NCBI GenBank assembly: GCA_965197905.1
Contig: CBDAOB010000004.1
Coordinates: 1,971,857 to 2,035,856 of the forward strand
Reading direction: 5' to 3'
DNA: 64,000 nucleotides
Source: Candidatus Latescibacterota bacterium
GTDB lineage: Bacteria > Latescibacterota > UBA2968 > UBA8231
The position numbers and the translations under genes are program-made. Below, one piece after another: positions 1-64,000 of the stretch. Positions within the stretch are counted from its first letter, which is position 1; every line of letters starts with the position of its first letter. A model generated the notes under the pieces. That model searched no databases, had not been told where the DNA came from, and saw nothing but the letters and a program-made list of their open reading frames with translations.

Positions 1-1045
1 CTCGTCCTGGAAAGAGGCTGGAGTTCCAGATAGTACCCAGGATCCGCCGGTTCTCCCGCCGCGGTACTAGACATCCAAACCCATCGAGAATCCTTCCGCC
101 CGGAGGACCTTCGTACCCAAAAAACACGACGTTTACCGGGGGATAGGGGATCCGCGAAAGGGCGATGCCTACCGGAAAGTCGAAACGAAAGCTCAGGTCG
201 GCATAGGCGTGGGCGGGAATGGCGAATACGAGGCAGCGCGCCCGAACACGCCATGATGCGGAGGCAGCTTCAACGGCCACGACGTAGCCGTCTTCGGTCT
301 CTTCAATCTCCCTCACCTTGACGCCTAACTGCAGCGAATCGTCAACGCGGGCAGCCAAGGCGTCGACCAGTGTTCCCATCCCGCGCCGGAAGGCAAACAT
401 CCGGGCTTTCTGTTTGGACGAGCCTGCACGTTTCCGTCGTGCTCCCGAGCCCAGGAGGGCGCCTTTGATCAGGCTGCCGTATTCCTTCTCAAGGGCAAAC
501 AGTTTCGGGAAAGCGCTCTCCACGCCAAGTTTTTCCGGGGTGCCGGCAAATATGCCGGCAACAAACGGTTCGACGGCGTAGTCGAGAAACTCCCGTCCCA
601 GTCGACGTTCGACGAACGCCGCTAGGCTCTCTTCCTCGCCGGATAGCCGGGGATGGACAAATGGCTCTCGCAACAGCCTGAGCTTGGCACGAGCGGAGAA
701 GAGGCGGCTGCCGATCAGCGCTGCCGGATGGAGAGGCAACGGATGTAATACCCCTTCCCGAGCCACATAGCGGTTCTTGGCGAGGCGCTGCGTATAGATC
801 TGCTCTTGCTCGATGCCCAGGTCGGCAATGAGCTCGCGCAAGACTGGGCTGGTCTCCAACAGCGAGTTGGGTCCCGATTCCATGAGGAAATTACCGTGGC
901 GGCGGGTTTGGATTTTCCCGCCTGGCCGGTCATCGCACTCAAGCACATTGACGTCCAAACCCCGAGTGCACAGATAGCGGGCCAGGGACAGACCAGAAAT
1001 GCCGGCGCCGACCACCACGACATCAGTTCGTCTTTTGTCGTTCAT
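1..1045 (-). CDS. hemY: Protoporphyrinogen/coproporphyrinogen oxidase, HemY family (runs off window edge)
   Basis: Not in the ORF track. Manual reverse-strand translation from ATG 1045 gives MNDKRRTDVVVVGAGISGL (FAD GxGxxG), RPGGKIQT, ESGPNSLL, VERRLGREFLDYAVEPFVAGIFAG and FRRGMGTLVDALA. Confidence 0.9.
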   Translation of the reverse strand, partial: MNDKRRTDVVVVGAGISGLSLARYLCTRGLDVNVLECDDRPGGKIQTRRHGNFLMESGPNSLLETSPVLRELIADLGIEQEQIYTQRLAKNRYVAREGVLHPLPLHPAALIGSRLFSARAKLRLLREPFVHPRLSGEEESLAAFVERRLGREFLDYAVEPFVAGIFAGTPEKLGVESAFPKLFALEKEYGSLIKGALLGSGARRKRAGSSKQKARMFAFRRGMGTLVDALAARVDDSLQLGVKVREIEETEDGYVVAVEAASASWRVRARCLVFAIPAHAYADLSFRFDFPVGIALSRIPYPPVNVVFFGYEGPPGGRILDGFGCLVPRRENRRILGTIWNSSLFPGR

Positions 1046-1380
1046 ACTGCAGATCGGAAGTAAAAGCCCAGCTCAGGTATCATGGCAGTTCGATGATCAG
1101 CTGGTAGCCGCCCGGACCAAGAGTGCCAGGCAAAGAGAAATCCGCTTCGTCGGTGACTCCTCAAAATCGAGCTCGCAGGGGACCGTTCAATTGAAATACA
1201 ATTGTCGAATCGTCGCCAGAGTCGTGGCGACGGATCCGCCTTCGAGCAATCCCAACCGGGCTCGTGGCCGGCGTCGCAATTTGGGAAAAGTGGTTCCGGT
1301 ACGTTATTTTATCTGGTGGCAGTCGGTTGCCCGGATTCCGTTCCACCTCCCGCACGGGAGCAGAAACAGAGCCAGGACGA

Positions 1381-2937
1381 ATGAGCACGCAGACCACAGC
1401 ACAGGACGATCCCCACCTTCCCAGTGTGTTGAAACAGCAGCTGTGGCGGCGCATCGGACGGCGTCTGGACAGCGGCGAGGTGTTGATCACCACCGAACAG
1501 TTTCAGCGCGCCATGACCAAGGAGTTCAAGCGCTTGGTAAAGACCAGTCCGGACTGGGAGACCAAAAAGCGCATCTGCAAGATGATAGTGACGGTAAACG
1601 AGGAGTACCCCGAAACCTATCTCACGCTGGGCATCAAGAACGCAGTCAACAAATTCTTTCGAGACGCTGAAAAGAGCTTGGGTGGAGAAGGAAACGATGT
1701 GGTGGAAGAGAGCAAGAAACGCATCAAACAGATGATAAAGAACGGCAAGTCGGATTTCTTTTTGGAAAGCATCGGGGTCGACATAGGAAACTCGGGCGTA
1801 CCTCGCAGCATTGAACGCGCAATTGAAAAGATTGTTGACGGCCAAAAGTTGCATGCCAAACCAGAGGTCCAGGTGCGTTCGCCGCGACGTCGTCGAGCTA
1901 CCAATATGGTGGACGTTCGGGTCGCGCAGGCGCAAGCGGAGCAGGCAGCAACCGACCAGGCGGTGGGGGCACCACCTCCCTCGCGCGAGGAAGAGCAAGA
2001 GCGAATTCGCGAAGACAAGAAGCGGTTGGAGGCCCTCTCGGAGCAGGAACTGAAGAGGGCTCCTTCCCGGTTCGATTCGTTCGTGGAGCAGAAGCTGCTT
2101 ACCGACGAGGAGGTCGTTTCCCTTCGCGATCTCTACGGTATCGACGAACGCCTAGAAAAGGGCGAGATCGACGAGGGGGAGGCCGACTCCCTGCGTGGGC
2201 AGATCGATGCCAATGTCCAGGCGAGACTTCGGGAACGCCTAGAGGAAGCGGTCGACTACAGCGTGCACTATCTCAATGCATTCGAGGCGTTGGGCCGACT
2301 GCCCGAACCCGCCGACGATGCCTTTCGTTTTCTGATTCAGCACAAGATGCTCGTGATCAGCGAGGACGAGGAAGCCGACTTCGCCGTTCCACTGCAGGAG
2401 CTGGAAAGCAATGCTGACCTTCTAGATAGAGTCGCCGAGGTGATGGAGCGAAAACACCACGAAGTGCGCATGATCGTCGCCAATCTACCCCTTTACCGCT
2501 ACATCTCAAAAGGGGGCAAGGTAGCCAACATGGTGATCGAAGAATCGTTTGTCGAGGAGTTGCGCAGTCTGAGCACGGACGACCTGTCCGATCGGCTCAA
2601 CGCAACCGACGCGGAAGTCCGCGTCAAGCCTGCTGCGGACATGAAGTGCTTCATAACATTGATCCAAGAGATTTGTCGAGAGACGGCGTTCCACGCCGCG
2701 ATTCGCCGCTTGAAGATCAAGTTGACGATGACGAGAATCTATTCCTCTAGTGATGGCAAAGACGGCCGCCGCAAGGTACAGCAGTTTCTTCGCCAACGCC
2801 TGCCCCGCCTGTATCCGAACCTGTCTCGCGATGAGCGCGCCGAGATCGAGGAGGACGGCAAGGCGGTTATGGACGGCCAAGGCGTGGAAGCGGCCGAGGA
2901 TGCGCCCAAAGAAAAGATGAGGGTGTATCGTGCCTGA
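1381..2937 (+). CDS. Hypothetical protein, 518 aa, charged and probably helical
   Basis: Long ORF with protein-like composition. ATG 1381 is preceded by AGGA (ORF track starts at 1264). No family recognised. Confidence 0.8.
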   Translation: MSTQTTAQDDPHLPSVLKQQLWRRIGRRLDSGEVLITTEQFQRAMTKEFKRLVKTSPDWETKKRICKMIVTVNEEYPETYLTLGIKNAVNKFFRDAEKSLGGEGNDVVEESKKRIKQMIKNGKSDFFLESIGVDIGNSGVPRSIERAIEKIVDGQKLHAKPEVQVRSPRRRRATNMVDVRVAQAQAEQAATDQAVGAPPPSREEEQERIREDKKRLEALSEQELKRAPSRFDSFVEQKLLTDEEVVSLRDLYGIDERLEKGEIDEGEADSLRGQIDANVQARLRERLEEAVDYSVHYLNAFEALGRLPEPADDAFRFLIQHKMLVISEDEEADFAVPLQELESNADLLDRVAEVMERKHHEVRMIVANLPLYRYISKGGKVANMVIEESFVEELRSLSTDDLSDRLNATDAEVRVKPAADMKCFITLIQEICRETAFHAAIRRLKIKLTMTRIYSSSDGKDGRRKVQQFLRQRLPRLYPNLSRDERAEIEEDGKAVMDGQGVEAAEDAPKEKMRVYRA

Positions 2938-2957
2938 TACACCAAACGACCGCTAGT

Positions 2958-3566
2958 TTGGATCCCGCGCAATCCCCCCTTAGAATCGTGGCCAAGCAAA
3001 ACAGGACCTACGAGGCGAAGAGTCTCGTCGGCGTCGAGGAGTACCTCACACTGGTGGAGACGAATCTCGAATTCTTCCGATGGATCGACGAGCGGCCCCG
3101 CCGGCAAGTCGAGGTCGACAACCGGCTCCACAACTATCCACAAGCCCGGCCCTTCGTGGAGACCGCCGCGGATCAAACCTGCAACCTCACTCGGGCAGGG
3201 GATATGATATACCGGGCGTATCTAAACGCAGAAGGCAAGGATCAGGGCCTTCCACCGGCCTCACAACGGCCGGCCGCCAGCAAGAACGGCTTGTCCGACG
3301 AGGATCACCACCGCCCTCCGGGATGGAGGAGGATCGTCCAAGCGTTATGTGAGATAGATGCGGTGGAACTCGTGCGTTACGATGGCGACGCAGGTGCCGC
3401 TGGGCGCCGATCCGGCGTGCTCGGTAGCAGCGGCGACTCCGGAACCATCAGGGTCGTCTATGCCAACGGCAAAATGCGCATGCCTCTTCTCGTTGAGACG
3501 ACCGCCCGCGGCAAGTCCGAAATCCGCCAGGTCGCTGATCTGATCGCGCGTGCCCTGGAGGAGTGA
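2958..3566 (+). CDS. Hypothetical protein (alternative GTG start at 2988)
   Basis: 202-aa ORF directly after the 1381-2937 gene, filling the gap to modC. No motif recognised. Confidence 0.65.
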   Translation: MDPAQSPLRIVAKQNRTYEAKSLVGVEEYLTLVETNLEFFRWIDERPRRQVEVDNRLHNYPQARPFVETAADQTCNLTRAGDMIYRAYLNAEGKDQGLPPASQRPAASKNGLSDEDHHRPPGWRRIVQALCEIDAVELVRYDGDAGAAGRRSGVLGSSGDSGTIRVVYANGKMRMPLLVETTARGKSEIRQVADLIARALEE

Positions 3567-3599
3567 CCCCGTCGCCAACCGCTTCCACCGCGGGCGCCG

Positions 3600-4688
3600 C
3601 TACTCGGCCTCCGGGCCGATGCGAATCGAGTGGGTTTTCATCAGGCAGTAGAGCCGGTCCCGCACGTTCAGCCCCATCTCTCGCACCGCCGCACTCGTGA
3701 CCTTGGCTGCCAATCTGCGCCCGACGTCAACGTAGACGAGCACAGTTCCTCCGACCTCGGTAATCTCAGCCACCTCGCCGGCGAGGGCGTTGCGTATGCT
3801 GAGACCATCCGGCCGCGAACGGGCCAGCACAATGTCGTCCGCTCGCACGCCGACAAAGAGATGCCGACCCGGAGCCAAGGCGCAGTACGGAATGAGGAGT
3901 TCCTGATCGAAACAGCGGACCCGGCTGACCCCTTCGGCAGCACGGGAATCGATCATTTCCACCCGAAGGACGTTTTCGAACCCGTGCTTCTCCTCCAGCA
4001 GGGGCATAATGCCCGGTTGCGAGGCAATCTTGAAGAAATCGCCGTGGGCAAGTACCTGCCCGCGCTGCAGCACGATAACCTGACCGGTGAGTTCCAGTAT
4101 TTCCGCCACCGAATGCGTCACGTAGAGAATGGGGATCCGCAGCTCTCGTCTGATGTATCTCAGGTAGGGAATGATGCGACTCTTCAACCCCTGGTCCAGC
4201 GAAGCGAGTGGTTCATCCATCAACAGCAGGTTGGGCGAGGAGAGCAAGGCGCGACCGAGGGCGATTCGCTGGCGCTCCCCACCGGAGAGCTTGCCCGGAA
4301 AACGTTCGAGCAGCGACCGAACTTCCAGCAGATCGACGATCCGGTCAAAGTCGAAGCGCCGTTGGCCCGCTGCCAAGCGCTCGAACCCGTAACGCAGGTT
4401 TGTGGAAACGGTCATGTGGGGAAACAACAGATCGTCCTGCAGCACATATCCAATCCGGCGTTCCTCGGGCGGCAGGTCGGTTCCGCCCTCCGCCGAGAAA
4501 AGGGTGCTACCCTCCAGCTCAATCTCGCCCTCGTCAGGACGCAACAGACCCGCGACCAGGTTCAACAGGGAGGTCTTGCCCGAACCGGAAGGACCGTAGA
4601 CGGCCGTCACCGGATAGCGGCAGTCGACATCGACCTCCAGCGGGAAGTCAGCCAGACGGCGCTTGACCCGAATCCGCAGGACACTCAA
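3600..4688 (-). CDS. modC: Molybdate ABC transporter ATP-binding protein
   Basis: Walker A GPSGSGKT, LSGGERQR, LLLMDEPLASLD and a C-terminal TOBE/Mop region (LSIRNAL). Confidence 0.95.
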   Translation of the reverse strand: MSVLRIRVKRRLADFPLEVDVDCRYPVTAVYGPSGSGKTSLLNLVAGLLRPDEGEIELEGSTLFSAEGGTDLPPEERRIGYVLQDDLLFPHMTVSTNLRYGFERLAAGQRRFDFDRIVDLLEVRSLLERFPGKLSGGERQRIALGRALLSSPNLLLMDEPLASLDQGLKSRIIPYLRYIRRELRIPILYVTHSVAEILELTGQVIVLQRGQVLAHGDFFKIASQPGIMPLLEEKHGFENVLRVEMIDSRAAEGVSRVRCFDQELLIPYCALAPGRHLFVGVRADDIVLARSRPDGLSIRNALAGEVAEITEVGGTVLVYVDVGRRLAAKVTSAAVREMGLNVRDRLYCLMKTHSIRIGPEAE

Positions 4689-5359
4689 CCGCGGCGACTC
4701 CTACGTGCCGCCCACTCGCTGCCGAGTAGAGCGGAAAACGAAATGACCACTGACAGGATCACCAGACGCAACGCTCCGTCGTCGCCGCCGGGTTGGTTGA
4801 GGAAGGTGTAGATTGCCGAAGGAACAGTGCGTGTTTGCCCGGCGATGTTTGATACGAAGGTTATGGTCGCCCCGAATTCCCCCATGCTGCGGGCGAAGGC
4901 AAGCAAACCGCCTACCCACAGTGCCGGCGCGGCCAAACGCAAGGTAACGGTGACGAAAGCCCGCACCGGAGAGGCACCCAGGGTACGGGCGACCTGTTCC
5001 AGCCGTGGATCGATATCCTCAATTCCCAGACGTACTGCCCGCAATACCAGCGGAAAGGCGACGACCGCCGACGCCAGAACGGCGCCCTTCCAGTCGAAGG
5101 CCAGCTGGATACCGAACGAGTCCAAAACCGGGCCGAACACCCCTCGACGGCCGAATAGCAGCAGCAGGAGATAACCGGTCACCACAGGTGGTAGCACGAG
5201 AGGAAGATGGCAGAGCCCATCCAACAGCAGCTTGCCCGCAAATTCGCGGCGGGCCAGCACGTAGCCAACCAGGATGGCCGCCGGCAACGTGAGGATGACG
5301 CAGAAGACCGCCACCCGCAGCGAAAGCCATACGACGTCCCACTCCTCGCCGCTGAGCAC
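4685..5359 (-). CDS. modB: Molybdate ABC transporter permease
   Basis: LPLVLPPVVTGY and FARSMGEFGATI motifs; 4-bp overlap with modC. Confidence 0.95.
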   Translation of the reverse strand: MLSGEEWDVVWLSLRVAVFCVILTLPAAILVGYVLARREFAGKLLLDGLCHLPLVLPPVVTGYLLLLLFGRRGVFGPVLDSFGIQLAFDWKGAVLASAVVAFPLVLRAVRLGIEDIDPRLEQVARTLGASPVRAFVTVTLRLAAPALWVGGLLAFARSMGEFGATITFVSNIAGQTRTVPSAIYTFLNQPGGDDGALRLVILSVVISFSALLGSEWAARRSRRG

Positions 5360-5362
5360 GGA

Positions 5363-6184
5363 TCAGTCTCCGTCCACTACCGCAAAACCGTAGTTGCGAA
5401 AGATCGCGGTGCTCCCCGTTGCCGTCAGGTGCGACAACACTCGGCGAACCGCCGCCGATGCGCGCCCCTTGACGACTGCGACGGGGTAGGCGATCGGCTG
5501 ATGCAGCGAGTCCGGGAGCGTCGCCATGAGATCAATATGAACGCCTTTCACGTCGGTGGCGTACACGATGCCTGCCTCGGCTTCGCCCCGTTCGACGTAG
5601 AGCAGCGCGGCGCGGACGTGGGGTGCCGGTGCCAGTCGATCCGCCAAGGGATGCCACCAGCCTAACGCGGTCAATGCCTGCCGCGCATAGATTCCGGCCG
5701 GCACGTGGTCCGGATCCGCCAGGGCGAGCCGACCCGAAAAAGCGCTGGCGAAGTCGAAATCGGGGTGCAGTGAAACCGCAAACGCTTCCCTCCTGGGTGC
5801 GATCAAGACAAGCCTGTTGCGCAGGAGGTCAATCCGGGTCTTTGGCTCGATCAGGTCCTTGGCTTCGAGATAGTCCATCCAGCTGTCGCTGGCGGAAAAG
5901 TAGAGGTCTGCAGGCGCCCCGGCTTCAATTTGACGCGCCAGGGATGAGGAGCTGGCGAAGGAAAGAGAAACACCCGGGAATCGCTCTTTGGGTAGAATTT
6001 CCTCGAGAGCTTCGGTCAAGGAAGCGGCCGCAAAAATGACGACCTGGCTAGCGGCCACCTCCGATCCCCACAAAAGCATCAGCGATACGAAGACACCGCC
6101 CCGCGCCGGCCCGCATCTCTTCGACCACGCTGACGCCGCGGCCAGCTCACGCCATCCGCGCTTCGATCCGTTCGAGACGTTCAC
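5363..6184 (-). CDS. modA: Molybdate-binding periplasmic protein (true start probably near 6140 or lower)
   Basis: FAAASL, SFASSSSLARQIEAGAPAD, DPDHVPAGIYA and GIVYATD motifs. Confidence 0.93.
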   Translation of the reverse strand: MNVSNGSKRGWRELAAASAWSKRCGPARGGVFVSLMLLWGSEVAASQVVIFAAASLTEALEEILPKERFPGVSLSFASSSSLARQIEAGAPADLYFSASDSWMDYLEAKDLIEPKTRIDLLRNRLVLIAPRREAFAVSLHPDFDFASAFSGRLALADPDHVPAGIYARQALTALGWWHPLADRLAPAPHVRAALLYVERGEAEAGIVYATDVKGVHIDLMATLPDSLHQPIAYPVAVVKGRASAAVRRVLSHLTATGSTAIFRNYGFAVVDGD

Positions 6185-6317
6185 TGATCTCCCGCAAGTA
6201 TTGGATAATTATCGCGTGGGTATACTGAGCGTCGATGCCCACCGGAGAATCTGGGGCGGAGATGCGCTCGATCAGTTCGGTGAAATCCGTTTTCCCCCTA
6301 TTGAGCGGCTCGGTCAT
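6147..6317 (-). CDS. Small hypothetical protein, 56 aa
   Basis: ATG at 6317 has a strong RBS (AAGGAGGAG). Translation MTEPLNRGKTDFTELIERISAPDSPVGIDAQYTHAIIIQYLREISERLERIEARMA ends in a coiled-coil-like segment. Confidence 0.7.
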   Translation of the reverse strand: MTEPLNRGKTDFTELIERISAPDSPVGIDAQYTHAIIIQYLREISERLERIEARMA

Positions 6318-6372
6318 AACTCCTCCTTGCGCAGCGCTTCGGATGGTACGAAATCGGCTCGATCTTGGTCGC

Positions 6373-7146
6373 TCAACAATGCCTGGGGGCGGCGACCTCG
6401 CTTGCGCCAGACCACGAGGATACAAACAAACGGCCGCGCCGACTCAGAGCGGGTTGTTCCCCGATCAACTCCAGGGCATGCCAGGTAGTTACTTGGTTGG
6501 CGGTGAGTACCGGCTTACCCAGGCGGCGCTCCATCTCGTCGATGCGCGTCGCCAGCCGCTGGCCGGTGCAGCCGATAAAGACGGCATCCGCCTGCGGCAG
6601 GTCCGCGCCTTCAGCGAGTTGGCTGATTTCATCGGGTGGGACGATAGAATGACCCTCTCTGAGGTTCAACGCTCGACTGTTCAGTACGGTAACGCCATGG
6701 GCTTCGATGAAAGCGACGAACTTCGCCTCGACATCTGGCATGTAAGGGCTGGCTAGTACGACCGAATTGATGTCCAGGCGGCGGAAAGCTTCCACCATTG
6801 CCGTGCTTGTCGTAGTTGCAGGTTTTCCGGTGGCGTTGGTGATGCGTCGCGCGATTTCCTCATCGCCGCCCGTCCCGCGTATGAAGCTCACGGTCGTGCA
6901 GTAGTAAGCAAAGCAATTCGGGTCGTACTTGGAGAGCCGCCGAGCCGCTTCTTCGATGTCCCCATTCTCGGCGAGGGCGAGCGAATTCTCGCAGATCGCG
7001 TCGAGCGCCGCAACCGGTGTAGACGCGGCGACCAACTCGACGTTAGGGGTAAGGTAGGCGGAAAAATCGTCGACCAGTGCTTGGGTCTCTCGGTCCACCC
7101 AAGAATCGTCGGGATAGATGGCGCCGATCCTGGCTTCGGCACCCAT
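6373..7146 (-). CDS. Maleate cis-trans isomerase / Asp-Glu racemase / arylmalonate decarboxylase family protein
   Basis: Two catalytic-type Cys motifs (YYCTTVSF, FIGCTG), plus SPY and LGKPVLTANQ. Start is MGAEARIG at 7146. Confidence 0.85.
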   Translation of the reverse strand: MGAEARIGAIYPDDSWVDRETQALVDDFSAYLTPNVELVAASTPVAALDAICENSLALAENGDIEEAARRLSKYDPNCFAYYCTTVSFIRGTGGDEEIARRITNATGKPATTTSTAMVEAFRRLDINSVVLASPYMPDVEAKFVAFIEAHGVTVLNSRALNLREGHSIVPPDEISQLAEGADLPQADAVFIGCTGQRLATRIDEMERRLGKPVLTANQVTTWHALELIGEQPALSRRGRLFVSSWSGASEVAAPRHC

Positions 7147-7147
7147 T

Positions 7148-8017
7148 TCAACCCACTCCTGCAGGTGAGCCGTCCTCCAACACCTGCATGGATTCGCGGC
7201 AATACGATTCGTCGATTTCGAAACCCACGAAATCGACCTCCAACTGGAGACATGCGCGGGCCGTGTTGCCGATGCCAAGGAATGGGTCCATAACCAGGGG
7301 CTCCTTATCGAGGCCGTGCAACCTGATACACATCTCCGGGATCTTGACCGGGAAGGTCGCAGGGTGGGGGCGTTCCTTGTCACGGCTTTGAATGGTTTTG
7401 TAAGGGACGAACCAGGTATTGCCGCGGCAGCGCAGGTCGGAACGCGCCCCATGCCATCGCTTCACGTTCGATTTGTCCTGGTATTCTACGCCGACCGCAA
7501 GCCGATCGAGCGCCACGTCTCCGGTCTTGGAAAGGTGGAAGATGTACTCGTGGCAATCGTTGAGATATCGCTGGCTATTGATCGGTTTGTAATGGCCCAC
7601 TGAAACGTTTCCGGTTATGCCGGGGTACTTTCCCACGTCTTCCTTCTGAATCGCCACTGACTTGATCCAATGGATGATATTCTGGATTTGAAAGTGGTTG
7701 CGTAGTTCGAACAGCACCTCGAACGGGCCCCAGGGATCCGATGGCTTGCCGCTCATGTTGAGGAAAACCGAACCCTCCGGCTTCAGCACTCGTTTGACGG
7801 CCACGCACCACGATCCCATGAACGACAGGTATTCGTCTCTGGCGATGGTATCGTCGTACTTCTTGTAACCGGTGCCAAGATTGTAGGGCGGCGAAGTCAT
7901 CACCACATCCACCGATTCCGGCTCTAGGACTTGAGCCATGCCACCGATGCAGTCAAGGTTATGTACCCGATAGGTACAGCCACCCCGCTCGATTTCGTAC
8001 GACCTTTCGGTCATCAT
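7148..8017 (-). CDS. Beta-class N4/N6 DNA methyltransferase (orphan)
   Basis: TSPPYN (motif IV) precedes HPATFP and MDPFLGIG (motif I), which is the beta-class order. Confidence 0.9.
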   Translation of the reverse strand: MMTERSYEIERGGCTYRVHNLDCIGGMAQVLEPESVDVVMTSPPYNLGTGYKKYDDTIARDEYLSFMGSWCVAVKRVLKPEGSVFLNMSGKPSDPWGPFEVLFELRNHFQIQNIIHWIKSVAIQKEDVGKYPGITGNVSVGHYKPINSQRYLNDCHEYIFHLSKTGDVALDRLAVGVEYQDKSNVKRWHGARSDLRCRGNTWFVPYKTIQSRDKERPHPATFPVKIPEMCIRLHGLDKEPLVMDPFLGIGNTARACLQLEVDFVGFEIDESYCRESMQVLEDGSPAGVG

Positions 8018-8018
8018 C

Positions 8019-9656
8019 TCACCAGCCGAGTACGTAGCCATCTCGACGCGGATCGGCGCCTCCCATAAAAGCGCCGGACTCTCGATCCACGATGATGCCT
8101 TGACCACCTCCCACCAGCATTGACCAGTCGCCGATATCCTCTATCTGATGACCCCGGCTCTCCAGCTCGTCGAAGACCGAGCGGCCGATCCTCGATTCTG
8201 CGTGCACGAGATATTCTGGACTGGTGGTTTTCAGGCGCGGAGCTTCAATCGCAGCCTGAATATTCATGCCGTGATCGAGCACATTCATGATCATCTGGGG
8301 TGTCGTCTGCAAGATCCCGTAGCTGCCAGGGGTCCCGATCAGCATCTCGAGATCCCCATCCTTCCAGATCTGTACGGGTGACATGCACATCTCGTTCTTT
8401 TTGCACGGACCGATAGCGTTGGGACTGGAAGGTTCAAGATCGAACCAGTTCATAAAATTGTTGAGCGTTATGCCGGTATCGGGCACCACCATGCCAGAAC
8501 CGAATCCCGATCCAAGGCTCTGAGTCACCGCTACCGCATTGCCGTCGGCGTCGATCGCGTCGAAGTGGGTCGTACATTCGTTTTTCATCCACCGAATGGG
8601 ATCGCCGGCAACAACCTCGTTGGCCATCTTGGTGGCCGTAAAACGTTCGCCGCCGGTAGGCTGAGCGTTAGGTTGTATCGACCGCCGCCGTTCGGCGGCG
8701 TACTCCGTAGAGAGCAGGCCGGCAAGGGGCGGGTTTTCGAGCGCTGCATATTCGGCGCGGTCGGCGGTCGCCAACTTTGCTGCCTCGATAAAGCGGTGCA
8801 GCGTCTCCGGTGTGTTGTGACCCATGGCGCCGACGTCGAACCCTTCCATGATATTGAGGGTCTCCAAGAATTGAATGGCTTGGCAGGGCAACGGCGGAGT
8901 CCATACGGTGTAGCCCCTGTAGTCGGTGCTGATCGGATCGAGCCAGACCGCTTCGAAAGCGGCAAGGTCTTCGTGGGTGACGAGCCCGCCGGACTGCCGC
9001 AGGAACGTCACCATGCGGTCAGCGATCTCGCCCTGATAAAAGACCTCCTCTCCCCCTTCCGCCACTGCTCGCAAGCTGCGACCGAGATCGCGTTGCAGGA
9101 GCGTCTCGCCCGCTTTCGGGGCGCGGCCTTCGATGAGGTAGTTGGCGGCTGATGCGGGGAATTTGTTCAGCACATCTTCGCGCATAGCAAACAGGGTGGA
9201 GCCAAACACCGTAAGTGCGATGCCAGTTTCAGCATACTCGATCGCCGGTTCGAACACGTTCACGGGGTCCATGCGTCCATACTGCCGCAATGCCTCGAGC
9301 CAACCGCCACACGCGCCCGGAACCAACGGCGAAAGTGGTCCTTCTTCTTTGCTCTCGTCCGATGTGTACAAAGACAGGTCTGTGGCCTTGGGGGTCAGCC
9401 CGACGTAGTCCAATATCTTGTGTTCGCCTTTTGCGGCGCTGTAGATGTGCATATACCCGACACCGGCGATGCCCGACATAAACGGCTCTGCCACGTTAAG
9501 CGCGGCCGCCGTGGCGACTGCGGCGTCAATGGCGTTGCCACCCTGAATAAGCATGCGCATGCCGGCCAGTGCGGCGAGCGGGTGGGCACAGGCAACCATG
9601 CCCCTCCGACCGGTGACCGTAGCGCGATGTACCAACCCTTCAGAGGGCAGGCTCAT
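8019..9656 (-). CDS. ggt: Gamma-glutamyltransferase family protein
   Basis: GGNAIDAAVA, CTTHFDAIDADGN (nucleophile Thr), GTPGS and GGADPRRDG. Confidence 0.93.
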   Translation of the reverse strand: MSLPSEGLVHRATVTGRRGMVACAHPLAALAGMRMLIQGGNAIDAAVATAAALNVAEPFMSGIAGVGYMHIYSAAKGEHKILDYVGLTPKATDLSLYTSDESKEEGPLSPLVPGACGGWLEALRQYGRMDPVNVFEPAIEYAETGIALTVFGSTLFAMREDVLNKFPASAANYLIEGRAPKAGETLLQRDLGRSLRAVAEGGEEVFYQGEIADRMVTFLRQSGGLVTHEDLAAFEAVWLDPISTDYRGYTVWTPPLPCQAIQFLETLNIMEGFDVGAMGHNTPETLHRFIEAAKLATADRAEYAALENPPLAGLLSTEYAAERRRSIQPNAQPTGGERFTATKMANEVVAGDPIRWMKNECTTHFDAIDADGNAVAVTQSLGSGFGSGMVVPDTGITLNNFMNWFDLEPSSPNAIGPCKKNEMCMSPVQIWKDGDLEMLIGTPGSYGILQTTPQMIMNVLDHGMNIQAAIEAPRLKTTSPEYLVHAESRIGRSVFDELESRGHQIEDIGDWSMLVGGGQGIIVDRESGAFMGGADPRRDGYVLGW

Positions 9657-9740
9657 TAGACATAACTCCAGCGCTGACTTAGGTTTGACCGCAAATCATA
9701 ACCGAATGCATAAAGACGGTCAAGAAACGTGAGAAAGCAT

Positions 9741-10778
9741 ATGTCCGACCTCGCCGTGGACATGAGAAGTGATACGCTAACCTTGCCCACCGAACAGATG
9801 CGCCAGGCCATGCAAGGGGCCGAAGTAGGCGATGATTGTTTCGGCGAGGACCCCAGCGTGAATCGACTTCAGGAGATGGCTGCGGCGCGAGTGGGAGCTG
9901 AAGCGGCCCTGTTCGTGTCCACCGGTACCATGGGGAATTTGTGCGCCCTCATCGCCCACGCGCGCCCGGGCCAGGACGTCATCCTCGAGCAGTTCTGCCA
10001 CATCCTGCGGGCGGAATCGGGTGGGTACGCCAACATTGCCGGACTGGCAGCGCGGCCAGTGACCACCGCGTTCGGCGTAATCACCCCGGAGACCTTGGAG
10101 GCTGAGGTCGAGCGTTACGGTTACGAGAAGCTGGGTTTGGTCTGTGTCGAAAATAGCTTCAACTACAGCGGCGGCAGCGCCTGGTTGCCCTCCGAGTTCG
10201 AAGCCCTATCACGGGTCGTGCGCAAGTACGAAACCCGGCTACACGTAGACGGGGCCCGCATCTTCAACGCCGCCATCGCCACTGGTGCGGATGTCAAAGA
10301 TTATATGCGCCACGTCGATTCTCTGACCTTTTGTGTCTCGAAAGGTCTCAGCGCCCCAGTCGGGTCGGTGCTGTGCGGTACGCGCAGCTTCATCGAGAAA
10401 GCCCACGCTGCTCGAAGGCGGCTGGGCGGCGGCATGCGACAGTCCGGGGTTCTTGCTGCGGCCGGAATCGTCGCGCTGGAAAGCACGGTGGAGCGGTTGG
10501 CGGAGGATCACATTCGGGCGGCCACGTTGCAGGCGGGGCTGGATGCCATCGACGGAATTGAGACCGTTAAACCGCCCGTTCCCACCAACATGGTGGTCGT
10601 TGACGTTGCCCAATTGCAATGGACCACCGAGAAGCTGCTGGAGAAGTGGGCGTCCCGCGGCATCCGCGCAGGGCCACGTCGGCCCACACGGGCGCGGTTG
10701 GTGGCAAATCGTCACACGACCGATGACCAGGTGGCGTATGTCATCGAAACCACCCAACACCTGGTGGCTGCAGCGTAA
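9741..10778 (+). CDS. ltaE: Low-specificity L-threonine aldolase family PLP enzyme
   Basis: [25 protein letters not shown] and [12 protein letters not shown] (PLP Lys). Confidence 0.85.
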
Positions 10779-10797
10779 TCCAATCCGTTCACCCACC

Positions 10798-13218
10798 TTG
10801 GCATCGTTTTCAGTATTCACGGCCAACGCGCCGGACGTAACGCGCCGGATCCTCACCTCAAAGCGCTCCGTTCCAGCCATCCGCTTCGCTCGCTCTTGGG
10901 CTTTCGTGCTTCTTGTTGCTGTGCAGCCGGTGATGGCCACCGATTCGGGGGGCGGCGAAACTCGACCGGCCAATCACCTGATCGACGAAACCAGCCCGTA
11001 TCTCCTACTACACGCCTACAACCCGGTGGAGTGGTACCCCTGGGGCGAGCCGGCGTTGAGCCGAGCCCGGACCGAAAACAAACCGATCTTCCTGTCAGTA
11101 GGCTATTCGACCTGTTACTGGTGTCACGTGATGGAGCGGCTGGTATTCTCGAATCCGGAGATCGCCGACTTGATGAACCGCTGGTTCGTGAACATCAAGG
11201 TCGACCGCGAGGAGCGACCTGACCTCGACAAGATCTACATGTTAGCCACGCAACTGGTAAGCGGCAGCGGGGGCTGGCCCAATTCGGTTTTTCTCACCCC
11301 CGAACTCAAACCCTTTTTCGCCGGCACCTACTTCCCCCCAGAGGATGCGCACGGGCGACCCTCCTTTCCACGAGTTTTAGAATCGATCCACGCCGCCTGG
11401 GAGACGCGCCGAGAAGAGGTCTTCGCGGCCTCCGAACAACTTACGGGGGCTATACAGGAGCTGGAATCCGGAGCCCGCGAGCTGCCAAGGGACCCCGACA
11501 GCGCGCTCGTGACGCGTACGCGATTTGAGCTGGAAGCGCGTTACGATGCCCGCTTCGGCGGTTTTGGCGGTGCCCCCAAGTTCCCATCGACCATGAGCCT
11601 CGATTTCCTGCTCACCTCATGGATGGACACGGGAGACAAGACCACGTGGCAGGTGGTGGAACACAGTCTCGAGGCGATGTCACACGGAGGTATCTACGAT
11701 CATGTGGGAGGCGGTTTCCACCGCTACGCCACCGATGCCCAATGGCGCGTGCCCCACTTCGAGAAGATGCTCTACAATCAGGCGGGGTTGGGGCGTCTCT
11801 ATCTGCGCGCCTTCGAGCTCAGCGGCCGTTCCTCCTGGGGCGAGGTGGCCAGCGACATCCTGGACTTCGTCAAGCGTGAGCTGACCTCGCCCGAGGGGCC
11901 ATTCTACTCTGCGCTGGACGCGGAGACGGAAGCCGTGGAAGGCAAATATTACCTGTGGACGGCCGAGGAAGTGCGCACCGTGCTGGCCGACGGTGAGGAT
12001 CGCTTCCACAGCCTGTTCGAGCTGGTACCGGTGCCCGAAACCGGCGGCAACGCCGTGGTGAAGAAACGGCGGGGCACCTCCGACATCGGACCCTCGCCGG
12101 ACGAGTTGAGACGCCTGAAAGATATGCGCCGGCGACTTCTAGAGGTTCGCAGTCGACGGGTCTATCCCTTGCGAGACGACAAGATCATCACCTCCTGGAA
12201 CGGGCTGATGATCGAGACCTACGCCTACGCCTATCGCGTGCTGAAGGATCAGGCGTACCAGCGCACCGCGGAAGCGGCGGCGGAATTCGTTCTAAAACAT
12301 ATGCGAACGCCGGATGGAGGGTTCTATCGAGTCTACCGCAATGGACGCGCGAAATATCCCGCCTACCTGGAGGACTACGCCTTCCTAGCCCGGGGTTTGC
12401 TGAGTTTGCACCGGTCCGGCGACGACGAACGCTGGCTGGCGGAAAGCGAAACCGTGGTCGATCAGATGCTGCGCCGTTTTTGGGATGCGGACGCGGGAGG
12501 ATTCTATTACACAGAAGGGGGTGCTGATCTGATCGTGCGCATCAAAGACGGCCAAGACTCCGCCTTGCCGTCCGCCAACGCGGTGGCGGTCGACGTGCTG
12601 TTGGACCTCGCCGAAGTCACCGGGGACAAGGCGTATCGGAAGCAGGCTGGGCGCTGTCTACGGTCGTTCGGTGGCATGATGCAAGCCCAGCCCCAGGGGT
12701 TCATTCGCATGATCGCCGCCGCCGATCGGTACCTGAAGTCCCAACCCAAGAGTTTCCCGGCCGCCTTCTCGGGAATCTCGCCACCACCCTTAACGGAACC
12801 AGTGGTCCAGGCGCGCCTGCGGACGGAGACCACCGCTCCAATCCCCGGACATGCATTCGCGCTGTCGGTCGATCTGTCCATCCAACCGGGGTGGCACCTG
12901 AACGCCTACGACCCATTTGCGCGAACCCTGCTGCCCACCTCGATGACCCTGAACTTCGATCTGCCCTTGACAGTTCTCGACACCACCTATCCCGCCAGCC
13001 AGCAGTTCTATTACGAAGCGCTCGACGAAACCTTGAATGTCTACCAGGGTGAGGTGTCGCTGGGCGCACGGTTGCAACTACAACCCCATGCGCCCACCGG
13101 CGCCAAAGGAGTGATCCGCGTTCTCATACAATATCAGGCGTGTGACGATACCCGGTGCTTGCCCCCTGGCGAGCTCCAGAAGACGGTGCCAATCTCGGTT
13201 GGCGCGCGAACCGAGTAG
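10798..13218 (+). CDS. YyaL/SPATA20-like thioredoxin-domain protein (DUF255) fused to a C-terminal DsbD-N-like domain
   Basis: [29 protein letters not shown] (CxxC) and PHFEKMLY, then C-terminal GWHLNA...[13 protein letters not shown] signal-peptide-like segment precedes MATD. Start is uncertain (TTG 10798). Confidence 0.88.
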
Positions 13219-13284
13219 ATCAGTAAAAGGTAGTTTGTCTGAGGGTGGCTCGGACTCGGCGCCCACCAACGGGCGCCCCACATA

Positions 13285-14346
13285 TCAGACCAGCTGTCCG
13301 CCGCAGGAGCTGCCCGCCCCCGCCGTACAGCCGTAACAGTGGTCCTCGACCGCAATGTCGCCGTCGTTGAAGGACTTCAGTGTTTCCACCGACCAGATCG
13401 TCTTCGGGTGGCGACCGGAAGGGATCTCCACCATCTGATTGAAATCGCAATCGTAGATCTGTCCGTCCCAGCCAATAGAAATCAGGTCGCGACACATCAG
13501 GTTTTCCACCGCGGAGCGGTTAAAACTGTTGACCAAGAGCATCATGTACTCCAGCACTTGATCTGCGTGTTTCAGGTCGTAGAGAAACCGCTTGATCGGC
13601 ATATTGGTAATCGTGAAGAGTCGATTGAAACGGACCCCGAAATCCTCCAACAAACGCTCTTTGTAGTCGCTTTCCAACTCGTCCTGGGCGGGAGGAAGAA
13701 ACGGCCCCACTGGATTGTAGACGAGGTTTAACACCAGGTCGCCCTCGCCGTAGCCCAGCTCGTTGAGCAAACGCAAAGCGCATATACTCTTGTCGAACAC
13801 CCCTTTGCCCCGTTGCTGCTCGACGTTTTCGCGAGAGTAACAGGGGAGGGAAGCAATAACCTCTACGCTGTGTGCTGCCAGAAACGGCGCGGTGTCCTCC
13901 TGCCCTTCTTCGACCAGGACGGTGAGATTGCAGCGGTCGATAACCTTATGTGTGCGCGCTCTGGATTCCCGCACCAGATATCTGAAAACGGGGTTGAGCT
14001 CGGGAGCGCCGCCGGTGATATCCACGGTGTCTAATTGCTCACCTCCGGGGGTATCCATGAGCTCGACAACGCGCCCCGCGGTGTCCGAGGTCATCTGTTC
14101 CCGCCGATGTGGACCGGCTTCCACGTGGCAATGTCGACAGGTCTGGTTGCACAGTTTTCCGACGTTGATCTGCAGCGTTCGCAACGGACGTCGGTTTAAC
14201 GAACAACCGCTTTTCGCCAACCGTTGGGCGAAGGAGGGCCAGGGGCCAGCCAGCTGATCCTTGTCCAGCTTTGATTCCGCCGGAGCGATCGTAAGTAGAG
14301 GTGTGGTCATTGGCTGTCCAGATTGAAGGGGATGAGTGTAACCCAT
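13285..14346 (-). CDS. arsS: ArsS-family radical SAM protein (DUF3641 C-terminus), Cys form
   Basis: LQINVGKLCNQTCRHCHV (CxxxCxxC), DITGGAPELNP, YDCDFNQM and terminal HCYGCTAGAGSSCGG. Confidence 0.88.
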   Translation of the reverse strand: MGYTHPLQSGQPMTTPLLTIAPAESKLDKDQLAGPWPSFAQRLAKSGCSLNRRPLRTLQINVGKLCNQTCRHCHVEAGPHRREQMTSDTAGRVVELMDTPGGEQLDTVDITGGAPELNPVFRYLVRESRARTHKVIDRCNLTVLVEEGQEDTAPFLAAHSVEVIASLPCYSRENVEQQRGKGVFDKSICALRLLNELGYGEGDLVLNLVYNPVGPFLPPAQDELESDYKERLLEDFGVRFNRLFTITNMPIKRFLYDLKHADQVLEYMMLLVNSFNRSAVENLMCRDLISIGWDGQIYDCDFNQMVEIPSGRHPKTIWSVETLKSFNDGDIAVEDHCYGCTAGAGSSCGGQLV

Positions 14347-14404
14347 TTATCAGCAGCACGCAATTTTTTTCGCGAGCGGGGAAGGCGTTCCCAGCGCCAA
14401 CGAG

Positions 14405-15343
14405 CTACTGGGTGCCGTTCAGGATCAATGCGAGCGAAAAGATGGTGCCGCTCAAGGTGTTAGTACCGGCCAGGACATGCAACAGCTCGGCCTGTACCGC
14501 CGTGCCCGGCGACAGCGAATAGATGACTCCCGGACTGAGCTTGGTAAAATGTTGATCCCCGACGACCAGGTTCGGTAAGGCGCCGCCGCCGCCGGGCAAG
14601 GGTGTCACCACGGTTTGACCGGCGATATCAGGTGGGGTCGAACGGTTGCGGACCCCATCGAGCGCAATCTTGGTGAGCACCGGACCAAGGTTGTACCCTA
14701 CCTCCACTCCGTAGACCAACTCGTCGTGCAAACGTCCACCTCGTCGGCGGAACCCCAAGCCGCCGGTTACATACCCCGCCAACGGCCACAGGCTGCGGCC
14801 TGCGAGCAGATGGATTTCACCGTCTAACTTTGCCGAACCGAGTGGCGGTCCGTCGTTTGCCGGCCGCTGGTCGTACCCCAGAGGAAACTTGACACCCGTC
14901 TGAATCGAGAACGCCAGTGGATCGGGTAACAGCTGCCGGCGCACTGAAAGGGTGATATCGCCAAACCCAACGGTGTTGACGATTTCCCGATTGGTTTCGA
15001 TGCCCCCGCCAAACAGCACGTCGCGCTCAGAACGCAACCCTTTGAACGGCAACGTGGCGACCATGGTTGCGTTCTCTGTGAGACCGTATTCCAGGTAGAG
15101 ATTGAGGTTGGCGTCGCGAAACGACGCATCCTCGAACGCCGTCTGTTCTTCGAGAATCTGCAGCCTGTCGCCCAAATGGTTGAATTCCTCGGTGGTAGAA
15201 AAATAAGACGAGCCGACCTTGAGGAAGTAGCTTCCCTGCTCTTGCACCCAGGTGCCCGCCCAGCAGCGTCCGGCCAACAACCCCACCACCAGAAGGGCAA
15301 GAGTCGCTAGAGGCGCACCGACAGCACGGCGTCTCGAGTCCAG
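14405..15343 (-). CDS. Predicted outer-membrane beta-barrel protein
   Basis: Alternating beta-strand pattern (LNLYLEYGLTE, GFGDITLSVR, ELVYGVEVGY). The frame is open upstream of 15289 with a signal peptide RRRAVGAPLATLALLVVGLLAGRCWA; start may be CTG 15343. Confidence 0.7.
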   Translation of the reverse strand: MDSRRRAVGAPLATLALLVVGLLAGRCWAGTWVQEQGSYFLKVGSSYFSTTEEFNHLGDRLQILEEQTAFEDASFRDANLNLYLEYGLTENATMVATLPFKGLRSERDVLFGGGIETNREIVNTVGFGDITLSVRRQLLPDPLAFSIQTGVKFPLGYDQRPANDGPPLGSAKLDGEIHLLAGRSLWPLAGYVTGGLGFRRRGGRLHDELVYGVEVGYNLGPVLTKIALDGVRNRSTPPDIAGQTVVTPLPGGGGALPNLVVGDQHFTKLSPGVIYSLSPGTAVQAELLHVLAGTNTLSGTIFSLALILNGTQ

Positions 15344-15365
15344 GCCCGGTCTTCGCGGTCACGTG

Positions 15366-16046
15366 CTATGGGTATTTGAGAAATCGGGTATCGGGGTTGG
15401 CGCGTTTCCAGCTGTCCCAACGTCCCACCGAGGACTGAAACTCCTCGAGCTTGCGACCCGCATAGAAACCTCCGATACTGGTCAATCCATCCTCCCCGTC
15501 CATATGGTACCACAAGCTCTCGGTGTCGTAGTCAAACAGCACGAAGGTGCTGCGATACAACCACCCGCTGGCGCTCATGGTGAGAACCCGATCGTCTATC
15601 TCGCGGCTGTACACGCCAGCCAATCCAACGATCGGTCAGTAAGCGACCGCCACATGGGTGTCGCCAAACACCTCGTTGGCGACCTCATGGGCGCTCATTA
15701 CGCCGATGGAGTAGGCCCGAGGCATATCGTTGAGTCGGGTGCCAAGAATCAGGAACGTCGCATTTTCGGCGGGATAACCATCCTCTTCGGCGGATAACAT
15801 CTGCGGATTGAGAATGGGACGCAGCGAGAAAGGCCCGCTGCCTATCTCGAACTCATCGGGCTCAAAGCCGAACTCGTTCTTGGCGTAGGTGACGTCCCAC
15901 CTCTTGCCCGTTTTGTCGACGATGAAGATGCGCCCGGCGTCGCCTTCGATACCGAAGGGACCCGAAGGACTGCCGGAAGAATCACCGCATCCAGAGATCC
16001 AGAAAAGGCAGGGAAACAGCAATGCTGCAACGATTCTCAATCGCAC
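15366..16046 (-). CDS. Short DUF3179-family lipoprotein, probable selenoprotein (TGA at 15636-15638), 226 aa
   Basis: ORFs 15636-16046 and 15366-15623 share a frame: THVAVAY-TGA-PIVGLAGVYSRE. Lipobox ISGC. The TGA aligns with Cys in VTFCPLT of gene 19808-21268. Confidence 0.88.
15605..15621 (-). promoter_or_regulatory. Candidate bacterial SECIS hairpin (copy 1)
   Basis: GGCUG-GCGUGUA-CAGCC, starting 15 nt after the UGA. Confidence 0.5.
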
Positions 16047-16059
16047 GGCGGCTTCGCTT

Positions 16060-16728
16060 TCACGGATAGCGCAGGAATTTCGACTTTGGATGATTGTTCC
16101 ACCAGGTGCTCCACCGGGTGACGGTAGATTCGAATTCGGACAGCTTGCGGTCGGCGTAGAAACCGCTGATACCCGTCAATCCATCCTCCCCAGGTAGATG
16201 ATACCACATGGTTTCCGTCTCGTAGTCGAAGAGCACGAAGGTGCTGCGATAGGTCCACCCGCTGGCGCTGAGAGTTAGGACGTTACCATCGATTTCGCGG
16301 CTGTACACGGCAGCCAGGTCTACCAGCGGTCAGTAGGCGACAGCGACATGAGTCTCGCCGAATTTCTCGTTGGCGATCTCGTGTCGACTCATGACGGCGA
16401 TGGGGTAAGCCCTGGTAAAGCCGTTTAGCTGCGTCGCCAAGACGAGAAAGATCCCAGCCGTCTCCGGGTAGCCTGACTCTCCGGGAGCCCACATGAGGGG
16501 GTCGTTGATCGGTCGAATGGCAAACGGACCAAGACCGAATTGGAAGCCAGACGGCTGCAGATCGTACTGGTCGCGGGCATGAGTTACGTCCCACGATTTC
16601 CCCGTGCGATCGGTGATCAACACGTTGCCTTCTTCTTGAAACACCCGCGCGGGGCCCTGGGGCTCCTCCACGTAATCGGCGCATCCGGACCAAACGAGCG
16701 CCGCTGCAAGAAGAATGAACTTGGTCAA
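16060..16728 (-). CDS. Short DUF3179-family lipoprotein, probable selenoprotein (TGA at 16330-16332), 222 aa
   Basis: ETHVAVAY-TGA-PLVDLAAVYSRE is in frame across ORFs 16330-16728 and 16060-16308. Lipobox WSGC. Confidence 0.88.
16299..16315 (-). promoter_or_regulatory. Candidate bacterial SECIS hairpin (copy 2)
   Basis: GGCUG-CCGUGUA-CAGCC, starting 15 nt after the UGA. Confidence 0.5.
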
Positions 16729-16759
16729 GTAGCCTATCCTGCTGTGTGTAGGTTGCGGC

Positions 16760-17476
16760 TCAGGGCCGTGGTCGATAGCGAGAAGGCCGTTTCGGGTACC
16801 GCATAAATTTAGTATCGGGATGTTCTTCTTTCCACCGCTCCCAAGTGGTTCGGGTGGAGTCGAGTTCTGGCAGGATGCGGTCCTTGTAATATCCCGAAAT
16901 GGCCGTCAATCCTTTGGTACCCTTCCTGGGATACCACAAGCTTTCCGTTTCTTTGTCGTACAACACAAAGGTTCTGCGGTAGGTCCACCCGCTCGGTGCC
17001 AAGGTCAATGTGCGGCCATCTATCTCGCGGCTGTACACGGCCGCCAGGTCCACCAGCGGTCAGTAAGCCACTGCGGCTTCGGTATACCCGATTGTTTCGT
17101 TCACGATTTCATGGCGCACGATCTGGCGGATCGCGTAGCTCCGTGCGTCGCCCTCGAAACTTGCTCCGATAATCTGTTCCTTTGCTTGACGCGAGCGCAA
17201 GTTTGGATAGTCCTGTTCATGAGAACGGATCATCTCGGGATGATTGATCGGCGGAATCGTATTCTTGCCGATACCGAACTCGAACCCGGAAGGGGCCATC
17301 CCGTACTTCTCGACGGCGTGGGTGATATCGAAGCGTTCGCCGTACCGATCAGTTATGAAGACGGGTCCACCTCCCGACCGAGCCTGCGTTGTGTTCCCGG
17401 CTGGGACCGGACCGCAGGCTATAAGAAGACAGGACACCAGGACGATCGCGGGAGACCCTGCGTAAGCTCTGTTCAT
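16760..17476 (-). CDS. Short DUF3179-family lipoprotein, probable selenoprotein (TGA at 17060-17062), 238 aa
   Basis: TEAAVAY-TGA-PLVDLAAVYSRE is in frame across ORFs 17060-17476 and 16760-17053. Lipobox LIAC. Confidence 0.88.
17027..17045 (-). promoter_or_regulatory. Candidate bacterial SECIS hairpin (copy 3)
   Basis: GGCGG-CCGUGUA-CAGCC (one mismatch), or the shifted perfect stem GCGGC-CGUGUACA-GCCGC, at the same offset from the UGA. Confidence 0.45.
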
Positions 17477-17498
17477 GCGGTGCTCCGTGCCGGCGACA

Positions 17499-19589
17499 TC
17501 ATCTGTCCACGGGGGAAGCCGCGCCGGCTACTGAGGCTCGAGTTTCGCCATCGCTGGACGCGGCCGTTGCCCCATTCCGTCGCGGTATTCCGAAACTGAA
17601 TCGACTGCCCTTGCCAGGGCCGTCTGACTCGGCGCGGATGTATTGGCGCTCAACGATATAGCGCGAGATCGCCAATCCGATTCCGGTTCCCTGTTTGCGG
17701 GAAACCGCATCGCCCGCCTGTTCGAACAAGTTGAAGATCCGCTTCAGCGCATCGGACTCTATGCCCTCGCCGCTATCGATGACCTGGAATTCCAGATCGT
17801 CGCCGGCCACTTGAATCTCGACCCGGATTCCATCTCCAGAATCGGTAAATTTCAACGCGTTATCCAGCAGATTGGCCAACACCTGGGCAATCCGATCGCC
17901 ATCCGCTACCGCTGTGAGTCCGTTGGGCTCGGCCGGTCCCCGGTAACTCACTTCGATCCCCTTTTTGGCGCCCATTTCGCGGTACGACTCCAACACCTCC
18001 TGCACGATGGGATCCAGATCCACTTCGGAGCGATTCATCTGCAGCCCCTGCCCTCGGTCGATGCGCGAGAAATCCAGCAGGTCGTCCACCAACCGAATTA
18101 GCCGCGCGGTATTGTGACCCATGATCTCGACCCGTTTGCGCACCTGTTCCAAGGTCTCGCGCTGTACCTCCCCCGTCTGCTCGAGAAACTCCTCTGTTAG
18201 AAACATCTGGTTGATGATGCGGCTGAAGCCGTCGAGAGAGGCGAGGGGTGTCTTGAGCTCATGAGAAACCACCGAAAGAAGGTGTGATTTATAGGAGTTC
18301 AGACGCTCGAGTTGCGCGTTCTGTTGCTCCAGTTGCGCCTCTGAGAGCTGAAGATCTGCGGTGCGAGACCGGATTTGATCCCGAAGGTGGTCGGTCGCTT
18401 CCCGCAGACGGTGGACCATGATATCGAACGCCGTGTAGAGCTGGCCAATCTCATCCTCGCGCGGATACGGTTGGGGATCGGCGCGCAGGTCCCCGCCTGC
18501 TACGCGTTCCGCCATTTTGCTTAGATTCAGCACCGGCTTTACCACCATCGACTGGCTGAAAACGAGGGTTAGTGCGAGGCTGATCCCGATCACCACGGAT
18601 CCCAGAATCAGAAACCCGTTTCGCAAGGTCTTGGAGGGAGCAAAAATAACATCGGTAGGCGCGTCGAAGATGACTGCCCAATAGTTGTCCTCGCTCAGCG
18701 GATCGTATTGAATTTTTCCGGCGCCGTGCATGCACCGGTGAGTACTCTCGTCATGGCCTCTCTCCGGTTCGCAGGCCACATAAAGGCTTGCCGACTGTTG
18801 CGAGGCCAGTACTGCGGCCAGCCGCGGGTGCACCTCGATAAGAGTCGTTTTTAGCCCCAATCCGTCGGATTCTGGCGTGCGGTAAAGCATGCGGCCCCGC
18901 TGATCGACAATAAAGGCGCGTCCCTGGTCGACTGGATTGTTCAACCCTGACAACAAGCGACCGGGATCGACGCGGACGGTGATCGTTCCCACCGTAGGTC
19001 CACCGGGTCCAACGACGGGAGCCCCGACCCAAAAGGTGGGAATCGATCCCTCAGTCTCGGAAGAAAGGAGCGGCGAAACGTAGACAGTGCCTTTGCTCAG
19101 CGAGATCGTTTGCCGAAAATGATCCGTCGACCGCTGGCGCAACTGGTCGCGGGTGACCAGGCGCGCAACTCCATCCTGAACGAGAATCCGCATCCGCTCG
19201 CGGCCCGATCGATCCGTTAACACGATTTCCACGCATTCCGGGTGGGTTTCGGCCATGGAAATAAAGAGATTCTCCAGCTGCGATGCAGTCGGCGGGTGGT
19301 CGGCCGGCGGGCCCGGGTTTCCGTCCCTTGCCACCAGGAACGCCTGCACCGGCTGCATGTTGGCCATAAAGAGCGCCTTGCGGGATTCATCGCGTATGTA
19401 GTCGGAAAAGCTCTTCGAGACGGCCTCGATGCCGAGCCGGAACTTATCTTCCGCCAGTTCCTCCAGGGCATCCTGACTTCTGGCGTAGGCGAGGTATCCA
19501 AGAACCAGAAGCCCGATTACCTGCAGACTCCCCAGGACCAGAGCTGACTTGATTCGAAAAGACAAATGGCGAGAGCGATTCATACTCAC
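17499..19589 (-). CDS. Membrane sensor histidine kinase (Cache-like sensor, HAMP, HisKA, HATPase)
   Basis: Two TM segments, REDEIGQL (HAMP), VSHELKTPL (H box), NLLDNALKFT, DSGEGI and GTGIGLAI. Confidence 0.93.
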   Translation of the reverse strand: MSMNRSRHLSFRIKSALVLGSLQVIGLLVLGYLAYARSQDALEELAEDKFRLGIEAVSKSFSDYIRDESRKALFMANMQPVQAFLVARDGNPGPPADHPPTASQLENLFISMAETHPECVEIVLTDRSGRERMRILVQDGVARLVTRDQLRQRSTDHFRQTISLSKGTVYVSPLLSSETEGSIPTFWVGAPVVGPGGPTVGTITVRVDPGRLLSGLNNPVDQGRAFIVDQRGRMLYRTPESDGLGLKTTLIEVHPRLAAVLASQQSASLYVACEPERGHDESTHRCMHGAGKIQYDPLSEDNYWAVIFDAPTDVIFAPSKTLRNGFLILGSVVIGISLALTLVFSQSMVVKPVLNLSKMAERVAGGDLRADPQPYPREDEIGQLYTAFDIMVHRLREATDHLRDQIRSRTADLQLSEAQLEQQNAQLERLNSYKSHLLSVVSHELKTPLASLDGFSRIINQMFLTEEFLEQTGEVQRETLEQVRKRVEIMGHNTARLIRLVDDLLDFSRIDRGQGLQMNRSEVDLDPIVQEVLESYREMGAKKGIEVSYRGPAEPNGLTAVADGDRIAQVLANLLDNALKFTDSGDGIRVEIQVAGDDLEFQVIDSGEGIESDALKRIFNLFEQAGDAVSRKQGTGIGLAISRYIVERQYIRAESDGPGKGSRFSFGIPRRNGATAASSDGETRASVAGAASPVDR

Positions 19590-19807
19590 TTGGCCACGAA
19601 GGTTATTCTGTCATGGACTACCGCAATAGATGCCTGTCGGTTACCGTGGGATTCGTCCGCGGGTGACGGAGCTCGGTAGATCCCAACGAAACCGAAACTA
19701 CAGTTGCTTCATCTAACAAACAGATTGAGATTCCTGCTACAACTGCCACAATTACCACCGGCTCCTCGGTGCACGACGCAGGTGGGTAGAAACCTCCGGA
19801 GGGCAAC

Positions 19808-21268
19808 ATGTTGGCCACGGTTTTGATTGCAACACTCTTGTTCGTCGGAACTCCTTTGTATGCAGGACTGTTCGACGATTTCGAAGATGTGGGCGAGCTG
19901 GGAGATCACGTATTCTCTGGCGGCCCCGGTGTCGATGGAATTCCCGCCATGAACAACCCTACGTTCGTGAGTCCCGAACAGATCGGCTACGTTCGCGAAG
20001 ACGATCTGGTGCTGGGCATGTTTGTGGGCGGTGTCGCCAAAGCGTATCCGGAAAATCTGGGTTGGCGGCACGAGATCATCAACGACATTATCGGTGGACA
20101 GCCCATCTCAGTGACCTTCTGCCCCTTGACCGGAACGGGTCTGGTGTTCGCCGCCGCCGACGAGCAGGGTCAGCAGTTCGAGCTGGGAGTGTCAGGACTG
20201 CTCATCAACAGCAACCTGGTCATGTACGATCGCCGCGATTTCCGCACCCTTTACCCGCAGATGATCTACACGGGAATCACCGGCGACTTCAAGGATCAAA
20301 GGCTCGAGCTTTTGCCGGTGGTCGAAACCACCTACCGTTTGTGGAAGCAGATGTATCCTGAAACCGAGGTCGCCCAATCGGGAACGGGGCTCGAGGCGTA
20401 CGGGGCTCGGGCGAACAGTTACGCAACGGACCCCGCGATTTACGAACGCTACCCGTATATATCGTCGCTGGGCGATTACCGGACATCGAACGACTACATC
20501 ATCTTTCCATGGACTACCTCCGAGCCTGATCTCTCCTTGTTCGAGGTCAAGGATGTGGTGCTCGGGGTGTGCAGCGGCGACCAGACTATAGCGTATCCGT
20601 TTATAACCATGCCCTCACAGGCGGTGATCAATGACGAAATCGCCGACCTGAAATTCGTCGTCGTCTACGACGCGGCAAACAAAACTGCGTTACCCTTTGA
20701 CCGAACGGTCAACGGCCAGGTCCTGAGTTTTTTCCAGGTGAAATCCGACTCGGAGCTTCCCGTCGAATTCATGGACGTCGAGACTCGAAGCCGGTGGGAT
20801 ATGCGTGGTCGCGCGCTGGAAGGACCTCTCGAGGGCCGCCAGCTTCAACAGGTACCGGCCTACAACTCTATGTGGTTTGCCTGGAGCACCTACTGGCCGG
20901 ATACGGCGGTATGGGACGGTGAGGGTACTATCGACGATCCGCCCGAGATTACCGCGGTCTCGGAGAGTCAAGACCTCACGCCTGTGTATTTCTCATTGGC
21001 GCAGAACTACCCGAACCCGTTCAATCCTTTCACCCAGATCGAGTACAACCTCGCCGCGACCGGCCACGTTCGCCTGTCGGTATTCAACGCCGCCGGCCAG
21101 CGGATCCGCACCTTGGTGGACGGAGTAGAAGGGCCGGGACTCTACTTGCGCGGTTGGGATGGCCGTGATGACAACGGGGCGCTCACCGGCAGCGGGGTTT
21201 ACGTCTATCGGCTAGAGCTCCCGGAAGCGGGGGTCACCGAGTCGAAGAAGATGATTCTCGCGAGGTAG
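19808..21268 (+). CDS. Full-length DUF3179 protein (Cys form) with C-terminal FlgD-Ig / T9SS-like sorting domain
   Basis: Signal peptide, GGPGVDGIPAMNNP, HEIIND, VTFCPLTGTG, SNLVMYDR and MWFAW, then LAQNYPNPFNP...WDGRDDNG...SGVYVYRL. Confidence 0.9.
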   Translation: MLATVLIATLLFVGTPLYAGLFDDFEDVGELGDHVFSGGPGVDGIPAMNNPTFVSPEQIGYVREDDLVLGMFVGGVAKAYPENLGWRHEIINDIIGGQPISVTFCPLTGTGLVFAAADEQGQQFELGVSGLLINSNLVMYDRRDFRTLYPQMIYTGITGDFKDQRLELLPVVETTYRLWKQMYPETEVAQSGTGLEAYGARANSYATDPAIYERYPYISSLGDYRTSNDYIIFPWTTSEPDLSLFEVKDVVLGVCSGDQTIAYPFITMPSQAVINDEIADLKFVVVYDAANKTALPFDRTVNGQVLSFFQVKSDSELPVEFMDVETRSRWDMRGRALEGPLEGRQLQQVPAYNSMWFAWSTYWPDTAVWDGEGTIDDPPEITAVSESQDLTPVYFSLAQNYPNPFNPFTQIEYNLAATGHVRLSVFNAAGQRIRTLVDGVEGPGLYLRGWDGRDDNGALTGSGVYVYRLELPEAGVTESKKMILAR

Positions 21269-21345
21269 TACTCCCACTGGCCCCGAGTCGGTTTTCACCT
21301 TCTCCTGACGTCGGACCCGCAGCCGCCCCCGCGCTGGGTTTCTAA

Positions 21346-21374
21346 TTGACATGCGGCAGCACACCCAGTACGTT
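21346..21374 (+). promoter_or_regulatory. Sigma70-type promoter candidate
   Basis: TTGACA-17 nt-TACGTT upstream of 21433. Confidence 0.5.
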
Positions 21375-21432
21375 TCTCGGTCCGATTCTGCATCAATACC
21401 TTCACACCTGACTTTCCACGGGAACCGACCGA

Positions 21433-22893
21433 ATGACGGGTTCTTTTCGACAAGCTGTAGTTGCAGGTTTCGCACTATTTGCGCTTCTCATTTCCGCTGC
21501 TGGCGCGCAGTCTACTGAGGAGCTCTTGCGTGAGCTGGAGCAGTTGAAAAAGGAAGTCGAGCGCCGGCGCGCTTCCCTCAACCGCGAGCTCAGCGTCTTG
21601 AAACAAGCTCTTGGCAGCCAGGAATCCGCTTCCCAGATCCCCAGCGTTGAGGCGGGTATGATGACACGTACCGAGCTTGAGGCGGAGCTGCGAATGATGC
21701 GGGAAGAGCTGCAGATTCTGCGTGAGGAGATGGCGAAGAAACGCCCCGCTGGAACCGCCGGAAGGGTTAAGATCCAGGGGCAGATGAGGACTCGTATTGA
21801 ATGGATCGACAACGATTTCCAGATCGGTCGAGCCGACCTGGCGCATCTGTTGCGCACGCGGGTGAGCGTCATTGGAGCGCCGTACGATGATACGAAGGTC
21901 GTGGTGCAAGCGCAGGATTCGCGGCTCTTCGGAGAAGAGAGCAGCACCTTGGGGGACGGCAGCGGCGATCAAATCGACTTCCACCAGGCATACGTGCAGT
22001 TGGACCAGGTCTTTGACCAGCCCATTACCTTGAAGTTTGGGCGTCAGGAAATCGTTTATGGGGGCCAACGCCTCGTTGGCGCGGTTGGGTGGCACAATGT
22101 TGGCCGCAGCTTCGATGCGGCATCTATACGTATCGGTAGCGACGCCTACGTCGACCTGTTCAACGCGAAACTGGCAGAGCGTGGGACACTCGACAGGAAT
22201 CTCTATGGTGTGTACGGTCATGCGGAAAGCCCCGCGCGGGTTATCTGGGAGCCGTACCTGCTTTTCGAGCACGACAAGAACTCCCTTCCCGACAACATCA
22301 AACGCGCCACCGTCGGGTTATACGCCACCGGCTTTTTCACCGGCACCTCCGGCCACGGTTTCAGCTACGAGTTGGAAGGAGCCCTGCAAGCCGGAGAACG
22401 GGCGGGGCAGGATGTGCTGGCATTTTTGGGCGCCGGTTCGGCCAGTTACATCTCTCCCAGTTGGCGCAAGCACAAGGTGACCCTGGGCCTCGATTTCCTC
22501 TCCGGAGATGACGACCTGAACGATACCGACAACAAGGCCTTTGACACGCTGTTCGCCACCAATCACAAATACTATGGCTTGATGGACTTGTTTTTTGCCG
22601 AAAAAACCAATCACGCCGGCCAGATGGGACTCATGGACGCCATACTGAAGGGCCAAATGAAAGCCTCCGACAAGGTCAAACTCAGCCTGGATGTCCACCA
22701 CTTTCAGCTGGTGGAAGGCGCCGAGAAGGTGCTCGGACAGGAGATCGACACCACCGTCGACTACACCTACAACCAGGCCTACCGTCTCCAGTGGGGCGCC
22801 GGAGTATTCGTGCCTGGAGACGCGATGAAAACTAGATCGGGCGGTGATGAAATCGCTTTCAAGTCGTATTTGCAGACAATAGCTGCGTTTTAA
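21433..22893 (+). CDS. Alginate-export (AlgE-like) family porin with N-terminal coiled coil
   Basis: VQAQDSR, DFHQAY, KFGRQEIVYGGQRLVG...W...RSFDA and FDTLFATNHKYYGLMDLF, ending in a C-terminal Phe. Confidence 0.85.
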   Translation: MTGSFRQAVVAGFALFALLISAAGAQSTEELLRELEQLKKEVERRRASLNRELSVLKQALGSQESASQIPSVEAGMMTRTELEAELRMMREELQILREEMAKKRPAGTAGRVKIQGQMRTRIEWIDNDFQIGRADLAHLLRTRVSVIGAPYDDTKVVVQAQDSRLFGEESSTLGDGSGDQIDFHQAYVQLDQVFDQPITLKFGRQEIVYGGQRLVGAVGWHNVGRSFDAASIRIGSDAYVDLFNAKLAERGTLDRNLYGVYGHAESPARVIWEPYLLFEHDKNSLPDNIKRATVGLYATGFFTGTSGHGFSYELEGALQAGERAGQDVLAFLGAGSASYISPSWRKHKVTLGLDFLSGDDDLNDTDNKAFDTLFATNHKYYGLMDLFFAEKTNHAGQMGLMDAILKGQMKASDKVKLSLDVHHFQLVEGAEKVLGQEIDTTVDYTYNQAYRLQWGAGVFVPGDAMKTRSGGDEIAFKSYLQTIAAF

Positions 22894-22952
22894 TCGCTCC
22901 GGAGCGCGGTCGGTCCGACCATTCTCGCTTCGCGCTTACTCAAGGAATCGCC

Positions 22953-23726
22953 ATGGCATCCCTCAAGATCAATTTCATAGGTCACGCCTCCTTCCGGATC
23001 GAATCTGAGAAGGGCACAGTTATCTATTTCGATCCCTGGTTCGACGACAACCCGACGTCGAAGGCGAAACTCGCCCAGGTCCGGAAGGCGGACATCGTCG
23101 TTGCGACCCACGGTCACCGCGACCACATCGGAGATGCCTACGAGGTGTGCAAGCGGACCAAAGCGAAGTTCGTGGGGTGTTACGAGTTGTGCCTAGTCGC
23201 CGAAAGCCACGGGCTAAAAATGGGGAGCCGCGCGGTGCCGATGAACCCGGGTGGCACGGTGCGCATCAAGGACGTTCAGCTCACCATGACTCAGGCTCAT
23301 CACTCGCTATCACTTTCATCTCACGTTATTCCCGGTTCCGCGCCGGACGGACAGCTGTTTCACGCCGACGGTGCTGTCTGCGGTTTTGTCCTGGCGTTCG
23401 ACAACGGGATCACGGTTTATGATACATCCGACACCTGCCTGTTCAGCGATATGCAGCTGATTAGCCAGATGTACGGGCCGCAAATTGCGATTATGCCAGT
23501 GGGTGGCCAATTTACCATGGGCGTTCGTGAAGCGGCCCGCGCCGCCAGTTATATTCGGCCGGATGTCCTGATTCCATGTCACTACGGTCCAGTGATGGGA
23601 CAGCACGCCGACATAGGCGAGTTGCGCCGAGAGGTGCGATTCCTTTCACCCAATGTGCAGATTGCCGAACTAAAGCCGGGTCAAACCCTTTCCTACAGAT
23701 CCAGCAGTCATTCCGTAGGTCGCTAG
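22953..23726 (+). CDS. Metal-dependent hydrolase, metallo-beta-lactamase fold (UPF0173-like)
   Basis: GHASF, DPW, THGHRDH and IPCHY. Confidence 0.88.
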   Translation: MASLKINFIGHASFRIESEKGTVIYFDPWFDDNPTSKAKLAQVRKADIVVATHGHRDHIGDAYEVCKRTKAKFVGCYELCLVAESHGLKMGSRAVPMNPGGTVRIKDVQLTMTQAHHSLSLSSHVIPGSAPDGQLFHADGAVCGFVLAFDNGITVYDTSDTCLFSDMQLISQMYGPQIAIMPVGGQFTMGVREAARAASYIRPDVLIPCHYGPVMGQHADIGELRREVRFLSPNVQIAELKPGQTLSYRSSSHSVGR

Positions 23727-23855
23727 ACGGGTTCACGGTGCCATCGGGTCTTCGGTTAAGCGGCTGCCAACGGCCGATTGTCTAAATACAAGCATTAGTC
23801 CGCTCGAGTCCGCATGTGAGTAATCGGCGACCGCCAACCACATAAGGGAGAAAAA

Positions 23856-25166
23856 ATGGCGCGTTTCACCTGGCTAAAGCTCGCGGCTCCGTGTGTCGTC
23901 CTTCTCGTGTTGACGCAATGTGGTAAGCAGGGTGAATCGGGCAGGGGAAGTGGCACCGGACAGCGGTCCTGGTCCGGCAGGCCCGGCTCGAGCGGGGGAG
24001 CCATTCCCGTGCGGGCGGAGAGCGTTACCAGAGGCAATATTACCGCTTTCGTGGAAACACATGCGCGCCTAGAGGCCGAAAGATGGGTTGATATTCTTGC
24101 CCGTACGACTGGCCTAGTAACGCGGATTGCCGTAGAGGAAGGCGATCGCGTAGTGGCCGGACAAGTGCTGGCACGCCTCGACCAGGAAGAGATGAAGCTG
24201 CGGGTGCGGCAGGTGGAGGTTGCGTTGGAGCAGTCCCACGCGGCGTTCGAGCGCACCAAAGTCCTGTTCGATCGCGAGCTGGTCAGTGAGGAGGAGTACG
24301 ATGCGGCAAAACATCAGGTCCAAGACATTGAAGTAGGACTGGAGGAGGCGAAATTCAATCTATCCCATACCACGATTCGGGCCCCGATGGCGGGTCTGGT
24401 CATGCGCCGCTCCACTGAGGTTGGACGCTTGGTCCGCACCAACGACCAGATCTTCTCCATGGCCGACGTGGAACCCCTGCTGGCGCGTATTCACATTCCG
24501 GAGAAGCGGATGCGGCAAGTGCGTGTCGGCCAGCGGGCACACTTGAGTGTAGATAGCTTCCCCGACCGAATTTTTGACGCCTCGGTGCGCATGATCAACC
24601 CCGGTGTGGATCCGCAAAGCGGCACCGTCAAGGTCACCCTCGAAGTTCCGCCCCACGGCGCCAGCCTCAAGCCCGGCATGTTCGCCTCGGTGCGCATCAT
24701 TACCGAGCAGCACGACGGCGCCTTGATCGTTCCGAAACAGGCGCTGGTATTGGAGACGGATGAGGACGATCTGTTTATTTTCGCGGACAGCGTTGCCCGG
24801 CGGATCTCGGTCAAGCTGGGACTCATTGATGGCAACCGGGTCGAGGTACTGTCCGGCTTGCAGGCGACTGACCGCGTTATCACGATTGGCCACGAGGGGC
24901 TCAAGGACGGCGCCAATGTGCGACTGGCCGGAGCCCCGCCGGCGTCACCTGAAGCCGACAAGGCGCCCCCAACCGGGGCCGGTGCGGGAGGGGGTGGGTG
25001 GAACCCGGGTGGACCGTCGGGAGGCGACGGGCAAGGCCGGCGATCGATGCCGGATTCGGCCACCTTCATTCAACGAGCGCAGGGTCGCGGCATGAGCGAA
25101 GCAGACGCGATAGCGCGCTGGAAGCGCATGTCTCAGCGATTCGAGAATCGCAACGCTGACGATTGA
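23856..25166 (+). CDS. RND efflux periplasmic adaptor (MFP)
   Basis: VEEGDRVVAGQVLARLD, IRAPMAG and LKPGMF; lipoprotein-like N-terminus. Confidence 0.92.
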   Translation: MARFTWLKLAAPCVVLLVLTQCGKQGESGRGSGTGQRSWSGRPGSSGGAIPVRAESVTRGNITAFVETHARLEAERWVDILARTTGLVTRIAVEEGDRVVAGQVLARLDQEEMKLRVRQVEVALEQSHAAFERTKVLFDRELVSEEEYDAAKHQVQDIEVGLEEAKFNLSHTTIRAPMAGLVMRRSTEVGRLVRTNDQIFSMADVEPLLARIHIPEKRMRQVRVGQRAHLSVDSFPDRIFDASVRMINPGVDPQSGTVKVTLEVPPHGASLKPGMFASVRIITEQHDGALIVPKQALVLETDEDDLFIFADSVARRISVKLGLIDGNRVEVLSGLQATDRVITIGHEGLKDGANVRLAGAPPASPEADKAPPTGAGAGGGGWNPGGPSGGDGQGRRSMPDSATFIQRAQGRGMSEADAIARWKRMSQRFENRNADD

Positions 25167-25169
25167 GTT

Positions 25170-28100
25170 GTGACGCTAGTCGAGTTTTCCACTTCCCGCC
25201 GGGTTACGGTGGCCATGTGTATGGTCGCCATCGTTGCCTTTGGCCTGGTTGGCTTCGATCGACTGGCGGTCAATCTCCTTCCGGACATCACCTATCCCAC
25301 CATTACCGTACGAACCGAGTTTCCCGGAGTTGCCCCCGCTGAGGTCGAGCACCTGATCTCGGAACCACTGGAGGAGCTGGTGGGGGTCGTTGGCAACGTC
25401 ATCCGCGTGAGTTCTATCTCGCGGCCGGGCATATCCGATGTTGTGGTGGAGTTCGCTTGGGGGACCAACATGGACTTCGCCTCCCTCGACATTCGCGAAA
25501 AGCTCGATCTCGCCCAGCTGCCTTTGGAGGCAGAACGGCCGATCCTCCTGCGTTTCGATCCCTCCCTTGATCCGATCCTTCGAATCATGCTCTACGGCAA
25601 CGATAACCTGTTGGAGCTGCGCCGTCTCGCCGACGAACGTGCCAGGCTCGAACTCGAGAGCCTCGAAGGGGTGGCTGCCGTGCGCATAGCGGGGGGAATG
25701 GAAGAAGAGATCCAGGTCGAGGTGGAGACCTCGCGGCTGGCCAATCTCGGGATCTCCATCGATCAAGTGACCAATCGGCTGGCCGCCGAAAACGTCAACC
25801 TGACAGGAGGTTTGCTCAAGGACGGCGAAGCTGAATTTCTGGTGCGTACCATCAATGAGTTCCAGGATCCAGAGGACATCGCCGCAGTGATCGTAGCCAG
25901 AATCGGCTTGGCCCCGATCAGACTCGGGGATGTCGGCAGGGTCTTCAGAGGCCACAAAGATCGGGATATTATTACCCGGTACGATGGCCGCGAGGGCGTT
26001 GAGATCGCCATTTTCAAGGAGGGGGATGCCAACACGGTTGTCGTGTCCGACGCCGTCAAAGACAAGCTGAGCTTGCTTTCCCAGGAAGGCGGCGGTTTGC
26101 TGCAAGGGGCCAAGGTGGAGGTCGTCTTTGATCAAGCGACGTTTATCGAACAGGCGGTCGACGAGGTTTTGAACGCCGCTGTCCTAGGTGGCATTCTGGC
26201 GATTTTCGTTCTCTATCTTTTCCTGCGGGATTTGAAGAGTACAGCCATTATCGGCCTTTCCATTCCCATCTCCGTCGTCGCCACCTTCTTCGCCATGTAC
26301 GCCTCGGGGATAAGCCTCAACATCATGTCCCTCGGCGGCCTCGCGCTTGGGGTGGGCATGCTGGTGGACAGTTCCATAGTAGTTTTGGAAAGCGTACAGC
26401 GCTACAAGTCGCAGGGGGAGTCCCCGTTGCGGGCGGCCAGAGAAGGCAGTAGCGTGGTCGCCAAAGCCGTCGTGGCGGCGACCCTGACCACGATCTGCGT
26501 GTTCGTGCCGATCGTTTTCGTCGAGGGTGTTGCCGGCCAGCTCTTTGCCGATCAGGCCCTTACGGTCACCTACTCGCTGGTCGCCTCTTTGATCGTTGCG
26601 TTGATGCTGATTCCGATGTTGGCCTCTCTGTCTATGAACGGCGCCGAGGATGAGCCATCGACCGCCGGGATTGCGGTTCGCGCTCCCGCGCATGGTCTGC
26701 GACTCTTGATCTGGGTTTTCCGCCGTATCGGTGGCCTGTTGTCCACTTTGGTGTGGCCGCTGGTCTGGCTCTTTGAGGGGATCTATGAAGCCCTAGCCAA
26801 GCGCTACCCGGCCGTTCTCGCGTGGGCCTTGCGCCACCGGCCGACTGTTATCGTGGGGTTCGCGGTGATCGCCGTCACCGTGCTTTCTATGGCTTCGAGG
26901 CTGGGAGTCGAGCTCATCCCCGAAATGAGTCAAGGCGAATTCCTGGTTGACCTTGAGTGGTCCGCAGGCACGTCGTTAGAACAGACGGCGGCGGGTGTGG
27001 CCATGATTGAAGCGGAACTCGGAAGGTTGCAGGGTGTGGCCTCGGTGTTCGGTCGCGTCGGATCCAGCGGCGAATCCGGCGGTGACGCGGGCGAGAAGAA
27101 GGAGCATGTCGCCCAGTTGCATGTGCGGCTCGAGGTGGGAACCGCGCGCGAGGACGAGACGTGGGTGATGAGACAGGCCCGCGACCGCTTACGCAGCGTG
27201 CCCGATCTCAATATTCTGTTCTCCCGGCCTTCCTATTTTTCTTTTCGCACACCCATCGAAGTGGAAATAAACGGCAACGACCTTGAGACCCTGAGGCTCC
27301 TGGCGGCGGAAGTGGTGACACGTGTGCAGACGATTCCCGGATTGACCGATGTCGAATCCAGCGCTCAAGAAGGGCAGCCAGAGGTGCAGGTAAGGTTCGA
27401 TCGCCGACGCATCGCCGAACTTGGAACAACCATTCAGGCCGTAGGCGAGTTGCTTCGCAATCAGCTTCAGGGCGACGTGGCCACCGAGCTGAACCGAAAG
27501 GATCGCACGATCGACATCCGCGTGCGCTCCACCCAAGAAGAGCGGCGCAATCTGGACGACCTGCGGCAGTTGATCGTTAGTCCTGCGTCGTATCCCGTTC
27601 CCGTGCCTCTGGAGGCGGTAGCGACCGTGCACCTGGTCGACGGCCCGGCCGAGATTCGCCGTCTGGACCAGGAGCGAGCCGCCGTGGTGACGGCGAATCT
27701 GAGCGGCCGCGATCTGGGTAGCGTAGTGCGGGATATCGAGGTGGCGACCGGTGACATCGCCATTCCCGAAGGATTCGATATCGGCGTTGCGGGGCAGAAC
27801 GAGGAGATGGTGCGGTCCTTCGACAGCCTGAAGTTCGCGCTGGCGTTGGCCGTGTTTCTGGTGTATCTGGTGATGGCATCCCAGTTTGAGTCCTTATTGC
27901 ACCCCTTGGTTATCATGCTGACCATTCCACTCGGTCTCGTCGGCAGCGCCCTAGGCCTGATGATCACCGATCAAACCATCAGTGTGGTCGTCTTGATCGG
28001 CCTGATCATGCTCGCCGGCATCGTCGTCAACAACGCCATCGTACTGGTTGACTACATCAACCACCTCAGACGGGTCGAACACCTGAAAAAATTCGAAGCC

Positions 28101-28313
28101 GTAGTAGAGGCAGGCCAGGTGCGTTTCCGTCCGATTTTAATGACCACGACGACAACGGTGCTTGGCCTCTTACCGATGGCGGTGGGGCTGGGTGAAGGTG
28201 CAGAGATCCGGGCTCCCATGGCGATTGCGGTGATCGGCGGGCTGCTGGTCTCCACGGTGTTGACTCTGGTGGTCATTCCAGCCGTGTATACGGTGGTGGA
28301 TCGCAGTCCATAG
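25170..28313 (+). CDS. RND efflux permease (AcrB/AcrD/AcrF family)
   Basis: LLPDITYP, GMLVDSSIVVLE, SQFES and RFRPILMT. Confidence 0.95.
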   Translation: MTLVEFSTSRRVTVAMCMVAIVAFGLVGFDRLAVNLLPDITYPTITVRTEFPGVAPAEVEHLISEPLEELVGVVGNVIRVSSISRPGISDVVVEFAWGTNMDFASLDIREKLDLAQLPLEAERPILLRFDPSLDPILRIMLYGNDNLLELRRLADERARLELESLEGVAAVRIAGGMEEEIQVEVETSRLANLGISIDQVTNRLAAENVNLTGGLLKDGEAEFLVRTINEFQDPEDIAAVIVARIGLAPIRLGDVGRVFRGHKDRDIITRYDGREGVEIAIFKEGDANTVVVSDAVKDKLSLLSQEGGGLLQGAKVEVVFDQATFIEQAVDEVLNAAVLGGILAIFVLYLFLRDLKSTAIIGLSIPISVVATFFAMYASGISLNIMSLGGLALGVGMLVDSSIVVLESVQRYKSQGESPLRAAREGSSVVAKAVVAATLTTICVFVPIVFVEGVAGQLFADQALTVTYSLVASLIVALMLIPMLASLSMNGAEDEPSTAGIAVRAPAHGLRLLIWVFRRIGGLLSTLVWPLVWLFEGIYEALAKRYPAVLAWALRHRPTVIVGFAVIAVTVLSMASRLGVELIPEMSQGEFLVDLEWSAGTSLEQTAAGVAMIEAELGRLQGVASVFGRVGSSGESGGDAGEKKEHVAQLHVRLEVGTAREDETWVMRQARDRLRSVPDLNILFSRPSYFSFRTPIEVEINGNDLETLRLLAAEVVTRVQTIPGLTDVESSAQEGQPEVQVRFDRRRIAELGTTIQAVGELLRNQLQGDVATELNRKDRTIDIRVRSTQEERRNLDDLRQLIVSPASYPVPVPLEAVATVHLVDGPAEIRRLDQERAAVVTANLSGRDLGSVVRDIEVATGDIAIPEGFDIGVAGQNEEMVRSFDSLKFALALAVFLVYLVMASQFESLLHPLVIMLTIPLGLVGSALGLMITDQTISVVVLIGLIMLAGIVVNNAIVLVDYINHLRRVEHLKKFEAVVEAGQVRFRPILMTTTTTVLGLLPMAVGLGEGAEIRAPMAIAVIGGLLVSTVLTLVVIPAVYTVVDRSP

Positions 28314-28344
28314 AGACGGCCAACGGCACAACGAGAATTTTGTT

Positions 28345-31300
28345 ATGAAGCTGTCTGAAATCGCGGTTACGCGGCCCGTTACCATGGTGATGATCGCCAT
28401 TTGTATGGTGGTGCTGGGCGTGGTCTCTTTGAGCCGGCTCCCCCTTGAGCAGTTACCGGCCATCTCCTCATCGGGAATCACGGTTTCGGCGGACTATCCC
28501 TCCTCTTCTCCCGAGGAGGTGGAGCGACTCATCGCCCGCCCGTTGGAAGAAACCCTTGCCACCATGGGCAATGTCGACCGTATCAATGCGACCTCCAGCC
28601 GCAACGGCGCCTCCGTCCGCGTCGATTTCGTCGCCGGCACCGACATGGATCTGGCGAATATGGAGATCCGCGAATACGTGGACCGTGCACGTGGTCTGCT
28701 GCCGGCGGATCTCGACCGCATCCGAATTCGGCGCTGGCAGAGTGACCAGCGTCCCATCCTCTATATCAGCATGGCCTGGCGCGGGGGTGGAGATCGACTG
28801 CTCGATATCGTGACCAAGGTCGTCGAACCGCGGTTGCTGAGAATCGATGGGGTCGCTAACGTCACCGTCAGAGGGGTGCAGGAAAAGCAACTGATCGTCG
28901 AACTGAACCAGAAGCAGCTCGAATCCCACGACGTGGCGCTTCCGGCCCTCGGTCGCCAACTACAGCGCAACAACATAAACGTCTCCATTGGAAGAATTCG
29001 CGATGGAGACCAGCGCTATCTGGCTAGGGCCCTGGGCGAGTTCACCCAGACGGATGAGATCGGCAAGCTGCCGGTTCGGGGCGGCGCCTTCCGGCTTGAG
29101 GATTTGGGCGAGGTGAAATACGACTATCCGGAGAAGAGGTCGTTCGATCGGCTGAATGGGGTGGATGCCGTTACGGTCCAGGTCTACAAATCGTCCGCCG
29201 CCAACGTCGTTCAGGTAGCCACCCAGGTGCGTACCACCCTCGCCAAGATCGGAGACCAATACGGGTCCGACCTGGATGTCGAGATCGTTCGCGACCGCGC
29301 CAAGAGCGTGATGGACGAGCTCAACAATCTCAAAGATGCCGCTTTTCTCGGTGCTTTTCTGGCCGTGGGGATCATCTATCTGTTTCTGCGCAACATCCGC
29401 AGTACGCTGGTGATCGGCATCGCCATCCCTACCGCAGCCCTCTGCGTGTTTACCGGCATGTACGTCGCACGGGAGTTCTTCGAATCGACGATCACGTTAA
29501 ACATGGTTTCGATGATGGGACTGATGCTCGCTGTGGGCATGCTCGTCGACCCGGCGGTTGTCTGCCTGGAGAGCATCTTTCGGCGCCGCCAGGAAGAAGG
29601 GCAGGACGCCCGGGCCGCGACCCTCACCGGAAGCAACGAGGTGGGCATGGCGGTGTTCGCTTCAGGGCTGACGACGATGTGCGTTTTTATCCCCTTCTTT
29701 TTCCTGTCCACCGGCCGCGTCTCCACTTGGATGCGCGACGCCGGAATGACCATTTGTCTGGCGATCGCCGTGTCCATGATCGTAGCCCTTACCCTGATTC
29801 CGCTGGCAACCTCGCGCCTTTTTCAGGACAAACTTGCGCGGCTGGATCCGTGGATCAAGAGAATTGTCGCGGGGGCGGCGCTGTGGTTTTTTGGGTGGAA
29901 ACTACAACAGGCCGGCTGGCAAGGCAGTCTGGAGTGGGCCAGTGCCTGGGTTCACCGTCTGGCCGGCACGTTTGCGGCTATCGATTGGGTTTCCGGGGTC
30001 GTCCTGGGGGTTTCGCTGTTGACCCTTGGAGGGCTTCTGCGCCGCATGCGGAAAAACGGCATGCGGCAATCCTATGTACGCCTGCTAGGTTGGACGTTGC
30101 GCCATCGACTGACGACGTTGATGGCGAGTATCGCACTGCTGGGTAGTGGTGTCTACCTCTATCTTCAGATCGAACAACGCGGGACCCCGTGGACGCCGGA
30201 AAGACGGGTCGATATCACGGTGGAAATCGACCGCAGCTACAGTTTGGAAGAAGTAGCGGAGTTGTTTTCCACCATCGAGTCGGTAATTCTGGCCAAGAAA
30301 TCGGAATTGGATATCGAATCCCTTTCCACCAATTTTCAGCAGCGGAGAGGAAGCATTACCGCCCGGCTCGTAGATGCGGACGCCGGACGGCTGACCTCCA
30401 TGGAGGCCGGACGTTCCATACACAAGCTGCTACCGCCGCAGGTTGGCGTGAACTACAAGATGGGCCGCCAGCGCTCTTGGGCCGGACCGCTTCTTGGGGT
30501 TGAGGTGCAGTTGCAGGGCCCCGATCCGCAAGTGCTGGAGGTGTTGGTCGAAGAGGTGGAAACGCGTCTTGAGCGTCTGGGTCCTGTGCAGGACGTGGAC
30601 AGCAGCTTGGAGGACGGGGATGAGGAGATTCTGGTGGAGATCGATCGCGAGCAGGCGTTGGAGTACGGCCACTCACCGCGGGAGGTGGCGACCACCATCG
30701 CCACCGCATTGGGAACCCGGAGAACAAGCAGCTTCAAGGCGCCCGAGCGCGAGATCGGCATCGTTCTGCAGTTGCGCGAGGAGGATCGCGCCGATCTGGC
30801 GAACCTGCAAAACAGCAGGGTGAGCAACTCCGGGGAAAATCCGGTGCAGCTGGCTAGCCTGGCGAGCTTCACAGCGCGTAAGGGACCCAAGGATCTCAAA
30901 CGGGAAGACCGACAACGAAACGTGACGGTTTTTGCCAACACCGAAAGCCGTCGTCAGGCCTTCCAGCTTATGGGCACCGGCAAGCGTCCGGGGCAGCTCA
31001 CTGTCGAGATGTCGAAGATGGAGTTGCCCTCCGGTTACTCCTGGGACCTGGGTCGTTCCGCCAGATGGGCGCAACAGGACTCGCAGGAGAACAACTTCAC
31101 GCTGCTATTCGCCTTGTTGCTCATCTATCTGATCATGGCGTCGCTGTTCGAATCGCTGATTCATCCGTTCACGATCATGCTGGCGATCCCGTTCTCTCTC
31201 ATTGGGGTCGCCCTGGGGTTGTATGCGTTCTCCATTCCCCTGGATAACAATGCCATTCTCGGACTCCTCATTCTTTTTGGCATCGTAGTCAACAACGGCA

Positions 31301-31623
31301 TCGTGCTCATCGACCACATCAACCAGTACCGCCGGCAGGGCATGGCTCGGTACGATGCCATTATCCGCGGCGGCCAAAACCGTATGCGTCCCATTTTGAT
31401 GACGGCTTTTACAACCATCCTCAACCTGATGCCGCTGGTGGTCCCCATGGTCTATGGCACCGCCGAGGGGTTCGCTCGCCGCTGGGGACCGGTCGGGTTG
31501 GTCGTCGTGTGCGGCTTGGCCAGCTCGACGGTGTTGACGTTGGTATTTGCGCCTACGCTGTATTCGCTCACCGACGACCTTGCTCTGTGGTTGCGTCGGG
31601 TGATTCGCACCGCACGCGCGTAA
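28345..31623 (+). CDS. Second RND efflux permease (AcrB family)
   Basis: GMLVDPAVV, SLFES, GIVVNNGIVLID and RMRPILMT. Confidence 0.93.
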   Translation: MKLSEIAVTRPVTMVMIAICMVVLGVVSLSRLPLEQLPAISSSGITVSADYPSSSPEEVERLIARPLEETLATMGNVDRINATSSRNGASVRVDFVAGTDMDLANMEIREYVDRARGLLPADLDRIRIRRWQSDQRPILYISMAWRGGGDRLLDIVTKVVEPRLLRIDGVANVTVRGVQEKQLIVELNQKQLESHDVALPALGRQLQRNNINVSIGRIRDGDQRYLARALGEFTQTDEIGKLPVRGGAFRLEDLGEVKYDYPEKRSFDRLNGVDAVTVQVYKSSAANVVQVATQVRTTLAKIGDQYGSDLDVEIVRDRAKSVMDELNNLKDAAFLGAFLAVGIIYLFLRNIRSTLVIGIAIPTAALCVFTGMYVAREFFESTITLNMVSMMGLMLAVGMLVDPAVVCLESIFRRRQEEGQDARAATLTGSNEVGMAVFASGLTTMCVFIPFFFLSTGRVSTWMRDAGMTICLAIAVSMIVALTLIPLATSRLFQDKLARLDPWIKRIVAGAALWFFGWKLQQAGWQGSLEWASAWVHRLAGTFAAIDWVSGVVLGVSLLTLGGLLRRMRKNGMRQSYVRLLGWTLRHRLTTLMASIALLGSGVYLYLQIEQRGTPWTPERRVDITVEIDRSYSLEEVAELFSTIESVILAKKSELDIESLSTNFQQRRGSITARLVDADAGRLTSMEAGRSIHKLLPPQVGVNYKMGRQRSWAGPLLGVEVQLQGPDPQVLEVLVEEVETRLERLGPVQDVDSSLEDGDEEILVEIDREQALEYGHSPREVATTIATALGTRRTSSFKAPEREIGIVLQLREEDRADLANLQNSRVSNSGENPVQLASLASFTARKGPKDLKREDRQRNVTVFANTESRRQAFQLMGTGKRPGQLTVEMSKMELPSGYSWDLGRSARWAQQDSQENNFTLLFALLLIYLIMASLFESLIHPFTIMLAIPFSLIGVALGLYAFSIPLDNNAILGLLILFGIVVNNGIVLIDHINQYRRQGMARYDAIIRGGQNRMRPILMTAFTTILNLMPLVVPMVYGTAEGFARRWGPVGLVVVCGLASSTVLTLVFAPTLYSLTDDLALWLRRVIRTARA

Positions 31624-31653
31624 ACCTCACCTTCAACCATCATCAGGGAAATT

Positions 31654-33012
31654 ATGCGATTAGAGCGTATCCTGGCCTTGGCTCTGTTGCTCTCGTCGGC
31701 AGCCTGGGCGAAAGTCTTAACGTTGGATGAATGTGTCGACCGAGCACTGCGTTTCAACGCCGACGTCCGCCTCGCGGAACATACCATGCAGAGGTCCGCG
31801 GCGGACGTGCGCGCCGCCCGCGCCGGTCTTCTCCCAAGCGTAAACGTTACAGCTCTCGGGTACACCCGTTCCCGTACCGGACCCTCCATCCGCACCCAGG
31901 AAAACCCTACCGGAGAGACCGATCCGACGACCGGCCAGCGCATTTTCGCCGAGGAGGAAACCCAGATCCCGGCCATAGATCGAAACTCCTATTCCTTCAG
32001 CACGACCCTCAACCAGACCATTTTCGATGGCAACCGTCGTTTGAATACGTGGCGCTCGGCCCGCCGCGAAGAAAAGGGTGCTGAGTGGAGTTTCAAGGGA
32101 CGCCAAGCGACGGTTGCCGCCGCCGCCAAACAGGCGTACTACCAGCTGCTGAAGGCGACTGAGTTGGTCCAGGTTCAGGAGCAGGCCATGCTACTCAGCG
32201 AAAAGCGATTGGAAGAAGCCCGCGCCCGTCACCAGGTAGGCTCAGGCACCCGGGTCGATGTGTTGCGGCTCCAAGTCGCCCAGGAAAACGCGCAGGTTCA
32301 ACTGTTGAATGCAGAGGAAAGCGTCGCCCTCGCACGGGCCGAGCTCAATCACATCATGGGCGAAGAGATTACCGCGAAAACCGAGATACAACCCATCGAT
32401 GCCACGGCTTGGAAGGAGATCGGAAACTCGGATGACGTGGCCTCCACGCTGGCCGACGTAGAACGAAAGAATCCATCGCTGTTGGCCGTGCAGGCCGGCC
32501 TCGCCGCCGCCGAGACCAGCCTCAAAGCCACTCGGGCGGCCCGCTATCCACAACTGAACGGCAGTGTCAACTACAGCCGCAACAACGAGGTTTTCGACCG
32601 CATCTACCAGGACTTGGATCAAAACTACCGGCTAAACCTGAGACTCACGGTTTCCTATGACATCTTCGATGGTGGGATAAAAAGCGCCAGCATCGACCGC
32701 TCTCGAGCTGCACTCGAATCGGCGCGGATCGAACTGGAAAAAGAGGAGCGCGAGCTGGCGTTGGCGGTGGAAACGGCCCGACTGGGCCATGTTCGGTTGT
32801 CCAAGGTGTTCCGCATCGCCGAACGTACCGTGGAGCTGGCGCAGCAGGATCTGCTCATGGCGGAGGAGCGCTACCGCGTCGGCAAGGGCCGTTTGCTGGA
32901 GGTCCTGGACGCCCAAGTGGGATTTATCGAAGCGAAAAACAATCTGGTCAGAAGCCGGTACGATCTCATGAACTCCCGCGCCGAGCTGCAACGTTTGCAA
33001 GGAACCTGGTAG
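31654..33012 (+). CDS. TolC-family outer membrane efflux protein
   Basis: Signal peptide, LTLDEC...AL, AYYQLL and RYRVGKGRLLEVLDAQ; follows the RND genes. Confidence 0.9.
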   Translation: MRLERILALALLLSSAAWAKVLTLDECVDRALRFNADVRLAEHTMQRSAADVRAARAGLLPSVNVTALGYTRSRTGPSIRTQENPTGETDPTTGQRIFAEEETQIPAIDRNSYSFSTTLNQTIFDGNRRLNTWRSARREEKGAEWSFKGRQATVAAAAKQAYYQLLKATELVQVQEQAMLLSEKRLEEARARHQVGSGTRVDVLRLQVAQENAQVQLLNAEESVALARAELNHIMGEEITAKTEIQPIDATAWKEIGNSDDVASTLADVERKNPSLLAVQAGLAAAETSLKATRAARYPQLNGSVNYSRNNEVFDRIYQDLDQNYRLNLRLTVSYDIFDGGIKSASIDRSRAALESARIELEKEERELALAVETARLGHVRLSKVFRIAERTVELAQQDLLMAEERYRVGKGRLLEVLDAQVGFIEAKNNLVRSRYDLMNSRAELQRLQGTW

Positions 33013-33037
33013 CCCGACAACCGCACTTATTGCGAGA

Positions 33038-33080
33038 CAAAACAAAGCGGGACGACCGCCTGGCGATCGTCCCGCTCTTC
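33038..33080 (-). terminator. Intrinsic terminator between convergent genes (possibly bidirectional)
   Basis: Stem AGCGGGACGA (33046-33055) / TCGTCCCGCT (33067-33076), followed by TTGTTTTG on the minus strand. Confidence 0.75.
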
Positions 33081-33113
33081 GCAGCTAACGGGGGGAGTCA
33101 GTTGCCAGCCGTT

Positions 33114-33905
33114 TTAGAATACGCCGTGGTCGACGAATCTAACGGTGATGGCTGCATCTGGCGAGCCGCTAACCAGTTTGAGGTTATACACCTCGGGTCC
33201 GACGAGAACCAGGGTGTGGAACGCATCTTTGCCCATCGAGGTATCGAATTCGACGGCGCCATCGCTTTCGCGGACGATCTCGAAAACGATGTCGCTGCCG
33301 CGGATCGCCTCGATATCGAAGCAGCCAGCCGCTCGGCCTTCGGGCAAGCTGATCGCCTGGGCATTGAAACCCTCGACGTTGCAGACGGTGCGGAAAATCA
33401 GATTGCCTTCGGTCTCGGCACAGGCCTCACCCTCGGCCTGGGGTCCCATCTCGTTGGTAACCAATTCGTCGGTGCACTCAGGCGGATGAGGTTTGCCTTC
33501 CAAACCTTCATCACCTTCGCTCACGCCCATGTGCTCACCTTCGGGCGGCGGTTCTCCTTCTGGGGGCGGTTCGCCTTCGGGCGGTTCGCCTTCCGGTGGG
33601 GGCTCGCCTTCTGGGGGCGGGGCCGGCATCCACACGTCGGCGACCCAGGCGCGCAGTTCGTCTAGGTTCAGCTCACCGTTGCCGTCGGCGTCCATCATAC
33701 CGAACATGATCTCGACGACCTGGGCCTTGGCTTCCTCTGGATCTTCGGACATCTCCACATCCTCCGGCTTCTCCGTTCCTTCCGGGGGCTGCAGAATGAG
33801 CTTCGGCGGACTATCCGGCGGCGGCTCGTGGTGGTCTGCCTGGGTGAGGACTGGAAAAGCAGCCATCAATCCCAAGCATACGATTAAGGTCAGTCTCCTG
33901 ATCAT
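33114..33905 (-). CDS. Secreted acidic protein with an EF-hand, Pro-Glu-Gly-Glu repeats and a Cys-containing C-terminal domain
   Basis: Signal peptide, canonical EF loop DADGNGELNLDE and RBS GAGAGGAG. Confidence 0.8.
   Translation of the reverse strand: MIRRLTLIVCLGLMAAFPVLTQADHHEPPPDSPPKLILQPPEGTEKPEDVEMSEDPEEAKAQVVEIMFGMMDADGNGELNLDELRAWVADVWMPAPPPEGEPPPEGEPPEGEPPPEGEPPPEGEHMGVSEGDEGLEGKPHPPECTDELVTNEMGPQAEGEACAETEGNLIFRTVCNVEGFNAQAISLPEGRAAGCFDIEAIRGSDIVFEIVRESDGAVEFDTSMGKDAFHTLVLVGPEVYNLKLVSGSPDAAITVRFVDHGVF
33534..33621 (-). repeat. Coding tandem repeat (PPPEGE) x5, imperfect
   Basis: PPPEGEPPPEGEPPEGEPPPEGEPPPEGE, with 15-18 nt units. Confidence 0.85.
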
Positions 33906-34091
33906 CTCAGTACTCCTCTCGATTGGGGGTGAATAAATCAGGCAAGGTTGTTTTCAAATCTCGTAACGGTTTTCAATACGGTTTAAAAAACCCTCCTTTC
34001 GACCGACATCAGATTGTGACCTGCTGGTTGGGTCGACAGGTACAATCTACAACACCGGCCCTCACGCGGCCGTGAGGAATATCACCGTCAA

Positions 34092-34111
34092 ATTGTGAGG
34101 GCCGTCACAAT
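34092..34111. promoter_or_regulatory. CRP/FNR-family-like operator
   Basis: ATTGTGA-GGGCCG-TCACAAT, which is TGTGA-N6-TCACA with extended palindromic flanks. Confidence 0.6.
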
Positions 34112-34216
34112 AGAAGGCCATCAAAGTACAAAACTTTGAGGGGGGCAACAACTCGAAAGTGATATCGACGCCTCTCTGGAGCAGCCGCATTCTCTCGCTC
34201 TCCGTTCCGTAACACA

Positions 34217-34245
34217 TTGAAAAACATATCCTTAGGGGATATCAT
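34217..34245 (+). promoter_or_regulatory. Sigma70-type promoter candidate for aroC
   Basis: TTGAAA-17 nt-TATCAT. Confidence 0.55.
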
Positions 34246-34308
34246 TCGCTACCCCCAGATTGCCGGTCTCACGGCAAAACAGTAGATTTACTCAACTTCG
34301 AGGTTTAT

Positions 34309-35568
34309 ATGGAAATCTTGGGTGGACCGGTTTTTGGTGTTGCAGGTGCTGGCGAATCGCACGGCCCGGCTATTACTACGATCGTCTTCGGGTGTCCTCC
34401 GGGGCTTCGGTTGGACCGGGCTAGCATTCAATCGTATCTGAACCGGCGGCGCCCGGGAAGCAACAAGCTGGGAACTCCCCGCCGGGAAACAGACGAGGTG
34501 GTCTTACTGTCCGGCCTCTTCTCCGAGGGCAGCGAGACCCTGTTCTCTGGACCGCAACTGTCTGTAAAAAGTGAACTTGGAGATTCCTCGACCGTTTCTT
34601 ACGAGAGTGGGCATACCACGGGAGAGCCGATCGCGGCGGTCGTCCTATCCGCGGCCAAACGATCGGCGGATTACGAGCAGCTCGCCGGTCCGGAAGGGGA
34701 GGTGCGTCCGGGCCACACCGATCTGGTCAAACACTTTAAGTCGAGGGGGTTCGACGATTTTCGCGGTGGAGGTCGATCCAGTTTTCGCTCGACCATTTCC
34801 GACGTGATCGGTGGTTCAGTGGCTCGCATCTACTTGGAGGAGCGCTTGGGAACGGTCATCTTCTCCTCCATCTGCCAGGTAGGCGAACTTCGCGCCGAGA
34901 AACGGCTTTCCGAGCATTGTGAAGAGCTTACCGCAGCCTCGCGACCCATCCAACCTCAACAGCTGGCGGACATTCGGGTGCGTCTCGAAGCGTCGGAGGA
35001 GATCCAAACGTGGGACGCCGATTTTGCCGTCGCCGCTAGCGATCTGATTCGTTCGGTCCGCAGGGACGGCGATTCGCTCGGAGCAGCCGTAGAGATCGTG
35101 GCGGTAAATGTGCCCGCGCTCGTCGGCGAGCCTCTCTATCAAAGCTTGAAGCTGCGGCTCATGGGTGCGCTGGGAGGACTGCACGCGGTGCAGTCCTGCG
35201 AGGTCGGTTCGGGAAGTGAAGTCATAGCGCGAAAGGGTAGCGCCAACAATGACCCGATTCGCGCCTTAGGGTATACCAGCAACCATCATGGGGGCATGTT
35301 GGGTGGCATTACGACCGGCATGCCCATCGTTTGCCGCGTCGGGTTCAAACCAACCTCATCGATCAAACTACCGCAGGAGTCGGTGCGCAAGAATTTAGAT
35401 GAGATCGAGTTTAGGTTGAAAAAGGGACGTCACGATCCTTGCGTAGGCGTACGCGCCGGTGTGACTCTGGAATCGCGACTCGCCATCGAGCTCATGAACG
35501 CGGTTTTGATGCACCAAACCAAGGACCTCGACCCCCGGGACTACCAACTGTTTCCAGATCCTTCCTAG
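34309..35568 (+). CDS. aroC: Chorismate synthase
   Basis: GESHG, RRRPG, RPGHTD, GGGRSS, GGMLGGITTG, KPTSSI and GRHDPC. Confidence 0.93.
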   Translation: MEILGGPVFGVAGAGESHGPAITTIVFGCPPGLRLDRASIQSYLNRRRPGSNKLGTPRRETDEVVLLSGLFSEGSETLFSGPQLSVKSELGDSSTVSYESGHTTGEPIAAVVLSAAKRSADYEQLAGPEGEVRPGHTDLVKHFKSRGFDDFRGGGRSSFRSTISDVIGGSVARIYLEERLGTVIFSSICQVGELRAEKRLSEHCEELTAASRPIQPQQLADIRVRLEASEEIQTWDADFAVAASDLIRSVRRDGDSLGAAVEIVAVNVPALVGEPLYQSLKLRLMGALGGLHAVQSCEVGSGSEVIARKGSANNDPIRALGYTSNHHGGMLGGITTGMPIVCRVGFKPTSSIKLPQESVRKNLDEIEFRLKKGRHDPCVGVRAGVTLESRLAIELMNAVLMHQTKDLDPRDYQLFPDPS

Positions 35569-35677
35569 GCCCTGACACCTTACTTTCGACCGCAGCCCGC
35601 GGCGGGTTGCATGTTTACCCTCCAGAGCTGGGCAAGCAAAGAGAAGCCGAGTGGCTAACGAGCTGTCTGGACGAACG

Positions 35678-38377
35678 ATGAAACAATCCTTCGACTTCGA
35701 CGAAATCGGCAGATTGCCCGAGGTTGGCGACAACGTTGCCATCGCCACCCAGGCCCTCGAGCCGGGCACCACGATCTGCCACGACGACGCAAGCTTTGAG
35801 CTCGAAAGCCATGTCATGGAAGGGCACCGTTTTGCTACCGCCCCGATCGCAGAAGGTGACTACCTGCTCTCATGGCAACTGCCCTTCGGTCGAGCGCTGC
35901 GGCGCATCAAGGCGGGCGAGTACGTGTGCAACCGCGAGATTCTGGATGCGCTCAGTGTCCGCCGGTTGGACGTTGCCCTTCCCACGGAGCCGAACTTCGA
36001 AGATTGGCACAGCGAATACGCCTTGGACCCCGCCAGCGTTCAACTGGGGCATCAGGTGTCCTCGGCCAAGGATGTGGGGTCCTTCCAGGGTATCGTCCGC
36101 CCGGGAAACAGAGGGGTAGGGACCAGAAATTATATAGTGGTTCTAGGAACGAGCTCGCGTACGTCCGGGTTCGCCCAGCTCTTGGCCGGACGACTGCAGC
36201 AGGATGTTGAATCGTGCAAACACATTGATGGCGTCGTCCCGATCGCCCACACCGAGGGAGGGGGCGAGGCAACGCCGAACAACCTCCAGCTGGTTTTGCG
36301 CACCATGGCAGGATTAATGGTGCACCCAAACGTCGGTGCGGTGCTGGCGGTGGACAGCGGCTCCGAGGCGATCAACAACCAGCTGTTGGCGCATTTCATG
36401 GAAACCGAGAACTACCCCCTGAGGCAGGTTCCGCATCGGTTCATGTCGTTGGATCGGACCTTCGACGAAGCGTTGGCCGCCGGTGTAGAATGCCTGCGGT
36501 CATGGATCGAGCCGGTGGACGCCCTGCACCGGTCTGAACAGTCTCTCTCCAAACTCAAGCTCGCGCTCCAATGCGGTGGGTCGGACGCTTTCTCGGGGAT
36601 CTCGGGCAATCCGTTGGCCGCTTGGATTGCCATGGAAGTTATCCGCGGCGGCGGGAGCGCAAACCTCGCCGAGACCGACGAGCTGATCGGCGCGGAGCCG
36701 TACGTCCTGCAAAACGTACGCGACGTGGAGACCGCCGAGCGCTTCCTGGCCATGATCAAACGTTTCAAGACATGGTCCGCCTGGCATGGAAATTCGGCTG
36801 ACTCGAATCCATCTGGTGGCAACAAGCTGCGCGGCATTTACAACATTGTGCTCAAATCGATCGGTGCGGCGCGGAAGCGGCATCCGTCGGTACGTCTCGA
36901 CTACGCCATCAATTACGGTGAATTGATGCAGCGGCCGGGGTACTATTTCATGGACAGTCCCGGCAACGATCTGGAAAGCATAGCAGGGCAGGTAGCGGGG
37001 GGTTGTAATCTGATCTTCTTCGTAACGGGAAATGGATCGATCACCAATTTTCCGATCGTTCCAACGATCAAGATCGTCACGACCACCAAGCGCCATGCTA
37101 TGTTATCCAAGGAGATGGATGTCAACGCCGGAGCGTTCTTGGATGGAACGCCAATGGAGGAATTGGGACGGCAAACCCTCGACCTGTCCGTGGCAGTAGC
37201 GTCGGGTCAACGAACTTCCGGCGAAGCTGCAGGGCATGCCCAGGTGCAGCTGTGGCGCAATTGGCAGCAAAACGATGGGACACAGCTGAACGAGCTCCTG
37301 AACCCGAGGTTACCGCCCGGGCAAGCGATCCCCATTCGAAACTACGGCTCCGCGCTAGCGCTCAAGATAGAAGCGTTGCGAACTCCACGTGGGCCTGCCC
37401 TCGATCGGATCGGTCTGGTCTTGCCCACCAGCCTGTGTTCGAGTCAGATAGCCCGCATGACGGCAGAGGCCCTAAACACCAAGGGCATCGGACGAGAGCA
37501 GGGGATCTCGCGTTTCGTCGCCCTGGTGCATACCGAAGGGTGCGGCGTCTCCAGCGGTTATGCAGAGGATCTCCAATTGCGCACGCTGGTGGGGTATCTG
37601 ACCCATCCCCTGGTGCACCGAGCATTTCTGATCGAGCACGGCTGTGAAAAAACCCACAACGACTACCTCCGCATCGAGCTCGAAAAGCTCGGAAAAGACC
37701 CAGGGGACTTCGGCTGGGCAAGCATCCAGTTGGATGGAGGGATAGAGGCGGTGTTGGGAAAGGTTGAAGATTGGTTTGCTGCGGAACTTGCCGCCGAGCC
37801 GGCGGCGGAGGTGGTTGAAGCAGGACTGGAAAGCTTGAGCGTCGGCCTCCTAGGGGCCGGCAAGGTGTCCGGCGAGGCTGCCACAGCTTTGCGGCAGGTG
37901 GCCGCCAACATCGTCTCAGAAGGCGGTACCGTAATCGTTCCGGAGAACGCACCTTTTGCCTTCGTGGAGCCGTTTTCAGCGCTCTACGAGGGAGCGCAGC
38001 CACTGGCCTCGCTGGGTTACGGCATGCCGCCGCTACAGCCGGGATTCCATCTCATGGAGACGCCCACCGAGCACTGGGTGGAAACCCTCACCGGCTTGGG
38101 TGCCGCTGGAGTAGGAACTATAGTGGCCTACATCGGCGACCAGGCCGAACAGGGACATCCGCTCGTTCCGCTTCTGCGCGTTTCCGCGGAGGCGGCCCCC
38201 GCTCGTCATTTCGAAGCAGATCTCGATCTCGTGCTCGGGCAGGACGTCGATTCCTGGGGTGATGCGCTGCTGCGTCTTCTTGCCGATACAGCTTCACGCC
38301 GGTACCAGCCTCGGGTGCTCGCCCAACGGAACACCGACTTTCAACTTACGCGAGGTCTGCTGGGCACCTCGGCTTAG
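35678..38377 (+). CDS. UxaA/GarD-family sugar-acid dehydratase, extended by an internal duplication
   Basis: SAF-like N-terminus (DNVAIA), GVGTRNY, LQCGGSDAFSGISGNP, NPSGGNK and FVTGNGS, then a second partial copy with HTEGCG and HGCEK. Confidence 0.88.
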   Translation: MKQSFDFDEIGRLPEVGDNVAIATQALEPGTTICHDDASFELESHVMEGHRFATAPIAEGDYLLSWQLPFGRALRRIKAGEYVCNREILDALSVRRLDVALPTEPNFEDWHSEYALDPASVQLGHQVSSAKDVGSFQGIVRPGNRGVGTRNYIVVLGTSSRTSGFAQLLAGRLQQDVESCKHIDGVVPIAHTEGGGEATPNNLQLVLRTMAGLMVHPNVGAVLAVDSGSEAINNQLLAHFMETENYPLRQVPHRFMSLDRTFDEALAAGVECLRSWIEPVDALHRSEQSLSKLKLALQCGGSDAFSGISGNPLAAWIAMEVIRGGGSANLAETDELIGAEPYVLQNVRDVETAERFLAMIKRFKTWSAWHGNSADSNPSGGNKLRGIYNIVLKSIGAARKRHPSVRLDYAINYGELMQRPGYYFMDSPGNDLESIAGQVAGGCNLIFFVTGNGSITNFPIVPTIKIVTTTKRHAMLSKEMDVNAGAFLDGTPMEELGRQTLDLSVAVASGQRTSGEAAGHAQVQLWRNWQQNDGTQLNELLNPRLPPGQAIPIRNYGSALALKIEALRTPRGPALDRIGLVLPTSLCSSQIARMTAEALNTKGIGREQGISRFVALVHTEGCGVSSGYAEDLQLRTLVGYLTHPLVHRAFLIEHGCEKTHNDYLRIELEKLGKDPGDFGWASIQLDGGIEAVLGKVEDWFAAELAAEPAAEVVEAGLESLSVGLLGAGKVSGEAATALRQVAANIVSEGGTVIVPENAPFAFVEPFSALYEGAQPLASLGYGMPPLQPGFHLMETPTEHWVETLTGLGAAGVGTIVAYIGDQAEQGHPLVPLLRVSAEAAPARHFEADLDLVLGQDVDSWGDALLRLLADTASRRYQPRVLAQRNTDFQLTRGLLGTSA

Positions 38378-38395
38378 GCGCCGCCAGCCTTATCG

Positions 38396-39472
38396 CTAGC
38401 GGCGCTGCATCAATTCTACGAAGTAGTCGAAGAGGTGAAAGCTGTCGTGGGGTCCGGGCGACGCTTCCGGATGGCACTGAATGGAAAAAATCGGTAGTTC
38501 CCGGTGGCGCATGCCCTCCACACACCGATCATTAAGATTCTCACGGGTTATCTCCAAACATGCGGGTAACGAATCCGCCTCGATCCCCCACCCGTGATTT
38601 TCCGATGTAATCAAGACGCGACCGGTGGTGTTTTCCTTGATGGGTTGATTGGCACCCCGGTGGCCAAATTTGAGTCGGAAGATGGTCGCACCAAGTGCCA
38701 GCCCGAGAATTTCATGGCCAAGACATATTCCGAAGATGGGACGTTGCCCTATCAGCTGTTTGCAGGTATCGATGGCGTACTTCAAGGGTCTGGGATCGCC
38801 CGGTCCATTGGAAAGGAAGATTCCGTCTGGCTTCAACTCTAGAGCTTGATCGGCGGAAGTCGTGGCCGGTACGACCGTCACTCGGCAACCGGCGTCGACG
38901 AGTTTGTTGACTATGTTCCGCTTGATGCCGTAGTCAAACGCGACCACGTGATGAGCTGCGTCGGCGGCTCCGGCTGCGTACGGCTCGCGGCAAGTAACCT
39001 CCTGAACCAGATCTACACCTTCGAGCCCGTCCCACCCTCGCGCCTTGTCCGCCAAGCTCGCGGGGTCGAGGTCCTCGGTGGATATCGCCGCGTTCATCAC
39101 TCCGTGTATGCGAACGCGCCGGGTTAGCTCGCGAGTATCGATCCCCTCGACGCTGATGATCCCATGCTCCCGCAGGTAATCGGGCAGAGACTGGGTCGAA
39201 CGCCAGTTGCTGGGGATGCGGCTCGATTCCTTGATCACGAACCCGCGGACGTGTGGTCGGTCCGATTCGTTATCGTCGGGATTGACGCCGTAGTTCCCAA
39301 TCAGAGGATAGGTCATGGCGACCATTTGACCGGCGTAGGAAGGGTCAGTGAGGATCTCCTGGTAGCCCGTCATGCTTGTGTTGAACACCATTTCCCCACG
39401 GGACTCGCCGCGGGCGCCGAAAGAGCGACCTTCGAAAACCGTGCCGTCCGCCAAAGCCACCAAGGCCCGCAT
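38396..39472 (-). CDS. carA: Carbamoyl-phosphate synthase small subunit
   Basis: FNTSMTGYQEILTDPSY, LSNGPGDP, GICLGH and HPEASPGPHD. Confidence 0.97.
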   Translation of the reverse strand: MRALVALADGTVFEGRSFGARGESRGEMVFNTSMTGYQEILTDPSYAGQMVAMTYPLIGNYGVNPDDNESDRPHVRGFVIKESSRIPSNWRSTQSLPDYLREHGIISVEGIDTRELTRRVRIHGVMNAAISTEDLDPASLADKARGWDGLEGVDLVQEVTCREPYAAGAADAAHHVVAFDYGIKRNIVNKLVDAGCRVTVVPATTSADQALELKPDGIFLSNGPGDPRPLKYAIDTCKQLIGQRPIFGICLGHEILGLALGATIFRLKFGHRGANQPIKENTTGRVLITSENHGWGIEADSLPACLEITRENLNDRCVEGMRHRELPIFSIQCHPEASPGPHDSFHLFDYFVELMQRR

Positions 39473-39580
39473 CGCCTATCCTTCTCTTTAAAATTCGGGG
39501 ATGGTTGAACACAGCCTGCTCGACACCGTCCATGGTGCGAGGTAGCGTGTGAAGATAATAAGGAAGGCGGAGAAACGACG

Positions 39581-40618
39581 CTATGGGCGTCGCCGGACAA
39601 TGCTGTGCTGGCGTCGGCGCGCACTCTCCTGCATATCCACCGCCGGATCGAACTCGCCCACAATCTCGACGCCGACGATCTCTTCGAGAACATCCTCGAG
39701 GGTGATGATTCCGGCGAAGTCACCGTATTCATCCGCTACCAAGAACAGATGTTCCCGACGCTGCAGGAATTCCTTGAGGAGCTGGTCTAGTCGCGCCAGC
39801 TCCGGAACGAAATGGGCTCGGCGCTCCAACGCCGCCAGGGTCAGGTCATCTCGACCATCGGCGAGTGCGGTAAAGACTTCTCGCCGCATGACGAGCCCGA
39901 TCATCGACTCTTTACTCTCGTCATACAGCGGAACCCGGCTATGGGGCCAACCGCCTCCCTGTTCTCGGGCTTCGCTCAAGGTCAAATTGCGATCCAGAGA
40001 CATCACTACCGTTCGCGGGGTCATAACATCACCTGCGCGCAATCCGTGCAGGTTCAGAATATTGCGAATGATGCGCTCCTGCTCCGGGGCAATCGAGCCG
40101 GCTTGGCGACCCATCCTAGCGATGATCTTGATCTCATCCGCGGAGATGTCTTGGGTCGCAGAGGCGCTGCGGGTGATAAGACGGGTAATGAACTGATTCA
40201 ACCATATGAGTGGAGTGAAAAACCAGACCAGCCATTGTATTGGGCCGGCAATGAATCTGGCCAGCGATCGTGCGTAGAGCACCCCGACGGTCTTGGGAAC
40301 AATCTCGGAGAAAACGAGGACTGAAAGGGCCAAAGCTCCGGTAAAATAGACCTCACTACTGCGGCCGAACACGCCGGCGAAAGCGGCCCCGGCAATTGCG
40401 GCCCCGCCGGTGTTGGCCAGGGTGTTCAGCGACAGAATGGCAGATATGGGACGTTGAATATCCGCATAGAGGGCCTTGAGGATCTTACCGGACTTGCGAC
40501 CCTGATTCGCCAGCAACTCGATCTGGCTTGTCGAGACTGAATAAAGAGCCGCCTCAAGGACGGAACACACGCACGAAATCGACAATACGGCCGCGGTGGC
40601 AATGATGAGTTCAGTCAT
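39581..40618 (-). CDS. CNNM/DUF21-CBS (hemolysin-like, CorC family) membrane protein
   Basis: SVLEAALYS, FSEIVPK, VMTPR, HSRVPLY and DEYG...TLEDVLEEIVG. Confidence 0.9.
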   Translation of the reverse strand: MTELIIATAAVLSISCVCSVLEAALYSVSTSQIELLANQGRKSGKILKALYADIQRPISAILSLNTLANTGGAAIAGAAFAGVFGRSSEVYFTGALALSVLVFSEIVPKTVGVLYARSLARFIAGPIQWLVWFFTPLIWLNQFITRLITRSASATQDISADEIKIIARMGRQAGSIAPEQERIIRNILNLHGLRAGDVMTPRTVVMSLDRNLTLSEAREQGGGWPHSRVPLYDESKESMIGLVMRREVFTALADGRDDLTLAALERRAHFVPELARLDQLLKEFLQRREHLFLVADEYGDFAGIITLEDVLEEIVGVEIVGEFDPAVDMQESARRRQHSIVRRRP

Positions 40619-40729
40619 GCGTTGAATGTTGCGCGGAACGCGCTCCCAACGAAAAGAGAGGAGTTCCACCTTGCGGAACTCCTCTCTAATCCGAAGATCA
40701 ACGGCGTCTCGGGGCGCCGCGGAAGGATT

Positions 40730-41185
40730 TTACTTCAGGTGCTTGTTGACCAACTTGGTCATTTCGAACATGCTGACCTGCTTCTTCCCTCCAAAGATAG
40801 GCTTCAGCTTATCGTCTGCATTGATCATACGCTTGTTCTGCATGTCCTGCAGTCGGTTCCGCTTAATATAGGCCCAAAGTTTCTTCACCACCTGCGTGCG
40901 CGGGATCGGCTTGGGTCCAACAACGGCGCTCAACGCTGCGTCCGGTTGCAGGGGACGCATAAAAGATGGGTTCGGTTTGCGTTTCGCCTTTTTCTTGGCC
41001 GCTTTCTTCTTTTTCGGAGCGGCCTTTTTCTTCTTGGCGGCGGCTTTCTTCTTTTTCGGAGCGGCCTTTTTCTTCTTGGCGGCGGCTTTCTTCTTTTTCG
41101 GAGCGGCCTTTTTCTTCTTGGCGGCAGCCTTCTTCTTTTTCGGAGCAGCCTTTTTCTTCTTGGCGGCAGCCTTCTTCTTTGCCAT
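40730..41185 (-). CDS. SWIB/MDM2-domain protein with histone H1-like Lys/Ala/Pro N-terminal repeats
   Basis: C-terminus RTQVVKKLWAYIKRNRLQD...INADDKLKPIFG...SMFEM. RBS AAGGAG before ATG 41185. Confidence 0.92.
   Translation of the reverse strand: MAKKKAAAKKKKAAPKKKKAAAKKKKAAPKKKKAAAKKKKAAPKKKKAAAKKKKAAPKKKKAAKKKAKRKPNPSFMRPLQPDAALSAVVGPKPIPRTQVVKKLWAYIKRNRLQDMQNKRMINADDKLKPIFGGKKQVSMFEMTKLVNKHLK
40990..41180 (-). repeat. 42-bp coding tandem repeat, about 4 copies (AAAKKKKAAPKKKK)
   Basis: Near-identical units on the plus strand, such as TTCTTCTTGGCGGCGGCTTTCTTCTTTTTCGGAGCGGCCTTT. Confidence 0.9.
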
Positions 41186-41390
41186 GATCAACTCCTTCTG
41201 TGGCGGAAAACGCGGCTTCGCGGTGTTCTGTTTTAGGATTTATACGCCGGGTCGTCAGTCTTGCGGTTACTTTGGAACGCCGGTCAAACTACCCCATCGA
41301 CCACCTCCTCTCCAGGAGTTCGGCGCATTTCCCGGTGCTCCTTCGAACAGATCCTCCCCCGGGAGAGCTAGAGAGAAACTTATTTCGTCA

Positions 41391-41420
41391 AAAATAGCAC
41401 GTGGCAGACGAAATAGTCAA
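41391..41420 (-). promoter_or_regulatory. Sigma70-type promoter candidate for the SWIB gene
   Basis: Minus-strand TTGACT-18 nt-TATTTT with an extended -10 TG. Confidence 0.4.
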
Positions 41421-41480
41421 GCAGAATTGCGCCAATTTCAGAGGGGAAATGGCGGACTCTTCGGAAGTGTGGGGGCGTGA

Positions 41481-41509
41481 TTGACACTGCGAATTCGGTC
41501 CTCTATTTT
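41481..41509 (+). promoter_or_regulatory. Sigma70-type promoter candidate for the proC operon
   Basis: TTGACA-17 nt-TATTTT. Confidence 0.55.
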
Positions 41510-41576
41510 AGCACAAGTTCGGTATTTCTTCGCCAGTCGATTCCCACAAAACCTAAAATTCTGTCAGTGCGCAGCC

Positions 41577-42386
41577 ATGATCGAGAACTGCAACATCGGG
41601 GTGATCGGAAGCGGCAATATGGGCGGCGCCCTGATCAGCGGCCTGTTGAAGACTGGTCGCGACCCCGCCCGCATCACGGCTGTGGATATTCGTGACGAGG
41701 TGCTGGAACCGTTGCGTGCGCAGGGCGTGAAAACCAACTCCGACTTGAAGGCGGCAGTACACGGGCAGGACGTGGTCGTTGTTGCAGTCAAACCGCAAAT
41801 CGCAAGCAGCGTGCTCGTCTTGATCGCCCGGGAGCTGCAGAAGAGCCATCTCGTCGTGTCGATTATGGCAGGTGTCAAGACCGCGACGATCGAAGCCGAA
41901 TTTGCCGAGGAGATACCGGTAGTGCGCGTCATGCCACAAACGCTCGTCTCGGAGGCCGTAGGCGCATCGGCGTTATGCAGGGGTAGTTTCGCCACCGCCG
42001 ACCATCTGTCCTTGGCTGCGTCAATCTTCGACGATGTCGGCATTACTGTTACGGTCGACGAGGCTCAGATGGACGCCGTTACCGGCTTGTCCGGGTCCGG
42101 TCCCGCGTATGTCTATACAATTATAGAAGCGATGGCGGACGGTGGCGTACGCATGGGTTTGAGTCGCGAAGTGGCGCTCAAGCTGGCGGCGCAAACAGTT
42201 CGTGGGGCGGCGCACCTGGTGTGTGATAGCGGCGAGCATCCGGCGATTTTGCGCGAGCGGGTGACCTCCCCAGGAGGCACTACCATCATGGGATTGCACA
42301 AGTTGGAGAAAAAGGGGATCCGGGATGCGTTGGTGAGCGCTATAACGGCCGCCACCGAGCGTTCAGCGGAACTGGGCGCTACGTGA
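41577..42386 (+). CDS. proC: Pyrroline-5-carboxylate reductase
   Basis: IGSGNMG, AVKPQ, TGLSGSGPAY and VTSPGGTT. Confidence 0.96.
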   Translation: MIENCNIGVIGSGNMGGALISGLLKTGRDPARITAVDIRDEVLEPLRAQGVKTNSDLKAAVHGQDVVVVAVKPQIASSVLVLIARELQKSHLVVSIMAGVKTATIEAEFAEEIPVVRVMPQTLVSEAVGASALCRGSFATADHLSLAASIFDDVGITVTVDEAQMDAVTGLSGSGPAYVYTIIEAMADGGVRMGLSREVALKLAAQTVRGAAHLVCDSGEHPAILRERVTSPGGTTIMGLHKLEKKGIRDALVSAITAATERSAELGAT

Positions 42387-42985
42387 TCGCCATCATCGAC
42401 TATGGGATGGGCAATCTTCGCAGCGTTGAAAAGGCATTTGAACATCTAGGTTGTGAAGCCAGCATTTTCGACGATCCCGTTGAGACCTCCTTGGCCTCTC
42501 ACCTTGTCTTGCCAGGTGACGCGGCCTTTGGGGATGCCATGAACAACCTGCGAAAGGGAGGATGGGTGGATCGCATCCACGAACACATAGAAGCGGGCCG
42601 ACCTTTCCTTGGCATATGCGTAGGTTTGCAACTCATGTTCTCAGAAAGCGAGGAGTTGGGCAAGCATCGAGGGCTCGGGCTGCTGCCAGGACGCATCAAA
42701 CGTTTCCCGGCGAGCGAACGGGTTCCCCAAATAGGTTGGAACCAGGTTTCCTTCAAACGCCCCTTGGATATCCTCGACGCCGTTCCCGACAACAGCTTTT
42801 TCTATTTCGTGCATTCGTATTACGTAGAGACGGAGTCGGCCGATGACTGCGTCGCTACAACCGAGTATGGACTGGAGTACACCTCCATCGCCGCTCGCGA
42901 GAACGTCTTCGGAGTCCAGTTTCACCCAGAAAAAAGCCAGCAACACGGCTTGCGCCTCCTGCGGAACTTCGCGGCGCAATCCTAA
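42383..42985 (+). CDS. hisH: Imidazole glycerol phosphate synthase, glutaminase subunit
   Basis: IIDYGMGNLRSV, LGICVGLQ, YFVHSY and QFHPEKS. Confidence 0.96.
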   Translation: MIAIIDYGMGNLRSVEKAFEHLGCEASIFDDPVETSLASHLVLPGDAAFGDAMNNLRKGGWVDRIHEHIEAGRPFLGICVGLQLMFSESEELGKHRGLGLLPGRIKRFPASERVPQIGWNQVSFKRPLDILDAVPDNSFFYFVHSYYVETESADDCVATTEYGLEYTSIAARENVFGVQFHPEKSQQHGLRLLRNFAAQS

Positions 42986-42987
42986 GA

Positions 42988-43761
42988 ATGCTGGCCAAGC
43001 GCATCATCCCCTGCCTGGACGTCAAGAATGGGCGCAATGTGCGCGGAGTACGGTTCTCTGCTGATCGCGATGCCGGTGATCCCGTCGAGCTCGCCACGCG
43101 CTACGACTTGGAGAAGGCGGACGAGTTGGTGTTCTACGATATCACTGCATCGGCAGATGGCCGTGCAATCGTGCAGAATCTGGTGGAGCAGGTTTCCGAA
43201 CGCGTGTTCATCCCCCTCACCGTGGGCGGGGGAATACGAACCTTCGCCGATATTCGCGAGATTTTGAAGAGTGGCGCCGATAAGGTGTCGATCAATTCAG
43301 CGGCTGTGCACGACCCGGATATCATTCGGCAGGGAGCCGAAAGTTTTGGCAGTCAGTGCATCGTCGGGGCCATTGATGCCTTGCGCAAGCCGAATTCGCA
43401 GGGAGAGGCTCCCAGTTGGGAGATTTATATTAATGGGGGGCGCAAGGCAACTGGTATCGATGCGATCGAGTGGGTTGAAGAGTTGGTCGGTCGAGGGGCC
43501 GGCGAGTTAGTGCTCAACAGCATCGACGCCGATGGCACTCGAGAAGGCTACGACCTCGAGCTGAATCGAACGGTGGCGAATCGCGTCGAGGTGCCGATTG
43601 TCGCCTCCGGCGGGTGTGGACACGTGGAACACATCCATCAGGTGTTGACTGCCGGCCAGGCCAGCGCTGCCCTTGCCGCATCGATCTTTCACTTTGGAGA
43701 CTACACTATCCAGGAAGTGAAATACTACTTGAGCGAACGCGGCGTTCTCGTGCGCAACTAG
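42988..43761 (+). CDS. hisF: Imidazole glycerol phosphate synthase, cyclase subunit
   Basis: KRIIPCLDV, ADELVFYDITAS, GADKVSINSAAV and ALAASIFH. Confidence 0.97.
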   Translation: MLAKRIIPCLDVKNGRNVRGVRFSADRDAGDPVELATRYDLEKADELVFYDITASADGRAIVQNLVEQVSERVFIPLTVGGGIRTFADIREILKSGADKVSINSAAVHDPDIIRQGAESFGSQCIVGAIDALRKPNSQGEAPSWEIYINGGRKATGIDAIEWVEELVGRGAGELVLNSIDADGTREGYDLELNRTVANRVEVPIVASGGCGHVEHIHQVLTAGQASAALAASIFHFGDYTIQEVKYYLSERGVLVRN

Positions 43762-43871
43762 ATCGCCAAGCTACTGGGTGCCGATTCTCTTTTCGCAAAT
43801 CCAGCCGCTTCCTCCGCAGTATTCATCACAGCAGCCGGTACGCTCGGCCTCTCCCCCACCAGGTACGAACC

Positions 43872-45023
43872 GTGAGTCACAAGACAAATCCTTCTGAAGA
43901 TCGCGCCAGCCGGCTAGCCGATGTCCGCCGCCTGGTCGTGAAGGTGGGAAGCAGCAGCATCACCACTCACGACAATCAGTTGAATCGGCCGGTACTGAGA
44001 GACCTGGTAAAGGACGTTGTGTCTCTGCGGGAGAAGGGGTACGAGGTTGCCATCGTATCTTCGGGTGCGGTGGCGGCAGGTGTCGGCCGCCTCGGCTTGA
44101 AGGCGAGGCCGCAGGCGATAAGTGAGCTCCAGGCCGTTGCCGCCGTCGGACAAAATCTGTTGATGCACACCTACGAAGGCATGTTCCGGCGCGCGGGGGT
44201 CCCGATCGGCCAGGTCCTGCTGACGGCCGACGACATACTTCACGATCGCCGCCGCTATCTCAACCTGGAGAACACCTTTCGCAAGTTATTCGGCTTCGGT
44301 GCGATACCCGTGATCAACGAAAATGACAGCGTAGCCGTGGCCGAACTCAAGCTGACCATTGGCGAAAACGACATGTTGGCGGCCTACGTTTCGAACCTCA
44401 TCGGCGCCCACTTACTGGTAATCCTTTCGGACGTCGAGGGCGTGTACGCTGGATACAGTACTAACGGCCCGCAGGGACACGTGGTGAACCAGGTTGAGTA
44501 CGGCGATGACCGTCTGGAGCAGATGATCGGCGCTTCGACAAGCCGTAGCGGGAGTGGCGGTATGGAGACCAAAATCCGCGCCGCACGTTTGCTGATGGCG
44601 TGTGGTGAGATGACCTTGATCGCACATGCACGGAAACACCGGCTGGTGGACATCCTTTCCGGCGGCGATCTGGGAACGCTGTTTATTCCGAAGAAGAAAC
44701 GGCTGCGGAGCCGCAAGCGCTGGATCGCATTCGGATCGTCGTGCAAGGGTCGCGTGGTGGTCGATCATGGGGCCGAACGCGCGTTGGCTCGGCAGGGGAA
44801 GAGTCTTCTGCCTGCAGGCGTCGTGTCGGGAGACGGCGCCTTCGCTGTGGGGGATGTCGTGCGGATCGAAAACGAAAGCGGAACGGATCTGGGGCGTGGG
44901 CTGAGTCGCTATAGTCTCTCCGAACTCAATAGGATTTGCGGCAAGAGCAGTAAGCAGGTGGAAAAAATATTGAAACGTCAGGCGACCGAAGTGATCCATC
45001 GCGACGATCTAGTTCTTTTTTGA
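43872..45023 (+). CDS. proB: Glutamate 5-kinase with PUA domain
   Basis: VVKVGSS, VSSGAVAAG, PVINENDSV and GGMETK. GTG start at 43872. Confidence 0.95.
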   Translation: MSHKTNPSEDRASRLADVRRLVVKVGSSSITTHDNQLNRPVLRDLVKDVVSLREKGYEVAIVSSGAVAAGVGRLGLKARPQAISELQAVAAVGQNLLMHTYEGMFRRAGVPIGQVLLTADDILHDRRRYLNLENTFRKLFGFGAIPVINENDSVAVAELKLTIGENDMLAAYVSNLIGAHLLVILSDVEGVYAGYSTNGPQGHVVNQVEYGDDRLEQMIGASTSRSGSGGMETKIRAARLLMACGEMTLIAHARKHRLVDILSGGDLGTLFIPKKKRLRSRKRWIAFGSSCKGRVVVDHGAERALARQGKSLLPAGVVSGDGAFAVGDVVRIENESGTDLGRGLSRYSLSELNRICGKSSKQVEKILKRQATEVIHRDDLVLF

Positions 45024-45047
45024 GCCCAATGCAAACGGTCTGATATC

Positions 45048-45368
45048 GTGCCGACGCCAAGACCACGTTCGGTGGTCAAACCATCACGATGGAAGCCCGC
45101 TCTCTTTCTCGTCGGGGCCGTATTTGTCATCTACTTTCTCGTCGCCGGCGAGCACGGTTCGATTCGACTCTGGCAAGCGGACCAGGATCTGACCGAATGG
45201 CAGATGCGGGTGCAACAGCTGGAAGACCAGAACGACAGTCTCAGAGTGATTCTGGCAAAGTTGGAGACCGACCTCGAGTACATCGAGAAGGTGGCGCGCG
45301 AGGAGTACGGCATGGCTAAAAAGGGGGAACGGATCTACCGCATTCAACAAGCGCCCAAAAGCGAGTAG
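45048..45368 (+). CDS. ftsB: Septum formation initiator (FtsB/DivIC family)
   Basis: TM helix, coiled coil and EYIEKVAREEYGMAKKGE. Confidence 0.85.
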   Translation: MPTPRPRSVVKPSRWKPALFLVGAVFVIYFLVAGEHGSIRLWQADQDLTEWQMRVQQLEDQNDSLRVILAKLETDLEYIEKVAREEYGMAKKGERIYRIQQAPKSE

Positions 45369-45373
45369 GGCGC

Positions 45374-46168
45374 ATGCCTCGGCATATCCTCAAGACCAAA
45401 GCGATCGTACTGCGTTCGTGGCGAATGGGTGAGACGAGCAAACGGGTCGCCTTTTACACCGAGGAACAGGGTAAACTAACGGCGATCGCCAAGGGTGCGA
45501 GGAAACCCAAAAGTAAATACGGAGGTTGCCTCGAGCTCATGAATGAAGTCGATGCCGTCGTATATCTGCGACCCGACCGCGATCTGCAGACCTTGAGTGA
45601 CTGCGACCTCGATCGTTCGTTTCCCAAACTCGTCGGGGATTTGGAACGGCTTTCCTTCGGCAGTGCGGCATGCGAATTGGTGGATCGGTTGACCATAGAT
45701 TGCGAACCGAACAAACATCTCTACAGCTGCCTCTCGGGTGTGCTGGGAGCTCTCGAAGAGGTGTCCTCGCCTCAAACAGAGCCCGTATTCTGGTACTTTC
45801 AGCTGCGTGTATGCCAGGCACTGGGATACCGGCCCGAATTGCGTCACTGCGTGTCGTGTGGCGGAGAACTGGTGGATCACGACCGTCGGTTCAGCACTGC
45901 CCTGGGGGGTGTTGTCTGTAGCTCCTGTTCGGTGACGACTAGTCAGCAGTGCATGCGAATATCACAGGAAAGCGTTAATTTTCTCGCCCATCTCCAGGGA
46001 TTGCGAACCTACCACAGAGAAGCCATTCCGGACGCGCCGGGAAACGCGCGCGAGCCCAGGCAGATCCTTAGCGGTTTCCTCGAGTTCCACGCGGAGTGGC
46101 GCGGTTCGCTGAGGTCACTGGAGTTTTTGAAGGAGCTGTCGGAAGAGGGCAGCGCGACGAGATATTGA
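45374..46168 (+). CDS. recO: DNA repair protein RecO
   Basis: AIVLR...[18 protein letters not shown] and CxxC...CxxC zinc finger. Confidence 0.93.
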
Positions 46169-46179
46169 GGAGCCATGGC

Positions 46180-47484
<1,305 letters not shown>

Positions 47485-47513
47485 AAGGCGCGGTTGGCGT
47501 TGATCTCGGCTGC

Positions 47514-47542
47514 TTGACCACCAAATTGTCAGGCAGTATACT
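47514..47542 (+). promoter_or_regulatory. Sigma70 promoter for the tRNA-Leu / tig operon
   Basis: TTGACC-17 nt-TATACT, 20 nt upstream of the tRNA. Confidence 0.7.
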
Positions 47543-47562
47543 CTTATTTACCAATAACTTCT

Positions 47563-47646
47563 GCGAGAGTGGCGGAATTGGTAGACGCGCCAGATTTAGG
47601 ATCTGGTGCCCGTAAGGGCGTGGGGGTTCGAGTCCCCCCTTTCGCA
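47563..47646 (+). tRNA. tRNA-Leu(TAG), CCA not encoded
   Basis: Acceptor GCGAGAG/CTTTCGC, anticodon arm CCAGA-TTTAGGA-TCTGG, long variable arm and T arm GGGGG-TTCGAGT-CCCCC. Confidence 0.97.
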
Positions 47647-47665
47647 CATTCGAAAGCTGTAATAG

Positions 47666-48976
47666 GTGAAAACGAGCGTCGTAGAAAAGGGCAAATGGGA
47701 ACGGGAGCTCGAAGTCGAGGTTCCCGCCGAGCGGATCGACGGCGAAGTCGATAAAGCCTACAAGAAGTACCAGAAAAGCATTCAGGTTCCCGGGTTCCGC
47801 AAGGGCAAGGTCCCTCTGAAGGTCATCAAGTCCCGTTACGGCGCTTCTATTCGGGGCGACGTCATCAGCGATCTGCTACCTCGCCTGGTAGAGGAAGCGA
47901 CCCGGGAAAGTGGTTTGACGCCCGCCGCCCCCCCTACGATTCAGAAACTCGACCACAACCCGGGCGAATCGTTGACCTTTACCGCCTCTTTGGACATTTG
48001 GCCAGAGGTGCAGGTGGAGAATGTGGAAGGGCTCAAGGCCACCAAAATGGTGCACGAGGTGACCGACGACGAGGTGGAGCAGCAACTTCAGGAGTTGCAG
48101 AACCAGCAGGCCACCGAAAGTTCCGTCTCGGGGCCCCTAGAGAAAGAGAATGTGTTGATTGCCGACCTCCAGAAGCTGGATACAACGGGTGTACCCATTG
48201 TGGGCGAAAAGTACGAAGAGCGGTATTTCGTCATCGGATCGGAGAATGCGCCCAGTCCGGAGTTTGAAGAGGCATTGATCGGCATCAGCGTTGGTGAACA
48301 ACGCCGGGTCAAGTTTTCCTACCGGGACGATTTTCCCAACGAAGAATTGGCGGGGAAAGAGGAGTTCTTCGAGGTTACGGCCAGACAGATTCGAACGCGA
48401 ACATTGCCAGAATTGGACGACGACTTCGCCAAGGATCTGGGAGAACAGTTCGAATCCTTGGAAGGCCTGCGCGGGCATCTGCACAAGCAATTGAGCCAGC
48501 GCTGGGAGACGTTGTCACGCCAACAGCTGCGCAGCAGTTTGACGGAAGAATTGATCAAAGCCAACTCGCTCGAACTTCCCGAACGTATGGTCGAAAACTA
48601 TCTGCGGACTTTGAAGCGGGAACGAGCGGAGCGCGAGGGCCATTCCCACGATCATCATGATCACGACCACGATCATGACCACGATCATGGAGATGACGAA
48701 GAGGAGACGGCAACAGCGTCCGCCGAGGAACGGGCGAGCGCGGTCAGGCAGTTGAAATCCTACCTTTTAGTAGACGCGGTCCGCGAGTCGGCGGGGGTTG
48801 CCGTCGAGGATGAGGAGTTCGAGGAGTTTCTGTCCACACGAGCGGAAGATTCGGGGATGAAGGTCGGGGAGTTGCGCCGATCCAAATGGGCGGACAACCT
48901 GCGCAAGGAGCTGGAAGAAAACAAGGTCTTTGATTACCTCATCGAACGCGCCGAGATCGAAGAACAGAGCGTGTGA
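47666..48976 (+). CDS. tig: Trigger factor with His/Asp-rich insertion
   Basis: [10 protein letters not shown] ribosome-binding signature, LPELDDDFA and tRNA-Leu-tig-clpP-clpX synteny. Confidence 0.95.
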
Positions 48977-49010
48977 TGGGTGGCAACCTGGTGGCGGGGA
49001 GAAAAACGGA

Positions 49011-49619
49011 ATGTCACTGATACCCATGGTCATCGAGCAAACCGGACGCGGCGAGCGCAGCTACGACATCTACTCTCGCTTGCTCAAGGAACGGATCGTT
49101 TTCATCGGGACTCCGATCAACGACCCGATCGCCAACATGGTAATCGCCCAGATTCTGTTTCTCGACTCGGAGGATCCGAAGAAAGAGATCTCTCTGTTCG
49201 TCAATACCCCCGGCGGCTCGGTTGCGGCGGGAATGGCGATCTACGATACCATGAAATACATATCCGCCGACGTAGCGACCACCTGCATGGGCCAGGCGTC
49301 CAGCATGGGAGCGGTGTTGTTGGCTGGCGGAGCCCAGGGCAAACGCCAGGCGCTGCCCAATTCAAGGATTCTCCTCCACCAGCCGATGGGTGGGGTGGGA
49401 GGGCAAGCTGCCGACATCGAAATCCACGCCCGCGAGATTATCAAGATCCGCCAGCAGCTGAATGAGATCCTGGCTACGGATACGGGCCAACCGCTTGAAC
49501 GCATCGAGAGGGACACGGAGCGGGATTTCTTCATGGGTCCCGAAGAAGCGATCGAATACGGCCTCATCGACCGGATAATCGAACCGCAGGCAAAACACAC
49601 CGAGCAGGCGACGGCCTAA
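49011..49619 (+). CDS. clpP: ATP-dependent Clp protease proteolytic subunit
   Basis: [22 protein letters not shown] and ERDFFM. Confidence 0.97.
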
Positions 49620-49644
49620 CCGACGCGCCGCGAACAGACCAGAC

Positions 49645-50895
49645 GTGATGCGAAAGAGACCACCGAAAAGCGACCCACGTTGCTCATTCTGCGGACGCAG
49701 CGCCAACCAGGTGGAAAAGATCATCACAGGTCCTTCCGTCCACATCTGCAATGAATGCGTTAAACTCTGCAACGAGGTCCTGGCGGAGGAGAAACGTCAA
49801 ACCCTGCCGTGGGAGACGGGTAGTCTTCCCAAACCGACCGATATCAGAGCATTCCTGGACGAGTATGTCATTGGCCAGGAACAGGCTAAGAAGATCCTTT
49901 CCGTTGCCGTCTACAACCATTACAAACGCATTCGTTCCAACATCTCCATGGAAGGGGTGGAGCTGGAGAAGAGCAATATCCTCTTGGTCGGTCCCACTGG
50001 CACCGGTAAGACCCTGCTGGCGAACACCCTCGCCAAGGTGCTGCAGGTCCCTTTTTCTATCGCCGACGCAACGATCCTGACCGAAGCCGGGTATGTCGGC
50101 GAAGACGTGGAGAATATCCTCGTGCGTTTGCTACAGGCCGCCGACTACGACGTACAACGGGCGGAGAAGGGTATCCTCTACCTCGACGAGGTCGACAAGA
50201 TTGCTCGCAAGAGCGCGACGCCGGCGGTCAGCCGCGATGTTTCAGGAGAAGGGGTTCAACAGGCCCTCCTCAAGATCATCGAGGGAACCATCGCCAACAT
50301 TCCCCCGAAGGGAGGACGCAAACATCCCGAACAGCCGATGATCCAGCTGAACACCCGCAACATCCTGTTTATTTGCGGGGGGGCCTTCGAAGGGCTAGAC
50401 AAGATTATCAGTCAGCGCGTTGGTCGTCGAACGATCGGATTCGGGTCTGGCTTGCACGAACCGGAAGAGGCGGAGGGCGAGGAGATCATGGCGGATGTGC
50501 AGCCGGAAGATCTGTTGGCTTACGGGCTGATCCCGGAGTTCGTGGGTCGGGTTCCAGTCGTCACCGCGCTCGAAGAGCTCGGTGAGGACGATCTCTTTGA
50601 TATTCTCACCGAACCGCGCAACGCTATAATAAAACAGGCGCAGCGTCTTTTCGAAATGGATGGAGTCGAGTTGCAGTTTACGGAGGAAGCGCTTCGCAAG
50701 GTGGTCGATCTGACGGTCAAGAAAGGCACCGGAGCACGTGGGCTCAGGTCCGTGCTAGAGCAGGCGATGATGGACATCATGTACGATGTTCCGTCGCAGG
50801 CGGGTGTCACCAAACTCGAGATCACCGCCGAGATGATCGAAAAGGGTGTGGAGGAAATCGACGACGAGGACGAATTGGAGCGCAAAAGGGCGTGA
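49645..50895 (+). CDS. clpX: Clp protease ATP-binding subunit ClpX
   Basis: CSFCG zinc finger, [25 protein letters not shown] loop and GARGLRS. Confidence 0.97.
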
Positions 50896-50917
50896 TTCGA
50901 CCGGACACCCGTATGGC

Positions 50918-51538
50918 ATGGAGTTTTCGACCGCAGAGTTCGTCATTGGCGCCGCCAGCCCCGCAGACCTGCCCAACAACGGTTACGCCGAGATTGCCTT
51001 CGCCGGCCGTTCGAACGTCGGCAAATCCTCGCTCATCAACAAGCTGTTAAACCGCAAGAAGTTAGCACACACCAGCTCGACTCCTGGCAAAACCCGGCAA
51101 CTGAATTACTACTTGATTGACGAGAGGTTCTACTTCGTCGATCTTCCCGGATACGGATACGTGCGCGGGGGAGTCAACCTGCGCAATCAACTCGGCAAGC
51201 TGACCGAGGCCTATCTTCAGTCGCGGCAACAACTTGTCGCGGTACTCCAACTGATCGATGCACGAAACGGGCCGACCGATCAAGACTTGATCATGGTGGA
51301 TTGGCTGCGCCAACGCCACACAGATTTCTTGCTGGTTTTTACCAAAGTGGACAAGATGACCCGCAACAAATGGAATACAAAATTGCGGCGTTTGGAGTCG
51401 GACGGACACCTGGGCGGCCTCTCGTTCGTCTCTTTCTCTGCCACAACGGGCGAGGGCAGCCGCGACATTCAGCAATGGATGGGTGATGCCCTGAAAACCG
51501 CACCGGAAAATGCGGTTGCCCGGGGACCCGGACACTAA
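50918..51538 (+). CDS. engB: GTP-binding protein EngB/YihA
   Basis: AGRSNVGKSSLIN, STPGKT, DLPGYG and TKVDK. Confidence 0.95.
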   Translation: MEFSTAEFVIGAASPADLPNNGYAEIAFAGRSNVGKSSLINKLLNRKKLAHTSSTPGKTRQLNYYLIDERFYFVDLPGYGYVRGGVNLRNQLGKLTEAYLQSRQQLVAVLQLIDARNGPTDQDLIMVDWLRQRHTDFLLVFTKVDKMTRNKWNTKLRRLESDGHLGGLSFVSFSATTGEGSRDIQQWMGDALKTAPENAVARGPGH

Positions 51539-51540
51539 TC

Positions 51541-52821
51541 ATGCCGGCCAAAATCGTGTTGGGCGCGCAATGGGGGGACGAGGGCAAGGCAAAGGTCGTC
51601 GACTACATGACCTTGAGCGCCGACATCGTGGCCCGCTACCAGGGCGGGGCAAACGCCGGTCACACGGTGCAGGTGGGCGACAGCACATTCGTGTTTCACA
51701 TCATTCACTCCGGCATCATTCACTCAGACAAGATCTGTGTTATTGGCAACGGAGTAGTAGCGGATCCGGTTGCCCTTATCGCCGAGCTGGACGAGCTAGA
51801 GAGCCGGGGGATTCTCGTCGCCGACCGTCTTTTCATCAGCGGCAATGCCCATGTGGTCATGCCCTATCACAAGGCGCTGGAGAAAGCGGAGGAGGAAGAC
51901 CCATCAGGGCTGACGCTGGGTACCACCCTGCGAGGCATTGGGCCCTGTTACCGCGACAAGATCGAGCGCTCCAACGGTGTCCGTATGACCGATCTCATGC
52001 GCCCCGACAAACTGCGCGATAAGTTGCGTTCGGCCATTCAATCCAAGAACGAGATTTTGGCGCGCATTTACGCTGCCGACGTGATCGACCAGAACGACAC
52101 AATTGATGAATTCGTCGCCTATGGCAAGCGCCTGCAACCGTACGTTACCGACACATCGGCGCTCCTCAACAACGCCCTCGATGGCGGGAAAACGGTCCTT
52201 TTCGAGGGCGCCCAGGGCACGTTGCTGGACGTCGACCACGGTACCTACCCCTACGTTACCTCCTCGAACACGACCGCGGGTGGGGCGTGCACCGGGAGCG
52301 GAGTCGGCCCTACGCGGATAGCCGAAGTAATCGGTGTCACCAAGGCCTACACCACCCGCGTCGGCAACGGTCCTTTTCCGACAGAGCTGGACGACGAAAA
52401 CGGCGAGCGCATCCGTGCCATAGGCCATGAATACGGTGCGACGACGGGGCGCTCCCGCCGCTGCGGCTGGTTCGACGCTCCCATCGTGCGGCTCGCCGGG
52501 CGGATCAACGGTTTGATGAGCATCGCGCTCACGCGCCTGGATGTGCTGGACACCCTCGAGCGCCTGAAGCTGTGCGTGGCATACGACTGCGATGGCACCG
52601 AGTTGTCCGAGTTCCCCTCCGACCCGGAACAGCTGGAAAATTGCAAACCGATCTACGAGGAACTGCCAGGGTGGCAGGTGGGGACCACGGCCGCGCGTCG
52701 TTTCAACGACTTACATCCTAACGCTCGTCGCTACGTCGACCGCATTTCGGAGTTGACGGGACGACCGGTTTCACTGATTTCTGTCGGACCCGAACGAGAG
52801 TCCACCATCGACGTCTCTTGA
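51541..52821 (+). CDS. purA: Adenylosuccinate synthetase
   Basis: QWGDEGK, GGANAGHT, EGAQG, YPYVTSS and GATTGRSRRCGW. Confidence 0.97.
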   Translation: MPAKIVLGAQWGDEGKAKVVDYMTLSADIVARYQGGANAGHTVQVGDSTFVFHIIHSGIIHSDKICVIGNGVVADPVALIAELDELESRGILVADRLFISGNAHVVMPYHKALEKAEEEDPSGLTLGTTLRGIGPCYRDKIERSNGVRMTDLMRPDKLRDKLRSAIQSKNEILARIYAADVIDQNDTIDEFVAYGKRLQPYVTDTSALLNNALDGGKTVLFEGAQGTLLDVDHGTYPYVTSSNTTAGGACTGSGVGPTRIAEVIGVTKAYTTRVGNGPFPTELDDENGERIRAIGHEYGATTGRSRRCGWFDAPIVRLAGRINGLMSIALTRLDVLDTLERLKLCVAYDCDGTELSEFPSDPEQLENCKPIYEELPGWQVGTTAARRFNDLHPNARRYVDRISELTGRPVSLISVGPERESTIDVS

Positions 52822-52828
52822 TAATCTG

Positions 52829-53734
52829 ATGTTGCCCGAAATCGACCCCAGGTCGCCCGGCGCCAGACTCCGTAGTTTGATCGCCGAAAAGACGGTCGTC
52901 CTTCCGGGCGCCTTCAACGCCGCGGTCGGGCTATTGGCACAGCAGGCAGGATTCGAAGCGGTCTACATTTCCGGGGCTGGTCTCGTCAACGGCACCGCGG
53001 GATACCCTGACATCGGCCTGTTCACTATGGATGAAATGGCGACCCAGGCGAGTTACATCGCCCGGTCGCTACGCGTGCCAGCGATCTGTGACGCCGACAC
53101 CGGCTACGGCGAGGCGCTGCAGGTTATGCGAACAGTGCACGCGTATGAGCAGGCGGGGTTGGCCGGGTTGCACCTGGAGGATCAGGTCGCGCCGAAACGC
53201 TGCGGACATCTGGATGGCAAGAGCCTGGTATCGGCCGCCGATATGGAACGCAAGCTGACGGCGGCCGCAGCCGCTCGGTCCAGTGAGGACTTTTTGTTGA
53301 TCGCCCGCACCGATGCGCGCAGCGTCGAAGGGTTCGAAGCCGGCGTCGAACGGAGCTTGCGGTATCTGGAGGCCGGCGCCGACGCCATTTTTCCCGAAGC
53401 CTTGGAATCTCGAGACGAGTTTGCCGAATTTGCCGAGCGGGTGGATGCGGTTCTCATGGCGAACATGACTGAGTTCGGCAAGTCACCCATCATTTCCGTC
53501 ACCGAATTTGCAGTAATGGGGTACCGCATGGTCATCTTTCCCATGACCGCGTTTCGCGTTATGATGAAATCGGCGGAGGAGCTGTTTCGAGATCTTCGCG
53601 CTAAAGGCACACAGATCGATTGGCTTTCACAGATGCAGACTCGAGAAGAGCTCTATGCACTTTTGCGGTACGACGAGTACGCCAAGATGGATTCCGCGGT
53701 CGCGAGAGGTTCGAGCACGGATCAAGAGGTCTAA
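52829..53734 (+). CDS. prpB: Methylisocitrate lyase
   Basis: YISGAG, DADTGYG, KRCGH, ARTDA and ANMTEFGK. Confidence 0.92.
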   Translation: MLPEIDPRSPGARLRSLIAEKTVVLPGAFNAAVGLLAQQAGFEAVYISGAGLVNGTAGYPDIGLFTMDEMATQASYIARSLRVPAICDADTGYGEALQVMRTVHAYEQAGLAGLHLEDQVAPKRCGHLDGKSLVSAADMERKLTAAAAARSSEDFLLIARTDARSVEGFEAGVERSLRYLEAGADAIFPEALESRDEFAEFAERVDAVLMANMTEFGKSPIISVTEFAVMGYRMVIFPMTAFRVMMKSAEELFRDLRAKGTQIDWLSQMQTREELYALLRYDEYAKMDSAVARGSSTDQEV

Positions 53735-53764
53735 GAAGCGATCCTCTATCCCGAGATTGATGCA

Positions 53765-54895
53765 GTGAAAACGGAAGATTACAGTCCAGGTCTGGAGGGA
53801 ATCGTCGCCGGTGAGTCGGCGATTTCTAGCATTGACGTTCAGCGCAATCGGTTGCTGGTGCGCGGGTACGACCTTGCCGACCTCAGCGAACATTGCAGAT
53901 TCGAAGAGGTCGCCTACCTCTTGCTGCACGATGATCTTCCCAACGCATCGGCACTTTCCGAATTTGAGAACACCATCGATCTTCGCCGCGGCCTGAGCGA
54001 TCCCACTCTCGAGTTACTGCGGCGCGCGCCGCTCCGGTCCCATCCGATGAGCCTACTGAGGACGGCCGTCTCGGCGTTGTCCCTGGAGGATCTGAATGCG
54101 GGCGATCGCAGTGTCGAAGCCGAACGACGGAGGGCGGTGGAGCTGTTGGCGAAGATTCCTACCATCATCGCGGCCGGCTACCGCCTCGCATCGGGCGCAG
54201 AGCCTGTTGCTCCGAAGCCGGAATACTCCCAAGCAGCCAATCTGTTGTACATGTTGCGGGGATCGGACCCCGACGATCACGAGGTGGCCGCTTTGGACGT
54301 CTCCTTGATACTCTACGCCGAACACGGGTTCAACGCGTCGACCTTCACGGCTCGAGTTGTGGCGTCGACCTTGAGCGACCTCTATGCCAGTATCGTTGCA
54401 GCCATTGGTGCGCTGGCGGGACCATTGCACGGCGGGGCTAATGAAAAAGCGATGGAGATGCTGGAGCAGATCGGTTCGGCAGAGGTGGCTGAGCACTGGG
54501 TGTTGAACGCGCTGGCCGAGAAGCGAAAGATCATGGGTTTTGGTCACCGCGAGTATAGAACGGGTGACTCTCGCGTGCCGATCATGAAGGCGGTTGGCCG
54601 CAAACTTGCAACTATTCTGGATGACAGCCGGTGGGTCGATATCGCCGATGTGGTCGAACGCACGATGGATCGCGAGAAGGGTATTTTCGCGAATGTCGAC
54701 TTCCCCTGTTCGTATGTTTACTACATGCTGGGGATTCCGATTCAGCTCTACACTCCGATCTTCGTCTCGAGCCGGGTAACGGGGTGGGCAGCACACATCA
54801 TGGAGCAGCTCGCCAACAACCGTCTCATCCGGCCCGCACACCTCTACCTCGGACCGGCCTGGCGTCGTTTCTTGCCTCTCTCAGAGCGGGGGTGA
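53765..54895 (+). CDS. prpC: 2-methylcitrate / citrate synthase
   Basis: GLEG, YAEHGFNASTF, GPLHGGANE, MGFGHR and NVDF; adjacent to prpB. Confidence 0.85.
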   Translation: MKTEDYSPGLEGIVAGESAISSIDVQRNRLLVRGYDLADLSEHCRFEEVAYLLLHDDLPNASALSEFENTIDLRRGLSDPTLELLRRAPLRSHPMSLLRTAVSALSLEDLNAGDRSVEAERRRAVELLAKIPTIIAAGYRLASGAEPVAPKPEYSQAANLLYMLRGSDPDDHEVAALDVSLILYAEHGFNASTFTARVVASTLSDLYASIVAAIGALAGPLHGGANEKAMEMLEQIGSAEVAEHWVLNALAEKRKIMGFGHREYRTGDSRVPIMKAVGRKLATILDDSRWVDIADVVERTMDREKGIFANVDFPCSYVYYMLGIPIQLYTPIFVSSRVTGWAAHIMEQLANNRLIRPAHLYLGPAWRRFLPLSERG

Positions 54896-55450
54896 GCCGG
54901 CGTTCGCGCTTGATCGGCGCCGCCTTTGCAACAGTGTATCCCTGATTTCTAGCAGGAACGCCTGAACCACCGGGGTCTGGTAGTCAGGGTAGGTCCATGG
55001 CTGCGGCTGGCATTTTCCCTTTTGGAAAAACAGCGTGGTTTCGGCAAACAGCCCCGGGCCTATGCAGATGCGGTGTCCGCTGTATTTCGTCGTCGCCAGT
55101 ACGAGACTCTCTACCGAAACCAAACCAGGATCGATGTTGGCGCGCCGACAGAGCGCTCCTTGCTTCTCTTCCGCCAGCTCTTTCTCGATCTCCATGGTTT
55201 TCCGTTTTACGTCATAAAGCGAAGCGGGGTCCACGGGATCGCCCACGCGGAAAAGCTGCTTGATCAGACCACCACCCATCTCGTCGTGGTAGTAGGTCGA
55301 GAAATCGAACGGGAAGGTGGAGCTGCGACTCGTGATCGATCCCAGGTGGCGTTCGATCTTCTCCGAGGCTTGGGCCATTTCCGTCGCACCAGGAGTCAAA
55401 GTGGCACAGATCAGGGCGGCAGGCTCTACCGGCTGCTCAAAGATGGGCAT
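54881..55450 (-). CDS. DUF4416 family protein
   Basis: FDFSTYYHDEMG, RRANIDPG, LATTK...HRI and PWTYPDY. Confidence 0.85.
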   Translation of the reverse strand: MPIFEQPVEPAALICATLTPGATEMAQASEKIERHLGSITSRSSTFPFDFSTYYHDEMGGGLIKQLFRVGDPVDPASLYDVKRKTMEIEKELAEEKQGALCRRANIDPGLVSVESLVLATTKYSGHRICIGPGLFAETTLFFQKGKCQPQPWTYPDYQTPVVQAFLLEIRDTLLQRRRRSSANAGSPPL

Positions 55451-55453
55451 TGC

Positions 55454-56869
55454 TCAGTTCGACTCCCCGGCTTCCACGGGGTGGTCGCTGTCTTCGATTA
55501 CCCGCATGGACTTCCACGCCCCCGATCTAAATCTCAAGTAGAATACGATGCCCGCCGCGACGATGTAGGCGCACATGAGTGTCCACAACGTCCAGACTCC
55601 CACGTCGAAGAGTGCGACCCCAACAACAGCGGGAATGAGCATCACTAACCAGCTCAAGCCGATTGAGCCCAACATCACGTAGCGCGTATCACCGGCCCCT
55701 TTCAAGGCAGATGTAAACACGATATACATGCCGTCGAAAACGCAGTACACTGCGACGATTCGCAACAGTCCCTCGGCCAGGTTTTGAGCGGCCACAAAAT
55801 CCTCCCCGTGTGCGCGAAAGCCGTACGGCATCAAGAACAGCGCGGGCACGCACAAGTACAAAAGAGCCATCGTGCCCATATAACCCAGGGCAAGGTGCAT
55901 GCCAGACCACGTGCAATATTCGGCCTTGTCGGGAAAATTCTCACCCAGATGCTGTCCGACCAGGGTAGACACGGCGATGCCGCATCCAATCAACGGCATG
56001 AATGCCAGGCTGTTGACGTTGAATGCCATGTTGGTCGCCGCCAGTTCGACCGTGCCCAGTCGTCCCACTATGAGAATGAAGAAGGAGAACGCCATGACAT
56101 CGAGCATGAAGTTTACACCGCTTGGGACACCGAACCTCAGCATCCGGCGAAAGAGTTCCCCATCGAATCTCCACTGGCTCAGAGTGCCGAACTCCTCACG
56201 GTTTTGGCGTTGTAGGATTAGCAGTCCTAACAACAGCGCCGAGAACGCAGCGGCCAGGTTGGTGGCCCAGGCCGCCCCACGGATCCCCATCGCGGGGAAT
56301 CCCCAATGGCCGAAGATGAGGGCATAGTCGAGTCCGATATTTATGCCGGTAGCGGAGGCGTTTACAATCAAAACAACCCACGTCTTACTCTGGCCGCTGT
56401 AAAAGCAGGACAGCACAGTTGCCAGGACAATGGGGCCTGTTCCGAAACAAAGGATACGAAAGTAGGCGACCTCCTCGGCGCGAATCGCGGGATCGTGGCC
56501 GATGAGGTCAAATAGCGGCCGGGCAAGTGGGAGCAAACCGAGAGCGGCGATTCCTGCTCCCCAGGAGAGATGCGTGCCCTGCCAGATGGAGGCACCGACG
56601 CGGTCGCGCCGTCGAGCTCCTACATACTGTGCGACAAAAACGTTTACGTATCCGGCAAGCCCCAAGAAGAAACTCACAAACACAAAGTTGCTTATCCCTG
56701 CCGGGAGTGCGGCGGCCATCGATTGAGTGGAATGCCAAGTCAGGAACACCCGATCGACGAAATGCTGAATGCTCCAGCTGGCGGTACTGAGAATCAGCGG
56801 CAAAGCGAGGGCGAGGAAATCTCGGTATCCTCCGACACTGCCCCACCGGTCGCGCACGCTTGCAAGCAC
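55454..56869 (-). CDS. MATE family efflux transporter
   Basis: LALALP, FVDR, VAQYVGA, NIGLDYALIFG...GIRGAAWAT and LKGAGDT. GTG 56869 has GGAG upstream. Confidence 0.92.
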   Translation of the reverse strand: MLASVRDRWGSVGGYRDFLALALPLILSTASWSIQHFVDRVFLTWHSTQSMAAALPAGISNFVFVSFFLGLAGYVNVFVAQYVGARRRDRVGASIWQGTHLSWGAGIAALGLLPLARPLFDLIGHDPAIRAEEVAYFRILCFGTGPIVLATVLSCFYSGQSKTWVVLIVNASATGINIGLDYALIFGHWGFPAMGIRGAAWATNLAAAFSALLLGLLILQRQNREEFGTLSQWRFDGELFRRMLRFGVPSGVNFMLDVMAFSFFILIVGRLGTVELAATNMAFNVNSLAFMPLIGCGIAVSTLVGQHLGENFPDKAEYCTWSGMHLALGYMGTMALLYLCVPALFLMPYGFRAHGEDFVAAQNLAEGLLRIVAVYCVFDGMYIVFTSALKGAGDTRYVMLGSIGLSWLVMLIPAVVGVALFDVGVWTLWTLMCAYIVAAGIVFYLRFRSGAWKSMRVIEDSDHPVEAGESN

Positions 56870-56921
56870 TTTGATTACGGCTCCAGGCTCGTTGTGAGTG
56901 GATTGAAAACGGTAGAAACAT

Positions 56922-57045
56922 TTCGATGGCCGCGAGCTTTGAGACGGTCCAGACACCGCAGACGAGGGCCACGTCGGCACCGTCTGCGCGGACGTGTTTG
57001 GCGATGCGATCGCTGCTGTCGATTGTGAGTGACAAACGGTTTACG
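56922..57045 (-). pseudogene. Possible remnant of a GrdB/PrdB-like reductase selenoprotein B gene, split by the intron (continues at 57795-57830)
   Basis: With the intron removed the minus strand reads SMG-VNRLSLTIDSSDRIAKHVRADGADVALVCGV-W-TVSKLAAIE. This resembles my recollection of the family pattern FMG...VA..LK.DGVD..LL.PV-U-P.C..TV...A..IE. Confidence 0.3.
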
Positions 57046-57794
57046 GTGCGCCGTGCTAAGGCGCACATCTTCAGTGGGTGCGAATCCCACCCGGCAAGGG
57101 TCGCTCCAGCCGGTAGCAATCGGAGCAGTGGTGGAGGCGACGAAGCCGCTGAAGCCTCCGGTGTAGAGGGTCGCCTTGGGCGACTTGGCGAGCACACAGG
57201 CCGTAACGTGAGTAAACGCTGAGCAGGCCTCGAAAAGTGTAATGCGGAAGCCGACCTGCCCGTAAACCAGGGAAGGCCGCTGCAGCTGGGGAAGTCGAGC
57301 GACAAGCGCACCCAGCTGTTCCGCCGGGGTAGTGGCGACAGCATGTGTGTAAGAGGAGATGTGGCGCAACACGGGAAGCCTCATCCGGTGGAAGCAGCGA
57401 GTGCCTCCAACCGGTAACCCGCGAGGGCCAGACTGGGCTGGATGAGGTGGCGGACAGGCGCGTAGTACCGAGGAAGCCGGGTAACTCCGGTGGAGGGAAG
57501 GGGCCTGACTTCGGACATGCTGCGGAAGTGCAGAGGGTTGGAGAGTGGCGTGAGCCTATTGCCTCCAGCAGTAAGACTAGTATGCATCGGAAGCAGCTTG
57601 ACTACCAGGTGAAGTCCTTGTGGCGTGTGCCTGGATGTGACGTTCGTCGGGAAGCCGGATGCGGGAGATCCGCACGTCCGGTTTGAGGCGGCGGGAACTG
57701 GAAACGTAGCGATGGGAGTCGGACTGAGGGCTATGGCGAAAGCCATGGGGAACCCACCGAACCCTAAGGCTGGCGCGCCAGTTCTCGACCCTAC
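57046..57794 (+). mobile_element. ORF-less group II intron (IIB-like), 749 nt
   Basis: 5' GTGCG at 57046. Domain V AAGCCGGATGCGGGAGATCCGCACGTCCGGTTT (57652-57684). Domain VI ends CTCGACCCTAC at 57794. Domain III-like GTAGTACCGAGGAAGCCGGGTAACTCCGGTGGAGGGAAGG. EBS1 CGTAAA (57261-57266) is complementary to the 5' exon end TTTACG. No RT ORF. Confidence 0.92.
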
Positions 57795-57868
57795 CCCATT
57801 GATCAGAGCATCGGATGGATTAATATTAGCGACAGGCGGCTCCGAATAACTCTCTATTAGAAGAAAGC

Positions 57869-58504
57869 ATGTCAAAGAAAACCAAAACCGTTAAGAAAAC
57901 GCAAAGAAAAGCGTTCGGTATTACCGTTCTCAAAGCAGCGGACAAAAGAATCCGAAGTCTAAAAAGCGAATACGAACCGTTCGTTCACGGCGGCAAGTTT
58001 TGGAACTCCAGCTGGCTGATCATGGACTTCCTGAAACGTCAAGGTGTTCCGCAGAACAGCCGGGTAATCGAGGTCGGATGTGGGTGGGGTCTGGCTTCCA
58101 TATACTGCGCCAAGAATCACGAGGCAAGAGTGACCGGCGTCGATATGGATTCGGCCGTATTTCCCTATCTCAAGCTGCACGCGGAAGTCAACGATGTACG
58201 GGTCAAAACCGAGCGTATGAAGTTTCAGGATCTCAGAAAGAAGACGCTGTCCAAATTCGACCTCATGATCGGTGCGGACGTATGCTTCTGGGACGAGTTG
58301 GTGGACCCCCTGTACAAATTGATTCGACGAGGCGTCAAAGCCGACGTTCAACAGATCATTGTCGCCGACCCGGGACGCCCACCGTTTCTAAAGGTCTGCG
58401 ACCGCTGTTGTGACAAGCTTGGCGGGATAACGAAGGACTGGGAAATCTCAGGATCGGTTCGAGCCAGCGGCACCCTCCTGATCGTGGGGTCTCTACCGCA
58501 CTGA
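57869..58504 (+). CDS. Class I SAM methyltransferase (METTL21 / Methyltransf_16-like)
   Basis: GGKFWNSS, VIEVGCGWG, DLMIGADVCF and ADPGR. Confidence 0.85.
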   Translation: MSKKTKTVKKTQRKAFGITVLKAADKRIRSLKSEYEPFVHGGKFWNSSWLIMDFLKRQGVPQNSRVIEVGCGWGLASIYCAKNHEARVTGVDMDSAVFPYLKLHAEVNDVRVKTERMKFQDLRKKTLSKFDLMIGADVCFWDELVDPLYKLIRRGVKADVQQIIVADPGRPPFLKVCDRCCDKLGGITKDWEISGSVRASGTLLIVGSLPH

Positions 58505-58523
58505 GGGCAGTCACCGGTCTGAT

Positions 58524-59516
58524 TCAAAATCGGTTTACCTTGTCGACGATGTTCAGCAAGGTTTCGCCCTTCACGAGTTTCTTGCAGTTTTCGATCAATA
58601 GTGCGAGGCGGCGTTGGTCGATATCCCGGCCGGCCGCCGCCACGTGAGGGGTCATCAGGAAATTCGGCGCTTGCCACAATGGGTGATCGCTCGGAAGAGG
58701 TTCCTCCTCGAAGACGTCCAGCGCTGCGCCCCCAATAAACCCTTCTTTCAAAGCAACTACGAGGTCTTGCAGTTTTACGCTGGTCCCGCGACCAATGTTG
58801 ACGAAGATAGCCGAACGTTTCATCAGCTTGAAACGATCCAGGTCGAAAAGCCCTTCTGTTGAGGGAGTCTGAGGTGCAGTCATGATTACGAAGTCGGCAT
58901 GGGGCAAATGGTCGTTTAATCGCTCGGGGCGGACGAGTTCGTCAACACCATCTGGCGTTTCGGGCACTCGCGGGTCGACTCCGGTCACCATCATGCCGAA
59001 ATGTTTGCAGTGAGCTGCCGTGGCCGCTCCGATGCCTCCCACGCCTATAATCAGAGCTTGCGCTCCTGGAAGATTGGCCAGCTTTCCTTTCTCAAGCTGG
59101 GGAACCCAACGCCCGCGAAACTGTTCCGGTAGATAGTGGTGCAGCCCTCTCGAAAACGCCAAAACGAACGACATGATGTGTTCGCTAATGCAGTCGTTGA
59201 ATATTCCCCTCATATTGGTTACGATCACCGAGCTGGATACCAACTCGGGGAAATAGAATTCGGGAGAAGGTCCCGCTTGTGGGCAGGCAAGCCATTTCAA
59301 CCGGCCGGCCGATTCGAGGAGTTCGGCATCCATCACGCCGAATGCTCCTATGGCAATCGGAAGCGCATCGAGCGCCTCCTGACGAGTTTCGCATATCTGT
59401 ATTTCGAGCTCGGAAACCTCTTCGCCTATCGCCGCGGACCAAGCCCGTTCTCGCCCGGTTGCTGGTGGTAGGAATACGAATCTCAAACTCGACTTGCCCC
59501 TTTCGTCGGTTGTCAT
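58524..59516 (-). CDS. D-2-hydroxyacid dehydrogenase family protein
   Basis: IIGVGGIG, FVNIGRG, ALDVFEEEPL and TPHVA. Confidence 0.93.
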   Translation of the reverse strand: MTTDERGKSSLRFVFLPPATGRERAWSAAIGEEVSELEIQICETRQEALDALPIAIGAFGVMDAELLESAGRLKWLACPQAGPSPEFYFPELVSSSVIVTNMRGIFNDCISEHIMSFVLAFSRGLHHYLPEQFRGRWVPQLEKGKLANLPGAQALIIGVGGIGAATAAHCKHFGMMVTGVDPRVPETPDGVDELVRPERLNDHLPHADFVIMTAPQTPSTEGLFDLDRFKLMKRSAIFVNIGRGTSVKLQDLVVALKEGFIGGAALDVFEEEPLPSDHPLWQAPNFLMTPHVAAAGRDIDQRRLALLIENCKKLVKGETLLNIVDKVNRF

Positions 59517-59585
59517 TGATCACGCAATATAGGGTCTCCTACGGGTCGCAACAATTTATGTTCCCCGGTTCCTATTCGAGGGTCC

Positions 59586-61643
59586 GTGCCCGCTAGTCGA
59601 TTCGCAGCCGCATTGGTCCTCGCACTCGGGATAGCAGCAGTTTTGCGGTTTGCTGCATTGTTATGGGGAACACCTGCCCACCATCCCGACGAATTCAATC
59701 TCGTTTATTGGCCGCTCTACTTTTTTAGTGGCGACCTGAATCCGCAACACACCGTTACTGCATTCTACCCCGCTCTGCAGTATTACCTTCTGGGGTTTCT
59801 CTACGCCGTCTATTTCCTACTGCTAAATCTCCGAGGAGTGCCGTGGACAATCGACGAGCATGTTGCCCACGGGTTTTTCTGGGGCGCAGACGATTTGCTT
59901 TCGCTCGCGCGCTGGACGAGCGCCGTTTTCGGTGTAGGCACGGTGTTGGTTGTTGCCCTGATCGCCAGGGGGCTGTATGGGCGCAAGGCCGCCGCGATCG
60001 CCGGCATGTTGATGGCGCTTTGTTCGATCCACGTCCGCCAAAGTCCCCTGGCAGCGGTAGACGTTCCCATGACCTTCTGGTACGTGGGTGCGATGTGGGC
60101 CAGCGTACAGTTGTTCCACAACGGCGCAAGGAGCCTCTACCTCCTTGCGGGGGGTCTGGTCGGTCTGGCAGCCGCCACCAAATATCCCGGTGCCCTCGCA
60201 GGCGCTGGTGTTTTTGCCGCCCATGCAATGGCGCGACGCAGTTTTGCGGATCGCCGCATCTTGCTGTCCGCCTTCGCTGCCTTGGGCATGTTCTTCCTCG
60301 CGTCCCCTTACACCATCCTCGATTACGGTGTGTTTCTCGACCATTTCCAGAGGGAACTTTCGCACCTTCGCGGGGGACACGGTCAGGACCTGGGACTGGG
60401 TTGGTGGTACCACTTGAAGGTTAGCATCCGGTACGCATTCGGGTGGGTGGGCCTGCTTATATTTGGGGGGGTGGTCGTCGGCGCCGTTCGGCGCCGGCAC
60501 CCTTCGTGGATTCTCTTGGCGGCCTTCGCCAGCTACTACCTGGTCATGGGGTCCGGCCAGGCCGTGTTTGTGCGTTACGCCTTGCCCCTGATCGCCTTGC
60601 AGGCGGTGCTTATATCCGGATGGCTGGGAAGTATCCGCAGCCGGTGCTGGCAAATGGCTGCCATTCTTCTGACCCTCGCTGAGCCGGCGTACGCTTCGAC
60701 CAGGGTCTCCCAGCTGTTGAGTGCGACGGATACCCGACTACAGGCGAGTGCTTGGTTGGATCAGCATGTGTCTTCGGGAACGGCCTGTTGCAACTTTGGT
60801 GGATGGGCGGGCGATCCGGCGCCGGTCACGGTGCAAGACCTATGGTGGAAGATCCGCCATTTCGAACGAGGATTTGGGCAGCGGCAACTGGACGAAATGG
60901 TTCCGTTTCTTATGGGCACGCTTGACCGACCCGTCTTCAACTTCGTCGTCGGGCACGATAAATTACAAGATGCGTACGGCGACATGAGCGTGGTGGACAA
61001 ATTTCGGTGTGAGTACGTTCTGCTGCATCGACATCCCCTCGTTTATTCATTTGTCGATTCAAGCTTTGCTGAGCAACTCAAGTCCGCCGCATTTCGAGTT
61101 GCCCGTTTCGAGCCCCCTGGTTTGAGCCGATCCAGGCCGACTTACGATCCGATCGACGGATACTACGTTCCGATCGCCCATTTTGGTGCGCTGCGGTGTC
61201 CCGGTCCGGACATCGAAATATGGAGAACGAGCGCCAGCGATTTCCCGTCTGGCCGCGATTCAGCGGAGCGCTCTTTCGCTCGAGCATACGCAAGCGCGGG
61301 AGCGATAAGCCTGCAACAGGGTGATCCCGCCGACGCCTTGGAACTCGTCCTACGCGGCTTTACCTTGGACAAAACCTACGCGGGCAACTACATGGTCTCG
61401 GCACACGCGTATCGAGCATACGGTCAACTCGATCGAGCACGTCAGCTCTTTGAAAAGGCGCTTGCTATTGTTCCGGATGACCTACACACGCGGCTAGATC
61501 TGGGCAACCTGCACATAGCTATGAACAATCCACAACTGGCGGCCGGCTGTTTCAAACGAATCCTGTCGTCGAATCCGAATCACCCTGACCGACTGCAGTT
61601 GCAGCATTTTATCCAGCGGCAGGAGACCAGTTTACCTGACTAG
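59586..61643 (+). CDS. GT-C fold (ArnT/PMT-like) membrane glycosyltransferase with C-terminal TPR repeats
   Basis: HPDE after TM1, multiple TM helices, GLAAATKY and RYALP, then TPR-like helices (AYGQLDRARQLFEKAL). Confidence 0.8.
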   Translation: MPASRFAAALVLALGIAAVLRFAALLWGTPAHHPDEFNLVYWPLYFFSGDLNPQHTVTAFYPALQYYLLGFLYAVYFLLLNLRGVPWTIDEHVAHGFFWGADDLLSLARWTSAVFGVGTVLVVALIARGLYGRKAAAIAGMLMALCSIHVRQSPLAAVDVPMTFWYVGAMWASVQLFHNGARSLYLLAGGLVGLAAATKYPGALAGAGVFAAHAMARRSFADRRILLSAFAALGMFFLASPYTILDYGVFLDHFQRELSHLRGGHGQDLGLGWWYHLKVSIRYAFGWVGLLIFGGVVVGAVRRRHPSWILLAAFASYYLVMGSGQAVFVRYALPLIALQAVLISGWLGSIRSRCWQMAAILLTLAEPAYASTRVSQLLSATDTRLQASAWLDQHVSSGTACCNFGGWAGDPAPVTVQDLWWKIRHFERGFGQRQLDEMVPFLMGTLDRPVFNFVVGHDKLQDAYGDMSVVDKFRCEYVLLHRHPLVYSFVDSSFAEQLKSAAFRVARFEPPGLSRSRPTYDPIDGYYVPIAHFGALRCPGPDIEIWRTSASDFPSGRDSAERSFARAYASAGAISLQQGDPADALELVLRGFTLDKTYAGNYMVSAHAYRAYGQLDRARQLFEKALAIVPDDLHTRLDLGNLHIAMNNPQLAAGCFKRILSSNPNHPDRLQLQHFIQRQETSLPD

Positions 61644-62171
61644 CTTGGAGATCTGCTTGAACTCAGGTCTGTCGGCCCGCCCCAGCAACTCGAACAACGC
61701 CATTTCGACGGAAGTGATCTCAACACCAGCGCGCTCCATCCTGCGGAGTCCAACCTTCTTGTTCTCCTGCGTGCGCGAGGCAACCGCGTCCCCAATGACC
61801 TCTACGTGATAACCACTTTCCAATAAATGTATCGCTGTTTGATATACGCATACGTGTGACTCGAGCCCTACGAGCAGAACCTGCCGGCGACCCGTGGACT
61901 CGAGCGCCTCGACGAACTCCTGCAGGCCACAGGCACTAAAGCAATTCTTCGGCTGCGGTTCGAATCCTTCCAAGAGCTCTGCCAATTCGGGGATGGTGCT
62001 GCCCAACCCCTGTGGATACTGCTCTACCCAGAGAACAGGCAGGTCGAGAATTCTCGCCCCGCGAACCACGGTCCGCAGTTTGGCCACAAGTGACGTCCTC
62101 TCGGCCATTGCGGATACCAGCTTCTCCTGGACATCGACGATCGCGAGAGCAGTATGGCTCTGGGTAAGCAT
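61632..62171 (-). CDS. Isochorismatase family hydrolase
   Basis: VDVQEKL, EQYPQGLG, GLESHVCVYQT and DAVASR. Confidence 0.92.
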   Translation of the reverse strand: MLTQSHTALAIVDVQEKLVSAMAERTSLVAKLRTVVRGARILDLPVLWVEQYPQGLGSTIPELAELLEGFEPQPKNCFSACGLQEFVEALESTGRRQVLLVGLESHVCVYQTAIHLLESGYHVEVIGDAVASRTQENKKVGLRRMERAGVEITSVEMALFELLGRADRPEFKQISKLVR

Positions 62172-62174
62172 GGA

Positions 62175-62885
62175 TCAAACTCCTGGGTACCGGTTCAAGA
62201 GATCGCGCACAAGAATGAGAAGCATGTCGAAAGGATCCCTCAATATGCATTTCCACACGGAGATCGTTGAACCAGGGGCGTTCCTCCAATGCACCGGAGC
62301 AAAGAAAATCTTCAAGCCAAATTTATGGGCCAGGTAAAAGATCTCCACGTCGATGGTCCCTCCGTCGTTGCGACAGTTTGAAAAAATGAGCTGGGCGGCC
62401 TCGCGGGTAAAGGCTTTGAACCCGCACTGACTGTCCGCAACCGCCTTCTTGAATACGAAAAGGTGTGCGAAAATAAGAAACGTCAATCCCATGATGCGCC
62501 GAGCTCGGCTCTCGCCCTCCTGATAGGTGCGCACCCCAACAACCAAATCGTGACCGCTCTCAAGGCGGGGGATAAATGCTTCGACCTCCTCGATTCTGGT
62601 CGCGTGGTCAGCATCCATAAACAAGATGCAGTCCCCCTTAGAGTCGAGACAGCCTGCCTTTACGGCCGCCCCTTTCCCCATGTTGCGTGGCAAACGCAGC
62701 AGCCTCACCGCTGGATGGGGATTGGAAGTTACGAGTTCCCCAGTGCCATCGGTGCTTCCGTCGTCCACTACCACAAGTTCGAAGGGGTAATCTGCGTGTG
62801 CGAGGTATTCCAGCGCATCCCGAATGGTTGCCTCGATTCGATGGCTCTCGTTATAGGCTGGTATTACGACCGACAACATGGCCAT
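62175..62885 (-). CDS. GT2 polyprenyl-phosphate glycosyltransferase (dolichyl-phosphate glucosyltransferase-like)
   Basis: SVVIPAYNE, VDDGSTD, NMGKGAAV, FMDAD and DSQCGFK. Confidence 0.9.
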   Translation of the reverse strand: MAMLSVVIPAYNESHRIEATIRDALEYLAHADYPFELVVVDDGSTDGTGELVTSNPHPAVRLLRLPRNMGKGAAVKAGCLDSKGDCILFMDADHATRIEEVEAFIPRLESGHDLVVGVRTYQEGESRARRIMGLTFLIFAHLFVFKKAVADSQCGFKAFTREAAQLIFSNCRNDGGTIDVEIFYLAHKFGLKIFFAPVHWRNAPGSTISVWKCILRDPFDMLLILVRDLLNRYPGV

Positions 62886-63559
62886 TCCTCCACCTTGACA
62901 CCCCGTAGATAGAAGAAAAAGAGGCCGCGCTCGAATCGTTCGATGCGAACGTCGGAACGCTTCAGCAGCTCAAAGATATCTGACCAGTTGCGCAGCCACC
63001 AACTGATACAATCCTGCTCTTCGCGGAGCTGGGTGCCGAAACATTTGACGGATGGGGGATAGACCGGGATGGGTAGCTGACAGAGCCAGAAAATCAACCG
63101 CAGGTAAAACGTGTCGAAGTGATCGATGAGGAACAACCTGCCATTTCCTTTTAATACTCTCTTCGATTCCCCGAATAGAAGCTCTAGATTCGACGTCGTA
63201 CGGAAGTGGTGAAGGGAATGGGTACAGATCACGCGATCGAACGTAGCCGACGCGAAAGGCAACCGGGTGCCGTCTGCAACGATTCTGGAAAAGTGTTGCG
63301 CCGATTTAGTCGGGCGGTACAGATCGAGACCGTAGAGCCCTTGTGCCCCGGATGCCGACATAAGATCCAGCGCCTCTCCGGACCCGCACGCGATATCCAG
63401 TGTTTTGATGCTAGTGGTATCGCCCAGTAAACCGAGACGCCGGAGCTTTTTTCGGTAGGTGCGCAAACGCCGTCCCACCAACGCCTTGCTGTGGTAGGCT
63501 CCGAGCCAGGGTTCGGTTTCTGGTTGGTGAGATTTCGGGTGACGGCTATGGTCGGTCAG
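62864..63559 (-). CDS. Class I SAM methyltransferase (start CTG 63559 or TTG 63481)
   Basis: LDIACGSG, ADGTRLPF, SLHHF and RVLKGNG. The frame is open upstream to 63595. Confidence 0.8.
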   Translation of the reverse strand: MTDHSRHPKSHQPETEPWLGAYHSKALVGRRLRTYRKKLRRLGLLGDTTSIKTLDIACGSGEALDLMSASGAQGLYGLDLYRPTKSAQHFSRIVADGTRLPFASATFDRVICTHSLHHFRTTSNLELLFGESKRVLKGNGRLFLIDHFDTFYLRLIFWLCQLPIPVYPPSVKCFGTQLREEQDCISWWLRNWSDIFELLKRSDVRIERFERGLFFFYLRGVKVEEWPCCRS

Positions 63560-63595
63560 GGGTACGCCCTCTCGATGCTGGGGTGGAAGGTGGTG

Positions 63596-64000
63596 TCATA
63601 ACCATGCTGCTTGTTTCGCCCACTGGACCGCTTGTATCATTCCTCGCGACAGATCCGTGATTGGACGGTAGCCCAATACCGCCTTCGCTCGCTCGATGCT
63701 ACATCCCATGTGACGGGCGGCCTCGCCGGCTAGGTGTAGATCCATCGCGTACAGATCCAGCCGCGCCAAGAATTCGTCAAGAAAAGCGCATGCTGTGGCC
63801 ACAAACATGGGGTATCGACGCGGGCGGACGGTAACGCCTTGCGCCTTGGCAATCTCATCGAATACCTCTCGCCAACGATAGACGGGATCATCGGCGACGA
63901 AATAGGTGTTTCCGGCTCCACCGGGAACCGTCAAGGCCAGTCCAACACATTGTACCAGATTGTCGATGTACACCGCGCTCACCGCATTCTCTCCATCGCC
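63596..64000 (-). CDS. NAD-dependent epimerase/dehydratase, C-terminal part (5' end outside window)
   Basis: VYIDNLV, GNTYFVAD and SIERAKAVLGYRP, typical of an extended SDR C-terminus. Confidence 0.8.
   Translation of the reverse strand, partial: GDGENAVSAVYIDNLVQCVGLALTVPGGAGNTYFVADDPVYRWREVFDEIAKAQGVTVRPRRYPMFVATACAFLDEFLARLDLYAMDLHLAGEAARHMGCSIERAKAVLGYRPITDLSRGMIQAVQWAKQAAWL

Follow-up and report, generated by a model that had tools for sequence, protein, structure and literature searches.

Recurrent association of putative selenocysteine-containing DUF3179 lipoproteins with a small outer-membrane barrel, and with ArsS genes, around a locus of a Latescibacterota genome

The window analysed for the current report is a stretch of 64,000 nucleotides from the genome of a Candidatus Latescibacterota bacterium. 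Six genes on its minus strand encode a sensor histidine kinase, three short DUF3179 proteins (D1, D2 and D3), an outer-membrane beta-barrel and an ArsS-type radical SAM enzyme (Table 1). The original prediction had described these genes correctly, except that the intergenic gaps, given there as about 13-60 nt, measure 22, 31, 13, 76 and 58 nt in the order from the kinase to ArsS and so range from 13 to 76 nt. As had also been described, the kinase gene is divergent from a full-length, Cys-form DUF3179 gene, with 218 nt between them, and the ArsS gene converges on a gene for a DUF255-thioredoxin protein with a DsbD_N domain, at a distance of 66 nt. The ArsS protein carries the radical SAM motif CNQTCRHC and a C-terminal GSSCGG in which the codon for Cys is TGC, and no arsM is adjacent, both as originally noted. 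A Pfam scan of 36 window proteins detected no ars gene besides ArsS. The locus is best read as a composite of modules rather than as one fixed six-gene system.

Table 1. Features of the locus, in window coordinates (D1-D3 are lipoproteins by prediction; for the DUF255 protein gene, an approximate start is shown, the one in the ORF list being 10333)
Feature	Position	Strand	Basis
Exported DUF255 thioredoxin / epimerase-like (alpha/alpha)6 / DsbD_N protein	10861-13218	+	PF03190 236.9 bits; PF11412 31.4 bits
ArsS radical SAM enzyme, Cys form	13285-14346	-	TIGR04167 431.3 bits (cut-off 300)
Outer-membrane beta-barrel	14405-15289	-	Predicted structure, Foldseek, recurrent adjacency
D1, short DUF3179 Sec lipoprotein adjoining the barrel	15366-16046	-	PF11376 106.7 bits; TGA 15636-15638
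SECIS-like hairpin of D1	15604-15622	-	6/6 pairs; loop GCGUGUA
D2, short DUF3179 Sec lipoprotein, barrel-type clade	16060-16728	-	PF11376 108 bits; TGA 16330-16332
SECIS-like hairpin of D2	16298-16316	-	6/6 pairs; loop CCGUGUA
D3, short DUF3179 Sec lipoprotein, ArsS-associated clade	16760-17476	-	PF11376 131.6 bits; TGA 17060-17062
SECIS-like hairpin of D3	17028-17046	-	5/6 pairs, one G.A
Sensor histidine kinase	17499-19589	-	HAMP, HisKA, HATPase_c
Full-length DUF3179 Cys form (CPLT), 486 aa, T9SS sorting tail	19808-21268	+	PF11376 252.4 bits, profile 2-292; TIGR04183 25.9 bits (cut-off 23)

Each of the three short DUF3179 genes contains a single in-frame TGA within a shared motif, VAVAY-U-P(L/I)V, and these TGAs almost certainly specify selenocysteine (Sec), as had been proposed from the sequence. 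Among 94 homologous matches from 79 loci, TGA occupies the aligned site in 89, the remainder having Cys (4) or Ser (1); natural Cys forms of the short protein include P0013, P0015, P0017 and others, as well as those of L084 and L089. Downstream of the UGA is a 6-bp hairpin (+16 to +34 relative to its U), with 97.8% of cells paired in 91 sequences. Three of its six pairs have changed on both sides, none of 500 shuffles attained the observed values, and synonymous third positions are nearly fixed within the hairpin and freely variable outside it. The Sec machinery encoded by the genome scores over all cut-offs (SelA 556.2, SelB 330.4 and SelD 344.7 bits; tRNA-Sec 69 bits), and SelD itself contains a TGA. 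Public gene calls end many of the homologs at about 138 aa, as would be expected if the TGAs were genuine stops in pseudogenes or split genes that yield no selenoprotein, but this explanation is extremely improbable in view of a frame that stays open and conserved for ~90 codons past the TGA in D1-D3 and in 83 homologs, the conserved and covarying hairpin, the Cys at this site in natural homologs and the presence of the Sec machinery. Public annotation breaks hundreds of short DUF3179 genes at the UGA. The hairpin, being compact and almost free of variation, can serve as a signature in searches.

The PF11376 (DUF3179) scores of D1, D2 and D3 all exceed the cut-off of 27, with coverage limited to profile positions 1-157 of 292. 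A lipobox can be recognized by eye in each (ISG-C in D1, WSG-C in D2 and LIA-C in D3), likewise in most homologs, which makes them putative lipoproteins. The Sec motifs in the window are UPIV, UPLV and UPLV; Cys or Thr occurs at U+3 in none of 83 homologs, and a second Cys, in the sequence GLTC, is present in 55 of the 83 short forms. By their placement in the tree, the three copies stem from two old clades. All 6 rows in the clade of D3 (support 100/91) come from ArsS loci, with ArsS as the immediate neighbour in 4, and the closest relatives of D2 outside the genus adjoin barrels.

The predicted model of D1 (pLDDT 92.2) is Rieske-like at about residues 106-210. In a wide VIA-align search with this model, the best 36 rows were all Rieske-type domains, with Z from 6.6 to 3.8, the best of these matches (2.7 A over about 91-92 residues) being a middling one (Z < 8). 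When profiles were compared with the Rieske domains encoded in this genome, the Sec aligned with the first Cys ligand and SASGW with CPxHGW; the match between sequence profiles is non-significant (probability 0.7%, E 0.083). The Rieske ligand boxes CxH...CxxH are missing in the lipoprotein, and no cluster is therefore expected. On the best reading of the model, the short lipoprotein would be a Rieske-like domain that has dispensed with its iron-sulfur ligands and kept one selenol at the tip loop, and such a fold, in which Sec takes the place of a ligand, might suggest how an iron-sulfur scaffold came to be re-used.

The barrel is predicted with a pLDDT of 90.5 and contains no helix by DSSP. 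Its best Foldseek match is FapF (5o65; E 3.6e-11, TM 0.68), followed by a COG4313 channel (4rl8; E 7.6e-8), which assigns the predicted model to the 12-strand class with a FapF/COG4313-like fold. A barrel lies at most 450 nt from a lipoprotein gene in 24 of the 79 loci, representing 23 of 61 assemblies and several phyla, in either co-directional (14) or convergent (10) orientation. All-against-all clustering of the ORFs from the 79 loci yielded the barrel, in 27 loci, as the sole real neighbour family that occurs in more than 9. As seen from the barrels, a Sec lipoprotein adjoins 7 of the 8 with at least 50% identity and none of the 21 paralogs in the range of 33-39%. Comparison thus bears out the proposed lipoprotein-barrel coupling and shows the short Sec DUF3179 lipoprotein and the small predicted outer-membrane barrel to be the core module. 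The strict coupling of a single barrel clade, together with the best structural match being a polypeptide transporter, might mean that the barrel is an export or anchoring device that places the lipoprotein on the surface or holds it as a lid, in the manner of Slam, FapF or SusC/SusD, with the lipoprotein alone performing the chemistry. We regard this as unlikely, given that 55 of the 79 lipoprotein loci have no adjacent barrel, that D3-type lipoproteins occur beside ArsS without any barrel and that the COG4313 small-molecule channel matches the model almost equally well; it would in any case be compatible with the capture of arsenicals discussed below and not exclusive of it.

The other neighbours differ in their constancy. 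The kinase, which had been counted as a member of the system, has a similar counterpart (89% identical) solely in the near-identical relative L024/L137; none was present in the fetched stretch of the other genome of the same genus (L141), and the kinase in the L148 cluster described below is only 25% identical to it. It shows a weak match to dCache (20.2 bits, under the cut-off of 45), and no response-regulator family was detected among the 36 window proteins scanned, which leaves the kinase without an adjacent partner of a two-component system. By these comparisons the kinase is a local neighbour or lineage-specific addition that lacks conservation even among members of one genus. The long Cys paralog had been suggested as a selenium-independent substitute for the Sec proteins, a role that does not fit its full 292-position domain, its T9SS tail and its lack of a lipobox, and true short Cys forms exist elsewhere; long forms also lie at most 3 kb from ArsS in L134-L136, L138 and L140. 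As judged by gene order, the convergent DUF255 thioredoxin protein is the steadiest neighbour of ArsS, its gene adjoining ArsS in 11 of 13 loci of the same family and 13 of 20 of the sister family.

Recurrence of the ArsS gene near the lipoproteins is partial. It is present in 6 of the 79 lipoprotein loci and absent from 73; of 5 genomes with lipoprotein loci, 3 yielded no ArsS, these being metagenome-assembled genomes in which absence is not proven, and within the Calditrichota-type phylum, the source of many of the loci, only 7 of 86 genomes have a match over the cut-off. The data do not support ArsS as the obligate member that had been envisaged: it is missing from most lipoprotein loci and from many genomes with the lipoprotein, so that the general role of the lipoprotein family cannot depend on it, and by its distribution it is a facultative partner of the lipoprotein module.

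The original prediction of a link between DUF3179 and arsenic genes does, however, find expression in five different arrangements. A D3-type lipoprotein gene lies directly upstream of ArsS in L134, L135 and L144, and a D1-type lipoprotein gene together with a barrel gene lies upstream of ArsS in the window, L139 and L141. In L148, genes for ArsS, a kinase, a ResA-like thioredoxin, a PF13557 barrel, a DUF3179 lipoprotein, a cytochrome P460-like protein and an ArsM of the arsenosugar type (NF038099, 509.9 bits) are all co-directional, with gaps of 9-124 nt. In L047, the order is TIGR04283, TIGR04169, ArsS and TIGR04282, followed by a Sec lipoprotein whose start overlaps the preceding gene by 4 nt, and in L184 a Sec lipoprotein gene lies 83 nt upstream of a gene for an ArsS-ArsM fusion. 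Such observations suggest, at the level of gene order, that the lipoprotein-barrel pair is a real unit that has been recruited repeatedly to arsenic metabolism.

The same survey lends itself to another explanation, in which lipoprotein and barrel form a general envelope module for redox or soft-metal chemistry (with Cu, Hg, polysulfide or a thiol substrate, for example) that is not specific for arsenic, ArsS and the DUF255 protein are a separate pair, and the synteny is inherited. The absence of ArsS from 73 of the 79 lipoprotein loci and its rarity in the phylum that supplies many of them would be expected under this explanation, as would the 13 of 20 sister-family loci in which ArsS and the DUF255 protein occur without a DUF3179 gene; the second Cys (GLTC) of many short forms would suit a selenenyl-sulfide redox couple, and a 2026 review links many selenoproteins of this kind to resistance against metals or metalloids. 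Outside the window's own family, DUF3179 genes were found near ArsS in 1 of 27 loci with flanks of 7-8 kb (L148) and in 1 of 8 places with flanks of 1.5 kb (L184), a rate that, counted alone and by a rough estimate, is close to chance, and the adjacency inside the family could be one inherited juxtaposition. Against a general module stand the five arrangements in or directly beside ArsS/ArsM clusters, which include a 4-nt overlap with a gene of the arsenosugar set and a position between ArsS and ArsM, and the confinement of the whole D3-type clade to ArsS loci (6 of 6 rows). On this evidence we consider a general module a serious contender, albeit at well under even chances.

We tentatively prefer, at somewhat less than even probability, the interpretation that the module serves the envelope capture of trivalent (methyl)arsenicals and is wired to ArsS at this locus. 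Within the envelope, the selenol of the lipoprotein would capture a soft electrophile, in all likelihood methylated trivalent arsenic, MAs(III) or DMAs(III); the barrel might let the captured arsenical cross the outer membrane; cytoplasmic ArsS would add a 5'-deoxyadenosyl group to dimethylarsenite; and the periplasmic DUF255 thioredoxin protein might keep the selenol or the arsenical reduced. Methylation could be carried out by an ArsM whose gene lies outside this locus, or the methylarsenicals could come from other organisms. The genome does encode a generic ArsM far from the window (NF008823, 336.3 bits; cut-off 263) and, also away from the locus, a TIGR04282 protein over the cut-off (174.3 bits). 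In this genome, which is 91% complete, the arsenosugar-type ArsM and TIGR04283 remain below their cut-offs (NF038099, best 92.5 against 400, and best 71.9 against 182, respectively), and TIGR04169 has no match.

The module might instead serve selenium itself, if selenite, selenide or elemental selenium were captured or reduced at the envelope to supply the synthesis of selenoproteins. The family is overwhelmingly of the Sec form (89 of 94 matches), the genome has the full Sec machinery and ArsS-family enzymes are often selenoproteins according to published tables. No selD, selA, selB or ybbB-like gene lies beside any examined locus, however, only the barrel and genes of the arsenic set recur as neighbours, and ArsS is a Cys form both here and throughout the phylum sample, with zero internal stops in 60 matches; a role in selenium supply is accordingly quite improbable.

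Capture of arsenicals by the recurrent Sec lipoprotein-barrel pair of ArsS/ArsM clusters is a testable candidate function, and it would provide a first functional handle on DUF3179, which review tables have listed since 2007 as a selenoprotein family with no known function. It bears as well on the role of ArsS-family enzymes in sediment and soil bacteria and on the origin of their substrate. In a broader and more speculative form, which we consider doubtful, the short Sec-DUF3179 lipoproteins and their barrels would supply the envelope part that has been missing from organoarsenical metabolism in bacteria: methylarsenite from the same cell or from neighbouring cells would be captured by the selenol on a Rieske scaffold devoid of a cluster, pass through the barrel and be fixed by ArsS or an ArsS-ArsM fusion as 5'-deoxy-5'-dimethylarsinoyl-adenosine. 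If so, selenium-dependent scavenging of arsenic might occur widely among Latescibacterota, Calditrichota, KSB1 and related groups.

Arsenosugar synthesis was elucidated in cyanobacteria, and enzymes of the ArsS family are common far outside that group. The window locus holds ArsS alone from the arsenosugar gene set (ArsS, ArsM of type NF038099, TIGR04282, TIGR04283 and TIGR04169), and a DUF3179 gene lies inside or directly beside the set in L047, L148 and L184; our literature search found no envelope component of the arsenosugar pathway. DUF3179 (PF11376) is catalogued as a selenoprotein family of unknown function with the motif UxxC/T (as listed in PMC9312934 and PMC13188914). The window proteins share its Pfam domain and the presence of Sec in place of the Cys that is conserved in the CPL(C/T) site, but they are predicted half-domain lipoproteins that are paired with barrels and have the motif U-P-L-V/I instead of UxxC/T. 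The predicted fold of D1 resembles that of Rieske [2Fe-2S] domains (PF00355), with the Sec where these have the first Cys of their cluster; whereas Rieske proteins carry CxH and CxxH, the lipoprotein keeps the first Cys position alone, as Sec, and has SASGW as its second box. The predicted barrel belongs to the same structural class as the COG4313/PF13557 channels (4rl8) and FapF (5o65), with TM 0.60-0.68, but differs from the PF13557/COG4313 family in scoring 17.3 bits for PF13557, under the cut-off of 22, in the lack of any helix in its model and in having a dedicated lipoprotein partner, to our knowledge not a described feature of these channels or of FapF. In SusC/SusD-type and Slam-type pairs, a barrel is encoded beside a lipoprotein with a presumed role in cargo binding. 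The window barrel is small, without a TonB plug and from unrelated families, but it shares with these pairs the combination of an outer-membrane barrel and a neighbouring lipoprotein.

The gene layout that had originally been predicted, with six co-directional genes on the minus strand, was borne out by ORF lists, translations and family scans. The intergenic gaps are 22, 31, 13, 76 and 58 nt in the order kinase, D3, D2, D1 (the three short DUF3179 lipoprotein genes), beta-barrel, ArsS. The kinase gene is divergent from a gene for a 486-aa full-length Cys-form DUF3179 protein with a T9SS tail, and ArsS is convergent with a gene for a DUF255-thioredoxin/DsbD_N protein. The closest named relative is L024, a Candidatus Latescibacterota MAG chromosome with protein identities of 84-97% over the locus. 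A scan for promoters and terminators, which is uninformative for this phylum, gave three promoter-like and four terminator-like sites, not above shuffles, and no convincing site between the genes. Features of the flanking segments are listed in the lower rows of the table; the alginate-export-like barrel and the hydrolase keep their synteny with the locus in L024 and four other comparison loci (L025, L083, L135 and L144), and the aldolase is among the neighbours at four of the 79 loci assembled for this analysis around the lipoprotein genes. A TGA read-through frame that fuses the first two genes of the RND operon is an artefact of the permissive code.

Features of the locus and its flanks, in window coordinates
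Feature	Position	Strand	Basis
Histidine kinase	17499-19589	minus	ORF lists, translations, family scans
D3, short DUF3179	16760-17476	minus	ORF lists, translations, family scans
D2, short DUF3179	16060-16728	minus	ORF lists, translations, family scans
D1, short DUF3179	15366-16046	minus	ORF lists, translations, family scans
Beta-barrel	14405-15289	minus	ORF lists, translations, family scans
ArsS	13285-14346	minus	TIGR04167, 431.3 bits (cut-off 300); C-terminal motif codon TGC
Alginate-export-like barrel and metal-dependent MBL-fold hydrolase, adjoining the locus	21433-23726		PF13372, 128.5 bits; NF001911, 199.8 bits
RND efflux operon: membrane-fusion protein, two AcrB-family pumps, outer-membrane factor	23856-33009		
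Gamma-glutamyltranspeptidase and GntG-family PLP aldolase, just upstream of the thioredoxin protein	8022-10778		PF01019, 446.7 bits; 365.3 bits

D1, D2 and D3 each begin with a lipobox, identified by eye, and contain one in-frame TGA within the motif VAVAY-U-P(L/I)V. The genome of the window encodes the complete Sec machinery, with all matches above cut-offs (SelA 556.2, SelB 330.4, SelD 344.7 and tRNA-Sec 69 bits), and since the SelD match (G000:C4:606994-607911) itself carries one in-frame TGA, SelD is probably a selenoprotein here. Homologs were sought with two peptide patterns, neither covering the Sec site, in a set with a single genome for each species; this gave 584 stretches, 553 of them confirmed, and 79 loci were retained. 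Across the 94 hits that cover the site, the codon is TGA in 89, Cys in four (two of them long-form paralogs) and Ser in one. The codon third positions at +17, +20, +23, +26 and +29 after the TGA are near-invariant (87 to 90 of 91) and third positions outside that stretch vary freely. The fixed stretch can be folded into a 6-bp hairpin with the 7-nt loop CCGUGUA, in which 97.8% of 546 cells are paired and three pairs show two-sided changes, from G-C to A-U in 17 sequences, from C-G to G-C in three and from U-A to C-G in one; none of 500 shuffles matched these values, and every slid control was far lower. The in-frame TGA of the short DUF3179 genes is almost certainly read as Sec. A second, divergent DUF3179 match at L041:7171-7629 has TGA at the aligned site within the motif W-U-P-M-V; further DUF3179 subtypes of these loci may also use Sec.

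When all ORFs of the 79 lipoprotein loci were clustered, the barrel, present in 27, was the sole family found in more than nine of them besides the lipoprotein and its antisense ORF. The recurrence of the barrel beside short DUF3179-Sec genes, as the original prediction would have it, was supported: 24 of 79 loci, from 23 of 61 assemblies, have the two within 450 nt of each other, and the labels of these records include Latescibacterota, Gemmatimonadota, KSB1, Calditrichota, Krumholzibacteriia and Bacteroidota. The barrel gene is co-directional and downstream of the lipoprotein gene in 11 cases, convergent in 10 and co-directional and upstream in three. Within the phylum of the window, a Sec lipoprotein adjoins seven of the eight barrels of at least 50% identity (the window's own counted) and none of 21 paralogous barrels at 33-39% identity. 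The pairing of lipoprotein and barrel is conserved. Three more paralogs of the barrel family, at 32-35% identity, occur in the window's genome (G000:C3:958321, C5:1291335 and C5:868818). The structure model of the barrel (pLDDT 90.5) matches FapF (E 3.6e-11, TM 0.68) and the COG4313 channel 4rl8 (E 7.6e-8).

Two other proposals were rejected. A kinase resembling that of the window (89% identity) was found only in the near-identical relative L024/L137, and in the other same-genus genome, at L141, D1, the barrel, ArsS and the thioredoxin protein are accompanied by no kinase in 14.9 kb; the kinase, not being conserved, is rejected as a member of the system. The long Cys paralog, which had been offered as an isofunctional backup, has a different architecture and is dismissed in that role; a search of the ESM Atlas with it matched DUF3179 clusters only.

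ArsS is present in 6 of the 79 lipoprotein loci and was not found in three of five genomes holding such loci. Among 151 genomes of the window's phylum, 60 have a match above the ArsS cut-off, compared with just 7 of 86 in the Calditrichota-type phylum. The lipoprotein-barrel pair therefore does not require ArsS. The gene that most consistently accompanies ArsS is the convergent DUF255-thioredoxin gene (11 of 13 other loci of the window's family and 13 of 20 of a sister family). Some DUF3179 gene lies in the fetched stretch at 10 of those 13, and DUF3179, barrel and kinase are all missing within 8 kb of the 20 sister-family ArsS genes. The convergent pair of ArsS and DUF255-thioredoxin/(alpha/alpha)6 protein (window 10333-13218; ArsS loci L104-L176) is conserved in at least three families of the phylum, further than any DUF3179 link reaches; the window's copy has an extra DsbD_N-like C-terminal domain.

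DUF3179 genes nevertheless occur in ArsS clusters in five distinct arrangements. A D3-type lipoprotein gene lies directly upstream of ArsS, without a barrel, at L134, L135 and L144, and a D1-type lipoprotein gene plus barrel lies upstream of ArsS in the window, L139 and L141. L148, from another family (genome G102), has seven genes in a row, all in one orientation and 9-124 nt apart, that encode ArsS (448 bits), a kinase, a ResA-like thioredoxin, a PF13557 barrel (24.1 bits, cut-off 22), a long Cys DUF3179 lipoprotein, a cytochrome P460-like protein and an arsenosugar ArsM (NF038099, 509.9 bits vs 400). In L047, a MAG labelled Cytophagia, the order is TIGR04283, TIGR04169, ArsS, a 318-aa protein unmatched in NCBIfam, TIGR04282 and then a Sec lipoprotein gene whose start overlaps the preceding gene by 4 nt. 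In the Calditrichia MAG at L184, a Sec lipoprotein gene lies 83 nt upstream of a 695-aa fusion (L184:1429-3516) in which ArsS (376.6 bits) is joined to an arsenite-methyltransferase-like domain (152.5 bits on NF008823, short of its cut-off of 263). We know of no prior description of such a fusion; an open frame of 598 aa at L229 resembles it.

The tight co-directional cluster at L148 (4001-14726; same class as the window) is wider than the seven genes, with a TrxR-like flavoprotein, an ECF sigma factor (named by eye) and a zf-HC2 anti-sigma factor, and its P460-like protein has CxxCH motifs. It looks like a complete, regulated arsenic cluster that spans envelope and cytoplasm. A metagenome scan with its barrel returned two near-identical loci and one weak one, which is no guide to the frequency of such clusters.

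In a maximum-likelihood tree of 95 short forms, the D3 clade (support 100/91*; split from the other 88 rows 98/95*) has six rows, all from ArsS loci, and D1 and D2 are placed among the barrel-adjacent forms, so that the array in the window joins lipoprotein lineages of the ArsS type and the barrel type. The embedding of DUF3179 genes in ArsS/ArsM clusters is recurrent but facultative. Of the six-gene association originally proposed, the recurrent link of DUF3179 genes to ArsS is supported, through its five arrangements, and ArsS as an obligate partner, at 6 of 79 loci, is not.

We tentatively favor an arsenical reading of the module, at somewhat under even chances. The selenol would bind a trivalent, probably methylated, arsenical, the barrel would convey it across the outer membrane, a periplasmic thioredoxin-type protein would service the selenol site and ArsS would consume the product. 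The function of ArsS is taken from NCBIfam names and a bioRxiv preprint. The genome of the window carries a generic ArsM gene at a distant site (336.3 bits vs 263) and an ArsM-like gene ~25 kb upstream, and none of arsenosugar-type ArsM, TIGR04283 and TIGR04169 exceeds its cut-off there; this fits the scavenging of methylarsenicals or a shortened pathway, and it makes the assignment to the pathway weaker to the same degree. The main rival, which we consider somewhat less likely, is a general module for soft metals or redox chemistry, found near ArsS only sometimes; the many lipoprotein loci that lack ArsS would suit it, and the five arrangements would suit the arsenical reading. In the passages reached by full-text literature searches, DUF3179 was not linked with ArsS, a barrel or arsenic.

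For the model of D1 (71-row alignment, pLDDT 92.2), Foldseek retrieved nothing from the PDB at an E value of 0.001 or lower, and in a wide VIA-align search all 36 best rows were Rieske-type domains, matched to residues ~106-210, the top one with a middling score (Z 6.6; 91 residues at an rmsd of 2.7 A). Profile comparison with five Rieske domains of the window's genome was not significant (probability 0.7%, E 0.083); the register of that alignment agrees with the fold, pairing Sec with the first cluster Cys and SASGW with the CPxHGW box. Unlike Rieske domains, D1 lacks the cluster ligands apart from the Sec at the first-Cys position. A regular-expression count, which left 16 rows unplaced, gives a second Cys (GLTC) to 55 of 83 homologs; this Cys is missing from D1, D2 and D3 and does not track with ArsS adjacency. 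According to tables in two reports (PMC9312934, PMC13188914), DUF3179 is already catalogued as a selenoprotein family with the motif UxxC/T, whereas in the short subfamily C or T occupies the U+3 position in 0 of 83 homologs and 66 of them carry UPLV or UPLI.
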